DNA of 64,000 nt, taken from contig JAFNFQ010000004.1 of NCBI GenBank assembly GCA_017885655.1, positions 6,330-70,329 of the forward strand, given 5' to 3'. The translations under genes were made by a program, and so were the position numbers. Of the stretch, positions 1 through 64,000 are shown one piece after another. The notes below the pieces were generated by a model, which worked only from the letters and a program-made list of their open reading frames with translations, made no database searches and was not told the DNA's origin. Position 1 is the stretch's first letter. The number at the start of each line of letters is the position of its first letter. Source of the stretch: Methanobacteriota archaeon. GTDB lineage: Archaea > Thermoplasmatota > Thermoplasmata > RBG-16-68-12 > JAFNFQ01.

Positions 1-2108
1 ACGCAATGGGGGCGGCTGTGCCCCAACGAGACCCCAGAGGGGCAGAACTGCGGGCTGGTGAAGAACTGCGCCCTCGTGATCGATGTCTCGGAAGGTTTCT
101 CGGAGGACGAGGTCAAGCTGCTTCTGGCGGACCTGGGCACGAAGCAGGTCAAGAGCCAGCAGACGAACCTGACCAGGGTCTACGTGAACGGAGACTTGGT
201 CGGACTGCACGATGATCCCGCGACGCTGGTGTCCGAAATCAGGGAAAGGAGGCGCAGCGGGCTGCTGAGCCACGAGGTGAACATCCACTACGACGAGATG
301 ATGAACGACGTCACGATCAACTGCGACGAGGGGAGGATAAGGCGGCCCCTCATGGTCGTCAGGGACGGCAAGCCGCTGATAACGGCGAAGCAGTTGACGG
401 ACCTGGAGTCCGGACGCCTGAAGTGGAGCGACCTGGTCAGGAACGGCCTGGTTGAATGGATCGACGCGGAGGAGGAAGAGGACTCGTTCGTGTCGATATA
501 TCCATACGAGGTCCCGCTGAAGTGCAAGGAGTGCCGCCGCCCGATATCGCGCAACGACGTAAGGTGGGCGAACATGGGCGAGGACGGCGACGTGGAACTG
601 GAGTGCCGCCTGTGCGGCAAGTCGTTCCGAGTCAAGCCATCTCTCACCCTGGACAACACCCATGCCGAGATCGATCCGCTGGTCATACTCGGCGTCGCCT
701 CTGGCCTCGTTCCTTACCCGGAGCACAACTCGTCACCCAGGGTCACGATGGGCGCGGGCATGGCGAAGCAGTCGCTCGGATTCGGCTCCAGCAACTACCG
801 GATAAGGCCGGACACGAGAAGCCATCTGCTGCACAACCCGCAGGTCCCTATGGTCCAGACCGAGGCGATGAAGTTCGTCAGTTTCAACGAGAGACCGGCA
901 GGCGAGAATTTCGTCGTGGCGGTCATGTCCTACTACGGGTACAACATGGAAGACGCCATCGTGATGAACAAGGCGTCAATTGACAGGGGTCTCGGTCGCT
1001 CGTCCTTCATGAGGACGTACAGATCCGAGGAGCGCAGGTACCCCGGCGGGCAGGAGGACCACTTCGAGATCCCGTCCCCCGACGTTCGCGGAGCGCGCGC
1101 AGACCTCAGCTACGCGAGCCTCACTCCGGACGACGGTCTGATATCGCCAGAGGTTCAGGTCAACGGTGGAGAGGTTCTCATAGGGAAGACGTCGCCGCCA
1201 CGTTTCCTTGAGGAGGAGACTGACTTCCTCACGCCGCAGAAGAGGCGCGAGACGTCCATAACAGTCAGGCACGGGGAGAGCGGCTGGGTCGACAGTGTCA
1301 TGCTCACCGAGTCCGAGAACGGTAGCAAGCTCGCCAAGGTCAAGGTCAGGGACCTCAGGGTGCCGGAGCTCGGCGACAAGTTCGCCTCCCGCCACGGGCA
1401 AAAGGGAGTGATCGGGCTGATCGCCCAGCAGGAGGACATGCCGTTCACAGAGCATGGGATCGTGCCGGACCTCATCATCAACCCGCATGCCATCCCTTCG
1501 AGGATGACAATCGCGCACGTCCTCGAGATGATTGGCGGGAAGGTCGGTGCCATGGAGGGGAGGTTCGTCGACGGCACGCCTTTCAGCGGCGAGAGAGAGG
1601 AGGCGCTGCGCAAGGAACTCGAGGACTACGGCTTCAAGAGCAACTGCAAGGAGGTCATGTACGACGGCATGACGGGCAGGATCATCCCCGCCGAGATTTT
1701 CATCGGTGTCATCTACTACCAGAAGCTGCACCACATGGTCAGCGGCAAGCTGCACGTGAGGTCGCGAGGGCCCGTGCAGATACTCACCCGCCAGCCGACG
1801 GAAGGCCGCTCCCGCCAGGGCGGCTTGAGGTTCGGCGAAATGGAGAGGGACTGTCTCATAGGCCACGGCGCCGCGATGGTCATCAAGGATCGCTTGCTCG
1901 ACGAGTCGGACGGCACGATACAGTACGTCTGCGGGGAGGCGGAGTGCGGTCACTTCGCCATCAAGGACAGGAAGGGGAACCTCAGGTGCCCCGTCTGCGA
2001 CAACAACTCCCGCATCTACCCTGTGCAGACGAGCTACGCGTTCAAGCTGCTGCTCGACGAGCTGCTCTCGCTCGGGATCGCGATGCGCCTTCAACTGGAG
2101 GACTTGAA

Positions 2109-2112
<4 letters not shown>
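1..2112 (+). CDS. rpoB: DNA-directed RNA polymerase subunit B (C-terminal about 700 aa; 5' end outside window)
   Basis: Frame 1 is open from nt 1 ([25 protein letters not shown], the conserved CP.ETPEG..CGLVKNLAL motif). Further hallmarks follow: [64 protein letters not shown], and a C-terminal CxxC..CxxC zinc ribbon. Position at the head of the rpoB-rpoA1-rpoA2 operon. Confidence 0.95.
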
Positions 2113-6406
<4,294 letters not shown>

Positions 6407-6408
6407 GC

Positions 6409-6681
6409 ATGGACGAGAACATGGTCATCAAACAGGCGGTCGACACCGGCGACGTGGTCATAGGCACGAGGAGGACCGAGAAAGCCGTCAGGAAGAAGAC
6501 GGCGAAGATGCTGGTCATCGCCTCCAACTGCCCAGAGTTCGCGTGGCTCAAGGATGTCGTGGTCAAGATCCACAGGTACAAGGGGACCAGCCTCGACCTC
6601 GGGGCGGCGTGCGGCAAGCCGTACTCGGTGGCCGTGCTCGCAGTGCTGAGCTCCGGCGAGTCGACGATACTGTCCTTGTAG
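6409..6681 (+). CDS. rpl30e: 50S ribosomal protein L30e
   Basis: 90-aa product MDENMVIKQAVDTGDVVIGTRRTEKAVRKKTAKMLVIASNCP...GTSLDLGAACGKPYSVAVLAV fits the L30e/L7Ae-fold pattern. Canonical position between rpoA2 and nusA. ATG 3 nt after the rpoA2 stop. Confidence 0.85.
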   Translation: MDENMVIKQAVDTGDVVIGTRRTEKAVRKKTAKMLVIASNCPEFAWLKDVVVKIHRYKGTSLDLGAACGKPYSVAVLAVLSSGESTILSL

Positions 6682-6689
6682 GTGTCCGC

Positions 6690-7115
6690 ATGGGTCCGGT
6701 GACGTTCAACGAAGATACGCTAGGATACGTCACAATCTTCCAGAATGTCACCATGTGCACGGTGATGGACTGCGTCGACACCGGGGACAAGATAATCTTC
6801 GTCGTCGGCAAGGGCGAGGCGAGCAGGGCGATAGGGAGGAAAGGGGAGACTGTCGCGCGCGTGAGGCTTCTCCTGAAGAGGGACATACAGGTCATCGAAT
6901 TCTCGGAGAAACCGGAGGAGTTCGTTGCGAACGTCTTCCACGCGTACGACGTCAAGAAGGTGGAGATCGAGGATAGGGACGGGGTCACGCACGCAACGGT
7001 GACGGTCGAGACGACCAAGAAGGGCCGCGCGATAGGGAAGGAGGGCAAGAACCTCCGGATGGCCAGGGACCTGATTGCGAGGCATCATGCGATTGAGAGT
7101 GTCAGCGTCGCGTGA
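6690..7115 (+). CDS. nusA: Archaeal NusA-like transcription termination/elongation factor (two KH domains)
   Basis: 141 aa with two KH GxxG motifs (AIGRKGETV and AIGKEGKNL). Canonical position after rpl30e. Confidence 0.85.
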   Translation: MGPVTFNEDTLGYVTIFQNVTMCTVMDCVDTGDKIIFVVGKGEASRAIGRKGETVARVRLLLKRDIQVIEFSEKPEEFVANVFHAYDVKKVEIEDRDGVTHATVTVETTKKGRAIGKEGKNLRMARDLIARHHAIESVSVA

Positions 7116-7181
7116 CGGTCGCGGCATTGCGGACGCGCGGCGGGTCTCGTTGCAAGCGTCTCCGGCCTGAGGCGTTCACGT

Positions 7182-7874
7182 TCATAGTCCGGTTGGCGGG
7201 GGCGGGGTCAAAGGGGCAGATGCTGGTCGCTTGTCAGGCATGCTTGCGACTAGCTTGATTCCCAGCAAGGTGCTCTCGAGCGGAACGGGCGTGCCTGTCG
7301 TCGGCACGTTCTCCATCGTCAGGACGACATCCTCCTTCGTCCCATTTTTCAAAACGAACTCGTACGGAGCGTCCGATGGGGTCAGGGCAATCTCGCCCTT
7401 GCAGTCGCTCAACCTGTCGACGAAAATCTGCCTGTTGTGCTGCCTGACAACGAGCCAGCCGTCGATGACCGGATTCCCGTCCGCGGTGGTCCAGAACATG
7501 GGGATCGGGGTCTCCGGCTCGTAGCTGTTCCTGACCGCGGTGACGTAACGGCCGACGAACACGTTGAAGCCGCTCATCCCGTCCGCGATCTTGTTGTAGA
7601 ACTCCTTCTGGCGGGGAGTCAGCTTCTTCCAGGCCTGGACGGCCTGGCTGAAGATCGCCCTGTGCTTCGTCTGCTGCTCGCTCCTCGGGTTCGTGGGGGC
7701 CGCATACATCTTGATGTAGTCGTGCCCCTTCCATGAGGCAGCGATCATGTCCTTTCCCAGCGCTCCCTTGTACCGGTTGCCGAATATGTTTCGGATTCTC
7801 ATGTTCTCTATTCCTTGTCCCTCACCGAGGGACTGGAGAGTCGATGGCGGGCATCGGCAATCCAAACTAGGCAT
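7182..7874 (-). CDS. Hypothetical protein (orphan; alternative start at 7802, MRIRNIF...)
   Basis: Clean 230-aa ORF in a visibly lower-GC patch, with protein-like composition (WKGHDYIKMYAAPTNPRSEQQTKHRAIFSQAVQAWKKLTPRQKEFYNK). From memory this W.G..Y....NPR...Q..R..F...W..L pattern loosely recalls DUF6266-type proteins; not verifiable here. A TTAAAAA-like box on the minus strand near 7927-7934 would favour the 7874 start. Confidence 0.55.
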   Translation of the reverse strand: MPSLDCRCPPSTLQSLGEGQGIENMRIRNIFGNRYKGALGKDMIAASWKGHDYIKMYAAPTNPRSEQQTKHRAIFSQAVQAWKKLTPRQKEFYNKIADGMSGFNVFVGRYVTAVRNSYEPETPIPMFWTTADGNPVIDGWLVVRQHNRQIFVDRLSDCKGEIALTPSDAPYEFVLKNGTKEDVVLTMENVPTTGTPVPLESTLLGIKLVASMPDKRPASAPLTPPPPTGL

Positions 7875-8230
7875 CGATACATCTCCGCGGGCAGATACAT
7901 CCGCGAGAGAGTGCTCATAGGCGGTTTTTAACCAGATATGGAGAAGGGGTGGTAATCAGATGCCTGCTGTCAGGAATCGAGCAGGTCTTCAATCCCCCGC
8001 GCGGTGACGCTGACATCGTGTTCCTTCGAGGTGACTCGGGTCTGCGAATGCACGGGAAATCCTAACCGAATCCTGCTCAAGAGGAGTGGAATTGGTGTTG
8101 AATTGGTCCCTGATTCCAATCCAATTGGTTGACCGAGACTTAGCTAGATTCAGGCAGCCTCGTCCCTTGACCACCATGTAGAGGGAAATCCGTGAGGACC
8201 TCTTACAACTCCCTCATCATCCCGCCTTGT

Positions 8231-11200
8231 TCAGGTGGGAGGCTGTCTCGTCCTCATTGCCCTGACCAACGCAACCGACAGACCAGCAACCAGGATCGTG
8301 GCGTCCAAGACGGTTCCGGCACCGAATGGCGGCGGCATCGACAGCTGCCCTGTGAGGAGAGATACCACGCCAGTCCCCGCCTCCGCGAAGACGAAAGGCA
8401 TCGATGTGAGCATGAACGCCTTCATCACCGCCATCCTGTCTTTCCCGCCTTTCCATGGCTTCCTCTTCGATGACCACAGTCCGACAACCGCCAGGATGAT
8501 TGCGAACAACAGAGCCACGACCGGCTTGTAGTTCACCGCCACTTCTGGCCTGACGACCAGCGACCTCTCCTGCTCGACGTTGCCTAGGTTGTCGATCGAG
8601 TAGTAGTATATGGTGTGCTCCCCCTCGGCGAGGGTGAAGCCGCCTGTGTAGACCGTCCAGCCCCCGCCGTCTATCCTGTACATCGTGACGTTCACACCGC
8701 AGCCGGAGTCGGCGGCGGTGAGGGTGAAGATCGTCTCGGTCGTGGTCTCCGTTTCGCTCTGGGTGATCGTCGTGGCGGGAGGAGTGTCGTCCACAGTCAA
8801 CACCATCGAGCTGACATCCTCGAGGTTCCCCGCCCAGTCCAGCGACCGCCACTCGACGGTATGCTCCCCTTCTCCCGCCAGGAAGAACGTCCCCGTGGCG
8901 GTGTAGTTGACCGGTGCCCCGCCGTCGATCCTGTACGTGGTGTTCCTTATCCCGAGCCCGCTCTGGTCGAGTACTGAGAAGTCGAGGGGAGTGGAAGACT
9001 TGACGTATGTGGCAGTGGAGGTGTAGTTGGGGTTGCCTATGACCAGCGACGTGACGGGACCGGAGACGACTTCAATCGTCCACGTGTACACGTTGTTCGT
9101 CTCGTCCCATTCGCTCACGTTGTTGTCATGGTCGACATCCACGGACACATGATACGTGCCCGGGACGGCGGGAGATGTCCACGTTGCGGTGAAACGCGAG
9201 GAAGTGGCGGCAGGAGCGAGAGGTGTCAGGACGAACGTTGAGAATGGCGGTGATGACTGCTCGTAGAATGCGACAGCCGCATCGTCGGTGGCGGTGCTAT
9301 CCCCCTGGTTGAACACTTCAATCGAGAGGGAGACAGGCGAGGACATGCCCACCCTGATTGGCGGGAGAGGGATAGGAGAGTCTGGAACGTAGTCGGGCCT
9401 GAGGACCGGACCCGGCTGGACGAGGACGTCATTACACATCACGTTGTTCGTCTCGTTCGATTCGTTCACCGCTCCGGGTGTGGGGTCTGTATATGCGCAT
9501 ATCCGATGGCTTCCGAGCGGCGTCGCCGTCCAGGGAACCGAGACATTCACCTGAGAGTGACCGATTAGGCCGGAGAGCGGAACGGAGCCGATGCTCTCGC
9601 CACCGTCCGGCAGCCCGTTGGCGTTCACGTCGTCGAAGAAGAGGGCGTCGAAGCCGCCAGATGGAAGGCCCCCCTCGTTCCTCACCGTCACGTTCACCTG
9701 AGCGACCGTCATGTCTTGCAGGGGGGATGGCGGGCTGACGCCGAGATTGACAGGCACCAGGTCCGGCGGGGACAGGACTGCGGCTGGGACGCAGGCGATG
9801 TTGTTCGCCTCGTCCGTCTCGGCGACGATGTTGTCGGGGTCAGCGACGACGCATATCTGGTGGACGCCTTGCGGGGAGGCGGTCCACAAGACAGAGACGT
9901 TCCGGCTGCCGCCGGCGGGAATCGGAGGGAGAGGCTGCTCTGCACCAATCCGGGGCGAGGGGGGAATCCCATCCTCGAACCTTGCCGAAGTGCTCTGAGT
10001 GTAGTTGCCGCCGATGTTGTGTATCGTCGCGTTCAATTGCACGGCCATGCCGTCCTCGTATGGCGGAAGCGGGGAGAGGACGATGTCGGAGGGGGAGACC
10101 GCGAGATCCGCCACGCCTGGCGGGACCGGAACAGTGAGCTTCGCCACGAACCCGTCCGGGCCTTTGAGATTAGTGTCGAACGCCCCTGGCGTGACGGGGA
10201 AGTTGGGTGAGAACGTTTCCCCGGCGAGGTATACGGCTCCCGCGGCGTCCAGCGCGACCGATCCGTCATAATCCGAATCATCGCCCCCAAGATACGTCGA
10301 GTAGACCAGATTATCCCCGGAGGGCGTCAACACGCTCAAGAAAACGTCAGAGCTTCCGTTCAATCCGGTGTCGATGGCGCCTGCGGTGATGGGGAAATTA
10401 ACAGAGCCTGTGGAGCCCGCCACGTAGGCGTTTCCCACATCATCCAACACAACCACTCCATTGTCACTTCCACTTCCGCCCAAGTAAGTCGCGAACACGA
10501 GGGCACTTCCCACGGCATTCAGTTCTATTATGAAGGTGTCCCACCCACCGTTGTACGATGTATCGAAGGCTCCGGGCGTGACCGGGAAATCGGTGGAATT
10601 GGTGGTTCCCGTGACATAAGCGTTGCCAAAGGAGTCCACGGTGACTGAGTTGCCATCATCGCGGCTGCTCCCCCCAATGAAAGTGGCGTAGGCGAGCTCC
10701 CCTGTGGAGTTCAACTTTGCCGCAAACGCATCCTCACTCCCGCTCAGGAACGTGTCGAATGCCCCGGACGTGACAGGGAAGTCGCTAGACATCGTCCAGC
10801 CGGTAACGTACATGTTGGCAGAGGCGTCCAATGCAATCCAGACGCCGTTTTCGCTCTTGGTTCCGCCGATATACGTGGCATATTCGATGCCGCTTCCGGT
10901 TGGATTCAGCTTCGCGACGAACGCGTCAACATTGCCATTGAATGTCGAGTCCCATGCATCTGCCGTCACGGGGAAGTCCGCTGAACCTGATTGGCCGACC
11001 ACGAAGGCGTGACCATCTCTGTCCACTGCTATCCCTCTACCCTGATCATTTACAAGGCCTCCAAGAAAAGTGGAGTATTCAAGAGCGTTCCCAGTGATGT
11101 TCAGCTTGACGACGAAAGCATCCATGCTGTTCATGATCCTATCGAAGGCTCCGGGCGTCGTCGGGAAGTCTGGAGACCGCGTATATCCGGTGACGTAGGC

Positions 11201-12307
11201 GCAACCAGATGAGTCAACGGCTATTGAATTCGCAGTATCGTTGGATGTCGTGCCGCCGAGGTATGTCGCATACAAGAGCACACTTCCTGTCACGTCCAAC
11301 TTGGCCACGAACGCATCCTTCGGGCCGCTGAGACTCCCGAATATCGCACCGGGGGTGACCGGGAAATCTGCTGAGTAAGTAACGCCGGTCACGTAGGCGT
11401 TACCAGCTTCGTCTACCGCCACCGAGGCACTATCGTAGTTGGAGCCGCCAATGAAGGTGGCATAGATCAAAGGATCAATGGTTAGCGGTCGCGACCTGTC
11501 CCAATCCCCGCAGGAGAATCCGTACGAGAATGCGCGGCGCTTGACGAATCCGCAATCAATCAGTTGACTCGAACCTTGGTATGCCAAAGGCGCCGAGTCC
11601 CGCATTTCTCCCAGAGGAGTGTGTATCGACAGACCTGCGGCGTCAGCCTGCAGCGACTCGATCCCTTCGTACGACATCATTATTGCCTCCTGACTCGCTC
11701 CCGGACTGACGATGAACTCGTACTTCACTCCAGTCTCCCCGGCGCGGTAGACCAGGTCTATCCCCTCGTACAGGCCGTAGTACACCACTTCCCCGTAGTT
11801 CGGGACATCCGTCCTCCACACGCTCGAGTCGTTCCCGATGAAGAAGTTGCTGTTGAAGGAGAGGCGGTCGATGCCGATCGGCTCGACCTTTTCAGCCCCT
11901 TCGAAGCGGAGCATGTATGCGAACGATCTCACTGTGGTCGCTTCGCCGAGGACGGCAGAGTGGTCACTCGGTCCTTGCCACGTTTCCTTGCTCCCTCCCC
12001 CGCTGGACTCCCTGATCACGAACATGACGCCATCGTCTCTGAAACCGACCGACGGATTGCCTCTCGAGTAGTATCGGACATTGTCCGCCACTTGCCCCCT
12101 GTTCTCGATGAAGTAGCCTTCGACGGAGTCGAGGGCGTGAACCGCTGCCTCGTCGGTGAGCGGCGCGGGAGATCCCGCATCGTTGCTCTCGGGATGCGCT
12201 TGAACCGTCAGGAAAGAAGCAGACAAGAGGAAAGCGGCGAATACGGCGGCAACCGCCCTGCCCGGTCGCGTATGACGATGCCCGCGGAGATGGCCTCTAA
12301 CCGCCAC
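8231..12307 (-). CDS. Large secreted/cell-surface protein: signal peptide, 7 SBBP beta-propeller repeats, 3 CARDB-like domains, 2 Ig-like YRIDGG modules, multi-TM C-terminus
   Basis: N-terminus RAVAAVFAAFLLSASFLTVQAHP (signal-like). Seven repeats of Y.T(F/Y)(L/I)GG....D....(I/V)A(V/L)D..GNAYVTG.T.S.DFPVT.GAFD. Three PDL(A/V)...V.N.G CARDB-like units. Two YRIDGG...EGEHT...D.AGN.E modules. Hydrophobic C-terminal segments (VVALLFAIILAVVGLW, FMLTSMPFVFAEAGTGVVSLL, VLDATILVAGLSVALV). Confidence 0.85.
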   Translation of the reverse strand: MAVRGHLRGHRHTRPGRAVAAVFAAFLLSASFLTVQAHPESNDAGSPAPLTDEAAVHALDSVEGYFIENRGQVADNVRYYSRGNPSVGFRDDGVMFVIRESSGGGSKETWQGPSDHSAVLGEATTVRSFAYMLRFEGAEKVEPIGIDRLSFNSNFFIGNDSSVWRTDVPNYGEVVYYGLYEGIDLVYRAGETGVKYEFIVSPGASQEAIMMSYEGIESLQADAAGLSIHTPLGEMRDSAPLAYQGSSQLIDCGFVKRRAFSYGFSCGDWDRSRPLTIDPLIYATFIGGSNYDSASVAVDEAGNAYVTGVTYSADFPVTPGAIFGSLSGPKDAFVAKLDVTGSVLLYATYLGGTTSNDTANSIAVDSSGCAYVTGYTRSPDFPTTPGAFDRIMNSMDAFVVKLNITGNALEYSTFLGGLVNDQGRGIAVDRDGHAFVVGQSGSADFPVTADAWDSTFNGNVDAFVAKLNPTGSGIEYATYIGGTKSENGVWIALDASANMYVTGWTMSSDFPVTSGAFDTFLSGSEDAFAAKLNSTGELAYATFIGGSSRDDGNSVTVDSFGNAYVTGTTNSTDFPVTPGAFDTSYNGGWDTFIIELNAVGSALVFATYLGGSGSDNGVVVLDDVGNAYVAGSTGSVNFPITAGAIDTGLNGSSDVFLSVLTPSGDNLVYSTYLGGDDSDYDGSVALDAAGAVYLAGETFSPNFPVTPGAFDTNLKGPDGFVAKLTVPVPPGVADLAVSPSDIVLSPLPPYEDGMAVQLNATIHNIGGNYTQSTSARFEDGIPPSPRIGAEQPLPPIPAGGSRNVSVLWTASPQGVHQICVVADPDNIVAETDEANNIACVPAAVLSPPDLVPVNLGVSPPSPLQDMTVAQVNVTVRNEGGLPSGGFDALFFDDVNANGLPDGGESIGSVPLSGLIGHSQVNVSVPWTATPLGSHRICAYTDPTPGAVNESNETNNVMCNDVLVQPGPVLRPDYVPDSPIPLPPIRVGMSSPVSLSIEVFNQGDSTATDDAAVAFYEQSSPPFSTFVLTPLAPAATSSRFTATWTSPAVPGTYHVSVDVDHDNNVSEWDETNNVYTWTIEVVSGPVTSLVIGNPNYTSTATYVKSSTPLDFSVLDQSGLGIRNTTYRIDGGAPVNYTATGTFFLAGEGEHTVEWRSLDWAGNLEDVSSMVLTVDDTPPATTITQSETETTTETIFTLTAADSGCGVNVTMYRIDGGGWTVYTGGFTLAEGEHTIYYYSIDNLGNVEQERSLVVRPEVAVNYKPVVALLFAIILAVVGLWSSKRKPWKGGKDRMAVMKAFMLTSMPFVFAEAGTGVVSLLTGQLSMPPPFGAGTVLDATILVAGLSVALVRAMRTRQPPT
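10105..11464 (-). repeat. Seven tandem coding repeats of about 64 aa (SBBP-type beta-propeller blades) inside the surface-protein gene
   Basis: Read from the translation: blades begin YATFIGGSNYD, YATYLGGTTSND, YSTFLGGLVND, YATYIGGTKSE, YATFIGGSSRD, FATYLGGSGSD, YSTYLGGDDSD. Coordinates converted from aa about 282-735. Confidence 0.7.
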
Positions 12308-12335
12308 GCTTCCTCTCCAGCCGCCCTATCTGCTC

Positions 12336-14309
12336 ATGGTGTATAAGATGATTCTCTGTCAACCGTCCGAGTCAATGTCTCCGTTGATTGCATCCGCGCA
12401 CCCCGCCAAAACAATTATCTCGGTATGTGTCCTAGAGTCGTCCGCATCGAGGGGAGTGCAGAATCTGAGACGCGGTACGCTGGATGGGGCACGCTCATCT
12501 CCAGAGAGCGCGGGGTCCCGTGATCAGGTCAGCGAAGGATCAGTCCCGCAAACGATGACAGAGGCGTATGCGCCCAGGCATGTGCCGGAACTCCGCTTCT
12601 CTCCAGAGGACTTCGCGATTCTCAACGAAGTGCAGGACGGGATCGTGGAGGACTCGAGGTCCTGGCTGCTCAATCTGGACGCTAATGCCCTCAGCCTGAA
12701 ATCAGGGTTCGAGGAGCTCCTGTGCCTGCCTCTGGTCAGGGGCTTGCGCAAGTACGACTTCCAGATCAAGACGGCGCTCAAGGTCCTCAGGGAGCTGAGG
12801 GGCAGGGCCATCCTCGCGGACGAGGTCGGCCTCGGGAAGACTATCGAGGCGGGGCTGATCGCGAAGGAGCTCATGATTAGAGGTCTCGTGAGGAAGGTGC
12901 TCATCCTCGTGCCAGCGTCGTTGACGGAGCAGTGGCGTGACGAGATGCAGGAGAAGTTCGGGATACCCTTCGAGGTGACCGACGAGGTGGAGGACTGGGC
13001 GAGGCACGACCGCCTGATCTGCTCGCTCGACACCGCGAAGAGTCCCCGCCATTCCGTGAACATCGAGGGCATCACATTCGACCTCGTCATCGTCGACGAG
13101 GCGCACAAGCTGAAGAACCGCCTCACCCTCAACTGGAAGTTCGTCAACGGCATCCGCAAGAAGTACCTCCTCCTCCTGACCGCCACGCCGGTGCAGAACG
13201 ACCTGGAGGAGCTGTTCAACCTGGTCACCCTGCTCAAGCCGGGGCAACTGGGGACTTGGGGGCAGTTCAAGAAGAGGTTCCTGGCGGCGGGGGACAAGCG
13301 CATGCCCAAGGACGTGGGCGACCTCAGGGGCCTGCTGTTCGAGGTCATGATCAGGAACAGGCGGGGGAACGTCCTGACACTCCCGCCAAGGAGGGCACAT
13401 CTCGCCCGCATCACCTTCTCGCCCGGCGAGCGGCGGCTGTATGATGAGGTGACCGCATACATCCGCTCCAGATATCCGCGCCTAGATAGGAAAGAGGCAT
13501 CGGTCAACCGCCTCGCGTTGATGATCCTGCAGAAGGAGGTGGGCAGCAGCAGCTTCGCCGCGGCGGCGACGCTGAGGAGGCTGAGCGAGAGCGAGCAGTT
13601 CACCTTCGAGGAAAGAGAGCAGTTGTCGAGACTACGCGATATGGCGGTTTCCGTGGACCGTCACGAGAAGGGCGGGAAGCTGGTCGAGTTCCTCGGCAAG
13701 TTCGACGACAAGGTGCTCGTCTTCACACAGTATCTGCCGACGCTCAGCTACCTGGATGGCCTGCTCAAGCAGGAAGGGTTCTCGCATTCGCTCTTCCACG
13801 GAGGCATGGACGCGTGGACGAAGGAGGAGAGCGTCAGAAAGTTCAAGGGGGACGCGAAGGTGTTCCTCAGCACTGAGGCGGGCGGCGAGGGGCGCAACCT
13901 GCAGTTCGCGAACAAGCTGGTCAACTACGACCTGCCGTGGAACCCGCTGAGGCTCGAGCAGAGGATAGGGCGGATACACCGCGTTGGCCAGGAGAGGGAG
14001 TGCCAGATAGTCAGCTTCTGGACGGAGAGGACGATCGACGAGTACATCCTCGAGCTGCTCGACAAGAAGATCGACATGTTCGAGCTGGTCGTCGGGGAGC
14101 TCGATTTAATCCTCGGCAGCGTCGAGGACAGGAGGAGCTTCGAAGAGGTGCTGATGGACATCTGGTCCATGGAAAGCGAAGCCGAAAGGAGAAGGGAACT
14201 GGAAAGGTTCGGCGGGGAGCTGCTCGACGCGAAGAAGCGGTACGCCGCGGTCAAGTCCTACCAGGAGGGCCTCCTCGGCTCCTCTCTGGCGGTGGAGGGG
14301 TCGACCTGA
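12336..14309 (+). CDS. SNF2/SWI2-family DNA-dependent ATPase/helicase
   Basis: Motif I ILADEVGLGKT, motif II VIVDEAHKLKN, LLLTATPVQNDLEELFNLV, and C-lobe FLSTEAGGEGRNLQ...DLPWNPLRLEQRIGRIHRVGQ. The start is uncertain. 12336 is the maximal ORF but leaves only 28 nt to the divergent gene; in-frame ATGs at 12375 and 12555 (MTEAYAPRH) are plausible alternatives. Confidence 0.9.
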   Translation: MVYKMILCQPSESMSPLIASAHPAKTIISVCVLESSASRGVQNLRRGTLDGARSSPESAGSRDQVSEGSVPQTMTEAYAPRHVPELRFSPEDFAILNEVQDGIVEDSRSWLLNLDANALSLKSGFEELLCLPLVRGLRKYDFQIKTALKVLRELRGRAILADEVGLGKTIEAGLIAKELMIRGLVRKVLILVPASLTEQWRDEMQEKFGIPFEVTDEVEDWARHDRLICSLDTAKSPRHSVNIEGITFDLVIVDEAHKLKNRLTLNWKFVNGIRKKYLLLLTATPVQNDLEELFNLVTLLKPGQLGTWGQFKKRFLAAGDKRMPKDVGDLRGLLFEVMIRNRRGNVLTLPPRRAHLARITFSPGERRLYDEVTAYIRSRYPRLDRKEASVNRLALMILQKEVGSSSFAAAATLRRLSESEQFTFEEREQLSRLRDMAVSVDRHEKGGKLVEFLGKFDDKVLVFTQYLPTLSYLDGLLKQEGFSHSLFHGGMDAWTKEESVRKFKGDAKVFLSTEAGGEGRNLQFANKLVNYDLPWNPLRLEQRIGRIHRVGQERECQIVSFWTERTIDEYILELLDKKIDMFELVVGELDLILGSVEDRRSFEEVLMDIWSMESEAERRRELERFGGELLDAKKRYAAVKSYQEGLLGSSLAVEGST

Positions 14310-15766
14310 GGCAACCCGAGCTGAGATCCTTCATCGGCGCGTACTTCGAAAAGCTCGGGGCGGGCACGTTCGAGGATGTGCCCGGGGTCGTGAGGTATGA
14401 GATACCTCCGGAGCGCCGGGCCGCCCTGAACGCCGCAGTGCTTCGAGTCACATTCGACCCTGCGCTCGCAGAGAAGTACGACGGCGTGGAGCTGCTCACC
14501 CCGGGAAGCCTCCTGCTCGACAGGATAATCGAAGACGCGAGCAGCAGGGGACATCACTGTGTCGCGATAGTCCAGGCGGGGGATGAATCATCAGAGAGGG
14601 AGGTGCTTGCCGCCAACCTGTCATTCAGGAATGCGACCCCCGAGGTGTCCTCGAGCAAGAGGGACCTCGTTCCTTACATGCTGTTCACGTTCAGGATCAC
14701 GCTTATCACCGACGAGAAAACAGAGCTCCTAGAGACCGTTGTGCTGAACTGCGACAGTCTGCGCGAGCATCAAGTCCGCGACATGTTCTTCGAGGAGGCA
14801 CTGGCTCTCCCTGAGGAGCCTCTGACGGGAAAAAGGGACATTCGTCCGGTGTACGTTGCGGCGTGCGAGGAAATGGAGAAGAGGATCGGCGCAGTCGTGG
14901 CGGATTGCCGAGAGAGCGCGAGGGGCAGATTGACCGAGGAGGAGCAGAGGATCAAGGACTACTTCGCCGGCCTCGCGCGCGAGGCACAGGTGTCGAAGTA
15001 CCCCGAACAGGCCAAGGCGGCGATCGAGGCTTACTCCGCGGAGGAGAGGAAGAGGCTTGAGGAGGCGCAGCTGAAGTACAGCCTGGACGCCAGGGTGAGG
15101 CTGGTCGGAGTGAGGACGATAATGGTGCCGACCGTGAAGATGGCGGTGCTTCTCACCGGGCGCAAGAAGGGCAGGGAGATCGAGCTGCAGTACGACGAGG
15201 TCAGTTTGGAGATACCGCCGCCAAGGTGTGACGCCTGCGGGACGGAGATGAAAGAACTCGGGCTATGCGACGAGGGGCACCTCGTTTGCGGGGAGTGCGA
15301 GCGGAAGTGTGCGGTTTGCGACCGCGTGTCCTGTCAAGCCTGCGCCGAGAATCTCCGGGTTTCGGATAAGTGCGCTCAGTGTGGCAGGTTGCTCTGCGAG
15401 CTTCATGCGGTCAGAGACGACTTCGGCCTCGGCGTATACTGCCCGGATCACACGACCGAATGCCCATCTTGCGGCAAGAAGGCCAGCGGCTCGTTCGTCG
15501 CGAGATGCGGGAGGTGTAACCAGAGGTATTGCTTCCTCTGCGTGGCGGCAAAGGAGAAATCGTGCGGCACTTGCAGGTCGCTGACCGGCGTGTCTGCAGA
15601 TAATGCGGACGTGGCCCGAGTCAAGTCCCAGAGCGCTTTCGCCGGCAAGTTCGGCAAATGGAAGGCTGCAAGAAACAGGAAGTTCACGATTGTCGAGGGG
15701 AGGGCGATGCTTGCGAAGAGGACATTCGTGCTCGACATGGAGGGGCAGCTGGTCTGGGAGGGCTAG
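14306..15766 (+). CDS. Cys-rich multi-zinc-ribbon protein coupled to the SNF2 helicase (start codon unresolved)
   Basis: Protein-like translation begins right at the SNF2 stop (LRQPELRSFIGAYFEKLGAGTFEDV...). There is no ATG/GTG/TTG between 14231 and 14377 in this frame. CTG 14306 overlaps the SNF2 stop (CTGA) and is preceded by GGAGGGG. The first canonical starts are GTG 14378 and 14390. Nine CxxC motifs lie in 15227-15574. Confidence 0.7.
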   Translation: MRQPELRSFIGAYFEKLGAGTFEDVPGVVRYEIPPERRAALNAAVLRVTFDPALAEKYDGVELLTPGSLLLDRIIEDASSRGHHCVAIVQAGDESSEREVLAANLSFRNATPEVSSSKRDLVPYMLFTFRITLITDEKTELLETVVLNCDSLREHQVRDMFFEEALALPEEPLTGKRDIRPVYVAACEEMEKRIGAVVADCRESARGRLTEEEQRIKDYFAGLAREAQVSKYPEQAKAAIEAYSAEERKRLEEAQLKYSLDARVRLVGVRTIMVPTVKMAVLLTGRKKGREIELQYDEVSLEIPPPRCDACGTEMKELGLCDEGHLVCGECERKCAVCDRVSCQACAENLRVSDKCAQCGRLLCELHAVRDDFGLGVYCPDHTTECPSCGKKASGSFVARCGRCNQRYCFLCVAAKEKSCGTCRSLTGVSADNADVARVKSQSAFAGKFGKWKAARNRKFTIVEGRAMLAKRTFVLDMEGQLVWEG

Positions 15767-16833
15767 GGGAGCTTTCGCCTCTCCACCTCGAGATGGTCGG
15801 CAGTCGGGTACTCCTCGATGATGTGGGCTTCCACGTCTAGACTGCTCGCGAGCTCTTCCAAGATCCAAGGGGCGACTTCGAGGCGGTGTCTTTCACGGTT
15901 GAGCCAGACCAGGCCACGAGGGACGCGGTAGGTCCGCAGCAAATCGCGCATGACCGATTTCAGGTCGCCTGATTCGATGACGCCCTTGACGAGCGTCCCG
16001 TCTTCCGTCACGACGTCCCATGGCTGACTGACATTCCTCGCCCTCCTCTTGATGCGCTCCCTGAGTTGCCAGCTGTCCTTGTACGCCGAGGTGCAATAAT
16101 GGACCGTGATGCTCCAATTGCGACCGAGGAGTTCCCTGGCGGCGCGATCGCTGCCCGCTACCCCATATGATTTCCCTCGCCCTACCCTGTATCCCCTCGC
16201 CCTGAGTTGCCCCATGTTGGTGTCGGAGAATTCCATCTCATTGAGATTCACGAAGTCGAGGTCGCTCGCCTCTGCCCATCTGACCAGCGCGACAAGTCCT
16301 CGGCGCATGTCTGGAATGAGCGGGACCTCCACCCCGACGTCCATGCCGTGGTCGCGGCCGGCGGCAGTGGCGGCTGGATACCCGCTCCTGTCCATGCGGT
16401 CCCAGAGCCGCGATGGCGGGTGGAACCTGATTTCGTCCAGGCCCGCTCTGCCGAGTCTGGCTATCTTCTTCAGATCTGTCCCCCTGGTGTATAGGTGGAT
16501 GTGGAACTTGTCGCCGAACTCTTTCCTGAGCAGGCGCACGTATCTCGATGTGCGGTCAATAGCGGTCAGAGGGTCCCCGCCGGTTATTCCCGCCCCGGTG
16601 GCGCTGATCGCCTCGGCCTCTTCGAGTATGTCCGCCTCCCGCCTCACGCGCATCTCGTCGGCAAAAACAACATCCTTGCCCTTCTTCTCCAAAGAGATTG
16701 GGCAGTAGTAGCAGCTGAAAGGGCAGAGTCCAGTGGTGAAGAGGACCATCTTGCCGCCTTTCTCGCACTGTGCACAACCTTTCGGCAGCCTGCCGATGTA
16801 GAATGAGCCGTACGGTCTGTCATGCACCGCCAT
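15763..16833 (-). CDS. Radical SAM protein (PFL-activase-related, COG2108-like)
   Basis: CPFSCYYCP (CxxxCxxC) cluster motif preceded by RLPKGCAQCEKGGKMVLFTTG. Start taken at MAVHDRPYG (ATG 16833); the longer track ORF to 17034 overlaps the upstream gene with junk-like sequence. Confidence 0.85.
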   Translation of the reverse strand: MAVHDRPYGSFYIGRLPKGCAQCEKGGKMVLFTTGLCPFSCYYCPISLEKKGKDVVFADEMRVRREADILEEAEAISATGAGITGGDPLTAIDRTSRYVRLLRKEFGDKFHIHLYTRGTDLKKIARLGRAGLDEIRFHPPSRLWDRMDRSGYPAATAAGRDHGMDVGVEVPLIPDMRRGLVALVRWAEASDLDFVNLNEMEFSDTNMGQLRARGYRVGRGKSYGVAGSDRAARELLGRNWSITVHYCTSAYKDSWQLRERIKRRARNVSQPWDVVTEDGTLVKGVIESGDLKSVMRDLLRTYRVPRGLVWLNRERHRLEVAPWILEELASSLDVEAHIIEEYPTADHLEVERRKLP

Positions 16834-16892
16834 TGAAGTCAAACGATTCCCGCCAGCGTATTTGAGCCTGTCCTTCCCGCACCGGAGAGTCC

Positions 16893-17192
16893 TCAGACCG
16901 GTCTCTTGCACCTTGCGCAGACCAGGCGGCACTCTTTCTTGCAGTCCCGGCAGATGCCATGGAGGAATTTCTCCTTGACCGGGGCGTGATGGCAGTCGGA
17001 GACGACATTGACCATGTGCCCACAATAGTCGCATAGATGCTGTATCGGTCTCTTGCTGGCGACATATCTCTGATAAGCATACATTGCGAGGAGAAGGAGG
17101 AGTATCAGCCCAACCACGGAAAGGATGACGACGCAGGTGAACGGGCCGCTATCGCCCGTATCCAAGGCAAGATGTGCTAAATCGAGAGGCAC
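16893..17192 (-). CDS. Small membrane protein with C-terminal Cys/His-rich zinc-binding tail
   Basis: One clear TM (FTCVVILSVVGLILLLLLAMYAY) followed by CDYCGHMVNVVSDCHH...CRDCKKECRLVCARCK. Lies 59 nt upstream of the radical SAM gene on the same strand. A TATA-like box sits about 25 nt upstream of its ATG. Confidence 0.5.
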   Translation of the reverse strand: MPLDLAHLALDTGDSGPFTCVVILSVVGLILLLLLAMYAYQRYVASKRPIQHLCDYCGHMVNVVSDCHHAPVKEKFLHGICRDCKKECRLVCARCKRPV

Positions 17193-17212
17193 GCGGCTTC
17201 ATTCGTTGGCGG

Positions 17213-17220
17213 ATATAAAA
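17213..17220. promoter_or_regulatory. TATA-box-like element (ATATAAAA) in a 70-bp divergent intergenic region
   Basis: Sits about 25 nt upstream of the minus-strand ATG at 17192 (a leaderless arrangement) and about 43 nt upstream of the ksgA ATG at 17263. Confidence 0.35.
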
Positions 17221-17262
17221 GCTTCGCGAGAAGAGTTAAGCAGCTGATGGGATTGTGCGGCG

Positions 17263-18087
17263 ATGCAAGCGTCAGAGGTGCGCGATGTCCTTCGCTCGCT
17301 CGGGGTGAGGGCCGACAAGAGGTTCGGACAGCACTTCCTCGTTGACGAAAGGGTCGCGCACAGGCAGGTGGAGTTCGCGGCGATCCGGCGGGATGAACGG
17401 GTCTTGGAGATAGGACCTGGATTGGGAGTGCTCACACGCATCCTCTCCGAGAGATCGCGGAATGTGATTGCCATCGAGAAGGATCGGCGATTCTGTCGAT
17501 TTCTGGAGAGGGAAGTCCCTGACGCGCGCATCATCGAAGGAGACGCTCTCAAAGTCGACCTTCCGCAATTCGATGTCGTCATCTCGAACCTTCCCTACCA
17601 GATTTCCTCGCCGATCACGTTCAGGTTGCTGGAGAACAAGTTCGACCGGGCCGTGCTCATGTTCCAGAAGGAGTTCGCCGACAGGATGGTCGCGAAGAGA
17701 GGCGGTGAGGGTTACTCCCGATTGTCGATTCACGTATATTACAGGGCCATGGCCGAAGTCATCGAAAGAGTGCCCCGTTCCGCTTTCTACCCCCAGCCGG
17801 AAGTCGATTCGTCCATATTGTCATTGAAGCCAAGGAAGCCCCCGTTCAAGGTGAGGGATGAGAAGCTATTCTCGAACATGGTGGACCGCATGTTCCAGCA
17901 CCGCCGGAAGACCATCGAGAACAGTCTGTCGCTGACTTGGCGGGAGTTTGCCGCGAGCAGGGAAGCCGTCAAGAAGGCAGTCGAATCCTCGGGATTCGGC
18001 GGGATGCGGCCGGAGGAGCTGGAGCCGGAGCAGATAGGCATCCTGGCGGACGAGCTTTGGAGCGCGCAAAGGACGCAGCCTGTTTAG
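17263..18087 (+). CDS. rsmA: 16S rRNA (adenine1518/1519-N6)-dimethyltransferase KsgA/Dim1
   Basis: FGQHFLVDERV, SAM-binding VLEIGPGLGVLT, and the catalytic ISNLPYQISSPITFRLL motif. Confidence 0.93.
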   Translation: MQASEVRDVLRSLGVRADKRFGQHFLVDERVAHRQVEFAAIRRDERVLEIGPGLGVLTRILSERSRNVIAIEKDRRFCRFLEREVPDARIIEGDALKVDLPQFDVVISNLPYQISSPITFRLLENKFDRAVLMFQKEFADRMVAKRGGEGYSRLSIHVYYRAMAEVIERVPRSAFYPQPEVDSSILSLKPRKPPFKVRDEKLFSNMVDRMFQHRRKTIENSLSLTWREFAASREAVKKAVESSGFGGMRPEELEPEQIGILADELWSAQRTQPV

Positions 18088-18191
18088 GGGTCGAGAGGGG
18101 GGTTTCTGGCGCGATTCTAAGGCGATACCCGTAGCGAAAGCTTAATTCCCCACCACTTCATCAGAACCTCACCGACCCGAGGGCATTCTGG

Positions 18192-19064
18192 ATGCCTAGA
18201 AAGAAGACACCAAATGAGCTGGAGAAGGCGGAGGTCAAGCTCAGTTCGCTGCTCGACAAGAGAGACCGGCTCAACGAGGAGGCCAACGCGATACGCCAGG
18301 AGAGGGACCTCCTCCATGATCAGAGACGGGAAACTGCAGATAAGATGAGGGATTTCAAGGGGAAGAGAGACTCGTTCGTCAAGGAGATGCGCGTTCACAA
18401 GCAGAAGAGGAACTCGCTGCACAACCAGGCGAGCGACCTCATCGAGCTCAAGAGGAAGATGAGGGGCAAGGTGAACGTCATGATCGTGGACGACCTCAGA
18501 CAGCTGCGCAGGAACTTCGATGAGATGGAGATGAAGCAGCAGACCACGCCCCTGACGATTGCGAAGGAGAACGCCCTCATCGACGACATCCGCAAGACAT
18601 ACCGCGAGCTCAAGGATCTTGAGAAGATAGAGGACGAGAACGTCAAGACGACCAGGAACGTCGGCGAGATCAACGAGCAGATAGACGACTTTTTCAAGGC
18701 CGCGGACGAGGAGCACAAGCTGGTGGTCGAGCTGTCCAACAAGGCGCAGGAGATGCACGAGAAGGTCGTGGAGGCGTTCAGCGCGATCGGGACTCTCACC
18801 GCCGAGGCGAACAAGAAGCACAAGGAGTTCCTGGAGCTCAGGGAAAAGGCAAACGCCTACCATGAGCGGGCGCAGGAGATGCGCAGGACGGTCCTCAAGA
18901 CGAAGGAGGACGAGAGGCGCGAGAGGCGGGAGGCGAAGGACATCATCCGCCAGCAGAACCTATCGGTCAGGAAGGCCCTCACCGACAAGAAGAAGCTCGA
19001 CGAGGTCGCCGACGAGCAGCTGCAGCGGTTGCTCAAGCATGGGAAGGTGGAGCTGAAGGGATGA
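18192..19064 (+). CDS. Archaeal coiled-coil protein (COG1340-like)
   Basis: 290 aa, almost entirely K/E/R/L heptad-like coiled coil. A paralog of similar length and layout lies at 49753..50622. Its stop overlaps the next gene's start (ATGA at 19061). Confidence 0.75.
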   Translation: MPRKKTPNELEKAEVKLSSLLDKRDRLNEEANAIRQERDLLHDQRRETADKMRDFKGKRDSFVKEMRVHKQKRNSLHNQASDLIELKRKMRGKVNVMIVDDLRQLRRNFDEMEMKQQTTPLTIAKENALIDDIRKTYRELKDLEKIEDENVKTTRNVGEINEQIDDFFKAADEEHKLVVELSNKAQEMHEKVVEAFSAIGTLTAEANKKHKEFLELREKANAYHERAQEMRRTVLKTKEDERRERREAKDIIRQQNLSVRKALTDKKKLDEVADEQLQRLLKHGKVELKG

Positions 19065-20131
19065 AAGCTATCGTCCTGGCGGGGGGCGAGGGTACGCGCC
19101 TCAGGCCCCTGACCAGCACCAGGCCGAAGCCATTGATGCCGGTCGCTGACAGACCGTGCATCGACTACGTGCTCAGGTCGCTCGTCGAGGCGGGCATCAA
19201 GAAGATAATCATCGCGACTCACCACCTCTCAGACAAGCTGATAAAGTCGATAGGGGACGGGCTGGAGTACGACGCATCCATAGTCTATTCTTTCGAGGAG
19301 ACGCCGGCAGGGACTGCCGGGGCGGTCAAGAGGGTCGAGGAGTTCATCGACGGCACGTTCGTCGTGGCGATGGGCGACATAGTGGCGGACGTCGACATAG
19401 GGTCGCTGGTGGAGTTCCACAAGGAGAGGAAAGCGGCGGCGACCATCGCCCTCACGGAAGTTGACGATCCTTCGCAGTATGGCGTTGCGGCGATCAACGA
19501 GAAGGGGAGGATACAGAGGTTCCAGGAGAAGCCGAAGAGGGAGGAGGCGTTCTCCAAGCTCGTCAACGCCGGCATATACGTGCTCGAGAAGAGGGTGGTG
19601 GAGTTCATCCCCGAGGGCGAGATGTTCGATTTCTCCAAGAATCTCTTCCCCAAGCTACTCTCCAACAGGATTCCTCTGTACGGAATGCAGATCAAAGGCG
19701 TGTGGATGGACATAGGCCGCCCGGCGGATCTCATGAGGGCGAACATCGAGATGGTCAACCGCAGGGGGAAGGAGAATGCGGTTCCGGGGCTCAATGCCAC
19801 GGGGCGGATCCTGGCGCGAGGGCCTGTGGGCGCGGGCGAACGTGTGACGATAGAAGGGCCGTGCTACTTCGGCCGGGACGTCAAGATAGGCGACGAGGCG
19901 GTCGTGAGGAGGTCATGCCTCCACGACGGCGTCTCGGTCGGCCAGGGCGCGTCGATAGAGGACTCACTCATCATGGATTTCTCGGTGACGGGGAAGGGGA
20001 CCGAGGTCTCGGGCAGCGTCATCGGGAGCGGATGCGAAGTCATGGACGGGGCGAGGCTCGTCAACTGCGTCATAGGGGACGGCGTCAAGGTCAAGTCTCA
20101 GATGGTCCTCCGCGACGTGACATTGTCGTGA
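19061..20131 (+). CDS. Sugar-1-phosphate nucleotidyltransferase with C-terminal left-handed beta-helix
   Basis: N-terminus MKAIVLAGGEGTRLRPLTSTRPKPLMPV (NTP_transferase signature). C-terminal hexapeptide-like repeats (VKIGDEAVV, VSVGQGASI, SVIGSGCEV, CVIGDGVKV). Confidence 0.88.
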   Translation: MKAIVLAGGEGTRLRPLTSTRPKPLMPVADRPCIDYVLRSLVEAGIKKIIIATHHLSDKLIKSIGDGLEYDASIVYSFEETPAGTAGAVKRVEEFIDGTFVVAMGDIVADVDIGSLVEFHKERKAAATIALTEVDDPSQYGVAAINEKGRIQRFQEKPKREEAFSKLVNAGIYVLEKRVVEFIPEGEMFDFSKNLFPKLLSNRIPLYGMQIKGVWMDIGRPADLMRANIEMVNRRGKENAVPGLNATGRILARGPVGAGERVTIEGPCYFGRDVKIGDEAVVRRSCLHDGVSVGQGASIEDSLIMDFSVTGKGTEVSGSVIGSGCEVMDGARLVNCVIGDGVKVKSQMVLRDVTLS

Positions 20132-20242
20132 GATGACGTCCAGAATGAAACGGACACCATCCCTCATTCCGCTGGCTTTTGTATCCATGCTGCTGCTTTC
20201 ACTGGGCGCGGAGGCAGGGCAAAAGGTGATGATGGCGACAAC

Positions 20243-21526
20243 CTAGTGATGGATGATCACGAGCACGATGTTGGCGGCGAGGATTGAGAGGAGCATGGCG
20301 GGAAGGGCTAACCGCATGTACTCCCGCCACCCGATGTGAATACCGTGCTTCTCGGCGATCGCCAGGCCGACAACGTTGGCGGAGGCGCCGATTGGCGTCG
20401 CGTTCCCTCCGATGTCAGCTGCTACGGCGACGGTCCAGGTCATCGGGGCAAGCGGGGCAACCCCGTCTGCGGCAAGCCCCCTCAGAACCGGCACCATGGC
20501 GGCGGCGAAAGGAACGTTGTCTAGAAACATCGACAGCGGGATGGAGACCCAGAGGATGACGGTCAGGAGTAACGCCAAGTTGTTCCCGCCAATCCACGCC
20601 ATTCCCGCCGCAACATCCGCGAGAGCGCCGCTCTTGTCCAGCGCTCCTACCACGACGAAGAGCCCCGCCAAGAACAGCAGTGTGTGCCAGTCGATCTTCT
20701 CGACGAGTTCAGGCATGTCTTTCCCGCCAAGCATGAGGACGAGCGTGGCGCCGAGGACCGCCACGAAGGCGATGAGGATGTCGAGCAGGTGATGCAGGAT
20801 TAGGAGCGTGACGGTGAATGCGAAGATCATCAACGAGATTCGCATTAGCCTTATGTCCAAGATTGCGGACGAGGGCTCAAGCTCGGCGTGCTCCTTCTCC
20901 AGTGTTTTCGCGTCCACCTGCATCCGGACCTCGCCACGGCGCTTCAGCATGAAGCCCAAGACCCCCAGGTTAACGAAGAACGCGATGACGGCGATGACGC
21001 CGGTGTTCGCGACGAAGTCCGCGAAAGAGAATCCGAGACTGGTCCCAAGGATGATGTTCGGCGGGTCGCCGACCATCGTCGCGAGTCCGCCGATATTAGC
21101 AGAAGTGATCTCGGCGATGAGGAAAGGGCCGGGGTGGAGCTTCAGGATGCCGCAAACCTCGAGAGTCAGCGAGGCCATGAAGACCATGACGGTGATGCTG
21201 TCCATGAAAGCGGCAAGGATGGCGGAAAGGGCGGAGAAGGTCACGAGGATCCTGAAGGGCTGGAAGTGGCTCCACTTCAGCGCGTGCAGGCCCACCCACC
21301 TGAAGAAACCGCTCTTGGTCAGGGCCGCCACGATGACGAACATCCCGAATATCAGGCCCAATGCCTCCCACTGTATCGCCTCGATGATCCCGCGCTCGTC
21401 AAGGAGCCTGAGGCCCACCACGAGGATGGCTCCTAAGAGGACGGCGGTCGTCCTGTGGACCCTCTTTGAGAGGATCAGCACATAGACGAGGACAAGTATG
21501 GAGATCGCCAGTATCTTCTCGTTCAA
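20243..21526 (-). CDS. ArsB/NhaD-superfamily (CitMHS-like) anion permease
   Basis: 427 aa, about 10-12 hydrophobic segments, with the internal duplicated layout typical of ArsB/NhaD permeases. Assigned by family-level recognition only. Confidence 0.8.
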   Translation of the reverse strand: MNEKILAISILVLVYVLILSKRVHRTTAVLLGAILVVGLRLLDERGIIEAIQWEALGLIFGMFVIVAALTKSGFFRWVGLHALKWSHFQPFRILVTFSALSAILAAFMDSITVMVFMASLTLEVCGILKLHPGPFLIAEITSANIGGLATMVGDPPNIILGTSLGFSFADFVANTGVIAVIAFFVNLGVLGFMLKRRGEVRMQVDAKTLEKEHAELEPSSAILDIRLMRISLMIFAFTVTLLILHHLLDILIAFVAVLGATLVLMLGGKDMPELVEKIDWHTLLFLAGLFVVVGALDKSGALADVAAGMAWIGGNNLALLLTVILWVSIPLSMFLDNVPFAAAMVPVLRGLAADGVAPLAPMTWTVAVAADIGGNATPIGASANVVGLAIAEKHGIHIGWREYMRLALPAMLLSILAANIVLVIIHH

Positions 21527-21567
21527 TCCATCTCGGTGAAGGGTACATGACTGGGGGCATAAAAGAA

Positions 21568-22890
21568 CTAGCGAGCCCGTCGGTCGACGACGACATTGCC
21601 GGCTTTCACGACCAACTCGGCCATGTTCCTCCCGAACCTGTATCCGATGTGGCCAAGCCTGTCTGTGTCCAGGACTACGAAGTCCGCGCTCTTCCCTGGC
21701 TCAATGCTTCCCACCTCCCTGGCGAGACCTATGGCATGTGCCGCATTGATAGTCGCCGCCGTCACAGCCTCGGCAGGAGTCATTCTGAGCTGATGCACCG
21801 CCAAGGAGACGACGAACTGCATGCTCTCGACCCAGCAGCCTGGATTGAGATCGGTGCCCACAGCCACTGGCACGCCTGCGGTGATGATCTTCCTCGCATC
21901 GGCGTAGGGGAGCCTCGAGGACATCGAGGCGGCGGGAAGCAGCACGGCGACGGTGCCTGCATCCTTCATCGCCTCCAGACCGCCGTCTGAGACATGGATG
22001 AGGTGGTCAGCCGATGCGGCCTCCATCTCTCCCGCAAGTTCAGCGCCGCCGCAGGCGGTGAGTTCGTCCGCGTGGACTTTCGGGGTCAGCCCCAGGAGCT
22101 TCGCCTGGAGCAGCAGCCGCCTTGCCTGCTCGACGCTGAAGTATCCCTGTTCCACCCAGACATCACAGAACCTTGCAGCCGTCCTGCGGGCGACAAGCTG
22201 CAGCATCTCATTGACCAGCAGGTCGATGTAGGCGTCTGCCTTCCCTTCGAACTCCGGCGGGACAGCATGCGCGCCAAGGAATGTCGGGACGAGATGTATC
22301 GGTTGCCGCTCGCTCAAGGTCTCGATGGCGGCGAGGATCTTCAGTTCTCCGTTGGAATCGAGGGCATACCCGCTCTTGGCCTCGGCGGTCGTGGTGCCCT
22401 CCTCCCGCATTCCCCTCAGCCTCGACGAGGCCTCGCCGATGAGCTCTTCTGTGGTGGCGGCCCTGGTCTTGGCGACGGTGCTCAGCAAACCGCCGCCAGA
22501 TGCCGCGATTTCCTGGTAGGTGGCTCCCCTGAGCTTAAGCTCCAGCTCGTTCTCGCGGGACCCGGCGAACACGAGGTGCGTGTGAGGGTCCACGAAGCCC
22601 GGGACCACGATATCCCCCTCAGCGTCGATGACGGTCGATGAACCGGAGTATTTCCTCTCGAGCATCCTTGAATCTCCGACTTCGACTATCTTCCCATTCA
22701 TCGCATATATCGCTCCCTCGGGGATGAGAGCCAAATCCTTCATCTGCTCGCCGCGGCGCGGTCTGTCGTGCCCCGCCATCGTGGCAATCTCCCCCGCATT
22801 GATGAGGAGGAGCCCCCCTTTCTTGGTCACGGGACGCGGGGGCAATTCAGCCTCCTCTCTAGGGCTGAGTATCTTATGCGCCCGCCTCAT
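21568..22890 (-). CDS. hutI: Imidazolonepropionase-like amidohydrolase
   Basis: VPGFVDPHTHLVF, ASGGGLLSTVAKTRAATTEEL, KSGYALD, LGAHAVPPEF, HADELT..GGAELA, SADHL, GTDLNPG. Together these match the HutI motif series. The start ATG overlaps the mvk stop by 4 nt. Confidence 0.85.
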   Translation of the reverse strand: MRRAHKILSPREEAELPPRPVTKKGGLLLINAGEIATMAGHDRPRRGEQMKDLALIPEGAIYAMNGKIVEVGDSRMLERKYSGSSTVIDAEGDIVVPGFVDPHTHLVFAGSRENELELKLRGATYQEIAASGGGLLSTVAKTRAATTEELIGEASSRLRGMREEGTTTAEAKSGYALDSNGELKILAAIETLSERQPIHLVPTFLGAHAVPPEFEGKADAYIDLLVNEMLQLVARRTAARFCDVWVEQGYFSVEQARRLLLQAKLLGLTPKVHADELTACGGAELAGEMEAASADHLIHVSDGGLEAMKDAGTVAVLLPAASMSSRLPYADARKIITAGVPVAVGTDLNPGCWVESMQFVVSLAVHQLRMTPAEAVTAATINAAHAIGLAREVGSIEPGKSADFVVLDTDRLGHIGYRFGRNMAELVVKAGNVVVDRRAR

Positions 22891-23816
22891 CGGATTGAGA
22901 CCTCCATTCCGCGCTGCCCGGTCAATACCTTGAACGCCCTGCCACCGGCGGCCTCGATCGCGTGCGCCACCTCATCTGGTTTATCGGTGAGGGCGATCAT
23001 GCTCCCGCCGCCTCCCGCCCCCGTCAGCTTGGCGCCATAGGAGAAAGGCTTTGCGGCGGCTATGAGCTCGTCAAGCTTGTCATGGCCAACTCCCAGCGCG
23101 TTGAGGAGCTTATGATTCCTATCCATCAATTGCCCAGAGGTCGCCCAATCCTTCTTTTGAATCGCGTCGATGCCATCGAGAGTAATCTGTCCGACCTCCG
23201 CTATCATCTTGCGGGCCTTTGCGCTCTTTTCGCAGTTTGCCTTCACCCTCTCGACGAGCGGTCCGGTAGCGGCTTCCACTCCCGTGTGGCCGACGACGAA
23301 GGTCATCGGAGGAATGTCGCGGTGATGGAGATACCATTGGCGTTCTCCCCTCTGCATCCGCCAGAGGAAGTCAGACCCCCTCTCCTTGAGGACGAGCACC
23401 GCATGGCCGTGCGTGCTTGTGCTCGTGTCAATAGGGCTGGCCCGCCCCTGGACGGAATGCTCCACATCAAAGGCTTCACGGGCCACCATTTCGGGTTCGA
23501 CACCGCCACGGATGGCATGCATGGCGCCTAGGCTCGCCACGGTCACCGCCGCAGAGGATCCCATTCCTGAACTCTCCGGGATTCCTGACTTGATCGCTAT
23601 GCGGAGAGGGCCCTTTGTTCCGGAGGCCTCCACCGCCATTCTGACGTACTTGTGGTGTGCGTCGTCGATCGACCCTCGATCTACAGACCATTCACTTGCG
23701 GGAGCGACAGTCACTTCCGTCCTGAGGTCGATGGCAACCGCCAGCGCTGGCTCACCGAAAACGACCGCGTGTTCCCCGAAAAGGATTACCTTGCCAGGAG
23801 AGGAACACACCGCCAT
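22887..23816 (-). CDS. mvk: Mevalonate kinase
   Basis: GKVILFGEHAVVFGEPALAVAI, GHMP-kinase motif PESSGMGSSAAVTVA, and C-terminal KLTGAGGGGSMIAL. Confidence 0.9.
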   Translation of the reverse strand: MAVCSSPGKVILFGEHAVVFGEPALAVAIDLRTEVTVAPASEWSVDRGSIDDAHHKYVRMAVEASGTKGPLRIAIKSGIPESSGMGSSAAVTVASLGAMHAIRGGVEPEMVAREAFDVEHSVQGRASPIDTSTSTHGHAVLVLKERGSDFLWRMQRGERQWYLHHRDIPPMTFVVGHTGVEAATGPLVERVKANCEKSAKARKMIAEVGQITLDGIDAIQKKDWATSGQLMDRNHKLLNALGVGHDKLDELIAAAKPFSYGAKLTGAGGGGSMIALTDKPDEVAHAIEAAGGRAFKVLTGQRGMEVSIR

Positions 23817-23853
23817 CGCGCTACAATCCTGAGGCGGCCATTTAACCGTTGCG

Positions 23854-24087
23854 TCAGTGGCGGCCTTCGAGCTGGGCCGCCTTCATCTCGAGGCGACTCG
23901 CCTTCTCCTCGACCTTCCTCAGATCCTCTCGTATCCTAGACGCCCTGGCCCTTAATTTCGCGGCCTTCGACTTCAGCTTCGATGCCTTCTCCAATGCCGC
24001 CGCCTTCTTCTTCATCATCTTCGCTGAACGCGCTTGCTGCTTCGCGAAGTTCTTCGTCGAGTAGGATTTCTTCGCCATGACAATCAC
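23854..24087 (-). CDS. Small Lys/Ala-rich basic coiled-coil protein
   Basis: 77 aa, KAAKLRARASRIREDLRKVEEKASRLEMKAAQLEG. Alignable with the 80-aa product of 61866..62108 (KAAKLRLDASKLETKAARHKAKAQELEG). A TATA-like ATATTTAA lies about 25 nt upstream. Confidence 0.55.
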   Translation of the reverse strand: MIVMAKKSYSTKNFAKQQARSAKMMKKKAAALEKASKLKSKAAKLRARASRIREDLRKVEEKASRLEMKAAQLEGRH

Positions 24088-24201
24088 CTCGTTGTCAATG
24101 CAAGGCGATATTTAACCATGTTCCGGCGCGCGCTAGAAGCCAACAACATTCAAATATCGCGCGACCCTCAGGTGGGATGAAGCGCCGACAGAGGATGGCG
24201 G

Positions 24202-25002
24202 ATGGAAATGGACTGGGGAATGAAGAACAGGATTTCCAGGATAATTCAGCCTGACGGACGGACGGTGATGCTGGCGGTGGACCACGGATACTTCCTCGGT
24301 CCGACCAGCAAGCTCGAGGTCCCTCGCAAGACGATCGAGCCGCTCTTACCATATGCGGACTCGGTGATGCTCACGCGCGGAGTCCTCAGATCCTCCATAA
24401 GAGCCGACACGAGCACGCCGATCGTGCTCCGAGTCTCCGGCGGCACGAGCGTCATCGGGGAGAGCCTCGCGAACGAGGGCATCACGACTCCGATCGTCGA
24501 GGCGCTGAGGCTGAACGCCGCGGCGGTCGCCCTGTCGATCTTCGTGGGCACCCCTCACGAGCGGCAGACGCTGCTCAGCCTCTCCAACATGGTCACGGAG
24601 GGGCAGTCTGTCGGGATGCCGGTCCTCGCGGTCACCGCGGTCGGCAAGGAACTGGAGAAGCGGGATGCGCGATACCTTGCTTTGAGCTGCAGGATAGCGG
24701 CCGAGCTCGGCGCGCACGTCGTCAAGACTTACTACTGCGACAACTTCACCAAGGTCGTCGAAGGCTGCCCCGTGCCGTTGGTCATCGCCGGCGGCCCGAA
24801 GCTCGAGACGGAGATGGACGCCTTCAAGATGACCTACAGCGCGATCCACGAAGGTGCGGTCGGGGTGGACATGGGGCGCAACATCTGGCAGAATGACAAC
24901 CCGATACCGATGATCAAGGCGGTCAGGTCGATAGTCCACGACAAGGCGACTCCCAAGGAGGCCTTCGACCTGTTCAAGAGCCTCAAGGGCAAGAAGAAGT
25001 GA
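24202..25002 (+). CDS. Class I aldolase of the DhnA/FbaB family (FBP aldolase or ADH synthase AroA'-type)
   Basis: RIIQPDGRTVMLAVDHGYFLGP, a later VVKTYY segment (Schiff-base Lys region), and GVDMGRNIWQ. The specific activity cannot be decided from sequence alone. Confidence 0.85.
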   Translation: MEMDWGMKNRISRIIQPDGRTVMLAVDHGYFLGPTSKLEVPRKTIEPLLPYADSVMLTRGVLRSSIRADTSTPIVLRVSGGTSVIGESLANEGITTPIVEALRLNAAAVALSIFVGTPHERQTLLSLSNMVTEGQSVGMPVLAVTAVGKELEKRDARYLALSCRIAAELGAHVVKTYYCDNFTKVVEGCPVPLVIAGGPKLETEMDAFKMTYSAIHEGAVGVDMGRNIWQNDNPIPMIKAVRSIVHDKATPKEAFDLFKSLKGKKK

Positions 25003-25026
25003 GGTGGCTTCCCCCGGAGACATACT

Positions 25027-26052
25027 TTGCGCGTCGCGATGTACTACAACAACAACGACATCCGGCTGGAGGAGATGCCGAGGCCGGAGATCGACCCCTC
25101 GGAATCGCTCGTCAAAGTCATCGCGAGCGGGATATGCGGCAGCGATGTCATGGAGTGGTACAGGAAGAAGAAGGCCCCGCTGGTCCTGGGTCACGAGATT
25201 GCCGGCGACGTAGTAGAGGTCGGAGGCGATGTTCAAGGTTTCAGGGAAGGCGATAGGGTCTTCGTCTCGCACCACGTTCCCTGCATGTCGTGCAAGTACT
25301 GCATGGCGGGACACCACACGGTCTGCGACACGCTCCGCAGCACCAACTACGACCCTGGCGGTTTCGCCGAGTACATCCGCGTCCCGGAGATGAACGTCGA
25401 TCGCGGCGTCTTCCTGCTACCCGACAACATGACCTATGATGAGGGCGTGTTCATCGAGCCGCTTGGGTGTGTCGCCCGCGGACAGGACTTGGCGGGTGCC
25501 GAGCCCGGTCAGACCGTGCTGGTCATAGGAAGCGGAATAACTGGGTTGCTGCACATCAAGCTCGCGAAGGCGTCGAAGGCCGAACGCATCATCGCGACAG
25601 ACATGGTTGGCTATAGGCTCGAGGCGGCGAGACGTTTCGGGGCGACCGCGGTGATCAAGGCGACCGATGATGTCCCGGCGAGAGTCGCGGAGCTCAATGA
25701 TGGAAAAAAGGCCGACCTGGTGATAATCTGCACCGGCGCGTCGAAGGCAATAGACCAGGGACTGAACTCCGTGGATCGTGGCGGGACGATACTGCTCTTC
25801 GCCCCGACCGACCCAGGCCGCGCGATCCCGATACCGTTCAACGAGCTGTGGCGGGAGGAGGTGACGATGGTCGGGTCCTATGGCGCCAGTCCGGAGGACC
25901 TGGAGACCGCCATCGACCTGATCAGCTCCGGAATGGTGAACGTCCGCGACATGATCACGCACCGCCTCGGTCTGGCGGATACGGGTCTGGGTTTCAGACT
26001 CGTGGCAGAGGCAAAGGAATCGATAAAGGTGATAATCGAGCCGCAGAAGTGA
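25027..26052 (+). CDS. Zinc-dependent alcohol/threonine/sorbitol dehydrogenase family oxidoreductase
   Basis: GICGSDVMEWY...LGHEIAGDVVEVG catalytic Zn motif, structural Zn CMSCKYC, and Rossmann VLVIGSGITGL. TTG 25027 gives M-R-V-A-M-Y-Y-N-N-N-D-I-R-L-E-E, which matches the usual MKAAVYYGPGDIRVEE start; ATG 25039 is the alternative. Confidence 0.88.
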   Translation: MRVAMYYNNNDIRLEEMPRPEIDPSESLVKVIASGICGSDVMEWYRKKKAPLVLGHEIAGDVVEVGGDVQGFREGDRVFVSHHVPCMSCKYCMAGHHTVCDTLRSTNYDPGGFAEYIRVPEMNVDRGVFLLPDNMTYDEGVFIEPLGCVARGQDLAGAEPGQTVLVIGSGITGLLHIKLAKASKAERIIATDMVGYRLEAARRFGATAVIKATDDVPARVAELNDGKKADLVIICTGASKAIDQGLNSVDRGGTILLFAPTDPGRAIPIPFNELWREEVTMVGSYGASPEDLETAIDLISSGMVNVRDMITHRLGLADTGLGFRLVAEAKESIKVIIEPQK

Positions 26053-26063
26053 CCGGGGCTTGG

Positions 26064-26690
26064 CTAGCCGCCGCGCGTCTTCTTTCGTCTCACTATCTCG
26101 GCCGACTTCAACTCCAGGGCGCTTGCGGCGGCGAACTTCTCCCTGAGCTCCTCTTTCATCCGCCTGATGTCTCTAAGGAGCCTGGGGTTGAGCTCCTCCT
26201 TCCTGTGCTCCGGTTTCGTCGCTGCCTTGCCCTTCTTCGACGCGATTCTATCGACCTGGACGCCGCACTGTTTCAGCGTCTCGAAGCCCATGACGTCGGG
26301 GTAGCCCTCGCTGTACACGACGCGCTTCACTCCGGCGTTCACGATCATCTTTGCGCAGGTGTTGCAGGGGACGATCGTGCAATAGAGCGCCCCGCCGCGC
26401 GCTGCAGGTCCCGCGAAGACGAGCGCGTTCATCTCCGCATGCACTCCCGTGCAGATTTCCATCCGCTCGCCGCTCGGGATGTTCAGCTCGTCGCGTATGC
26501 AGCCTATCAGGTCGCAGTGCAGCATACCGCGGGGGTTCCCGTTATAGCCTGTGGAGACGATCACGTCGCCTGTCACGATGACCGCGCCGATCTGGCGGCG
26601 CAGGCATGTGGACCTTGCGGCGACATCGTAGGCGATCCTCAGGTAGTATTCGTCCCTAGGCGCTCTGACGAATGGCTTCTTCCCCGGCAT
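26064..26690 (-). CDS. dCMP/CMP deaminase (ComEB-like) with a basic coiled C-terminal extension
   Basis: HAEMNAL ... PCNTCAKMIVNAGVKRVVY zinc-binding deaminase motifs. Start taken at MPGKKPFVRAP (ATG 26690). Confidence 0.88.
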   Translation of the reverse strand: MPGKKPFVRAPRDEYYLRIAYDVAARSTCLRRQIGAVIVTGDVIVSTGYNGNPRGMLHCDLIGCIRDELNIPSGERMEICTGVHAEMNALVFAGPAARGGALYCTIVPCNTCAKMIVNAGVKRVVYSEGYPDVMGFETLKQCGVQVDRIASKKGKAATKPEHRKEELNPRLLRDIRRMKEELREKFAAASALELKSAEIVRRKKTRGG

Positions 26691-26832
26691 GGCCGCAGTC
26701 ACGCAGAACCGCCGCCGAATAATAACCTTGTTGCCCGCCGCCAACCCCGCCAAAGCCACCGGCCTCGGATCGGAGCGGCACTGGAGCAGGACTGGAGCGA
26801 TACTGGACCGGGTGGATCGCAGTGAGGCCGCG

Positions 26833-27804
26833 TCAGACCGGCCCGGTCCGGGCGATCGAGTAGTAGGCGAGCCCGCCTTTGTCCTCGCACCTCACTTTGC
26901 CCTCGGCGGTAAGAATCTCCAAGTGGCCGAGGACCTCCGTGAGCGCGGGGAAGATGTCTTGGATCGGCAGCATCCCGTAAAGGCGGTCGATGATGTCGCA
27001 GGCGGTGCTCGGCTCGTTGCGGAGCACCTCCATGATGCTCGACTGGCGGCTCTCGAACTGCGAGTGGATCAGGGCGGTGCAGGCCGGGATGTCCCTGAAC
27101 TCCGCCCTGTGACCCGGTTTGACATCTGTGAAGCCGAGTCTCTCGAGCTTGTCGACCGATGCCATGTAGTCGGAGAGCCCTATCGACTCGCCTTCCGCGG
27201 AGCCGAAGGCGGCGACCGGAACGAGATCCTTGATCAGAGTATCCCCGGAAATCAGGCATCCTTCAGGGCCGCGATAGCACGTCGAGCCGGGGGAATGGCC
27301 CGGGGTGTGGATGGCCTTCAGCTTGCACTGGCCCACGTCGATGACGTCGCCGTCCCTGACCGTGGACGAAATCGTCGTCGCATCCGAGAGCGTCGCGAGG
27401 TACTCGAAGAAGCCTTCGACGAGCTCGAGCGTCTCCGGGGGCACGCCCGTCTTGAGAAAGGTGTCTGCAGTGGCCTTCCGCTTGTGACGATATGCCTCCC
27501 TGAAGTTCCTCACGGTCTCTGCGTCACCCACCGGAGCGATAATCTCGGCCCGGCTGTCGCGCCTTACGACGTCCGCGAGGCCGTGGTGGTCGACGTGACC
27601 GTGCGTGATGAGGACGCGGGAGATGTCCTTGATGGAGAGCCCCAGCTTCCGCAGTTCCTTGGTGAGGGCCTCGTAAGCTTCCTGGGTCTTTGGGCCGGTG
27701 TCTATGAGGGTGGGTGGCGGCCCTTCGAAGAGATATGCGTTGACCTCGCCGATCGGAAGGCAGGTCGGAATCTCGATTCTGTGGAACCCCTCGCGGACAT
27801 GCAT
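26833..27804 (-). CDS. MBL-fold metallo-hydrolase with a C-terminal winged-helix-like domain
   Basis: ITHGHVDHHG (HxHxDH) plus downstream HTPGHSPG. Confidence 0.85.
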   Translation of the reverse strand: MHVREGFHRIEIPTCLPIGEVNAYLFEGPPPTLIDTGPKTQEAYEALTKELRKLGLSIKDISRVLITHGHVDHHGLADVVRRDSRAEIIAPVGDAETVRNFREAYRHKRKATADTFLKTGVPPETLELVEGFFEYLATLSDATTISSTVRDGDVIDVGQCKLKAIHTPGHSPGSTCYRGPEGCLISGDTLIKDLVPVAAFGSAEGESIGLSDYMASVDKLERLGFTDVKPGHRAEFRDIPACTALIHSQFESRQSSIMEVLRNEPSTACDIIDRLYGMLPIQDIFPALTEVLGHLEILTAEGKVRCEDKGGLAYYSIARTGPV

Positions 27805-27880
27805 CCGTCCGACTCATGCCGCGTCCGCGACTATAAAACTTGCTGACAGCGGCGAAGACATGGGCGAGGTTTAGCGCGCT

Positions 27881-28654
27881 TCACAGCCTCTTCAGGATCA
27901 ACAGCCGTTTGAGCATCTGGATTCCCAGTGCCGGGTCGATCCCCTTGGGGCAGACGACCGAGCAGGTCATGGCGACGTGGCACTGCCAGCACCCGTGCTC
28001 GTGGTCCACCGTCTCGGCCCTCTCCGCGCGCCCCTCGTCCCTGGAATCGGCAATCCACCTGAACGCAGCGGCGAGCGCCTGGGGTCCGAGGTACTTCGGA
28101 TCCATCGCCACCGGCGGGCATGCGGCGTCGCACAGGCCGCACATGATGCAGTAGCTGAACTGCAGGTATTTCAGGCGGTCTTTCTCCGTCTGAGGATATT
28201 GCTTCGCAGGTTTCTCCTGATCGTCTTTGTCCGCGCGGATCAGATAGGGCTTGACGAATCTGTAGTGCGCGAAGAAATCCGTGAAATCAGTGGCGAGATC
28301 CCTGATGGTGTCGTAGTTGGCGAGGGGCTCGGTCTCTATCGGGCCTGGCGGCAATTCCTTGATCTGCGTCTCGCACGCGAGCATCGGTCGACCGTTGATG
28401 AGCATGCCGCAGGACCCGCATATCCCCATCCTGCAAGAGTACCTGAACGAGAGGCTCGCGTCGATGTTCTCCTTGGCGTACAGGAGAGCGTCCAGAACGG
28501 TCATCCCCTGGGAATAGGGGACCTTGTATTCTTTGACCGCGGGCTTCCCGCCGACGCTCGGGGTCCAGCGCGAGCAGCGGATGACGACCTCCTTTGGCGG
28601 GGTGAAGCCTGGCTCGGACGACACATTCATTTCCTTCTCTGACGCGGTTGCCAT
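27881..28654 (-). CDS. sdhB: Succinate dehydrogenase/fumarate reductase iron-sulfur subunit
   Basis: 2Fe-2S CRMGICGSCGMLINGRPMLAC; 4Fe-4S/3Fe-4S CIMCGLCDAACP and CHVAMTCSVVCPKGIDP. Confidence 0.92.
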   Translation of the reverse strand: MATASEKEMNVSSEPGFTPPKEVVIRCSRWTPSVGGKPAVKEYKVPYSQGMTVLDALLYAKENIDASLSFRYSCRMGICGSCGMLINGRPMLACETQIKELPPGPIETEPLANYDTIRDLATDFTDFFAHYRFVKPYLIRADKDDQEKPAKQYPQTEKDRLKYLQFSYCIMCGLCDAACPPVAMDPKYLGPQALAAAFRWIADSRDEGRAERAETVDHEHGCWQCHVAMTCSVVCPKGIDPALGIQMLKRLLILKRL

Positions 28655-28657
28655 CTC

Positions 28658-29011
28658 TCACCACCTCGTGATGTACGCGGCGACGATGGTCCACATGCCG
28701 AAAGCCACCATGACCGCCGCCACGACAATCGCTCCCCAGTTCACCGCCTTGGTCCAGGTCTTGCCGTGCCGCCATTCGAGCAGCGTGGTCTTGAAGCTGA
28801 AGATGCTGTGGAACGCGAGGACAACGAGGAGCACCGCGAGCATGAATGCCGTTGCGGTATCGGTGTAGTGCCCCTTGACGGCATCGGGCTCCAGGCTCGC
28901 CCCGTAACCGGACACGCCGAGGAACGCATGCGTGGCCAGGTGCAGGAACAGCGTGATGCTGATGAGGACCATGCACATGTAGTTGACCAGCATCAGTTTG
29001 GATCCTCTCAT
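28658..29011 (-). CDS. sdhD: Succinate dehydrogenase membrane anchor subunit (SdhD-like)
   Basis: 117 aa with three hydrophobic helices, located between sdhC and sdhB with 3-nt gaps. Confidence 0.7.
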   Translation of the reverse strand: MRGSKLMLVNYMCMVLISITLFLHLATHAFLGVSGYGASLEPDAVKGHYTDTATAFMLAVLLVVLAFHSIFSFKTTLLEWRHGKTWTKAVNWGAIVVAAVMVAFGMWTIVAAYITRW

Positions 29012-29014
29012 GTC

Positions 29015-29485
29015 TCAGCCCCCGATAAGGATGAAGAACGAAGCGACGAGAACGCTGACAACCCCGATCCCGAACGCGGTCCAGAGCGCGCCCTTCTCCG
29101 CATTGTTGAGCGACGGTGCCTTGTAGGGGAAGTCCGGTCTGTGCGGTCTGCCTGAGATGACCCCCAGGCCGATGAGCACCAGCCTGATGCCGTTTATGCC
29201 GTGGAATCCTACGGCTCCGACGACCACGATCTCGCCTATGTGCCCCGCGGGGTTCGACAGCATGCCCATGATGTCCGCGAAGAACACCCTTCCCCCGAGG
29301 ATTGCGTTTGTCACCACGAGATGGAATACCAGGTATAGCAGCAGTCCGAGACCTGTCGCCCTGTGCAGCATCATCCCGAACCTTTCCAGATGCAGCGGTT
29401 TGTCGAAAGCCCAGCCAAGGAACCTGGTCTTCTTCCTGCTTTCCATTCCAGACGTTGACGCGCTGGCGGGTGATTGAGCGCTCAT
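29015..29485 (-). CDS. sdhC: Succinate dehydrogenase cytochrome b subunit (SdhC-like)
   Basis: Start taken at MSAQSP; its ATG shares 1 nt with the sdhA stop (TGATG). Three TM segments with conserved His (LHRATGLGLLLYLVFHL). Confidence 0.75.
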   Translation of the reverse strand: MSAQSPASASTSGMESRKKTRFLGWAFDKPLHLERFGMMLHRATGLGLLLYLVFHLVVTNAILGGRVFFADIMGMLSNPAGHIGEIVVVGAVGFHGINGIRLVLIGLGVISGRPHRPDFPYKAPSLNNAEKGALWTAFGIGVVSVLVASFFILIGG

Positions 29486-31197
29486 CAGTACTTCCTCTCC
29501 TGTGGTTTGTGCTTGGTGATGATGACAGGGATGTAGTCGAGGGTCGGGCCGTCGGGGGTGTAGCGGGCAAGCGTGTGCCTGAGCCATTTGCCGTCGTCCC
29601 TCTTCGGGAAGTCGGTGCGGGTGTGCGCTCCCCTCGACTCCTGACGCGCCAGGGCACCGACGATTGCCGCCTCCGCGACCTCGAGCATCGCCTCGATCTC
29701 GAAGACATGCAGGAGGTTCGTGTTGTACTCCTTCGTCTTGTCCTCGACGCGCTTGTATGACCGTTTCTTGAGGGCCTTGATAGTCTTCGCCGCCTCGTTG
29801 AGGCCTTCGCCCGTCCTGAAGACGTACATGTTCTTGTCCATCAGGCTCTGGAGCTCGCGCCTGATGACATACGGGTTCTCCGAGCCGGAGCCACGGAGCA
29901 ACTCGTCAAAGACTCTGGACTCCTCCTTCTTCACGGCGTCCACGGGGAAGCCGCTGCCGCCTGCGGAGGTGCAATACTGCGCTGCAAGACCGCCGGTGAT
30001 CGCTCCCCAGACCAGGCACGTCGTCGTGCTGTTCGATCCGAGGCGGTTCGCGCCATTGACGCTGACGCATGCGACCTCTCCCGCCGCCCAAAGACCCTTG
30101 AGCGGCGTTGCGCCGTCGATGTCCGTGTGGATGCCGCCCATGGTGAAGTGCGCGACTGGCCTGATAGGGATCGGTTCTTCGATGGGGTCGACGCCGATGA
30201 ACTTCATCGTGACCTCGCGTATCTGAGGAAGCTTCTCCAGGATCTTCTCGCGTCCCAGATGCCTCAGGTCGAGGTGGATGCACTTCATTTCCCTGAACTC
30301 GAACCCGCGCCCTTCGTTGATCTCCGTCATCTCCGACCTGGAGACCAGGTCTCTGGGCCCCAGTTCCATCTTCTGCGGGGCGTACTTCGACATGAAGCGC
30401 TCGGTCTTGTTGTTGATGAGGTAGCCGCCCTCGCCTCTGGAGGCCTCGGTGATCAGGATGCCTGTTGGGACGAGCCCTGTCGGATGGAACTGGATGAACT
30501 CCATGTCCTTGAGCGGGATTCCGGCCCTGTACGCGACGAAGTGGCCATCGGCTGTCGAGCTGTGGCCGTTCGTGGTGAAGCCGTACATCCGCCCGGCCCC
30601 GCCAGTCGCCATGATTCCCGCCTTGGCCTTGATGACGGCTAGGTTCCCCGTTGCGAGATTGATGGCGGTGAACCCTCTGAAGGTGTCGCCGTCGCGGACG
30701 ATGGAAGTGACGTACCATTCATGGTAGATCTTGACGCAATCGAACTTCTGCAGGACGCTGTAGAGGGTCTCCATCTCGAGGAAGCCGACTTTGTCCGCCG
30801 CATAGGTCGCGCGGTTGTACTCGTGTCCTCCGAAGGGCCTCTGCGCGATCTTGCCATCATCGCGCCGCGACCAGGGCATTCCCCAGTGATCCAGCTGTAT
30901 CAGCTCACCGGGGGCGAGCGTCACGAATCGCTCGACCGCGTCCTGATCAGCGAGGTAATCGCTGCCCTTGATGGTGTCGAACACGTGCGAGTCGTACGAG
31001 TCTCCCTCATCCGGGTAGAGCACCGCCGCGGAACCGCCCTCAGCCGCAACGGAGTGCGAGCGCATCGCGTGAGTCTTCGTGAAGATCGCGATGCTCAGCT
31101 TGCCCTTGCTGACCCTCGCGGCCTCGACGGCTGCCCTCATCCCGGCCAGTCCAGAGCCAATGACAGCGATGTCGTGAGTCAGGGTTTCGATGGCCAT
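29485..31197 (-). CDS. sdhA: Succinate dehydrogenase/fumarate reductase flavoprotein subunit
   Basis: FAD motif DIAVIGSGLAGMRAA, covalent-FAD His region RSHSVAAEGG, HPTG, and RLGSNS. Confidence 0.95.
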   Translation of the reverse strand: MAIETLTHDIAVIGSGLAGMRAAVEAARVSKGKLSIAIFTKTHAMRSHSVAAEGGSAAVLYPDEGDSYDSHVFDTIKGSDYLADQDAVERFVTLAPGELIQLDHWGMPWSRRDDGKIAQRPFGGHEYNRATYAADKVGFLEMETLYSVLQKFDCVKIYHEWYVTSIVRDGDTFRGFTAINLATGNLAVIKAKAGIMATGGAGRMYGFTTNGHSSTADGHFVAYRAGIPLKDMEFIQFHPTGLVPTGILITEASRGEGGYLINNKTERFMSKYAPQKMELGPRDLVSRSEMTEINEGRGFEFREMKCIHLDLRHLGREKILEKLPQIREVTMKFIGVDPIEEPIPIRPVAHFTMGGIHTDIDGATPLKGLWAAGEVACVSVNGANRLGSNSTTTCLVWGAITGGLAAQYCTSAGGSGFPVDAVKKEESRVFDELLRGSGSENPYVIRRELQSLMDKNMYVFRTGEGLNEAAKTIKALKKRSYKRVEDKTKEYNTNLLHVFEIEAMLEVAEAAIVGALARQESRGAHTRTDFPKRDDGKWLRHTLARYTPDGPTLDYIPVIITKHKPQERKY

Positions 31198-31355
31198 CCT
31201 CCTCCCGACGAACCTGCGTCGAATCGTTCAGAGAGGTTTGCGCCGCCGTGAGAAAAGGCTCTTCATTATTTAGTTATCGACCATGGAGCATGATGATGAG
31301 AAAATACTGCCACTTTGGGAATTGACAATACTGCCTCATGCAAGCGGCAATTTGC

Positions 31356-31361
31356 TTATAT
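31356..31361 (+). promoter_or_regulatory. TATA-box-like element (TTGCTTATATCC) about 24 nt upstream of GTG 31382
   Basis: Spacing is consistent with a leaderless transcript starting at the GTG of the following ORF. Confidence 0.35.
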
Positions 31362-31381
31362 CCGGCGCATGATGGTCAGCC

Positions 31382-31831
31382 GTGCCGCGGTTCTATTTCC
31401 GGGTGGTGACGGAGAGGGGCCACGGGCGGAGACTCGCGGCGGTCTGCTACGGATTGGTCGAGGGGGGAGGCGAGACGGCGAGATTCACCGTGCTCCTTGT
31501 GGACGAATGGGGGGAGAAGGAGATACTGCGCAAGGTGAAGGACTTGGGCCTCTTCGAACTAGGACAGGCATTCATCCCTTTGGGCCCCCGCTTGAAGGAA
31601 GATTTTTCGCTGACTGTCTCGCGCGCGATATCGAACGGCATATTGGTGTCGGACGAGGAATCGGCGGTCGCTCTCATCAATAAAAAGCTCTCAGAAAGCC
31701 AAGTCTTCGACGATGGCGGGCATGAGACACCACAGGATAGCCATCCGGGCAGAGAAAGGAACAAGCAGCTTGTTCAAAGGCTCTGCGCAGAGGGAGAGTC
31801 TTTCCTCAAGAGACACGCGGCTCCTTCCTGA
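31382..31831 (+). CDS. Hypothetical protein
   Basis: GTG-initiated 149-aa ORF. The first 100 aa or so read like a folded protein (FTVLLVDEWGEKEILRKVKDLGLFELGQAFIPLGPRLKEDFSLTVSRAISNGILV). No family recognised. Confidence 0.45.
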   Translation: MPRFYFRVVTERGHGRRLAAVCYGLVEGGGETARFTVLLVDEWGEKEILRKVKDLGLFELGQAFIPLGPRLKEDFSLTVSRAISNGILVSDEESAVALINKKLSESQVFDDGGHETPQDSHPGRERNKQLVQRLCAEGESFLKRHAAPS

Positions 31832-31943
31832 CCGGCCGTGCACCCGTTTCATGTGGGAAATGGATAAATACTCTACAAAAGGGTGCACAGATTCACTCTT
31901 ATACTTGGACGGTTTCTTCGGAGTCTGAAAAGGAGGATTCGAG

Positions 31944-34900
31944 ATGAGGGGCATGCTCGAAAAGAGTGGCGCCTGTCTGGCGGTTGCATTTGCGGTGATC
32001 CTCGTGGTCAGTGGCATCCCCGTGGCAACGCAAGGAAGCACGGATCAGGGCAACGAGCCGACAGGAGAGCCATCGATACTTGTGGTTGGCGAGCAGGACA
32101 AGATGAAGACAAGGAATCCGTTGCCCGCCTTGGCGAACGATGCCTGGACTCATGACGTGCTTGATCGAATCTATGACGCGGTCGGCAAGTCGCTGCCAGA
32201 GACCGAAGAGATCAAGCCGTACATCCTCAAGGGAATAGACGCGAACGAAAACGGCGTGTTCGATGCGAACGAGTATGGAGTCTTCACCAAGAATACCACG
32301 ACGAACCCCTTGGATGTTATCGCATACTACGACTTCAATGGCGTCTACTTCCACGATGGCGTCCAGGCCAACGCCAGCGACCTGTTCTTTTCCTACCAGT
32401 TGCAGGCGATGAATCCCAGGATGAATGTCGATCTGAGGGTACTCATGGATAAAGCGGGAAAAGCGGGGAGCAACTACAGCGTGACGCGTTGGCTCTTCAT
32501 GTTTTTCGCGCCGAAAGCCTGGCAGAACGAGCCTGCCGCAGGCGACCCGAATCTGCGGTTCTCGGTCAGATTCCAGTTGCAGGAGACATTCCCTTCTTTC
32601 AGCAACAAGACGCTGGCTGGTTGCACGCTCTTTCCCCGTCACGTCTGGGAGGGCACCGGCTGGAGGTTGGATCCCGGCGGGGTCGTTACCCCTCTGCACG
32701 CAGACTTCGGCCGGGCGATATATCCGGAATGGGATCAGAGGTTTGGCGAAGGCGTACCCACCACGGAAACAACCTACACACCGTTCGCCTACCTGAAATC
32801 GGATACTCCCGCAATCGACAGCGCAGAAGAGTGGCAGCCGACGGACGATGACGTGATCGGCACCGGTCCATTCTACTTCGACAGCTTCAACGAAATGTCG
32901 GCCGTCGCGCTTGTCCTCAGGAACGCCGACTACTACTCGGGCAATGACTCGAGGACGGGACAGACCATTGACCCACTCCTCACTACATACGTCCACGCGC
33001 CTTACATCAACGGGATACGATTCGTCGTCTACGCGTCGCTGACCTTGGCGATGCTCGCGCTTGAATCGGGTGCAATCGATTACTACCATGCGCGCATACC
33101 TCCCGAGTTCCTTCCGGAACTGACAGCCAATCCCGATATCCAGACATGGACGACGCCAGGCATGGGCTTCGCCTATCTCGGCTATAACATGAGGCGCCCC
33201 GCCATAGGGACTTGGCATTATGGCCAGGTGGACCGGTTCGACATCGGTCTCCACTTCAGAAAGGCGGTCGCCCATCTCATAAACAAGACGATGATCGTTC
33301 AGGACTTCCTCCAAGGATATGGAGAGGTCGGCGTGGTTCCCGTATCGCCCAACAACGTGCGATTCTACAATGCATCCGTTGCGGTGTACGACTTCAGTGA
33401 TATTCAGGCGCTGGCGGAGCTCGACTTAGCGCACCAGGACGCCATCTGGCTATCGAACAACGGCGGCGGAGCCGAGGCCGCGACCTGGTACACCAAGGAC
33501 CCGGGCACCGGAAAGTACATCCTGCCCGGCATCGGCACGGCGGAGTTCAACCTTTGGTGCCCCAACGCCGGCTACGACCCCGTCAGAGCCAACTCCTGCA
33601 CGATGATCGCGAACGAGATGTACAACCTCGGCATCAACGTCAAGGCGAAGCCGACCGCATTCAGTACGATCACCTCGCTGATTAATGCCCACGACTTCGA
33701 CATGTACATCCTCGATTGGGGAATCTGCACAACCGATCCGGACTACCTCTTCGACCTCTTCTACAGTGCGAACGCCCCCATGGGCATGAACTACGGCGGC
33801 TTCAATGACCCTCTCTCCGACTACGTGCTCGACGAGTCCAGAAAGGAAATGGACGGAAGCAGGAGGGCATGGTTGATCAAATGGGAGCAAGGGATCTTGG
33901 CGGACAAGCTGCCCTATGATACGCTCTACTACCCCACGTGCATAGAGGCGGAACGCAAGGATCGTTTCGTCGGCTGGATTCGAGATGTCTGCTCCATCTG
34001 GAACTACTGGTCGTTGCTCAACCTCACGTCTCTCGGAGTCAGCCGCCCGCCTGTCGCGTTGTTCACTGTCTCACCGCCTGGGGGAGGCATCTCCACAACG
34101 TTCGCATTCGACGCCTCGCCCTCTTATGACACCGAAGACCCGCTGTCCGCGCTGGAGGTACGCTGGGACTGGGAGGACGACGGTAACTGGGACACGGCCT
34201 GGTCTGCCGTGAAGACCGCTCAGCATCAGTACTCATCGGTGGGAACATACACGGTCCGCCTGGAGGTGAGGGACACCGATTTCGACGCGAACAGCACCAC
34301 CGACCAGATTTCCGTCTGGGCCGACTCCCCGACAGTGTCGATCACATGGCCGACACCGGGGCAGATGCTCACTCAGACGCCGATCACAGCGACAGGAACC
34401 GCCTCCGACACGGGTGGCAGCGGACTACAGCGGGTCGAGGTGAGGGTAAACGGCGGCGGGTGGGTTGACGCATCGGGGACATCGTTCTGGACAGCCGGTG
34501 TCGCCTTAGTCCCGGGTCCGAATACAATCGAGGCAAGGGCCTGGAACAACGCGGGGAATCAGTCTGCTCCGGCTTCGGTTACAGTCATTCTAGACACGCC
34601 TCCGGCGGCATCATTCTCCATCCTGCCCGATGGCGGTGACACCGACACTGTGTTCACGATGTCGGTCACCGCTTCGGACGACCAAGATCCAGTTGCGGCC
34701 CTCGGGTTCCGTTGGGATTGGGAGAATGATGGAACATGGGACACGGATTGGAGCGACGCCACAACAATCCACCATCAGTATGCCCATCTGGGAACGTACT
34801 ACATAGCGCTGGAGGTCAGGGACACGGGCGGCCTCACGAACGGCACGATCGAACACGTGAGGGTGAGGCTGGCGCCTCCGTTCGATTTGAACGCGGAGGG

Positions 34901-35288
34901 CGGAGCAGATCCTGGCACAGTTCGCATCACTTGGGATCATTCGACTCCCGAAGACGTGGATCACTACCGCGTGGCGGTCTACGATTCGGCAGATGAGACT
35001 CAGCCCGTGAGGAACGAGACCTCGGCGACCCCGGAGTTCGACGTCACCGGCCTTGAGCCGGGCAGGATGTACTGGTTCGACGTCGTGGCGGTGGACACCG
35101 CCGGCAACACATCGAATCCATCGGAGAGGATATCCGGCATCGCAACCCCGAATCCGCCGCCGGGGCAGTTCCCCTCGTGGGGCGTCGTCGCCGCAATCAT
35201 CGTGGTTTCGCTCATGGCCATGGCCGCATTCATCCTGCTGCGCCGCCGCAGGAAGGAACCGGAGGATGAACGCAAAGAAGGGACGTAA
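31944..35288 (+). CDS. Membrane-anchored extracellular solute-binding protein (family 5, Opp/Dpp-like) fused to 2 PKD domains and an FN3 domain
   Basis: Signal-like N-terminus. An SBP_bac_5-like body of about 680 aa. Two PKD-like units (F.AS.S.D......L..RWDWE(D/N)DG.WDT.WS......H.Y...GTY...LEVRD). An FN3-like unit (ITWDHSTPEDVDHYRVAVY...GLEPGRMYWFDVVAVDTAGNTS). C-terminal TM plus RRRRK anchor. Confidence 0.88.
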   Translation: MRGMLEKSGACLAVAFAVILVVSGIPVATQGSTDQGNEPTGEPSILVVGEQDKMKTRNPLPALANDAWTHDVLDRIYDAVGKSLPETEEIKPYILKGIDANENGVFDANEYGVFTKNTTTNPLDVIAYYDFNGVYFHDGVQANASDLFFSYQLQAMNPRMNVDLRVLMDKAGKAGSNYSVTRWLFMFFAPKAWQNEPAAGDPNLRFSVRFQLQETFPSFSNKTLAGCTLFPRHVWEGTGWRLDPGGVVTPLHADFGRAIYPEWDQRFGEGVPTTETTYTPFAYLKSDTPAIDSAEEWQPTDDDVIGTGPFYFDSFNEMSAVALVLRNADYYSGNDSRTGQTIDPLLTTYVHAPYINGIRFVVYASLTLAMLALESGAIDYYHARIPPEFLPELTANPDIQTWTTPGMGFAYLGYNMRRPAIGTWHYGQVDRFDIGLHFRKAVAHLINKTMIVQDFLQGYGEVGVVPVSPNNVRFYNASVAVYDFSDIQALAELDLAHQDAIWLSNNGGGAEAATWYTKDPGTGKYILPGIGTAEFNLWCPNAGYDPVRANSCTMIANEMYNLGINVKAKPTAFSTITSLINAHDFDMYILDWGICTTDPDYLFDLFYSANAPMGMNYGGFNDPLSDYVLDESRKEMDGSRRAWLIKWEQGILADKLPYDTLYYPTCIEAERKDRFVGWIRDVCSIWNYWSLLNLTSLGVSRPPVALFTVSPPGGGISTTFAFDASPSYDTEDPLSALEVRWDWEDDGNWDTAWSAVKTAQHQYSSVGTYTVRLEVRDTDFDANSTTDQISVWADSPTVSITWPTPGQMLTQTPITATGTASDTGGSGLQRVEVRVNGGGWVDASGTSFWTAGVALVPGPNTIEARAWNNAGNQSAPASVTVILDTPPAASFSILPDGGDTDTVFTMSVTASDDQDPVAALGFRWDWENDGTWDTDWSDATTIHHQYAHLGTYYIALEVRDTGGLTNGTIEHVRVRLAPPFDLNAEGGADPGTVRITWDHSTPEDVDHYRVAVYDSADETQPVRNETSATPEFDVTGLEPGRMYWFDVVAVDTAGNTSNPSERISGIATPNPPPGQFPSWGVVAAIIVVSLMAMAAFILLRRRRKEPEDERKEGT

Positions 35289-35366
35289 TGCCCGGCTGCG
35301 CCCGAGTTTGCAGCCGACGGACAAAGGTATATGTCGAGGCCGGTTTTCACGCTGCGGGGCTGAGGA

Positions 35367-36512
35367 ATGGACTTCAAGTTGACTCCAGAGCAGGAGATGA
35401 CCCGCAAGTCTGTCAGGGAGTTCGCCGAGAAGGAGATAAAGCCGATTGCGGCCGAGGTCGACAGGACCGGCGAGTTCCCCGCCAAGACCGTCGCGAAGAT
35501 GGGCGAGATGGGGCTCATGGGCATGCAGGTCCCGCCCGAGTACGAGGGGACGGGCGCCGGTGCGGTGAACTATGCCATCGCGGTCGAGGAGGTCTCGCGC
35601 GTCTGCGGCTCTCACGGCCTCATCATGGCCTCTCACAATTCCCTCTGCGTCGGGAACATCCTGATCGCCGCCAATGAAGCGCAGAAGAGGAAGTACCTGC
35701 CGGACCTCGCCACCTCCAGAAAAATGGGCGCGTGGGCACTCACCGAGCCGGGCTCGGGCTCGGATGCCGCCGGCATGACCACCATGGCGGTGAAACAAGG
35801 CAACGAATGGGTGTTGAACGGGATCAAGAACTTCATCACCAACGCCCCTGTGGCGGGGACGTTCGTCATTGTCGCGAACACCGAGCCCGAGAAGGGCAAT
35901 CACGGCATCTCCGCGTTCATCGTCTCCAAGCAGAACCCGGGGCTGAAGATCGGCAAGATCGAGGACAAGTTCGGGGTGCGCGGGTCGGCGACCAGCCAGG
36001 TCATCCTGGAGGACTGCCACGTGCCGAACGAGGACATGCTCGGCGGCTACAACGAGGGCTTCGTGAATTCCTTGAAGACGCTCGATGGCGGGAGGGTCAG
36101 CATCGCCGCGATGGCGGTGGGGATCGCCCAGGGCGCGCTGGAGGAGGCGGTCAGATACGCCAAGGAGAGGAAGCAGTTCGGCAGGCCCATCGGCGATTTC
36201 CAGGGGATACAATGGCACCTCGCGGACATGGCCTTGCAGGTGGATGCCTCGCGCCTGCTCACCTACCGCGCCGCCTGGCTGGAGGACCAGGGCAGGCCGT
36301 TCAAGACGGAAGCGGCGATGGCCAAGCTCTACGCATCCGAGACCTCCATGATGGTCTGCAACAAGGCGATACAGGTCCACGGCGGCTACGGCTACGTCAG
36401 CGACTATCCCGTGGAAAGGATGCTGAGAGATGCGAAGCTGACGGAGATAGGCGAGGGCACCAGCGAGATGCAGCGCCTCGTCATCGCGCGGGAGACCCTG
36501 AAGTCGATTTGA
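35367..36512 (+). CDS. Acyl-CoA dehydrogenase (short/medium-chain type)
   Basis: ALTEPGSGSDAAGMTT, the FITNA motif region, and C-terminal IQVHGGYGYVSDYPVERMLRDAKLTEIGEGTSEMQRLVIAR. Confidence 0.93.
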   Translation: MDFKLTPEQEMTRKSVREFAEKEIKPIAAEVDRTGEFPAKTVAKMGEMGLMGMQVPPEYEGTGAGAVNYAIAVEEVSRVCGSHGLIMASHNSLCVGNILIAANEAQKRKYLPDLATSRKMGAWALTEPGSGSDAAGMTTMAVKQGNEWVLNGIKNFITNAPVAGTFVIVANTEPEKGNHGISAFIVSKQNPGLKIGKIEDKFGVRGSATSQVILEDCHVPNEDMLGGYNEGFVNSLKTLDGGRVSIAAMAVGIAQGALEEAVRYAKERKQFGRPIGDFQGIQWHLADMALQVDASRLLTYRAAWLEDQGRPFKTEAAMAKLYASETSMMVCNKAIQVHGGYGYVSDYPVERMLRDAKLTEIGEGTSEMQRLVIARETLKSI

Positions 36513-36513
36513 C

Positions 36514-39500
36514 CTAGAGCCGCGTGAAGTCCTTCACGACAGGCTTGTCGTCGGACCTGTGTTTCATCTTGTGCTCCAAGTTCTCGTCATCGCGGAGGGG
36601 CTTGCCGCAGTTGGGGCAGTTCTCCTCGAGGATGCACGCCCTGCAGAGCTGGGCACCGCAGGAATGGGCGAGAACAGACTGCGCCCTGTGAGGGAAACAC
36701 CGCTTGACTTTCTCTTCCTCGGATGCTTTCTCCGGCGTCGGCGGGCTTGGTTTTGGCAGTGGTCTGAGCTCAGGCTTCGGTTTGACCTTCTCGATAGGGA
36801 TCTCGCGGAAGATTCTGAGCGAGGTCTCAAGCATCTTCGCCTCCATCGCCCCGATGCGGAAGTTCCTCGCGAGCCCGACCAGGGTCCATTCCTCCTTCGG
36901 CAGGGTGAGCGCCCGCCTGACCATCTCGTCGTTGCCCTGGACCTGCGAGGGTTCCATCTGGACCGATTCGACGCTCCTGATGTACCCGAGGACTTCCCTC
37001 GCATCCGTAAGGCTGCAGTCGGGCATCGCGGTCGCGATGTCGGCGAGCTGCACGCCGGATGTTGTCGGCGCGAAGCTCAGCACGGCCCCGGAGAGCTGCT
37101 CGTACCTCAGCTGTTGCGTCGGCGGGAGCTTCTCGAGGTCGACGATGGCCGGTTCCTTGACGTAGCTCACCACCTCGTCCAGGATGTCGAAGGGCACCTT
37201 GCACTCCCTGAATATCTCCTCCTTCGTCGCTGACTTCCGGTTCGCCTTCTCGAACTCGATGACGACCTTCGCGAAAGCCTCTATCTGCTGGAGGTGCGCT
37301 CTCTCAGTCGCGGTGTTCTTGCCTTCGATGGCGGGAGTGTAGCTGGGATCGAGCCTCAGGGCGAAGTCGAACGACCTCACCGCCTCCTCGTACCTCCCCA
37401 GGCCAAGTAGAGCGAGCGCCTTGCTGTTCCAGAGGGTCTTGTCGTGCGAGTCGATGCCCAAGGCGGTGTCGTACGAGTCCAGGGCGCCCTCGAAGTCACC
37501 CTTCCTCTCCAGCGCGAACCCGAGGGAGTATCTCAGGTTCTTGTCCTTAGGATCGATTATGATCGCCTGGGTGTACGCGGCGACCGCCGAGGTGAAGTCC
37601 GACAGGCGGATGTGGGCCTCGGCCTTCCCCCGCCATGCGGAGCAGTCGCGGGGGTCGAGCGTGACGGCTCTCTCGAACGCGCTGACCGCGTCCTTGTCCT
37701 TCTTCAGTGCGAGCAGCGCCTCCCCCTGCCCGCGCCAGAGCGTCGCGGAGTCGGGTTCGACGGAGGATGCCTTCTCGAAATGAATCAGCGCCTCCTCGTG
37801 CTTGCCGAGGCGCAGCAGCGCCTCTGCCTTGACCTTGACCGCGCTCTGGTTCTCCGGGTCCTTCTCGAGCAGCGGCGTCAGAGTCTTGACAGCCTCGTCG
37901 TTCTTCCCCGTCGCGATGAGCGTTCTTGCCTTGCCTGTGAGGAAATCGGGGTTCATGCTGTCAAGTAGCAATGCGTCCTCGTAGCATTTCAGGGCTTTCT
38001 CGAAGTCGTGCAGGTCGAGGTAGACTTCTCCTCTGCGGCTCAGCGCGAACCTGTCCCTCGGGCTGAGCGTGAGGACGTGTTCGAAGCACTCGAGGGCATC
38101 GTGCGGCTTCCCTAGTCTGAGGAGCAGGTCGCCGCGGCAGTTCCAGCCGCGCTTGTCCATCGAGTCGACTGCGATCGCGCCGTCGAAGGCCATGAGCGCC
38201 TCTTCGTTCATGCCAAGCACTTGATAGGCCAGACCCATGTCCTTGTACGTCTCAACGTCCTTCTTGTCAACGGCAAGTATCTCCCCGCAGGCCTTGACGA
38301 CGCCGGTGTGGTCCTTCACGTCGGAGTGGACTTTCTTCTTGAGCCTCAGGGCGTCGAGGTTTCCCGGGGAAATCAGGAGGGCCTTGTGGATCCCCGACAG
38401 GCTATCCTTGGTCCTGCCTATGGCATGCATGAGGCGCGCCCTCGCCATCCACGCCATGAGATCCTTGTGATCGGTGTCCGTCCACGACACAGCGGACTGG
38501 GCCGCTTCCTCCGACCTGCCGAGATCCTCAAGGGATGCTGTCTTCACCGCCCAGGCCTCCGGCAGTTTGCGGTCGATCGCGAGGATGCGGTTCATCATCT
38601 CGAACGCCTCCTCGTGCCGTTCCATCAGCCTGAGGACCTTGCCGGCGTTGAGCAGCGCCTCTCGATCGTTCTCGTCGATTTCGAGCAGCGCCTTAAAGCA
38701 GGACAGCGAGTCCTCGTACCTCTGCAGCCAGAGCAGGACCGACCCTTTCCTCAGAAGTGCTGTCTTGTCCTTGTCAGAGATTCCGAGAACCTTGTCGTAT
38801 GCCGCGACCGCCTCCTCGAACCTGTGGCAGCCTTCGAGCGCCATGCCCATGGCCAGCCAGGTCCGCGCGTCCTGCGAGTTGAGGCCGATCGACTTCTGGA
38901 ACGAATCCACCGCCTCTTTCGGGTCCTCAAGGTGGTAGAGCGACTCTCCCCGCCGCCGCCAGGTCTCGGCATCGTTGTTGCCCAGGGCGAGCAGTTCGTC
39001 ACACGCCTTCACGGCTTGCAGGTGGTCGCCGCGACCCGCCAGCAGGTCGGCGTAGCGCCGCCACGCGACCTGGTTAGCCGGCTCGCACTTCAGCAATGAG
39101 GAGTAGCACTTGACTGCGTTCTCGATCCGGCCTATCGCCTCCTCCGCCTGGCCCGCATCGAACCAGGCCGCCGCGTCTTTCCTATCGAGCTCAAGCAGCG
39201 CGTATGCAGATTTGATTACGCCTTTGTGGTCGCCCTGCTCCCTGTGCGTCGCTCTCTTTCCCCTGAGCGCCTCGATGTTCCTGTGGTCGAGCGACAGCAC
39301 CTCGTTGAAGGCGGATAGGGCCCCGTGGTAGTTCTTCAGGGTCAGCAGCGCCGAGCCCTTGTCGAGGAGCGTCGAGAAGTTGCGCCTATCGAGGGCGAGT
39401 ATCGCCTCACAGGTCGCTAGCAGGTCATCGTGGCGCCCCAATTCCTTCTCGCACTGTCTCTTCATGTCGAGCACGGCGATGTCCTTGGGCTCGCGCTTCA

Positions 39501-40620
39501 GGTACTGGTTGAAAGTCTCGACCGCCTCGGGCAGGCGGTTCAGCTTCACCTGGGCAGTCCCCTTGTCGGCCCAGGCCTTCTTGTTCTCCGGATCGATGAT
39601 TAAGACGGACTCTGAGGTGTCGAGCACCTCCGTCCATCTCCCCAGCGCGATTAGGCTCTCCTTCTTCGCGACGAGGCTTTCCGCGCTGTTAGGCTGGATC
39701 TTGTTGGCGTTCCTGAAGTCGACTATGGCCTCGTCGTGCTTGCCGACCGACTGGAGAATGAATGCCCTCGTGAGCCAAGCCCTGTAATCCTCGGGGCTCA
39801 GCTCGAGAGCGCGGTCGAGCGCTTCGAGGGCCCCGGCGGTGTCGCCCTTGTTCCCGAGCAGCTCTGCCTTCCGCTCCCACAGGCGCACGTCGTTCGGCTC
39901 TAGGTCGAGCGCCTTTTCGATCGATTTGACAGCGCTTTCGTACTGGCGGATGGACGCGTAGATCTCGGCCTTGCGGGCGTACACCTCCCTCCGGCTCGGA
40001 TCGAGGTGAAGGACGCGATCATATGAAGAGAGTGCCTCCTCATTCTGCCCGAGCTGGCGGTGAGCGTCCGCCTTCCTGAACCAGAGGTCGGGGTCCCTCA
40101 TGCGAAGCCTGAGCAGCTTGTCGTGGTGGGCGATGTCGAGAGGGTCGACCTGCAGCACTCTCTCGAAGCACGCCGCCGCGTCCTCGGGCTGCGCGGTCGA
40201 AAGGAGGAACTCACCCTTGTCCGACCAGACCTCCTTGTCCCCGGGATTGATCTTCAGCGCCCTGTCGAAGCACTCCAGCGCCTCTTTGCTGTTGCCTTGG
40301 CCTGCGAGAAGGCGCGCCTTGCACCGCCACGCCCCGCCATTGTCGGGATCAAGCTGGAGGGCCATATCGGTCGCCTTCTGCGCCTCATCCGACTGGCCCA
40401 GGGTGAGGAACGAATCGCTGAGCCCGCTGTATATCGCGGAGCATTCGGCCTGTCTTCTGACGATCCTGGACACGTCCTCGTCCAGACAGGCCAGCGCCTT
40501 CTGCAGATGCACCAGCGCCTTCTTGTTCGCTCCGACTTGGAGAAGCTCCCTGCCCTCCTGCTCGAGCCGAGAGGCCTTGAGGAGGACCCTGCGCTCTCTA
40601 TCGAAGAAGGAATAATCCAT
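36514..40620 (-). CDS. Giant TPR-repeat protein (about 30 TPR units by eye) with a C-terminal RING-like zinc finger
   Basis: Continuous 34-aa A..(Y/F/C)(D/E)(K/R)(A/V)L..(D/N)P...-type repeats over roughly aa 30-1090. A non-repeat region of about 200 aa follows. The protein ends with CFPH...HSCGAQLCRACILEENCPNCGKPL. Confidence 0.88.
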   Translation of the reverse strand: MDYSFFDRERRVLLKASRLEQEGRELLQVGANKKALVHLQKALACLDEDVSRIVRRQAECSAIYSGLSDSFLTLGQSDEAQKATDMALQLDPDNGGAWRCKARLLAGQGNSKEALECFDRALKINPGDKEVWSDKGEFLLSTAQPEDAAACFERVLQVDPLDIAHHDKLLRLRMRDPDLWFRKADAHRQLGQNEEALSSYDRVLHLDPSRREVYARKAEIYASIRQYESAVKSIEKALDLEPNDVRLWERKAELLGNKGDTAGALEALDRALELSPEDYRAWLTRAFILQSVGKHDEAIVDFRNANKIQPNSAESLVAKKESLIALGRWTEVLDTSESVLIIDPENKKAWADKGTAQVKLNRLPEAVETFNQYLKREPKDIAVLDMKRQCEKELGRHDDLLATCEAILALDRRNFSTLLDKGSALLTLKNYHGALSAFNEVLSLDHRNIEALRGKRATHREQGDHKGVIKSAYALLELDRKDAAAWFDAGQAEEAIGRIENAVKCYSSLLKCEPANQVAWRRYADLLAGRGDHLQAVKACDELLALGNNDAETWRRRGESLYHLEDPKEAVDSFQKSIGLNSQDARTWLAMGMALEGCHRFEEAVAAYDKVLGISDKDKTALLRKGSVLLWLQRYEDSLSCFKALLEIDENDREALLNAGKVLRLMERHEEAFEMMNRILAIDRKLPEAWAVKTASLEDLGRSEEAAQSAVSWTDTDHKDLMAWMARARLMHAIGRTKDSLSGIHKALLISPGNLDALRLKKKVHSDVKDHTGVVKACGEILAVDKKDVETYKDMGLAYQVLGMNEEALMAFDGAIAVDSMDKRGWNCRGDLLLRLGKPHDALECFEHVLTLSPRDRFALSRRGEVYLDLHDFEKALKCYEDALLLDSMNPDFLTGKARTLIATGKNDEAVKTLTPLLEKDPENQSAVKVKAEALLRLGKHEEALIHFEKASSVEPDSATLWRGQGEALLALKKDKDAVSAFERAVTLDPRDCSAWRGKAEAHIRLSDFTSAVAAYTQAIIIDPKDKNLRYSLGFALERKGDFEGALDSYDTALGIDSHDKTLWNSKALALLGLGRYEEAVRSFDFALRLDPSYTPAIEGKNTATERAHLQQIEAFAKVVIEFEKANRKSATKEEIFRECKVPFDILDEVVSYVKEPAIVDLEKLPPTQQLRYEQLSGAVLSFAPTTSGVQLADIATAMPDCSLTDAREVLGYIRSVESVQMEPSQVQGNDEMVRRALTLPKEEWTLVGLARNFRIGAMEAKMLETSLRIFREIPIEKVKPKPELRPLPKPSPPTPEKASEEEKVKRCFPHRAQSVLAHSCGAQLCRACILEENCPNCGKPLRDDENLEHKMKHRSDDKPVVKDFTRL

Positions 40621-40891
40621 TTCCCATCCCTTCTGAGTTCTTGAACCACTTCTGAGGATTTATAATCTTCGGTTTGGTATGACGAATAGGCAGTATTCGT
40701 CTGACAAATCGCCCCTGCGCGGGACTTTGCGCCTGTTTCTATGTGTCGATGTCGGACATTGAGGATGAAAACATGACCCTGTTGTCTCGCGATTTCATGG
40801 ATGACAAAGCAATAAATAGGCCTAGGTGCTTGGTGCATGCATCAGACAAACGTCAGACAACAGGGATGGTGAACCTTTGGTGACACGACGC

Positions 40892-41110
40892 ATGAACACG
40901 AGGAAGGGCGAGCAGGCAACGATCGAGGACTGGCTCAGGAATCACACGCTTCAGGACATGGAGGACATCGTCGCGGAACTCTCTGCCAGAGGCGAAGATG
41001 TGGTTGACATGTCCAAGGTTGTGCACGAGCTGGAAGACATCGCCGAAGAGGAGCACGAGTGGGAGCAGGAGCACGGCACGAAGCTAAAGGCGGAAGGCGA
41101 GATGGCCTAG
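40892..41110 (+). CDS. Hypothetical small acidic protein (maximal ORF starts at 40826)
   Basis: ORF only; acidic helical composition (EDIVAELSARGEDVVDMSKVVHELEDIAEEEHEWEQEHG). No family recognised. Confidence 0.3.
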   Translation: MNTRKGEQATIEDWLRNHTLQDMEDIVAELSARGEDVVDMSKVVHELEDIAEEEHEWEQEHGTKLKAEGEMA

Positions 41111-41274
41111 ATCTCACAAGGAGCAAGGCCATCGAGGGTGGATTTCCAGAGCCTCATGCAATGAGGCCATCCTCTCCTCGATCCTCGGCGTCATCATCTA
41201 GGTTTGAGGAGGTTGAACGCATTCAAGAATCTTGAGCGTCCTCATCCCGGAAGATGGAATCCGAGGAAGGACGA

Positions 41275-41348
41275 TGCAGGCGCCGGGATTTGAACCCGGG
41301 TCGTTGGCTTGGAAGGCCAAAATCCTAACCAGACTAGATTACGCCTGC
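41275..41348 (-). tRNA. tRNA-Gly (anticodon UCC)
   Basis: Hand-folded cloverleaf: acceptor GCAGGCG/CGCCTGC, D arm ATCT/GGAT, anticodon stem TTGGC/GCCAA with loop CTTCCAA, T arm CCGGG-TTCAAAT-CCCGG, discriminator A. CCA is not encoded. Confidence 0.9.
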
Positions 41349-41413
41349 GCGCGCCGACAACCGCCCCGCTCGCTATAAGCTTTTCATGGAGCAGGTCTTA
41401 TGCCCGCCTACAG

Positions 41414-42148
41414 ATGAATGTCATCCTCGACCTCTGGGGCGTCCTTGTCGACGAGAAGAAGATGAACAAGGAGTACAACAATCATGCCGCTTCAATCCTG
41501 GCATCGCGGTTCGGCGGCGATCCGGCGAGGTGGCTGGACGCATACGACATGGCATGGGCGGACTATCAGCGGCGGTTCAGGGCCACGGACTGGGACAACA
41601 AGAGTTGGTCTGATGTCGTCGGCGAGCTCGACGTAAGGCTCATCACGGACACCCTCGATGCCGTCGGTGTCCAATGGCGCCCCTCAGATGTCCTCAGCTT
41701 CGCAAGGAACCTTGAGTTCGAAGTCGTGTCGTCAGTGGCCAGATGCTATCCGGATGTCCCCGGTGCTCTCAGGCGGCTCAAGGAGAAGGGTCACGAGGTT
41801 CATGTCGCGACCCAGGCGGGGGAATGGAACGCGATCGGAGCGCTGGAAGGTTCAGGACTCTTGAAGGAAGTCAAAGCCATCTTTTCCGGGAGCAGCCAGA
41901 ATGCCTCGAAAGACCGGAAACGCTATTGGACGAGAGTGCTCGAGAAGATTGACAGCCCTACTGACAATTGCATCTTGGTGGATGACAGACCGGATTTCCT
42001 CGAGGCAGCAGCTTCAATCGGCATCGGCACGATCCTCATGGACCGGGAGAAGAGGACTGCGCGTCACAGGCTCCCGCAATTCGTCGGTTCACGGATGTTC
42101 ACCCTCACCAGTCTCCCGCACTATGTTGAGAGAATCTCCCACAAGTGA
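41414..42148 (+). CDS. HAD-superfamily hydrolase (haloacid-dehalogenase-like subfamily)
   Basis: N-terminal VILDLWGVLVD (the D-x-[YW]-G-[TV]-L-x-D variant of HAD motif I) and C-terminal ILVDDRPDFLEAA (motif IV). The track ORF start at 41309 would overlap the tRNA and is rejected. Confidence 0.8.
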   Translation: MNVILDLWGVLVDEKKMNKEYNNHAASILASRFGGDPARWLDAYDMAWADYQRRFRATDWDNKSWSDVVGELDVRLITDTLDAVGVQWRPSDVLSFARNLEFEVVSSVARCYPDVPGALRRLKEKGHEVHVATQAGEWNAIGALEGSGLLKEVKAIFSGSSQNASKDRKRYWTRVLEKIDSPTDNCILVDDRPDFLEAAASIGIGTILMDREKRTARHRLPQFVGSRMFTLTSLPHYVERISHK

Positions 42149-42177
42149 GGAGCCACGGACCACTAGGCGAATCGGGG

Positions 42178-42185
42178 AAAAAAAA
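42178..42185 (-). terminator. Oligo-T (T8) run on the minus strand
   Basis: An A8 run on the plus strand, which is T8 downstream of the minus-strand genes at 42241-42651. Archaeal terminators are typically oligo-T tracts. Confidence 0.3.
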
Positions 42186-42396
42186 TCGGTGGCAGGCGGC
42201 GTGTGGAGACAATCGCCGCCCGCCTAGATGCGGATAGAGATCAGTCATCTTCATCGAAGTTGAGGTCGCAGCCGCACGCGGCATAAACCTCTTCCCAGCC
42301 ACAGGGTTCTTCGTCGACCGCCATTGTCGTCATCGAGACTACCGAAGCGATGCTTGCTTATGAAGGTCGAAGGGGGAGAGGCCGGTGAAAGTATTC

Positions 42397-42651
42397 CTAC
42401 TCGACGATCCCGAGGTAGCCCAGCAGTTCATTCCCTATGAAGGCGGCGATCACGGCGACGAAGATCGCGCCGAGGTCTTCGCCGCGCAACGCGAACAAAG
42501 CCAGCGCCACGCCGATGAGCACACAGAATATTCCGACGAGCTTCCTCCTGTCTATCTCGCCGATGACCAGCACGAGGATTCCGAGCATGATGAAGAACAC
42601 GGTGCCGACAGCGAGCGCGAGTACCATTCCGTCCAGATTGAAGAAGCCCAT
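42397..42651 (-). CDS. Small membrane protein (3 predicted TM helices)
   Basis: 84 aa, strongly hydrophobic segments (MVLALAVGTVFFIMLGILVLVIG, LVGIFCVLIGVALALFAL, AIFVAVIAAFIG). No family recognised. Confidence 0.45.
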   Translation of the reverse strand: MGFFNLDGMVLALAVGTVFFIMLGILVLVIGEIDRRKLVGIFCVLIGVALALFALRGEDLGAIFVAVIAAFIGNELLGYLGIVE

Positions 42652-42676
42652 CCTGCCCGCGGATTACTGGAGCTTC

Positions 42677-44464
42677 CTATATAGATTTCGACCTCACGGC
42701 GTGCCTGACCTTCACCGCGACTCCGCGCTCGCCCTCGACCATTTCGCGAGAAGACATCTGGGCGACGCCGACCGCCCTCACGTCGCCGTGACGACGCACG
42801 ACGACGTCGTCGCCTATCCGGATGTCCTCGCTCGCGTCCTCGATACCGATAGCGAACACGCTGCCCTGGGGAAAAAAGTCGTCGATCTCGACGCAGTGGA
42901 TGTTCCTCTGGGACAGCTCGCGCCCGCCTTCGATCGTGAGGGAGAGCAGCCCCCTCTCGGTGAGCATCGCGAGCTGGACGCCGCCGCGGATGATCTTGAT
43001 GTCCGGGTACCTGCCGCGGAGCTCCGCTCCCTTTACAAGCTCCTCCCCGCCAGGGCCGAACTGGAACCGCGCGAGGACTGCCATGTCCCCCTTGTACCTC
43101 TCTTCCCGCCGCACTCTCGGGATGCCCTCGACGGCCTCTCGCAGCGCGGTCGACAGGTTCTCGAGCGAAGGACCATCCGTTGCCCTGCCCTGACAGGTGA
43201 ACCGCGCCTCGACCAGGGCGTCCTCCACGAAAGGTTTTTCGACGTCGAGGTGAGCGACGATGCGGTCGTATGCGTTGTTGGCCAGAAGATGTCTCAAGTC
43301 CTCCTTGACGACGGCCGCTTCATCCAGGCTCCAATCGCCGGTGACAGGTATGTCGTAGTGCGCGGCAGGGTAGACCAGTTCAAGCTCGCGCGGCACGATG
43401 CCGAGGGGCGAGGTGACGATGACCTCGTGCACCGCCCAAGGGTTCCCGCACGACATGAGCGCCTCCCTGAACAGCCTGTGAGATCTCGAGAGCGAGTAGG
43501 GCTTCCGCGCTGAACACGGGAGAAGCAGGAGGACCTTGGCTGATGGCGGCTTCATGTGTCTCTCCTTGATCCTCTTCCTGAACCTGATGACGTCGGGCCT
43601 CGTGAGCGACGCGTGCGAGTAGGCCTTGACGCTCTTTCCCGCGACGGGGAAATGCGGCTCTTGGAAATCGTAGTGCCTGAGGTCCATGTGCCGCAGCACC
43701 GCGGTGTTCCACGGGTTGTTGACAGCCCTCCTCTCGACGAGCTCGCGCAGTTCGCCGGACCTGATGCAGGTCCTGACGAGTTCCATCTCCTCCCAGAGCG
43801 AGGTCTCGTTGTGCTCGATGAGCGCCTTTCTGCCGTCGGCCGACAGGCAGCCGGAGCACCTGCATGGCGGGCGACCGAGTTCGCTCAGGGGCCACGAGCC
43901 GTCAGGGCTCAGCCATCTGCCCCTGCTCGCTTCGAAAAGGGCTGCGATCGAATCGACGATGTCGATGCCGCAATACGCCAGGATGGCGAGGTTCGAAGGG
44001 AGAGCGATGCCGGGGGCGTACAGCACCCGGTTCGGGCCGACGGCGGTCTTCAGCTTGGCCAGCAGCTCCGCGAACATCCGCGGTTCCGAGAGCAACGATG
44101 CGGCCCCGCCAAGCACGAACCCCTCCGACTTGGATTCCGCGACGCCTGCAGCGCTCGAGACGACCTCGAATAAACTCGACTCGCGGTCCGGGGGGATTGG
44201 CGATTCGGTACCCGGCGGCACCGCAATGTCTGGCGGTATGGAGGAACCGGGCGGTCCATCCCGGGGCAGGAACACGCTCCCCCTGTCGACCACGACCGGC
44301 CTGCTGTCAGGCATTGGAGCCGACGCGATCAAGGCTTCGGCGAACGAAGGCGGGGTGAACCTCGGAGATGCGAAGAAGAGGATGCTCGGGACTTCGATGG
44401 CGATCGTCCCCGCCCGCCAAGAGCCCGTCCGCGCGACGCCGCAGCGTTCTTTCACGTCGAGCAT
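42677..44464 (-). CDS. arcS: Archaeosine synthase ArcS (TGT-like N-domain, DUF5591 with PCxxxKPY motif, C-terminal PUA)
   Basis: The LLLPCSARKPYSLS motif (PC-X3-KPY, characteristic of ArcS). PUA-like C-terminus (IGDDVVVRRHGDVRAVGVAQMSSREM). Length 595 aa. Confidence 0.85.
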   Translation of the reverse strand: MLDVKERCGVARTGSWRAGTIAIEVPSILFFASPRFTPPSFAEALIASAPMPDSRPVVVDRGSVFLPRDGPPGSSIPPDIAVPPGTESPIPPDRESSLFEVVSSAAGVAESKSEGFVLGGAASLLSEPRMFAELLAKLKTAVGPNRVLYAPGIALPSNLAILAYCGIDIVDSIAALFEASRGRWLSPDGSWPLSELGRPPCRCSGCLSADGRKALIEHNETSLWEEMELVRTCIRSGELRELVERRAVNNPWNTAVLRHMDLRHYDFQEPHFPVAGKSVKAYSHASLTRPDVIRFRKRIKERHMKPPSAKVLLLLPCSARKPYSLSRSHRLFREALMSCGNPWAVHEVIVTSPLGIVPRELELVYPAAHYDIPVTGDWSLDEAAVVKEDLRHLLANNAYDRIVAHLDVEKPFVEDALVEARFTCQGRATDGPSLENLSTALREAVEGIPRVRREERYKGDMAVLARFQFGPGGEELVKGAELRGRYPDIKIIRGGVQLAMLTERGLLSLTIEGGRELSQRNIHCVEIDDFFPQGSVFAIGIEDASEDIRIGDDVVVRRHGDVRAVGVAQMSSREMVEGERGVAVKVRHAVRSKSI

Positions 44465-44682
44465 TGCGGGGCGGAGTAGACACTCTCGCCATCAAATAGA
44501 CTCCGCTCAGCCGCCCTTCAATTTCGAAATTGTTCTGAGACCATTCAAATAGACCCTGCAAGAGAAAAGGAGTCGAGAGGTGAATCCAGTGGGTCCGTTC
44601 GGTCCGCCGATTAAAGTACCTGGCTAGTTAAGTCGTCTGGAGACCTCAGTGGCAATGCTGGGCGCATGTGATCCAGCGGAGC

Positions 44683-47367
44683 TTATCCCGGCACGGCAGA
44701 GCCCGGCAGCCTCACTGCCCTGCCCTGTTTCAGGGCAGTGAGCTGGGCGTCCGCGAAGCGGACCATGTCATCCCTTCCAAGGCGTCTCGCGATGCTCCGC
44801 GAGGACGAGAAGAGCTGGGAAGCCTCCTTCCGCTCTCCGTGCTTCGCGAACAACACCGCCGCAGAAACCGTCGAGTTCAGCAGGTCGAGAGGGCTGTGAT
44901 CGTCCCGGAGGGTCCTGAGTCCCGCGCGCAGATGAGCCTTCGCCCCCTCCCAATCTCCGCGCGACTCCTCGACGAATCCCATGCTTATCCTGCACATGCC
45001 CAACGGTACTTTCTCGCCTAGCTTCTCGAATATCTTCATCGCCTCTGCGAGGTTCGCCTCGGCCAATCCGGCGCTCCTTGTGCGCACAAGCGCGGATGCC
45101 GCGTTCATTAACCCGTAACCGAGAATCCGGGCGTTACCGATGCGGCGGGCGAGGTTGATGCCCTCGCGGCATTTCTCGAGCCCGTCCCCCAGTCTGTTGT
45201 TGTGCATCAGGCCGACCCCGACGGCCACGGTGGCCTTCGCGATCTCATGGAGGTTCCCTACAGTCTGCGCCACATCCAGCGCCTCTCTCATGAGCTTCAG
45301 AGCCTTCTCGTTCTCTCCCTTCGCGACCAGCACCCTGGAATAGGCGGAAAGGTACTGCACGAGCCCCTCGGGGTCGTCGCGGGGACCTATCAGCCTCGCC
45401 GCCCTCCTGAAGTGCTTCAGGGCCTTGTCGAGGTGCCCGAAGCTCTCGTTCAGCATCCCGATGGCGTAGTGAACGGCGGATCTTCCCTTGACGTCATCGA
45501 GTCGTTTGTAGATCGAAAGGCTCGAGGTCAGAACGCGCATCGCCTCGTCCCACTCGTTCCTCCTCACGTAGATGTCCCCCATCGCCTTGAGCGCGGCGGC
45601 CTGTTCCCCGAGCTCCCCGCGCTCCCCGGCGAGGCGGGAAGCACGTGCGCGCACCTCGAGGGCCTTCTCCCACTCCCCGAGGCTCGACAGCACGTCGCCT
45701 CTCAGCAGCAGCAGGTCGAGCTTGGTCTCAGGGGCCATCTTCACCCTCTCCAGCCTTCGCAGATAGGCGTCGAGCTCGACCGTGTGACCTTGCTTCGCGA
45801 TATCCTTCCCCTTCTCCGCCAACAGCTTGGCGGCGTCCCGCTCGTCACCCGCCTCGAGCATGTGATGCACCGCCTCGAGGAGGTTCTCGCTCGTGCCCAG
45901 GGACAGGTGATACATCGCGGCCCACTGCTCGTACCTCCTTCTCCTGGCCGGGGTCATCCTCCCCCTGAAGAAGTCCTTCAGCAGGTCGTGAATCTCGAAG
46001 AGGTTCAGCGTCGTCTCCCTGAGCAGGTTCTGGTCAATCAGGAACCTGAGGTTGCCCATGTCGGCCTCCTGCGCGAAGAGCAGGGCCTGCGGGGCGACGG
46101 GGTACCTGAACACCGAGGCGACCTCGAGGATCGAGAGCTCCGGCCGCGAGAGGCGGGCCGCAAGGTCCTCGTCCAGGTACCTGACTATGTCCTTCGTCCT
46201 CGTCCCCTGCGCGGGGTCGACGAGTTCGAGGAAGAGGGGGTGGCCTCCCGTCGCCTCGTAGATCCTGTCAAGGGCGGGCTGCTGGATGTCCACGCTCCTG
46301 AGCGCGAGAAGCCTCGCGGAACTGTCTTTGTCGAGGCCCTGGATCTCGAACTCCTTGACGAGCCTCCTCACCTTCGCGTCGCGCCTGTCGTAGAAGGCCG
46401 GGACGCTCCTGCCGGCGACGATGACCTTGGGCCCGGGCAGGCCGTCGAGCACGAGCTTGAGCGAATAGAGGAGCTGGGTGATCTCCTTGGACGCCTTGTG
46501 ACAGTCGTCGAAGATGAGCAGGGCGTCCAGCCCCTTGAGGTCCTTCTCGAGGAGGCGGCTGACCTCCTCCATGTCCAGGCCGTTCCCGGTCGCGAGGTAG
46601 TTGGAAAGCTCCCTCCGGCCGAGGCAGTCGAGGAACTGCGCGAGGCGGCGGAGCACGTTGCCCGATGCGGACCACTCCTGCACGCGATACCAGAAGAGGT
46701 TCGTGTTCCTCCGCCAGTCCTCCAGGCGCCTCACAAGCAGGGTCGTCTTGCCAATCCCGGGGATCCCGGACAGGGCGAGGAACTTCGACTCGCGCGAGGC
46801 CAGGAACTTGTCCACCTCGTCCAGCTCCCTTATCCTCCCGAAGAAGTACTTCAGCTTGGGCGCCCTCTCGGTGAAGTCGACGAACGCCTGTCTCTTCTCC
46901 TGGCCGCGCTGGAAGGACTTCATGTCGAAGACGCCGCGGTTGACGTGCACCGCGATGCTGAGCGTCGACGCGCTGGCGGGCAGTTGCCGGGCGATCTGCT
47001 TCAATGGCATCCTCGTGATGTCGCCGTTCTCCCCCCTTACCGCGATCATCTCGCCCTCCACCTCCTCCTTGCGCGACCGAGCGAGGCGAGCGCCCGCCTC
47101 CGTGAGGAGGTATGTGGTCCTGCGCAGCTTGCCAGAGGGGACGTGAGCGCGTTCTGCGACGATGAGGCCGCGGTCGATCAGCAGGCGAATCGACTTGGAG
47201 ATTGTGCTCCGGCCCAGCATGGTCGCATCGGCGAGGCCGAACTGCGTGAGGGCGTCGGGCCTCTCGCGCTGCGTCTCGTAACCAGCGAACTCGAGGAGAT
47301 GAAGGAGGATACGGTCCTCCCTGTCGAAGTACATCTTCCTCTTGTAGTAGCTCCTCCCTTTCCTCAT
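44683..47367 (-). CDS. STAND-type P-loop NTPase with N-terminal winged-HTH and C-terminal TPR array
   Basis: wHTH-like STISKSIRLLIDRGLIVAERAHVPSGKLRRTTYLLTEAG. Walker A LALSGIPGIGKTTLL. Walker B LLIFDDCHK. TPR-like repeats over the C-terminal 400 aa or so. Confidence 0.85.
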   Translation of the reverse strand: MRKGRSYYKRKMYFDREDRILLHLLEFAGYETQRERPDALTQFGLADATMLGRSTISKSIRLLIDRGLIVAERAHVPSGKLRRTTYLLTEAGARLARSRKEEVEGEMIAVRGENGDITRMPLKQIARQLPASASTLSIAVHVNRGVFDMKSFQRGQEKRQAFVDFTERAPKLKYFFGRIRELDEVDKFLASRESKFLALSGIPGIGKTTLLVRRLEDWRRNTNLFWYRVQEWSASGNVLRRLAQFLDCLGRRELSNYLATGNGLDMEEVSRLLEKDLKGLDALLIFDDCHKASKEITQLLYSLKLVLDGLPGPKVIVAGRSVPAFYDRRDAKVRRLVKEFEIQGLDKDSSARLLALRSVDIQQPALDRIYEATGGHPLFLELVDPAQGTRTKDIVRYLDEDLAARLSRPELSILEVASVFRYPVAPQALLFAQEADMGNLRFLIDQNLLRETTLNLFEIHDLLKDFFRGRMTPARRRRYEQWAAMYHLSLGTSENLLEAVHHMLEAGDERDAAKLLAEKGKDIAKQGHTVELDAYLRRLERVKMAPETKLDLLLLRGDVLSSLGEWEKALEVRARASRLAGERGELGEQAAALKAMGDIYVRRNEWDEAMRVLTSSLSIYKRLDDVKGRSAVHYAIGMLNESFGHLDKALKHFRRAARLIGPRDDPEGLVQYLSAYSRVLVAKGENEKALKLMREALDVAQTVGNLHEIAKATVAVGVGLMHNNRLGDGLEKCREGINLARRIGNARILGYGLMNAASALVRTRSAGLAEANLAEAMKIFEKLGEKVPLGMCRISMGFVEESRGDWEGAKAHLRAGLRTLRDDHSPLDLLNSTVSAAVLFAKHGERKEASQLFSSSRSIARRLGRDDMVRFADAQLTALKQGRAVRLPGSAVPG

Positions 47368-47452
47368 TCGGGAACAGATTGGGGGACGCGATTAATATAG
47401 TTTCTGGCAAAAAACTGCCCGGAACGGGCTGCTGGCAATGGATTGCGGCATT

Positions 47453-48346
47453 CTAGGCGTGCCGCTCAAGCTCGCTCACGCTGAGGCGGAGCGCGTTGAC
47501 AACCGGCAATGGGATTCCCCGCCGTTCCGCCGCTTCTGCTATCGCACCGCTGATCTGCGAGACCTCCGTGCGCCTGCCCCGCTCGATGTCCTGCAGCATG
47601 CTAGACCTGTTCGCGGCGGTGCGCAGGGCGACCCTCTCGGTTATCTTGATCGCCTCGGCGGCCTGTATCTGGTGGTCCTCGGCCCTGGCGACTGCCGCCG
47701 CCTCCTCGCAGCTCTGCCTCATGAGGGCATGGAGCTGGGGGATCTGGAGGAGGCGTCCGTTCTCCACCTTCGCGATGGCGGTGAGGGGATTTATGGCGGC
47801 GTTGACTATGGCCTTCATCCAGAGGTCGCGCCTGACATCCTCTGAGTATGCAGAAGGGAAGCCACATGATGTGAACTCTCTGGCGAGCTCCTTGACTTCC
47901 TCGGTTGTGACCTTGCGGAAAGTCCCGATGTAGGTGTCCCCAAGCCCCGCATGGCGAACTAAGCCCTCTCTGACGTAGGTCACGCCATGGCTCGTCGTTC
48001 CAGCTGCCACGCGGTCCGCTTTCCTCGCGATGATGTCGGCGTTCCTGAACCCGTTCTGCAGTGTGAGGAAAAGGGATGTGTGCCAGAATCGTCTCAGTGC
48101 AGCAACTGCCACGCGAGTGTCGTAGGCTTTAGTCGAGATGATCACCACGTCCTGAGGTGCGGCTGGGACCTCGGTCATCGCCCACGGTTGAGTGCACAGC
48201 TCGGTCATCCCGGTGACTCTGAGCCCGCATCTCCTGATTGCGTCCACGTGGTCTTGGCGGGCCACCAGGGTCACGTCATGTCTCGACGATAGCAGCCCGC
48301 CGATGAGGCTGCCCATGGCGCCCGCCCCGAACACCAGAACCTTCAC
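47453..48346 (-). CDS. panE: 2-dehydropantoate 2-reductase (ketopantoate reductase, ApbA/PanE family)
   Basis: GTG 48346 gives VKVLVFGAGAMGSLIGGLL (Rossmann) and a 297-aa product. C-terminal SMLQDIERGRRTE motif. The longer track ORF (to 48550) overlaps the divergent pirin gene. Confidence 0.85.
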   Translation of the reverse strand: MKVLVFGAGAMGSLIGGLLSSRHDVTLVARQDHVDAIRRCGLRVTGMTELCTQPWAMTEVPAAPQDVVIISTKAYDTRVAVAALRRFWHTSLFLTLQNGFRNADIIARKADRVAAGTTSHGVTYVREGLVRHAGLGDTYIGTFRKVTTEEVKELAREFTSCGFPSAYSEDVRRDLWMKAIVNAAINPLTAIAKVENGRLLQIPQLHALMRQSCEEAAAVARAEDHQIQAAEAIKITERVALRTAANRSSMLQDIERGRRTEVSQISGAIAEAAERRGIPLPVVNALRLSVSELERHA

Positions 48347-48473
48347 GGGCGGTCTATTGGCCGTTCTCTCAAGAATGTTTGTGTGGCATCGGGAGTTAAT
48401 GGAGCAGGGCCAAATAACCCGGCTGATGTGCTTAGACGAACCGGCTGAGAAACGAAGGACGGAGGACAGGAAA

Positions 48474-49319
48474 ATGGTCGAAGAGGTCTCCGGAATGAAG
48501 GAGGCCGTCAGGGGACTGCACGTTATCGATGGAGCCGGTGTGCACCTCAACAGGATTATCGGCTCGCCTCGCGTCGACTACATCGACCCGTTCGTCCTGT
48601 TGGACGAGTTCAAGAGCGACGACCCTGAAGACTACATCAGAGGGTTCCCCTGGCATCCCCACAGGGGCATCGAGACGGTCACGTACATGATCGATGGGAA
48701 GTTCGAGCATCAGGATTCCAAGGGTGGAGGCGGGCTCTTGACTCCCGGCACGGTCCAGTGGATGACCGCCGGCCGCGGCATCCTGCATCTGGAGATGCCG
48801 AAGATGAGTGAGGGAATCTTGTGGGGCTACCAGCTCTGGCTCACGCTGCCGAGGAAGGACAAGATGGTCCCGCCGAGGTACCAGCACCTGTCCGCCGAGA
48901 TGATGCCCGAGGCCAAGAGCGGCGGGGCGGCGGTGAAGGTCATCTCAGGCGACTATGGCGGGAAGACCGGCCCCGCTAAGACATGGTTCCCGATTTCCTA
49001 CTTTGACGTCCGACTCGATACGGGCGGGGTCTTCGCTCACAATGTCGCGAAGGGGATGCAGAAGTTCGTGTACGTGCACACTGGGGCGATAATCCTAGAC
49101 CCCGAGGGAGAGGCGAAGGAGATCGGGGCGGGCAACCTAGTGGTTCTGGATGATGGCGAAAGTGTCATCGTCAAAGGCTCAGATGTGAAGAACGGCTTTT
49201 TGTTCTTCGCAGGAGCGCCCTTGAAAGAACCGATAGTGAGGCGCGGGCCTTTCGTGATGAACACGCGCGAGGAGATACGTCAGGCCTCGGAGGACTTCGA
49301 GAACGGAAGGTTGTTCTGA
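48474..49319 (+). CDS. Pirin-family (bicupin) protein
   Basis: GFPWHPHRGIETVTYMIDG and GGLLTPGTVQWMTAGRGILHLE motifs. ATG 48474 is preceded by GGAGG at an 8-nt spacing. Confidence 0.88.
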   Translation: MVEEVSGMKEAVRGLHVIDGAGVHLNRIIGSPRVDYIDPFVLLDEFKSDDPEDYIRGFPWHPHRGIETVTYMIDGKFEHQDSKGGGGLLTPGTVQWMTAGRGILHLEMPKMSEGILWGYQLWLTLPRKDKMVPPRYQHLSAEMMPEAKSGGAAVKVISGDYGGKTGPAKTWFPISYFDVRLDTGGVFAHNVAKGMQKFVYVHTGAIILDPEGEAKEIGAGNLVVLDDGESVIVKGSDVKNGFLFFAGAPLKEPIVRRGPFVMNTREEIRQASEDFENGRLF

Positions 49320-49454
49320 CGGTGCCGGAGACCACGACGAGGCAGACTTCTTAGCAGGTCCTTTCTGCTCAATTGGGCATAATCGACGGCCTCCTGAGCG
49401 GTGGCTGGGGAGGTAAGCGAAATGCTCAATCCAGTCATCGGTGAGAAAGGGGAG

Positions 49455-49562
49455 TCCCGCCTTCCGGATTTGAACCGGAGGCCTGATGATGCCAGCGGGC
49501 ACCGCCAACTCTGGCGGGTACCTTCTACAGTCACCCGCTCTACCAGGCTGAGCTAAGGCGGG
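49455..49562 (-). tRNA. tRNA-Tyr (anticodon GUA) with a 34-nt intron at the canonical 37/38 position
   Basis: Hand-folded: acceptor CCCGCCT/AGGCGGG (C1-G72, the archaeal/eukaryal Tyr identity pair), D arm GCTC/GAGC, anticodon stem GGTGA/TCATC, loop CTGTAG|intron|A, T arm TCCGG-TTCAAAT-CCGGA. The intron contains the hairpin CCGCCAGAGTTGGCGG. Confidence 0.88.
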
Positions 49563-49565
49563 ACG

Positions 49566-49664
49566 TGCCGCAGGCCGGACTTGAACCGGCGACTTCGAGA
49601 TTTCCGCGCGAGGGCCTGACCCTCGTACTTCAGTCTCGCACTCTCCCAGCTGAGTTACTGCGGC
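49566..49664 (-). tRNA. tRNA-Phe (anticodon GAA) with a 26-nt intron at the canonical 37/38 position
   Basis: Hand-folded: acceptor GCCGCAG/CTGCGGC, D arm ACTC/GAGT, anticodon stem CGAGA/TCTCG, loop CTGAAG|intron|A, T arm GCCGG-TTCAAGT-CCGGC, discriminator A. Only 3 nt separate it from tRNA-Tyr. Confidence 0.88.
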
Positions 49665-49689
49665 TCCTTCCCGATGTATATGCGGGCTG

Positions 49690-49697
49690 GTAAAATA
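49690..49697 (-). promoter_or_regulatory. TATA-box-like element (TATTTTAC on the minus strand) upstream of the tRNA-Phe/Tyr pair
   Basis: Spans about -33 to -26 relative to the tRNA-Phe 5' end, by direct counting. Confidence 0.4.
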
Positions 49698-49752
49698 CCT
49701 TGTGTTCACGGACTCGGTTGCTGAGACTGAGCGGTGGACGTCATCCTGCGGC

Positions 49753-50622
49753 CTACAGGTACCCTGAATTCTGGAGGGTCATCAGGTCCTCCGTGCTGAG
49801 CTTCTCTCCTCTCCTGAACCTCTCGTAGATGAGCTCGGCCTCCTTCTTCGCCGCGACCTCGACGACCTCCTCGCGCGGCCTCGCCGTCCTCGCCCTGACA
49901 CCGTGGAGTATCTTGTCGTAGTCGTGCACGAGCCTGATGTGGTCGATGTGGCTCCTGTGCTCCTCGTCGGCCATCATCTTCGTCTTGATGAACTCCTCCT
50001 GGGCGCCGTCCGCCTCCTTCCTCACCGCGTCGCCCTGCTCGTACAGGGAGATCATAATGTCGTGCTCCGCCTGCGCCTGCTCTGCGAGCTCCCCGACCCT
50101 CTTGTGCGCGGTCTCGGCGGTCTCCTTCGTCGCCGCGAGCTCCTCCCGTGCCTTCTTGACCTCCTCGTCCTCCTCCAGGGTCTGCTCTATCTTGTTGATC
50201 TCCGCCTGGTACCGCCCCATCTCCTTGATCAGATCCTTCTCCTTGTCCGCCGTGAGGACCGAGGTCATCTGCCTGAACTCGAGCGCCTTGAGCTCTTTCT
50301 TGAGCTCGAAAAGGTAAGCCTCGCCCCTCGGCATCTTCCTCCGCTTGATGTCGCCGATTATCGCAGCGAGGTCGTTCACCCTGCGGTTCCACCTGTCCCT
50401 CTCCTCCTTGGCCTTCCTGACATCGAGGTTGAGGGCGTCTCTCTTCTCGCGGTGGACAGTCGCCTCCTCGATGAGGGGCCTCGCCTGCGCGTTGAGGGCG
50501 TCCCTCTTCTCGACCCACTGCCTGGTCTTCTCGTTGAGGTCGTCGCGCTTCCGCCTGTGCTTCTCAGCGTCGGCGTTGGCCCTCTCTCTTTTCTCCAGTA
50601 ACCCCCGCTCGAACTCCGCCAT
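49753..50622 (-). CDS. Archaeal coiled-coil protein (COG1340-like), paralog of 18192..19064
   Basis: 289 aa, the same K/E/R-rich coiled-coil layout and length as the 290-aa product at 18192..19064. Confidence 0.75.
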   Translation of the reverse strand: MAEFERGLLEKRERANADAEKHRRKRDDLNEKTRQWVEKRDALNAQARPLIEEATVHREKRDALNLDVRKAKEERDRWNRRVNDLAAIIGDIKRRKMPRGEAYLFELKKELKALEFRQMTSVLTADKEKDLIKEMGRYQAEINKIEQTLEEDEEVKKAREELAATKETAETAHKRVGELAEQAQAEHDIMISLYEQGDAVRKEADGAQEEFIKTKMMADEEHRSHIDHIRLVHDYDKILHGVRARTARPREEVVEVAAKKEAELIYERFRRGEKLSTEDLMTLQNSGYL

Positions 50623-50710
50623 ATCCTACGACCAATGGAGGGTCAATCCTAGAGAATTGAACCTTATAATCTTTTCTGGGAGCTGGCCGCCCATTGCACG
50701 TGCTCGGGCC

Positions 50711-51295
50711 TCACTGGCTCGCCACGACGGGGGGTTTCTGCACGCCGAGCACCTTCACGAGTGCGCTCTGGCCGAGGTCCTTGAACGCCTGCTCGACGTT
50801 CTCCCCCGTCTTCGCGCTCGTCATGACGTACTTCCATCCGCGGGCGCTGCAGAATTTCTCCAGCTCGCCGTCGCTGACCTGCCTCGACTCCTTCAGGTCG
50901 ACCTTGTTGGCGACCACCTGCGTCGGGACGACACCCGCGACCGTCTCGATCGCCTTCGACCATGAGTCCAGCTCGAGGAGCGTCTCCTGCCTCGTCAGGT
51001 CGCAGACGGCCATGACGCCGTTCGCGCCGTGGTAGTAGGCTTCCTTCAGCAGGTCCCTGATCGACCTCGTGCCCATGACGTCCCAGATGATCAGGTCAGC
51101 CTTCACCTGGCCTCCATCGAAGTCGACCAAGGTGACAGTCTTCTTCGTGACCTTCGTCCCGAGCGTGGCGATATACCTGTCGTCGTACATGTCCAGGACG
51201 AAGCGCTTGATCATGCTGCTCTTGCCGACGGCGGGCTCTCCGGCTAGACAGAGTTTAACCTTCACTGCTCTTGGCCTTTCGTCATCTTGAGCCAT
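50711..51295 (-). CDS. Small Ras/Rab-like GTPase
   Basis: G1 GEPAVGKSS, G3 WDVMG, G4 NKVD, G5 SAK. Start taken at MAQDDERPR (ATG 51295); the maximal ORF reaches 51349. Confidence 0.85.
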   Translation of the reverse strand: MAQDDERPRAVKVKLCLAGEPAVGKSSMIKRFVLDMYDDRYIATLGTKVTKKTVTLVDFDGGQVKADLIIWDVMGTRSIRDLLKEAYYHGANGVMAVCDLTRQETLLELDSWSKAIETVAGVVPTQVVANKVDLKESRQVSDGELEKFCSARGWKYVMTSAKTGENVEQAFKDLGQSALVKVLGVQKPPVVASQ

Positions 51296-51557
51296 CGCAC
51301 CCCATCTTCCAGTAGAATGCCGCGGTCTCTGCATCTCCCTTGAGCTCATAAATCTTGGCCTTCAACCGCCACATCCCGGGGTACTCGGGCTCGATCTCCT
51401 CGAGCTGCCGAAGCCAGTCGAGGGCCTCCTCGAACTTGCCTTGGATTGACCTCAGCGCGGCGTACGTGAACATGACATCGGGGTCCTTGTCGTTCGCCCT
51501 GAGCCTCTCGTCGAGGACCTTTTCCGTGTCCGGTCTGAACACAATAGACTCGTTCAA
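51282..51557 (-). CDS. Mini TPR-like protein (91 aa) overlapping the GTPase start
   Basis: Two TPR-like units (FTYAALRSIQGKFEEALDWLRQLEEIEP / GMWRLKAKIYELKGDAETAAFYWK). The 3' end overlaps the GTPase ATG by 14 nt. Confidence 0.55.
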   Translation of the reverse strand: MNESIVFRPDTEKVLDERLRANDKDPDVMFTYAALRSIQGKFEEALDWLRQLEEIEPEYPGMWRLKAKIYELKGDAETAAFYWKMGCDGSR

Positions 51558-51716
51558 GCCGCACCTCTATGCGTCGAATAACTGCAAATCCGCTGTATCT
51601 CACCTAAGAACGCCCGCTGACCGCTTTAATGCTTATGCCCCGACTCTCATGGCTGATACTACGGCCAGATGACCCGGCAGCGGGTCAAATGTGGCATTCC
51701 GGCCCGTTATCAACTT

Positions 51717-52913
51717 CTAGAATATCCTGACCTTGCCCTTCACGATGCGCTCCGTCAGGTTCCCTATGTGGTCGAGGCCATTCGCGATCACGCCCTCGAT
51801 GTTTCCCTTCACGGACGCCAGCTTCGCGCCGTCCGCGAGCATGACCTGGGCCGTCGCTGCCTGGGGTTCGGATATCGGCCTGCCTATCTGCGAGACCATG
51901 CGGACGTGGACCTCCTCGATGTCCCCGCTCGCCTCGTCCACGATCCTCTGCGCGAGCTCGAACGCGAGTATGTTGTAGAGCTTGCCGACGTGGGTCACCG
52001 GGTTCTTGCCCGCGGTTGCCTCGAGGCTCATCGGCCTGTACGGCGTGATGAGACCGTTGCACCTGTTCCCCCGCCCGACTGACCCGTCGTCGCCGTTCTC
52101 GAACGAGACGCCCGTGACGGTGAGGTAGAAGATGTTCGCCTTGGGGTTGTCTCCGGTGTTGACCTCAACCGCGACCTCCCTCTTCGTCTTCCTCGCCGCG
52201 AGGTTGAGTATCAGGTCCTTGAGTTCCTCCTTGACGTTCATGTAATGATCCTTGTCGGGGATGTACCTGTCCACCATGGCCGCCGCGACGGTGAGGAAGA
52301 TCTTGTCCTTCGACCTGTACGCCATGACCTTGACGTCCTGCCCTACCTCGGGCAGCTTCTTCTTCAGCGGCCCGTTGATGAGCTCCTCAGTCTCCAGGGC
52401 GAGCTTCTCCGTCTCGCTGTAGGGCGCGAAGCTGACGCCGAACGACGTGTCGTTCGCCAGCAGCTTCTTCGTCTCGTACAGGCCCCTCAGGTCGACAGAT
52501 CCCTGCCCGATCTTGCAGTCGATGATAGTCTCCGAGTCGACATGGAGGTTCGTGCAGATGCTCTGGATGTAGTCGTGGGCGGCCTGCACCGCCACGTGCC
52601 TGTATGGCAGCCGGTGGCCTTCGACCTGGGTCACGGCCCTGCCGACCAGGAGCACATATGCGGGATCGAGCACGACACCGCCCCCGAAGCGAGGGTCTGA
52701 CTGGCCGCCGACCACCTGCACCTCGTCCGTGTTGTGATGGAGTATGCGCCCGTACCTCTCGATGTACATCTGGCAGAGCGCCCTCGAGACGCTCTCGGCG
52801 ACGCCGTCGGCTATGCTGTCGGGGTGGCCTATGCCCTTCCTCTCGACTATCTCGGTCTCCTGCTTCTCGATCGGAGTGTGAGCCAAATGCTCGACGAATA
52901 TGTTTCGCGCCAA
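51717..52913 (-). CDS. mat: Archaeal-type S-adenosylmethionine synthetase
   Basis: N-terminus [21 protein letters not shown], plus about 400-aa length and layout typical of archaeal MAT (not the bacterial MetK type). Confidence 0.93.
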
Positions 52914-53074
52914 GGTCCTTCACCCGTTCTTTCTGGCGGGAGAGCCAGCACGTAGATAGGGTTTTTGTTTCCTTCCGGCTACAAACGCTCCGGGGCCGCT
53001 CGATTCCCCGCCGATTCGGGATTCAGAAGCGGGAGGTATTAATCGCCTGCTGATGCTTTGATTCCGATAGGAAT

Positions 53075-53662
53075 ATGTGGCGGGACGCGGTTTATCCCAC
53101 GATGCTGCCCGATCTGAGCGAGATCTCCAGGCTGCGGAGGAGCCTCGGCCTGACGCAGGCTCAGCTGGCCGCCTTGGCGGGAGTAAGCCAGAGCGCGATA
53201 GCAAAGATCGAGCGGAGCCAGATGATCCCCTCTTACGAACTCGCGAAGAAGCTGCTGGAGACCTTGCAGAGGCAGCTGGAGAAGGTCGAGCCCGAGGTCG
53301 TCGCGAGCAAGGTGAGGACCAGGGTGGTCTACTCGGTGACCCCCGAGGCGACCCTTCAGGAGGCCGCGGAGGTGATGCGAGGCCGCGGTTTCTCCCAGCT
53401 GCCGGTGATCAAGGACGGCAGGAACGTGGGCAACCTGACGGAGGGGACGATCGCCAGGCTGATTCTAGAGGGGAAGAGCCTGAAAGACCTCGCGCAGATA
53501 CGCGCGTCGCAGGTCATGGAAGCCCCGCTGCCGACCGTCGACGAGGACGCGCCCGTGAGCATCATCGCCGCACTGCTCCAGCGCTATCCCGCCGTACTTG
53601 TCGTGAGGGGCGGCGAGATCGCGGGGATAGTCGCCAAATCCGACCTGATGAAGCTGCTCTGA
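53075..53662 (+). CDS. XRE-type HTH transcriptional regulator with a CBS-pair sensor domain
   Basis: LTQAQLAALAGVSQSAIAKIERSQMIPSYELAKKL (HTH_XRE) followed by two CBS units. An alternative start is at 53102. Confidence 0.85.
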   Translation: MWRDAVYPTMLPDLSEISRLRRSLGLTQAQLAALAGVSQSAIAKIERSQMIPSYELAKKLLETLQRQLEKVEPEVVASKVRTRVVYSVTPEATLQEAAEVMRGRGFSQLPVIKDGRNVGNLTEGTIARLILEGKSLKDLAQIRASQVMEAPLPTVDEDAPVSIIAALLQRYPAVLVVRGGEIAGIVAKSDLMKLL

Positions 53663-53668
53663 GATGCA

Positions 53669-54577
53669 TCAGTCGGTGTACTGGACTTTGTACTCCAGGA
53701 AATCGTCGGCGAGCATGCTGTTCTCGAACACCGCCTTCGCCTCGGCGAGCATGGGTGCCGGATCCTCGTAGCGCGGGCTGAAGTGCGTAAGGAAGAGGAC
53801 CCTGGCGCCGCACTCCTTCGCGAGCGCCGCGGCCTGTCTTGCGGTGGAATGCCCGTACTTGTTCGCCTTCTCCTCCATGGTCGAGTCCGCGGTGGCGTCG
53901 TGGACGAGGACGTCGCAGTCCCTCGCGAACTCCGCGAGCTTGGGATGTGCGAGAGTGTCGCCCGTGTACACCAGCTTCCTGCCCTTCCGCGGCGGGCCCA
54001 TCACCATGTCGGGGGTGAAGGTCTTCCCGCCAAAAGCCACCGTCTGCCCGTCCTGCAGCTTCCCGAACAGCGGTCCCTCCGGTATCCCGAGCTCCAGGGC
54101 CTTGGGCTTGTCGAACCTGCCCGGCCTCATCTTCTCCTCCAGGCAATAGGAAAGCGCGGGGACCGCATGCTGCGCATCGATGGCGGACACGGTGTACTCG
54201 CCGAAGTCGATCGACGACCCGCCGGCCATCTCCGTGACCCCGATCGCGAAACCAGGGATGAAGTACCCGAGCGTGACGAGGGTGTGCGCGAGCTGCTTCA
54301 TCCCCGCCGGACCGAAGATGTGCATCGGCCTGTCGCGGTCGTACATGTTCATGCTCTGTATGAGGCCGGGCAGCCCGAGGAAGTGGTCTCCGTGGAAGTG
54401 CGTGATGAAGACCTTGGTCACCTGCATGAACGAGAGCTTGGAGAGCATGAACTGGCGCTGGGTGCCCTCGCCGCAGTCGAAGAGGACGACCTCGGGGCCG
54501 CGCTTCACCGCCATTGCGGGCGCGTTCCTCTTCGGCGTAGGCCAGGATCCGCTGGTGCCGAGGAATACGATTTCCAC
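53669..54577 (-). CDS. rnz: Ribonuclease Z (tRNA 3' endonuclease)
   Basis: MEIVFLGTSGSWPT, FDCGEGTQRQ, and ITHFHGDHFLGLPGL (HxHxDH) with MBL-fold length. Confidence 0.9.
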   Translation of the reverse strand: MEIVFLGTSGSWPTPKRNAPAMAVKRGPEVVLFDCGEGTQRQFMLSKLSFMQVTKVFITHFHGDHFLGLPGLIQSMNMYDRDRPMHIFGPAGMKQLAHTLVTLGYFIPGFAIGVTEMAGGSSIDFGEYTVSAIDAQHAVPALSYCLEEKMRPGRFDKPKALELGIPEGPLFGKLQDGQTVAFGGKTFTPDMVMGPPRKGRKLVYTGDTLAHPKLAEFARDCDVLVHDATADSTMEEKANKYGHSTARQAAALAKECGARVLFLTHFSPRYEDPAPMLAEAKAVFENSMLADDFLEYKVQYTD

Positions 54578-54617
54578 GGGGCGAGGAATGGCGGCTCCGA
54601 CTTAAGGTTTCCCCGCG

Positions 54618-55667
54618 TCACTTCCAGCTCGTAAGGATGTCCTCGCGGTTGAACCTCCTCAGGTTCAGCCAGACGAGGAATGCGAGGACCCCGAGGAACG
54701 CGATGGCGATGATGGTCATGAACCCCACGGTGATCGAGCCCATGCCCGTGACCGGCCCTATCACGAACACCAGCAGGACCGGGAGGACTATCAGGGCGCT
54801 GTACTGCTGCGCCGTCCTGACGTCGTTCACCTTGGATGATATGTAGACGTTCATCGCGATGCCGACGATGCAGATGATTGGGGTCAAGACGAACACGCCG
54901 ACCAGCCAGACCGCATCGGGGATGAGGAGGTAGCCCAGGAGTGGGGCGGTGAGGAGGTCGATGAGGGCGGTCATGATCGCGAACGCGACGAGAATCAGCG
55001 ACATCACAGGCACGAACACCGCGATATATTTCCCGAAGAGCAGCTCGCCGTCCGTCAGCGGGGTCGAGAGCAGCGGCTCCAAGGTCTTGTTCGTCTTCTC
55101 CCCGACGAAGCTGTACGAGGCTATCGTCGTGGGCATCGCGACCGCCATGATGAAGAAGAAGTAGAGCAGGAAGCTGTGGGTCATCAAGTCGAGCAGGGAC
55201 TTGTACAGTTCCCTCGATCCGGTAGTCGTACCCGAGATGACCGTGTCGATCATGACGGTCGAGTTCTGCCCGTACTGGGAGTTCCTCAGGACGCAGCCGA
55301 TGAGGATCCCGTTCGCGATAGACACGTTATCGAGTAGTGAGCCGTAGGCGATGACGTTCGTGAGGGTGCTGTTGTTGATGTACGAGACGTTCACGATGCC
55401 GTTCAAGACCGTCGAGAAGTTCACCCAGGCGTTGTTGAGCGTCGTGTCCTTCAGGTCGACATGGTCGTAGAAGACCAGGAGGTTGAGGTGCAGGTCCGGT
55501 TCCGGCGGCGGCTCCTGCGAGGCCAGGGAGGCCAGCGGGACCGCGATGAGCACGGAGAAGACCGACATGAGGATTGGCATCATCGCCAGCGTCGCGATGA
55601 TATGCTTGTTCGCCCTGAACTCAGAGAAGTCCTTCCTCGCGACGATCCAAGCCTTCCTCATCCTCAT
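54618..55667 (-). CDS. ABC-2-type transporter permease
   Basis: Start MRMRKAWIVARKDFSEF overlaps the ATPase stop (ATGA). One N-terminal TM, a large extracytoplasmic loop, and a C-terminal cluster of about 5 TMs. Confidence 0.8.
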   Translation of the reverse strand: MRMRKAWIVARKDFSEFRANKHIIATLAMMPILMSVFSVLIAVPLASLASQEPPPEPDLHLNLLVFYDHVDLKDTTLNNAWVNFSTVLNGIVNVSYINNSTLTNVIAYGSLLDNVSIANGILIGCVLRNSQYGQNSTVMIDTVISGTTTGSRELYKSLLDLMTHSFLLYFFFIMAVAMPTTIASYSFVGEKTNKTLEPLLSTPLTDGELLFGKYIAVFVPVMSLILVAFAIMTALIDLLTAPLLGYLLIPDAVWLVGVFVLTPIICIVGIAMNVYISSKVNDVRTAQQYSALIVLPVLLVFVIGPVTGMGSITVGFMTIIAIAFLGVLAFLVWLNLRRFNREDILTSWK

Positions 55668-56599
55668 TTCGCTTCGTCCCCCCTGATGAGCTTGAGGTAG
55701 ATGTCCTCGAGGCTGTGCTCTCTCTCCTTCATCGAGACGACCTCGGCGCCCGCCCTCACGAGCGCCTCGGCGAGGCGGGGGTTGTCGTTGTCCGGGTCGT
55801 CCATGGACACGATCAGCCGCCCGTCCTCCCGCCTCACGCCCTTGACGAAGCCGAGCGCTTCGATGGCGGTGACGAACCTCGCGTCTGGAGTCTTCAGGGT
55901 GACCTCCGTGCTCCTCGACCACATCCTGTCCGCGAGGTCGTGCGGTGAACCGAAGGCGACGAGGCGGGTGTTCATGATGCCAACGCGGTCGCTGAGCCTC
56001 TGCGCCTCGTAGAGGTTGTGCGTGTTCAGGAGGATCGTGCCGCCCCTCGCTTTGAGCTGGAGGATGAAGTCCCTCACGACCTTGCTCGCCTCGGGGTCCA
56101 GGCTCGCCGTCGGCTCGTCGAGGAAGAGGATGCGCGGCTCGTGCACGAGGGCTCGGGCGATCGCGATCTTTTGCCTCATCCCCTTGGAGAACTTCGCTAT
56201 CTTGTCGCCGCGGCGGTCGTAGATCTCCAACGTCTTCAGAATCTCCTCGATGCGGCCCTGGAGCTTCGATGGCGGGACGCCGTAGATTTCTCCATAGAAC
56301 CTGAGGTTCCGTTCCGCGCTGAGCGACTCGTAGAGGCCCGGGTTCTCAGGGAGGAGGCCGAGCTGCTCGCGGACGTTGATTGGCTGCGTTGTCACGTCGA
56401 AGCCGCCGACCTCGGCGGTTCCTGCCGTCGGCCTGAGGAGGGTGCAGAGCATGCGCATCGTGGTGGTCTTGCCGGCGCCGTTAGGGCCGAGGAGCGCGAA
56501 GACCTGGCCCCAGGCGACGTCGAAGGAGACGTCCTGGACGGCGGTTTTGTTGCCGAAGAGCCTGGTGAGGCCCCTTGCCTGGATGGCGAGGCCGGACAT
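55664..56599 (-). CDS. ABC transporter ATP-binding protein (ABC-2/CcmA-like)
   Basis: Walker A GPNGAGKTT, signature FSKGMRQK, Walker B ILFLDEP, H-loop NTHN. Confidence 0.92.
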   Translation of the reverse strand: MSGLAIQARGLTRLFGNKTAVQDVSFDVAWGQVFALLGPNGAGKTTTMRMLCTLLRPTAGTAEVGGFDVTTQPINVREQLGLLPENPGLYESLSAERNLRFYGEIYGVPPSKLQGRIEEILKTLEIYDRRGDKIAKFSKGMRQKIAIARALVHEPRILFLDEPTASLDPEASKVVRDFILQLKARGGTILLNTHNLYEAQRLSDRVGIMNTRLVAFGSPHDLADRMWSRSTEVTLKTPDARFVTAIEALGFVKGVRREDGRLIVSMDDPDNDNPRLAEALVRAGAEVVSMKEREHSLEDIYLKLIRGDEAK

Positions 56600-57537
56600 G
56601 GCGGGTGGGAGAGGAAGGGGACGGAGATAACGTTAGCGGAGGGCGGGGCGCTCTCGCCATCGGACGGCTGAAGAGTTCCGGCGGACGATCGGATTTCTTT
56701 TCCGGACAACCGGAGGGGAATCCTGACGGTTGCTTTCCGGCGTCGGACAATCATCGGCGGATCCCGCGCATTCTTCTGGAGATTCAGCGCGATCGCTGGG
56801 GAATGGCGGGCAACCTCGCGAAACCTCCGAGCAACCGTACTCTGATGCGAGACAGTCGTCCCATGCATCGGACAGCTGTTCGGCGATACAATCAGGTCGT
56901 CCTGTAATCCTGCAGAGTCGCTCGGAAGCCCAAGACACCCTCACGGGACTGCTGCGCAGTCATCTGGAAACGGACTCCAGTCTTCCAGAAATCGATTCCA
57001 GTTGTTCGGAAGCATCCTGCAGTCTTCCTGAAGCTCGAATAGGTCCGCTTCAGAGAATCAGCAATCACATGGCGGTTCAAACTGGCAACGCTGGAATTCG
57101 AGCCAATTGAACGACGGACCATGTCGGATGCCCGGGGAACGATCTAGGCCGCTCGGGAATCTTCCAAGATTCAAGTGCAACAGTCGGCAAGTCGACGCAT
57201 GATACCGTCAGGGTTCCCTTTTTACCCTTATGCTCGGTCACATTCATCGAACTGCCGTCTGTCTTCAAGGGCATCCCATCAATTCCAACCCCTGAAGTGC
57301 TGGGATGACTCCCGCCAAACGAACTATCGATGACCGCGAGTGGCTGATCAAGCACCTAACCCCCATGGTGGGGATAGGGCGCGAGATATCGGAGCGCGAT
57401 TCAAGCCTTCCCGCCCGTCCTTGAGCCGCCACGAGCCGAAAACGAGGACGATGCCCGGTCCGCGCAAGGTGGTGAGAAGCGCGTTCTTGCGATATGGAGA
57501 GGAATTTAACTAGTTACAACTCTTATGATTATCCGAC

Positions 57538-57759
57538 ATGGTCTACAAGAGCATCCCTGTGACCGAGGAGACCTACCGGCGGCTCAAGGACTACAAGATG
57601 AGGGGAGCGACGTTCGACGAGGTGATCAACGAGCTCATGCGCAGCGTCCCCGTCGAGGTCCTGGCGGAACGCGTCGTCAAGGAGCACCACGAGCGGATGC
57701 GAGGGCGCGAGGGGAGACCGTGGCGCCAGGTCCTGGAGAAGCGAAAGCGCAGGGCGTGA
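57538..57759 (+). CDS. VapB-like antitoxin-family protein (DUF217/PF02697-like), orphan
   Basis: N-terminus MVYKSIPVTEETYRRLKDYKMRGATFDEVINELM fits the archaeal pattern M.KTI.V.DEVY..L...K....SF(S/D)EVI..L. No PIN/VapC gene follows. Confidence 0.6.
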   Translation: MVYKSIPVTEETYRRLKDYKMRGATFDEVINELMRSVPVEVLAERVVKEHHERMRGREGRPWRQVLEKRKRRA

Positions 57760-57778
57760 ACTCCTTGGCCGCTTAGAA

Positions 57779-58270
57779 CTAGCGAAGGATTCCGCTCGCT
57801 CTAAGATTCACAGAATCGAACAAGACGAAGTCGCCAGATGGGTATGTAGCTCTGTCGATTAGGATTGTTGCGCCAAGGACGATGATATCCTCGCCACCGA
57901 CCGGGCGATACAGCACCTTGTAGAAGCCCCAATTTACCGCTGTCAAGTTCGACAGCTTCACTCCGATCATGGGTTCCGCCCAACCGCCGTGGCCATCACC
58001 TATTGTCATTTTGACATCATCCAAACGTAAGACCTTACCGACTTTGGTCAGAGTGCAGGTCCAATTGCCGTTCGTCAGTTCCACTCGCAGCTCCAAATCC
58101 ATGGGAATATAAGGCGGCCCACTTGTGCTGCTGTTCACAGCCACATACCACCACAGCGCGGCTATGATGATAATGCATATGGCCATGAAGATGGAAGCTA
58201 TCCGAATGAATCTTCTGCGCGAAGGCGGATTTCTTGCATTGCCTGCGGGCATCGTATCGACGCTTTCCAC
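57779..58270 (-). CDS. Hypothetical membrane-anchored protein
   Basis: Basic N-terminus, one TM (IASIFMAICIIIIAALWWYVAV), then an extracytoplasmic domain of about 110 aa. Lower-GC region. No family recognised. Confidence 0.5.
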   Translation of the reverse strand: MESVDTMPAGNARNPPSRRRFIRIASIFMAICIIIIAALWWYVAVNSSTSGPPYIPMDLELRVELTNGNWTCTLTKVGKVLRLDDVKMTIGDGHGGWAEPMIGVKLSNLTAVNWGFYKVLYRPVGGEDIIVLGATILIDRATYPSGDFVLFDSVNLRASGILR

Positions 58271-58553
58271 GTCCTCATGTATGCTCTCAATATGGATAAG
58301 AAGGTTTCAGCTAGGCAGGCTGCACCCAGAATCAACTCACCTCCTTTTCCAGCATGATCCGCACTCTGAACCTAAGCAGGAGGCAGATGTTGTGGGCAAT
58401 CGCCTTCAGCCCGACCCCCCTGCATCGGTTCCAACGCTCCCTGCTGTATTGTCTTCAGGAACCAAGAGACGGGTAGGCTAGGGAATCGGCCGTTTTCCGC
58501 GAGGACATTGGGCAAGAGGCATGGCATCAAAGCCGGTTTCTTGCGCAGACTGA

Positions 58554-58834
58554 GTGCCGTCTCAGGTGTACATCCACAGACGCGCAGAGAAGGAGCTGGA
58601 CGACCTGCCTGAGCATGTGGTGAGGCGGTTCGCGACGGTCTTCGAGATGCTCGAGGAGGATCCGTACCGACCGCGACCCGACCGCGACCCGACTGCGATA
58701 TCAGGCTGGTCAGGGGCCATCCGCGCCTGCATGCAGTCCGCGTCGGGCACTATCGCGGACTGTACGAGGTCGTGGAAGCGGAGAAAGCCGTCTGGTTCAC
58801 CAAGTTCGGGCACCGGCGATCTGTCTACGATTGA
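58554..58834 (+). pseudogene. RelE/ParE-family toxin gene disrupted by an 11-bp tandem duplication (frameshift)
   Basis: N-terminal half in frame 0 (VYIHRRAEKELDDLPEHVVRRFATVFEMLEEDPYRPRP). C-terminal half in frame 2 (GHPRLHAVRVGHYRGLYEVVEAEKAVWFTKFGHRRSVYD*). CCGACCGCGAC occurs twice in tandem (58667-58677, 58678-58688). Removing one copy fuses the halves into an 89-aa RelE/ParE-like protein. Confidence 0.7.
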
Positions 58835-58991
58835 ACGCACGTTCACTGAGAATGAGCACAGGAATGCCAGAATACCTACAGGTGACCGCCGCCTCGAATT
58901 CTTGTCAGACCACCATCCCGCGAATCATCAACGCAGGCAATTGGTAACCTTCAAGTCGGCCCGCGCAGGTTCTACTGTTGTGAAATCTCGA

Positions 58992-59357
58992 ATGGGTCCC
59001 GCAGCGAAGACAGTCGACGAATACCTGGCGAGTGTCCCGCCCGAATCCCGGATCGCCCTCCAGCGGCTGCGCAAGATCATCAAGGCCGCCGCCCCGGACG
59101 CCGAGGCGGTCATCAGCTACTAGATGCCTGCGTTCCGGCAGAACGGGATCCTCGTGTACATCGCAGCGTTCAAGGACCACTGCAGCTTCTTCGTGGGGAG
59201 CCCCAAGATCCGCCGCCAGTTCGCCGCCGAGCTGAAGCCCTTCGCGGCGGGGAAGGGCACGCTCCACTTCACGCCCGACCGGCTTCTGCCCGCCCGCCTG
59301 GTCACGCGCATCGTGAAAGCGCGCGTGGCTGAGAACGCCGCCCGCCGATCCAAGTAG
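58992..59357 (+). pseudogene. DUF1801 (YdhG-like) domain gene interrupted by an in-frame TAG
   Basis: MGPAAKTVDEYLASVPPESRIALQRLRKIIKAAAPDAEAVISY-TAG-MPAFRQNGILVYIAAFKDHCSFFVGS...KGTLHFTPDRLLPARLVTRIVKARVAEN reads as one continuous DUF1801 domain. The TAG at 59121-59123 is in frame with both halves. Confidence 0.7.
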
Positions 59358-59413
59358 GTGTGCATGGAATATCCCCCCACGTCTCTCGAGGATTGGCGTT
59401 GTCAAGAAGCCGT

Positions 59414-60001
59414 TCACATGGTCATGGGCGGCTCGGCGCGATAGCTCAACATGCTCATCTGCGAAGCCGCCCCGGCCCATTTCTCCGGCGGCACGTTCTC
59501 CATCACCGCCCTTGCGAAGTCCTCGAGGCCGCTGAGATACATGTGAAGGCGAATCTTGCCTTCCTTTGACTTGATCACGAACCACTGCGAGGAGGCCGAG
59601 AACACGATCGACTCGATCGACAACCAGGGGCAGAAGAAGTCCCTGCTCCAGGGCGATTTCTTCCTGATGCCGTACCTCGAGATGCCGTACTCCACGCAAG
59701 TCGCCTCGACGAGCAGGGCGAATGACGGCAGACCTATGGCGATGGAAATCGCGACGGCCATCACAACGGCTGCCGTGAGAGACGGCCAATCTGCCATCAG
59801 AGAGATCGCGAAAAAGAAGAAGTAGAAACCAACTCCAAACACCGCGAAGCCCCTGAGCCCCTTGTTGTAATCCAGGAGCAGCTCCCCGGTGGACTCGCTC
59901 CTCTGCGCGCTCCTCTTCCTCCTGGACAATATGAGCGCCTCGATTATCATGGTCAAAGCCGTCGTTGCGGCGATGGAGACGCCCGTGCTCACCGCGTCCA
60001 T
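59414..60001 (-). CDS. Hypothetical membrane protein (about 3 TM plus a soluble C-terminal domain)
   Basis: 195-aa ORF with hydrophobic segments (GVSIAATTALTMIIEALIL, GFAVFGVGFYFFFFAISLM, AAVVMAVAISIAIGLPSFALLV). No family recognised. Confidence 0.5.
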   Translation of the reverse strand: MDAVSTGVSIAATTALTMIIEALILSRRKRSAQRSESTGELLLDYNKGLRGFAVFGVGFYFFFFAISLMADWPSLTAAVVMAVAISIAIGLPSFALLVEATCVEYGISRYGIRKKSPWSRDFFCPWLSIESIVFSASSQWFVIKSKEGKIRLHMYLSGLEDFARAVMENVPPEKWAGAASQMSMLSYRAEPPMTM

Positions 60002-60264
60002 TGCCCGTCAGCCTCCCCCGGGGCGGACTGGATGACCTCGCATTGGCGGTCAGGCTCCAGCGACATCGCTGACTGCATCATCGCTCGTCCTATCAAAGCT
60101 CTGGCGGGACGCCGGCGACCATGGCGGTGGATACGGCGGGGATTGAGGCGGGTGAAGAACGGGATAGTCAGATACGGCAGACATGAGGACGAGGAAGACA
60201 AAGCCGCAGATTGTCGAATCATCTGATGAACTGGATTTGAGCTGACCTGTGGGGCGTTCCGCGT

Positions 60265-61605
60265 TCAGAGCTCCTTCGCCCTATAGATTAGCTTGCTCAT
60301 GTCTGTCTTTCGGATCACCTTCGCTGCTCCCGCCAGATCCTCGAACGTGAAGTCGGGCCTGGCCCTCCTCGCGTCAGCCTCGTACTTCCTCGCCCTCTTC
60401 GCGTCCGCGATCCATATCGTCCAGCACCCGAAGTGCTTCCCCACCACGACATCGGAGACCTTGTCCCCGACCATCCACGCCCGCCTCGGGGAGACGTCGA
60501 GATCCCTCGCCGCCGCGAGCAGCATGGCGGGCTGGGGCTTGTGACACCTGCACTGGCTCATCAGGTTGTGCGGGCAGTAGTAGATCTCTTCAATCCTGAC
60601 GCCATTCTTCGTGAGTTCCTTCAGCATGTTCTCGTGGATCTTCCTCAGCCCCTCGTGGCTCAGGATCTTCCAGCCCATGACGTCCTGGTTCGTGACAATC
60701 GCGAGGCGGAAGCCGCCATCGCACAGCGACTTCATCGCGTCGATAGCGCCTGGAAGGAACTCGAACTCCCGCCAGGTCTTGAGGTACCCGGGCACGCCCT
60801 TGTTGATGACTCCGTCCCTGTCGAGGAACACGACCGGGCCTTTCCCGCCAGAAGATCCTCGTGACTTCAGGAGACCGTGGCGGTGGACCTTGATGTTCGC
60901 CTGCTTCTCCGGGAGGTGGCGGTAAAGATCGACGATGCCCCACTTCGCGAATGGGTTCCTCGTCAGCTCAAGGCCATGGTCGAACAGCTGCCAGTCGACC
61001 TTCTCTATCTCGTCCTCCTTCGGATGGAAATCCCTGCTGAGCACCCGCCCTCGATAAATAAAGCCCAGCGTGTAGGCCGGTTTCTCCGGGAATGTCGAGA
61101 CGTAGACGCCGATTGTGTCCTCCACCGCAACGTCCGCTCCCGTCTCCTCTTTGAACTCCCTCGCACACGCGACCTCCGGCAGCTCGCCGTACTGCATGAA
61201 CCCGCCAGGGAGGTTCCAGTAGCCCATGGAGAATCCCCTCTTGGCCTTGACCATGAGCACCTTGTCCCCCTCCACCGCCGCGACCTCCGAGACGCAGCGC
61301 ATCATCGTCATGTAGATCGCGTTCTTGACGACCGAGTCGACGTCGTCCCTCTCCAGCGCGTCATCCCGCCACAGCCACTCGTCCGGATGGCGGTCCAGCA
61401 GCGGCCTGACCATCTCGACGTCCGCCTCGCTCAATCGCATCGTCGCGAGCTTCTCGACTTTGAATGGGATCTTCTCGCCATCCACCGGAAACCTCAGCTT
61501 TTTGCCATCTTTCACGAGGTAGACCTTGCCGTCAGTCTCGGCATATACCAGCTTCTTCCTCTTCCGCGATGTCATTTCCGGCCTTTTCAAATCGTAATGC
61601 GGCAA
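60265..61605 (-). CDS. Fusion protein: N-terminal unknown region, NUDIX hydrolase, and HAD-IIIA (GmhB/histidinol-phosphatase-like) phosphatase
   Basis: NUDIX box GGFMQYGELPEVACAREFKEETG. HAD-IIIA motifs VVFLDRDGVIN, AIVTNQ, CRCHKPQPAM, and WMVGDKVSDVVVG. Confidence 0.85.
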   Translation of the reverse strand: MPHYDLKRPEMTSRKRKKLVYAETDGKVYLVKDGKKLRFPVDGEKIPFKVEKLATMRLSEADVEMVRPLLDRHPDEWLWRDDALERDDVDSVVKNAIYMTMMRCVSEVAAVEGDKVLMVKAKRGFSMGYWNLPGGFMQYGELPEVACAREFKEETGADVAVEDTIGVYVSTFPEKPAYTLGFIYRGRVLSRDFHPKEDEIEKVDWQLFDHGLELTRNPFAKWGIVDLYRHLPEKQANIKVHRHGLLKSRGSSGGKGPVVFLDRDGVINKGVPGYLKTWREFEFLPGAIDAMKSLCDGGFRLAIVTNQDVMGWKILSHEGLRKIHENMLKELTKNGVRIEEIYYCPHNLMSQCRCHKPQPAMLLAAARDLDVSPRRAWMVGDKVSDVVVGKHFGCWTIWIADAKRARKYEADARRARPDFTFEDLAGAAKVIRKTDMSKLIYRAKEL

Positions 61606-61865
61606 GGCATATAACGATGAGCAAGTGCACTTGTTCGAGGCACGTGCCAGCGCCTCTTTGGCAGTCCTAAGGGTATCATGAGACCGAAATCCGTCGCAAT
61701 CTATTTATGCACGAAAGGACAGATATAATGAGAAGGCCCGGAGCATGTGCAGGATAATCAAGACAAAGAGTGAGACCCTAGCCCTTATTCTCCGCGCGCA
61801 GTATGTGAACGAGGTCTGGAAGAAGGCGCAGACAGGGCAGCCCCCGACCCCGGTCGTCATGAACG

Positions 61866-62108
61866 CTAGGGTTCCGGTTCCGAAGGAGACACCCTAGGCT
61901 GGGCCGCCGGTACCTGTATCGGTCGCTTCGACAGCCTGTTCGCTTGCCCCTCAAGTTCCTGAGCCTTGGCTTTATGCCTGGCGGCTTTGGTTTCTAGTTT
62001 CGAAGCGTCTAACCTCAGCTTGGCGGCTTTCTCCCTCAGCGACGCGGCCTTCGCGTCGTCCTTGGCCTGTTTCTTCAGGTCCCTGATCGTGGAGCCCGGG
62101 ATTGACAC
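61866..62108 (-). CDS. Small Lys/Ala-rich basic coiled-coil protein (paralog of 23854..24087)
   Basis: 80 aa, DLKKQAKDDAKAASLREKAAKLRLDASKLETKAARHKAKAQELEGQANRL. TATA-like GATATAAATG about 28 nt upstream of the ATG. Flanks the 21-bp repeat array. Confidence 0.5.
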   Translation of the reverse strand: MSIPGSTIRDLKKQAKDDAKAASLREKAAKLRLDASKLETKAARHKAKAQELEGQANRLSKRPIQVPAAQPRVSPSEPEP

Positions 62109-62330
62109 AGGCCTCTGAGGGGTGCGGGTCGATATAAATGTTGAGACGCATCACCGCAAAGGTCTCATGTCGAATCTATCCCGCCCACGGCAGCGCTCCC
62201 GCCAAGGACATCCGCATCCATGTCGCCGCCATGCGGATTCACCCGCGGCCAACCGCCGCCGACCCTCTCTACCCTTGAAACACCTCTTCCACCATCTGCG
62301 CCGACGTTTTCTACTCCGTGACCTCGTCGG

Positions 62331-62727
62331 TCCACTAGTAGACCGACGGGTTCCACGCTTGAATCGGCCTGTTTCGAGTCAGAATCGCGGGTCTCCACGT
62401 CGGAAGTCTGTTTTCTACTTGGAGAAATCGTCCATCCACTAGTAGACGAGAGATTTCTCCACGTAGATGTGGCGGATCACGGAGTAGACCCGGTCTGTTC
62501 GGGCGTCCGAGCATGGTTGAGAGTGTAGACCCGTTGAGTCTACGAGTAGAACTGTGCGGTCTACGAGTAGAGATGTCCGGTCCACAAGTAGACCCGTCTC
62601 ATCCACGAGTAGAACTGATCGCTCCACCAGTAGACCCGCTCGGTCCACTAGTAGACCCGTCTCATCCACGAGTGGACCTGTCCGGTCTACAAGTAGACCC
62701 GTTCGGTCCACACGCAAACCTCCTGCC
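62331..62727. repeat. Array of phased 21-bp direct repeats with palindromic core TCYAC-NN-GTAGAC (9 near-perfect units plus about 10 degenerate in-register units)
   Basis: Units start at 62539, 62560, 62581, 62602, 62623, 62644, 62665, 62686 and 62707, exactly 21 bp apart. Weaker cores lie at 62331, 62352, 62394, 62414, 62435, 62457 and 62476, plus a GTAGACC half-site at 62525. The array sits in the 830-bp gap between divergent genes. Confidence 0.85.
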
Positions 62728-62942
62728 TCCAACTTGTCGGGACACCATCGTCCATGGCGTGAGTCCCAAGCGAACGTAGACCCGGAAATTGCGAGGGCGA
62801 CCGACCTCGATGAGCGAGTGGCGCACCATGGCGCGCCAATCATTGTGTCTTAGTCGGCAGGAGAAGAGGCGGGTCCCGATGAATGAATGAGGAGAACCGC
62901 CACAGATTCTTTATTCCCTCGCCCGAGAACAAGGAGGACAAA

Positions 62943-64000
62943 GTGTTGCAGTGCCACGTAGCCGCAAAACCTACTTATCACCGCCAAGTCTACTCTCGTC
63001 CCGTGAGAGTCCACGTCGAGGCCTACGGCTGCACGCTGAACAAGGGCGAGGCCAGAATGATGGAGGAAACGCTGCGCGGGAGCGGGCATGCCATAGTCAC
63101 TGACATTGATTCAGCCGATGCGAACCTTCTCGTGACCTGCACCGTGATCGACGCGACGGAGAGGCGGATGGTCTCTCGGATGAAGGCATTGGCGGGAACC
63201 GGCAAACCTCTATTCGTCTCCGGCTGCATGGCCACCGCTCAGCCCGCCATCGTGAGCGAAGTCGCTCCACAGGCGGAACTTGTCCCGCCGGGGGATTTCT
63301 CCCGCCTATCCGAAATCTTTGGCGGGAAGCAGACCGGATGGCGGGAGGAAATCACATCAATTGAACCGCCAGACTCCAGCGTCGAGGCGATAGTCCCCAT
63401 CGCGCAGGGCTGCATCGGGCGGTGCACCTACTGCATCACGAAGCTCGCGCGCGGCGGCCTGAGGAGCCGCCAACGAGAGCAAATCCTTCGGCAAGTAGAG
63501 CGCCACCTCTCTGCGGGCTACAAGGAGATATGGCTCACCGCGCAGGACTCGACCGCCTACGGGCGGGACATCGGCCTGACCCTCGCTGACCTGATCGATT
63601 CTGTTGCGGGAGTCGAGGGGGATTTCCGCATCCGCGTCGGCATGGCGAGCCCGCAGACCTGCCTCCCGATTCTCAACGAACTCGTCAAGGCCTACGCCTC
63701 CCCCAAGGTCTACAAGTTCCTGCACCTGCCGGTGCAGAGCGGGGACGACGAGATACTCAGGGCGATGGGGCGGGACTACACCATCGACGATTTCAAGCGG
63801 ATCGTTGTGGGATTCCGCGAGGCTTTCCCCGACATCACGCTCTCCACCGACATCATCGTCGGATTCCCCGGAGAGACCGAGAAGCACTTCGGGGCTTCCA
63901 TGAACCTCATCAAGGAAGTCAAGCCTGGCAAAGTCAACGTGACCAGGTTCTCCTCGCGCCCGGGCACGAAGGCCGAGACGATGGCGGGGAAGGTGGCCGG
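62943..64000 (+). CDS. MiaB-like radical SAM tRNA methylthiotransferase (archaeal MtaB/CDKAL1 type), 3' end outside window
   Basis: Not in the ORF track because no stop falls inside the window. My own translation gives VHVEAYGCTLNKGEA (UPF0004 domain), IAQGCIGRCTYCITKLARG (CxxxCxxC), LHLPVQSGDDEILRAMGR, and IIVGFPGETEKHF. GTG 62943 is preceded by AGGAGG at 5 nt; GTG 63003 (MRVHVEAYGC) is the alternative. Confidence 0.88.
   Translation, partial: MLQCHVAAKPTYHRQVYSRPVRVHVEAYGCTLNKGEARMMEETLRGSGHAIVTDIDSADANLLVTCTVIDATERRMVSRMKALAGTGKPLFVSGCMATAQPAIVSEVAPQAELVPPGDFSRLSEIFGGKQTGWREEITSIEPPDSSVEAIVPIAQGCIGRCTYCITKLARGGLRSRQREQILRQVERHLSAGYKEIWLTAQDSTAYGRDIGLTLADLIDSVAGVEGDFRIRVGMASPQTCLPILNELVKAYASPKVYKFLHLPVQSGDDEILRAMGRDYTIDDFKRIVVGFREAFPDITLSTDIIVGFPGETEKHFGASMNLIKEVKPGKVNVTRFSSRPGTKAETMAGKVA

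Follow-up and report, generated by a model that had tools for sequence, protein, structure and literature searches.

What is a tandem array of 21-bp palindromic repeats doing in the gap between two divergent genes on the chromosome of an uncultured Thermoplasmata archaeon? The array lies in the window, the whole stretch of 64,000 nucleotides of DNA that was analysed, where an initial sequence-only reading had taken it for a set of protein-binding sites. We found that the window is ordinary chromosome, containing RNA polymerase subunits, metabolic genes and transporters, and that its nearest reference contig is a Thermoplasmata MAG with a neighbouring gene that is 93% identical. Two of the three tRNA matches, with lengths of 99 and 108 nt, went undetected by ARAGORN, a hint that these two carry introns. 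The gap that holds the array measures 834 bp (62109–62942), in agreement with the divergent intergenic region of roughly 830 bp described at the outset, and is flanked by an 80-aa coiled-coil gene on the minus strand and a MiaB-like gene on the plus strand. The latter (62943–64000, cut by the window end) encodes an archaeal CDKAL1-type t6A methylthiotransferase, as judged from its Pfam UPF0004 and Radical_SAM domains and from source names. Reading the sequence of its proximal upstream region (62801–62942, plus strand), we identified a TTTATT box at about 62909 and a GGAGG preceding the GTG start at 62943. This region is 87–90% identical in relatives and is non-coding, because the relatives differ by 1-nt and 2-nt indels.

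Analysis with Tandem Repeats Finder revealed a period of 21 bp at 62525–62711 (8.9 copies, 72% matches), together with a 63-bp super-period of three units over the same tract (3.0 copies, 80% matches). The nine unit starts from 62539 to 62707, which had been placed 21 bp apart, were correct, and we also agree that the ninth unit, at 62707, is degenerate. The crisp tandem array (62539–62727, plus strand), which is defined by Tandem Repeats Finder, motif enrichment and the conservation of arms versus linkers, thus has eight good units and one degenerate terminal unit, with the consensus TCCACGAGTAGACCTGTTCGG. We also observed 13 older, degenerate units at 62266–62538 (plus strand), recognized from a phase map of half-sites and from autocorrelation. 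The autocorrelation of 62266–62524 peaked at lags of 21 and 42 (0.41 versus a mean of 0.25, sd 0.05), and all 18 TCYAC half-sites between 62268 and 62707 fell inside a 3-nt phase band modulo 21. The upstream copies that had been traced back to 62331 were therefore in phase, but their extent had been drawn too short, as the register reaches 62268. The left arm TCYAC is retained in 9 of the 13 degenerate units, and two units, at 62331 and 62435, hold the perfect site TCCACTAGTAGAC.

The observation is therefore real, and the array is larger than first described: a lineage-specific run of about 22 direct 21-bp repeats at 62266–62727, a copy number taken in the window from a single short-read assembly. 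L001, which is an independent contig from the same strain, breaks off at 62279, just ahead of the repeats. All ten copies of the 12-mer TCYACNNGTRGA in the 64-kb window lie within 62331–62697. Dinucleotide shuffles gave an expectation of 0.12 copies, corresponding to about 80-fold enrichment, and ten copies were reached in 0 of 100 shuffles. No isolated palindrome sites were found outside the array in the window. All units share one orientation, and the period is exactly 21 bp. The inverted repeat originally written as TCYAC-NN-GTRGA(C) is present but longer than that: its arms are 7 bp each and its spacer is 2 bp, giving GGTCYAC-NN-GTRGACC, so that the palindrome fills 16 of the 21 bp in each unit. 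The commonest unit is asymmetric (TCCAC...GTAGA), with C in the left arm and A in the right.

Within the unit, we found that variation largely spares the arms. In a set of 22 distinct crisp units drawn from five genomes, mean entropy was 0.21 bits at the ten arm positions versus 1.09 bits in the spacer and linker, bearing out the earlier claim that the half-sites are conserved while spacer and linker vary. Mismatches to the consensus numbered 11 of 220 in the arms and 81 of 242 in the spacer and linker. Sets of ten positions scoring as low as the arms made up 24 of 352,716 (p ~7e-5), although the crisp units trace back to about three founders and so are not independent samples. A hand count at the level of founders placed about one arm position among about ten variable ones (hypergeometric p ~0.002), and at orthologous positions between genomes the half-sites varied only slightly less than the other positions did (20% versus 28%, p = 0.11). 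The module in which the array is embedded diverges no more slowly than the adjoining ordinary intergenic DNA. We considered and rejected the idea that it evolves more slowly than neutral sequence: it changes at roughly half the rate of synonymous sites in the MiaB-like gene, but the adjoining intergenic DNA behaves likewise. Against the relative L136 the divergence of the module, at 33%, far exceeds that of the synonymous sites of the 80-aa gene (pS 0.185). Constraint is thus demonstrated for the arms only, and overall constraint on the module is not demonstrated.

We consider the best explanation, with a probability of about 0.5, to be that the array is a binding platform for a dimeric, sequence-specific DNA-binding protein whose gene lies elsewhere in the genome. 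Recognition by such a protein is favoured because the arms are far better conserved than the spacer and linker, and a 7+2+7 palindrome is the typical form of a dimer site. The asymmetry of the commonest unit indicates that the arms are not kept alike by hairpin-templated correction. The simplest mechanism, given 7+2+7 sites exactly two helical turns apart, is cooperative binding of dimers on one face of the DNA. Each 16-bp palindrome would be the site for one dimer, the two-turn spacing would place all dimers on the same face, and the bound dimers could then cooperate to form a filament or a wrapped nucleoprotein complex. The array would gain and lose whole units by slippage or unequal exchange, and the complex formed on it would be accessory rather than essential. 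The initial proposal of phased sites for a dimeric protein thus survives as the best reading on the strength of the exact 21-bp period; protein binding itself, the dimer stoichiometry and the cooperativity are what we infer. Further points in favour of this explanation are the enrichment of the motif and its confinement to the tract, the exclusion of coding, the lack of RNA covariation, the phasing kept by the diverged allele and the indels in multiples of 21 bp. Points against it are the failure to find a candidate binder, the lack of isolated sites elsewhere in the window, the small contrast at orthologous positions, the ordinary divergence of the module, the decayed allele of sister genomes and the shared descent of the crisp units. 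As for its role, we weakly favour the view that the array is a platform on which a protein is loaded or titrated, at the border of a variable gene island lying upstream of the MiaB-like gene.

The adjacent 80-aa coiled-coil gene had been put forward as the candidate binder, a proposal that gained no support. The gene (61866–62108, minus strand) is leaderless, with the TATA-like sequence ATTTATAT at 62132–62139 on the minus strand. It is a genuine gene, as its pN/pS of 0.06–0.11 against three relatives indicates. However, its distribution across loci is unlinked to the module: the gene is missing beside the array in L068 and L027, and is present where the array is missing (L143) or decayed (L136). 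It travels with a NUDIX-HAD gene, not with the array, and synteny with L002 and L003 stops at about 62150, between the promoter of the 80-aa gene and the module. The encoded protein has few relatives, and we found in it no domain, no DNA-binding domain and no structural relative. Certain genomes have a 132-aa coiled-coil ORF next to the module, whereas the window, L068, L074 and L127 do not, and neither of these small adjacent coiled-coil ORFs co-occurs with the array. Pfam, PHROGs and PDB sequence searches assigned no function to the flanking ORFans. An exact-sequence look-up of the NUDIX-HAD protein returned no match, probably because gene callers picked another start. In the window and the related loci examined, we found no candidate gene for a binder or partner.

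To place the array among its relatives, we drew on a metagenome scan for two phased units, which returned more than 120 loci. Only six of these aligned to the window: L027/L044 (89%), L127 (88%), L068 (86%) and L074/L075 (80%); L144 was added to the homologue set later. The homologues are confined to a narrow clade. We rejected the notion of a widespread family, as linkers and GC content differ among the scan loci and only these six align. Unrelated long 21-bp arrays were common in the scan (for example, about 38 units in L126), and composition-matched control palindromes gave 33, 9 and 18 loci in viral contigs versus 9 for the real motif. Since the controls gave as many loci or more, the other arrays are generic background rather than a family. 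Homology to related contigs starts at about 62151–62171. The left, non-repetitive part of the module (62160–62265, plus strand), delimited by blastn and alignment to relatives, is 80–89% identical to L027/L044, L127, L068, L074/L075 and L144, and contains a block, CTCTCTACCCTTGAAACAC, that is retained even in the diverged allele. The right-flank block (62728–62800, plus strand; CTCCAAC.TG.CGGGACACCA..GTCCA.GGCGGTGAG...) is the best-conserved piece of the region, with little or no variation in either allelic type or in the two copies found in L136.

The repeats themselves turn over by whole units. The six homologues carry 9, 8, 3, 3, 2 and 2 crisp units; indels in the repeat zone among true homologues measure 21, 21 and 126 bp, all multiples of 21 bp; and L074/L075 have one extra 21-bp unit in the degenerate part. 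In the sister genomes L136–L138 and L145/L146, the allele is 67–70% identical and has neither an intact motif nor a tandem array, although its flanks are 90–93% identical and it retains 21-, 42- and 63-bp periodicity. The module is absent in L143, L004 and L005, and more distant relatives have none. The array is dispensable, given this decay at no obvious cost within flanks that remain so similar. The locus is also prone to rearrangement. Relatives carry differing ORFan cassettes on either side of the module, which, together with the break in L002/L003 synteny, marks a plasticity zone. L136 has a piece of about 130 bp from the right end of the module duplicated around a 2.2-kb insertion of three ORFs, one of which matches phrog_10141. 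Crisp and decayed modules, with and without this insertion, exist in all four combinations, indicating that recombination shuffles the locus. We rejected a recurrent insertion hotspot beside the array, as the junctions in L136 and L044 are homologous and point to a single ancestral event.

Copy-number variation, the decayed allele and the rearrangement-prone locus keep alive the main rival explanation, a functionless or selfish minisatellite (VNTR) in which a hairpin-prone 21-bp unit expands and contracts by replication slippage in a recombination-prone intergenic region. Prokaryotic intergenic VNTR loci, such as the MIRU type, serve strain typing, and the array resembles them in being a non-coding tandem repeat that differs by whole units between close relatives. 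Also consistent with this explanation are the lack of a partner gene in our searches, a divergence like that of neighbouring intergenic DNA, the weak constraint at orthologous positions and the frequency in public data of 21-bp arrays built on any palindromic 12-mer. However, neutral decay should be uniform over the 21 positions, whereas variability in the arms is about one-fifth of that elsewhere in the unit. The asymmetry of the commonest unit removes hairpin-templated correction as a way of keeping the arms alike, and the left arm has survived in most of the old units. Unlike in these VNTR loci, variability within the unit is position specific and spares the palindrome, and the older, degenerate part of the array is retained in phase. 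We therefore regard a minisatellite as a real possibility but a somewhat unlikely one.

A second alternative sees in the array the remnant of a mobile or extrachromosomal element, or a cis-site belonging to one, for instance an iteron origin, a plasmid-like centromere or an attachment region. The Rep, ParB-like protein or recombinase that binds it would then be carried by an element that the window does not contain. The closest architectural parallels are sopC and the iterons. The sopC centromere of the F plasmid is made up of a 43-bp unit directly repeated 12 times, and a dimer binds the 16-bp inverted repeat that each unit contains (PMC3177203). The array likewise has tandem direct repeats (9–22 of them), each with a 16-bp inverted repeat of the form 7+2+7, but its unit is 21 bp rather than 43 bp, so that its sites are almost contiguous. 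It is also chromosomal and archaeal, lacks adjacent parA/parB-like genes and sequence similarity to sopC, and is not retained across close relatives, being decayed in L136–L138 and L145/L146 and absent from L143, L004 and L005. Iterons have units of 17–22 bp with cooperativity that depends on helical phase, and their origins contain 1–7 units next to a rep gene and an AT-rich unwinding element (PMC4980987). The array shares with them direct repeats in about this size range, helical phasing and a single orientation. By contrast, it has no rep gene or AT-rich element, and its unit count is far higher. The array may work like sopC or iterons, but it is not assignable to either family, since the partner genes of both, and the AT-rich region of iterons, were tested for and not found. 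A known case of internal dyad symmetry in iterons is the phage lambda origin, where they bind dimers of the O protein.

Besides this architecture, the plasticity zone, the synteny break with L002/L003 at the module edge, the differing cassettes and the duplication around the L136 insertion with its ORF matching phrog_10141 all fit the idea of a mobile-element relic. Against it, a Pfam scan of about 40 window ORFs found no genes for Orc1/Cdc6, ParA/ParB, Rep or integrase, no rep, par, integrase or transposase gene turned up in the window or in the related loci examined, and the flanking ORFs of the window and related loci gave no Rep-like Pfam or PHROG matches. There was no AT-rich unwinding element, the lowest GC content being 0.43 in 60-bp windows across 61500–63200, and comparison with 72,556 plasmids and 50,697 phage records turned up nothing similar to the array. 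The L136/L044 junctions, moreover, reflect one ancestral insertion rather than repeated targeting. We thus consider a mobile-element relic unlikely. The iteron, centromere and operator roles suggested at first gained no positive evidence, as the neighbourhood has neither rep, par or orc genes nor an ORB or an AT-rich unwinding element. It is rather improbable, too, that the array is the cis-site of an undescribed DNA-organising system of soil and sediment Thermoplasmata. Such a site could be an orphan chromosomal centromere or an orphan platform for loading, or else an iteron-type origin that does not depend on Orc, with its dimeric protein encoded elsewhere; the crisp and decayed alleles would then mark strains with and without that protein.

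We also considered that the array acts as RNA, through a minus-strand transcript with tandem GGUCUAC-NN-GUGGACC hairpins whose role might be, for instance, that of a sponge for proteins or of an array within a 3' UTR. The C/A arm pair becomes a U-G wobble on the minus strand, so that 35 of 36 units are pairable versus 18 of 36 on the plus strand. The predicted fold is also stronger on the minus strand (-101 kcal/mol, z = -5.8) than on the plus strand (-70.9 kcal/mol, z = -2.7), and L044 and L136 have a minus-strand gene upstream of the array on that strand. However, the CA/TA/CG/TG pair counts of 18/13/4/1 match those expected from base frequencies (18.9/12.1/3.1/1.9) and give no sign of covariation. 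We therefore rejected the strand asymmetry as an RNA signal, base frequencies alone explaining the counts. RNAalifold, run on seven sequences including the 67%-divergent alleles, returned covariation terms of +3.1 and +0.1 kcal/mol, with many predicted pairs broken in the diverged allele. No credible match to an Rfam family was obtained at gathering or permissive thresholds, and we found neither a conserved promoter nor a conserved terminator. A loop of 2 nt is sterically unfavourable, and a strong fold z-score is what any palindrome array yields. A structured RNA is not supported by covariation, and we regard this reading as very unlikely.

Less likely still is an Orc1/Cdc6-dependent chromosomal origin with the units as divergent origin recognition boxes (ORBs). 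The large intergenic region with its many phased repeats would suit an origin, and the old units CTCCAC-GTC-GGAAG and TTCCAC-GC-TTGAA loosely recall the TTCCA-N-TGGAAA core. The ORB consensus CTTCCAGTGGAAACGAAAGGGGT comprises this core followed by a G-string, with inverted pairing of boxes and linkage to orc1/cdc6 (PMC4153887). Although ORBs and mini-ORBs are likewise repeated, partly dyad-symmetric boxes in long archaeal chromosomal intergenic regions, the consensus, the G-string, the inverted pairing and the orc1/cdc6 linkage are all missing at the array. The ORB pattern TTCCANTGGAAAYNNNNGGGGT had 0 matches even at three mismatches, and the core alone was at chance level, with 12 matches versus 9.6 expected and none inside the array. 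The 64-kb window contained no orc1/cdc6 gene, and in L136 and L143 none was called within 10 kb downstream of the MiaB-like gene. Neither a local GC minimum of 43% nor decay of the element in sister genomes fits an origin.

Among archaeal palindromic sites, the SegB motif also invites comparison. SegB, a dimeric RHH protein, recognizes the 13-bp palindrome TCTAGA-S-TCTAGA, with the core AGA-S-TCT (bioRxiv 10.1101/2025.02.07.637068). Both are archaeal palindromic sites with TAGA/TCTA words, clustered upstream of a gene. However, SegB arms face inwards across a 1-nt spacer and the sites are dispersed rather than arranged in a 21-bp tandem array, and the array region has neither a SegB site nor segAB genes. 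The motif gave six three-mismatch matches versus 11.4 expected, and the single weak match, at 62517, lacks the core. With Rfam, the ORB consensus, the SegB motif, plasmids and phages all negative, the statement that no described element matches the array was upheld.

The array tract is non-coding, as had been argued from the sequence. No frame is open across 62186–62538, which has stops in all six frames, and its pN/pS over five homologues is 0.5–1.7 versus 0.18–0.24 for the MiaB-like gene in the same genome pairs. GC3 is 0.46–0.57 in the three array ORFs versus 0.80–0.90 in clear genes. CTA accounts for 9 of 20 leucine codons (45%) in the minus-strand array ORF versus 2.8% in clear genes, so that the codon is strongly over-used, although it does not encode nearly every leucine, as had been stated. 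The N termini of the array ORFs are shifted in frame between homologues by 1-nt and 2-nt indels, and in L044 the LLVD frame contains no ORF that reaches 60 aa. Searching 5.8 billion proteins with a profile of the module frame that persists best gave no matches, nor did an exact-sequence look-up of the 134-aa array ORF. In a HMMER search of 1.84 billion representatives, this ORF matched only unrelated heptad proteins or spurious ORFs and one true homologue, P0133 of L144, which reads through the stop of the window into another frame. A heptad-repeat protein (LLVDRTG on the minus strand, or STSRPV or LRVELxG on the plus strand) is thus the least credible reading of all, even though three ORFs, of 134, 99 and 88 aa, run through the array, its period is a multiple of three and other heptad-repeat proteins were matched.

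The lineage that carries the array has no genetic system and almost no characterised cis-elements, and at present the array does not speak to any long-standing open question. If nothing binds it, it would be a clean case of position-specific conservation in a prokaryotic minisatellite, and it would still be useful as a strain-typing marker for the clade. If a protein does bind, the array would be a rare archaeal chromosomal platform resembling sopC or iterons without adjacent partner genes, and its crisp and decayed alleles, which occur in near-identical backgrounds, offer a ready comparative handle for finding the binder.

Immediately to the right of the array of non-coding 21-bp units (window 62266-62727), we observed a block at 62728-62800, CTCCAAC.TG.CGGGACACCA..GTCCA.GGCGGTGAG, whose conservation exceeds that of the array itself. 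This block is retained in alleles with crisp units and in those with decayed units, as well as in both copies of a duplication in contig L136, which carries a decayed allele. In L136, about 130 bp of the right end of the module (the array plus its flanking conserved intergenic DNA) is present twice as direct repeats (7337-7463 and 9625-9750), which enclose a 2.2-kb insertion of three ORFans, all encoded on the minus strand. One of these ORFans (8976-9467) matches phrog_10141 (E = 4e-23). The left junction of the insertion is common to L044, a contig with a crisp allele.

Among the older units of the array, a 10-bp inverted repeat, TGGAGAAATC ... GATTTCTCCA (window 62420-62461), flanks the perfect site at 62435 on both sides. 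The units adjoining this site are mirror images of each other, with hybrid half-sites TCTAC/GGAGA and TCTCC/GTAGA. Diverged alleles carry two to three compensatory changes in the inverted repeat, yet several of its pairs are broken.

Because independent short-read assemblies break at or within the repeat tract, the number of array units counted in any public contig, the window among them, is provisional: contig L001 stops at window position 62279, and L027 stops within the array.

Long, near-perfect 21-bp tandem arrays with the same palindromic 12-mer were also found in L126 (556-1353; about 38 units of TCTACCTGTAGACAGCCAAGA), L059 (13631-13748) and L077 (10251-10376). We rejected these as relatives of the window array, as they lie on unrelated metagenome contigs and control patterns show such arrays to be generic background. 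Tandem Repeats Finder additionally reported short 21-bp periodicity in the relatives L003 (8312-8351) and L004 (2097-2141), which has no relation to the non-coding array. The L003 periodicity falls within a homologue (8256-8495) of the 80-aa coiled-coil gene; for L004, we infer the gene assignment from position alone.

Elsewhere in the window, two neighbouring tRNA genes (49455-49664, minus strand; 99 and 108 nt long) were matched by Rfam and missed by ARAGORN, and their length suggests that they contain introns. The other minus-strand genes include a Ras/Arf-family small GTPase (50711-51349), also present in L143, and the adjoining DUF7121 protein (49753-50622), together with an all-TPR protein of 1368 aa (36514-40620) and a protein of 894 aa in which wHTH, STAND-type ATPase and TPR regions occur together (44683-47367).

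We also observed that window 56600-60264 (about 3.7 kb) is missing in L003, which is 91-93% identical and in which the ABC-transporter ATPase gene directly adjoins the NUDIX-HAD gene. On the basis of this absence and of its content, namely membrane ORFans, a VapB-like antitoxin ORF (57538-57759) and an ORF at 58554 that may be toxin-like, the segment may be a small inserted island.
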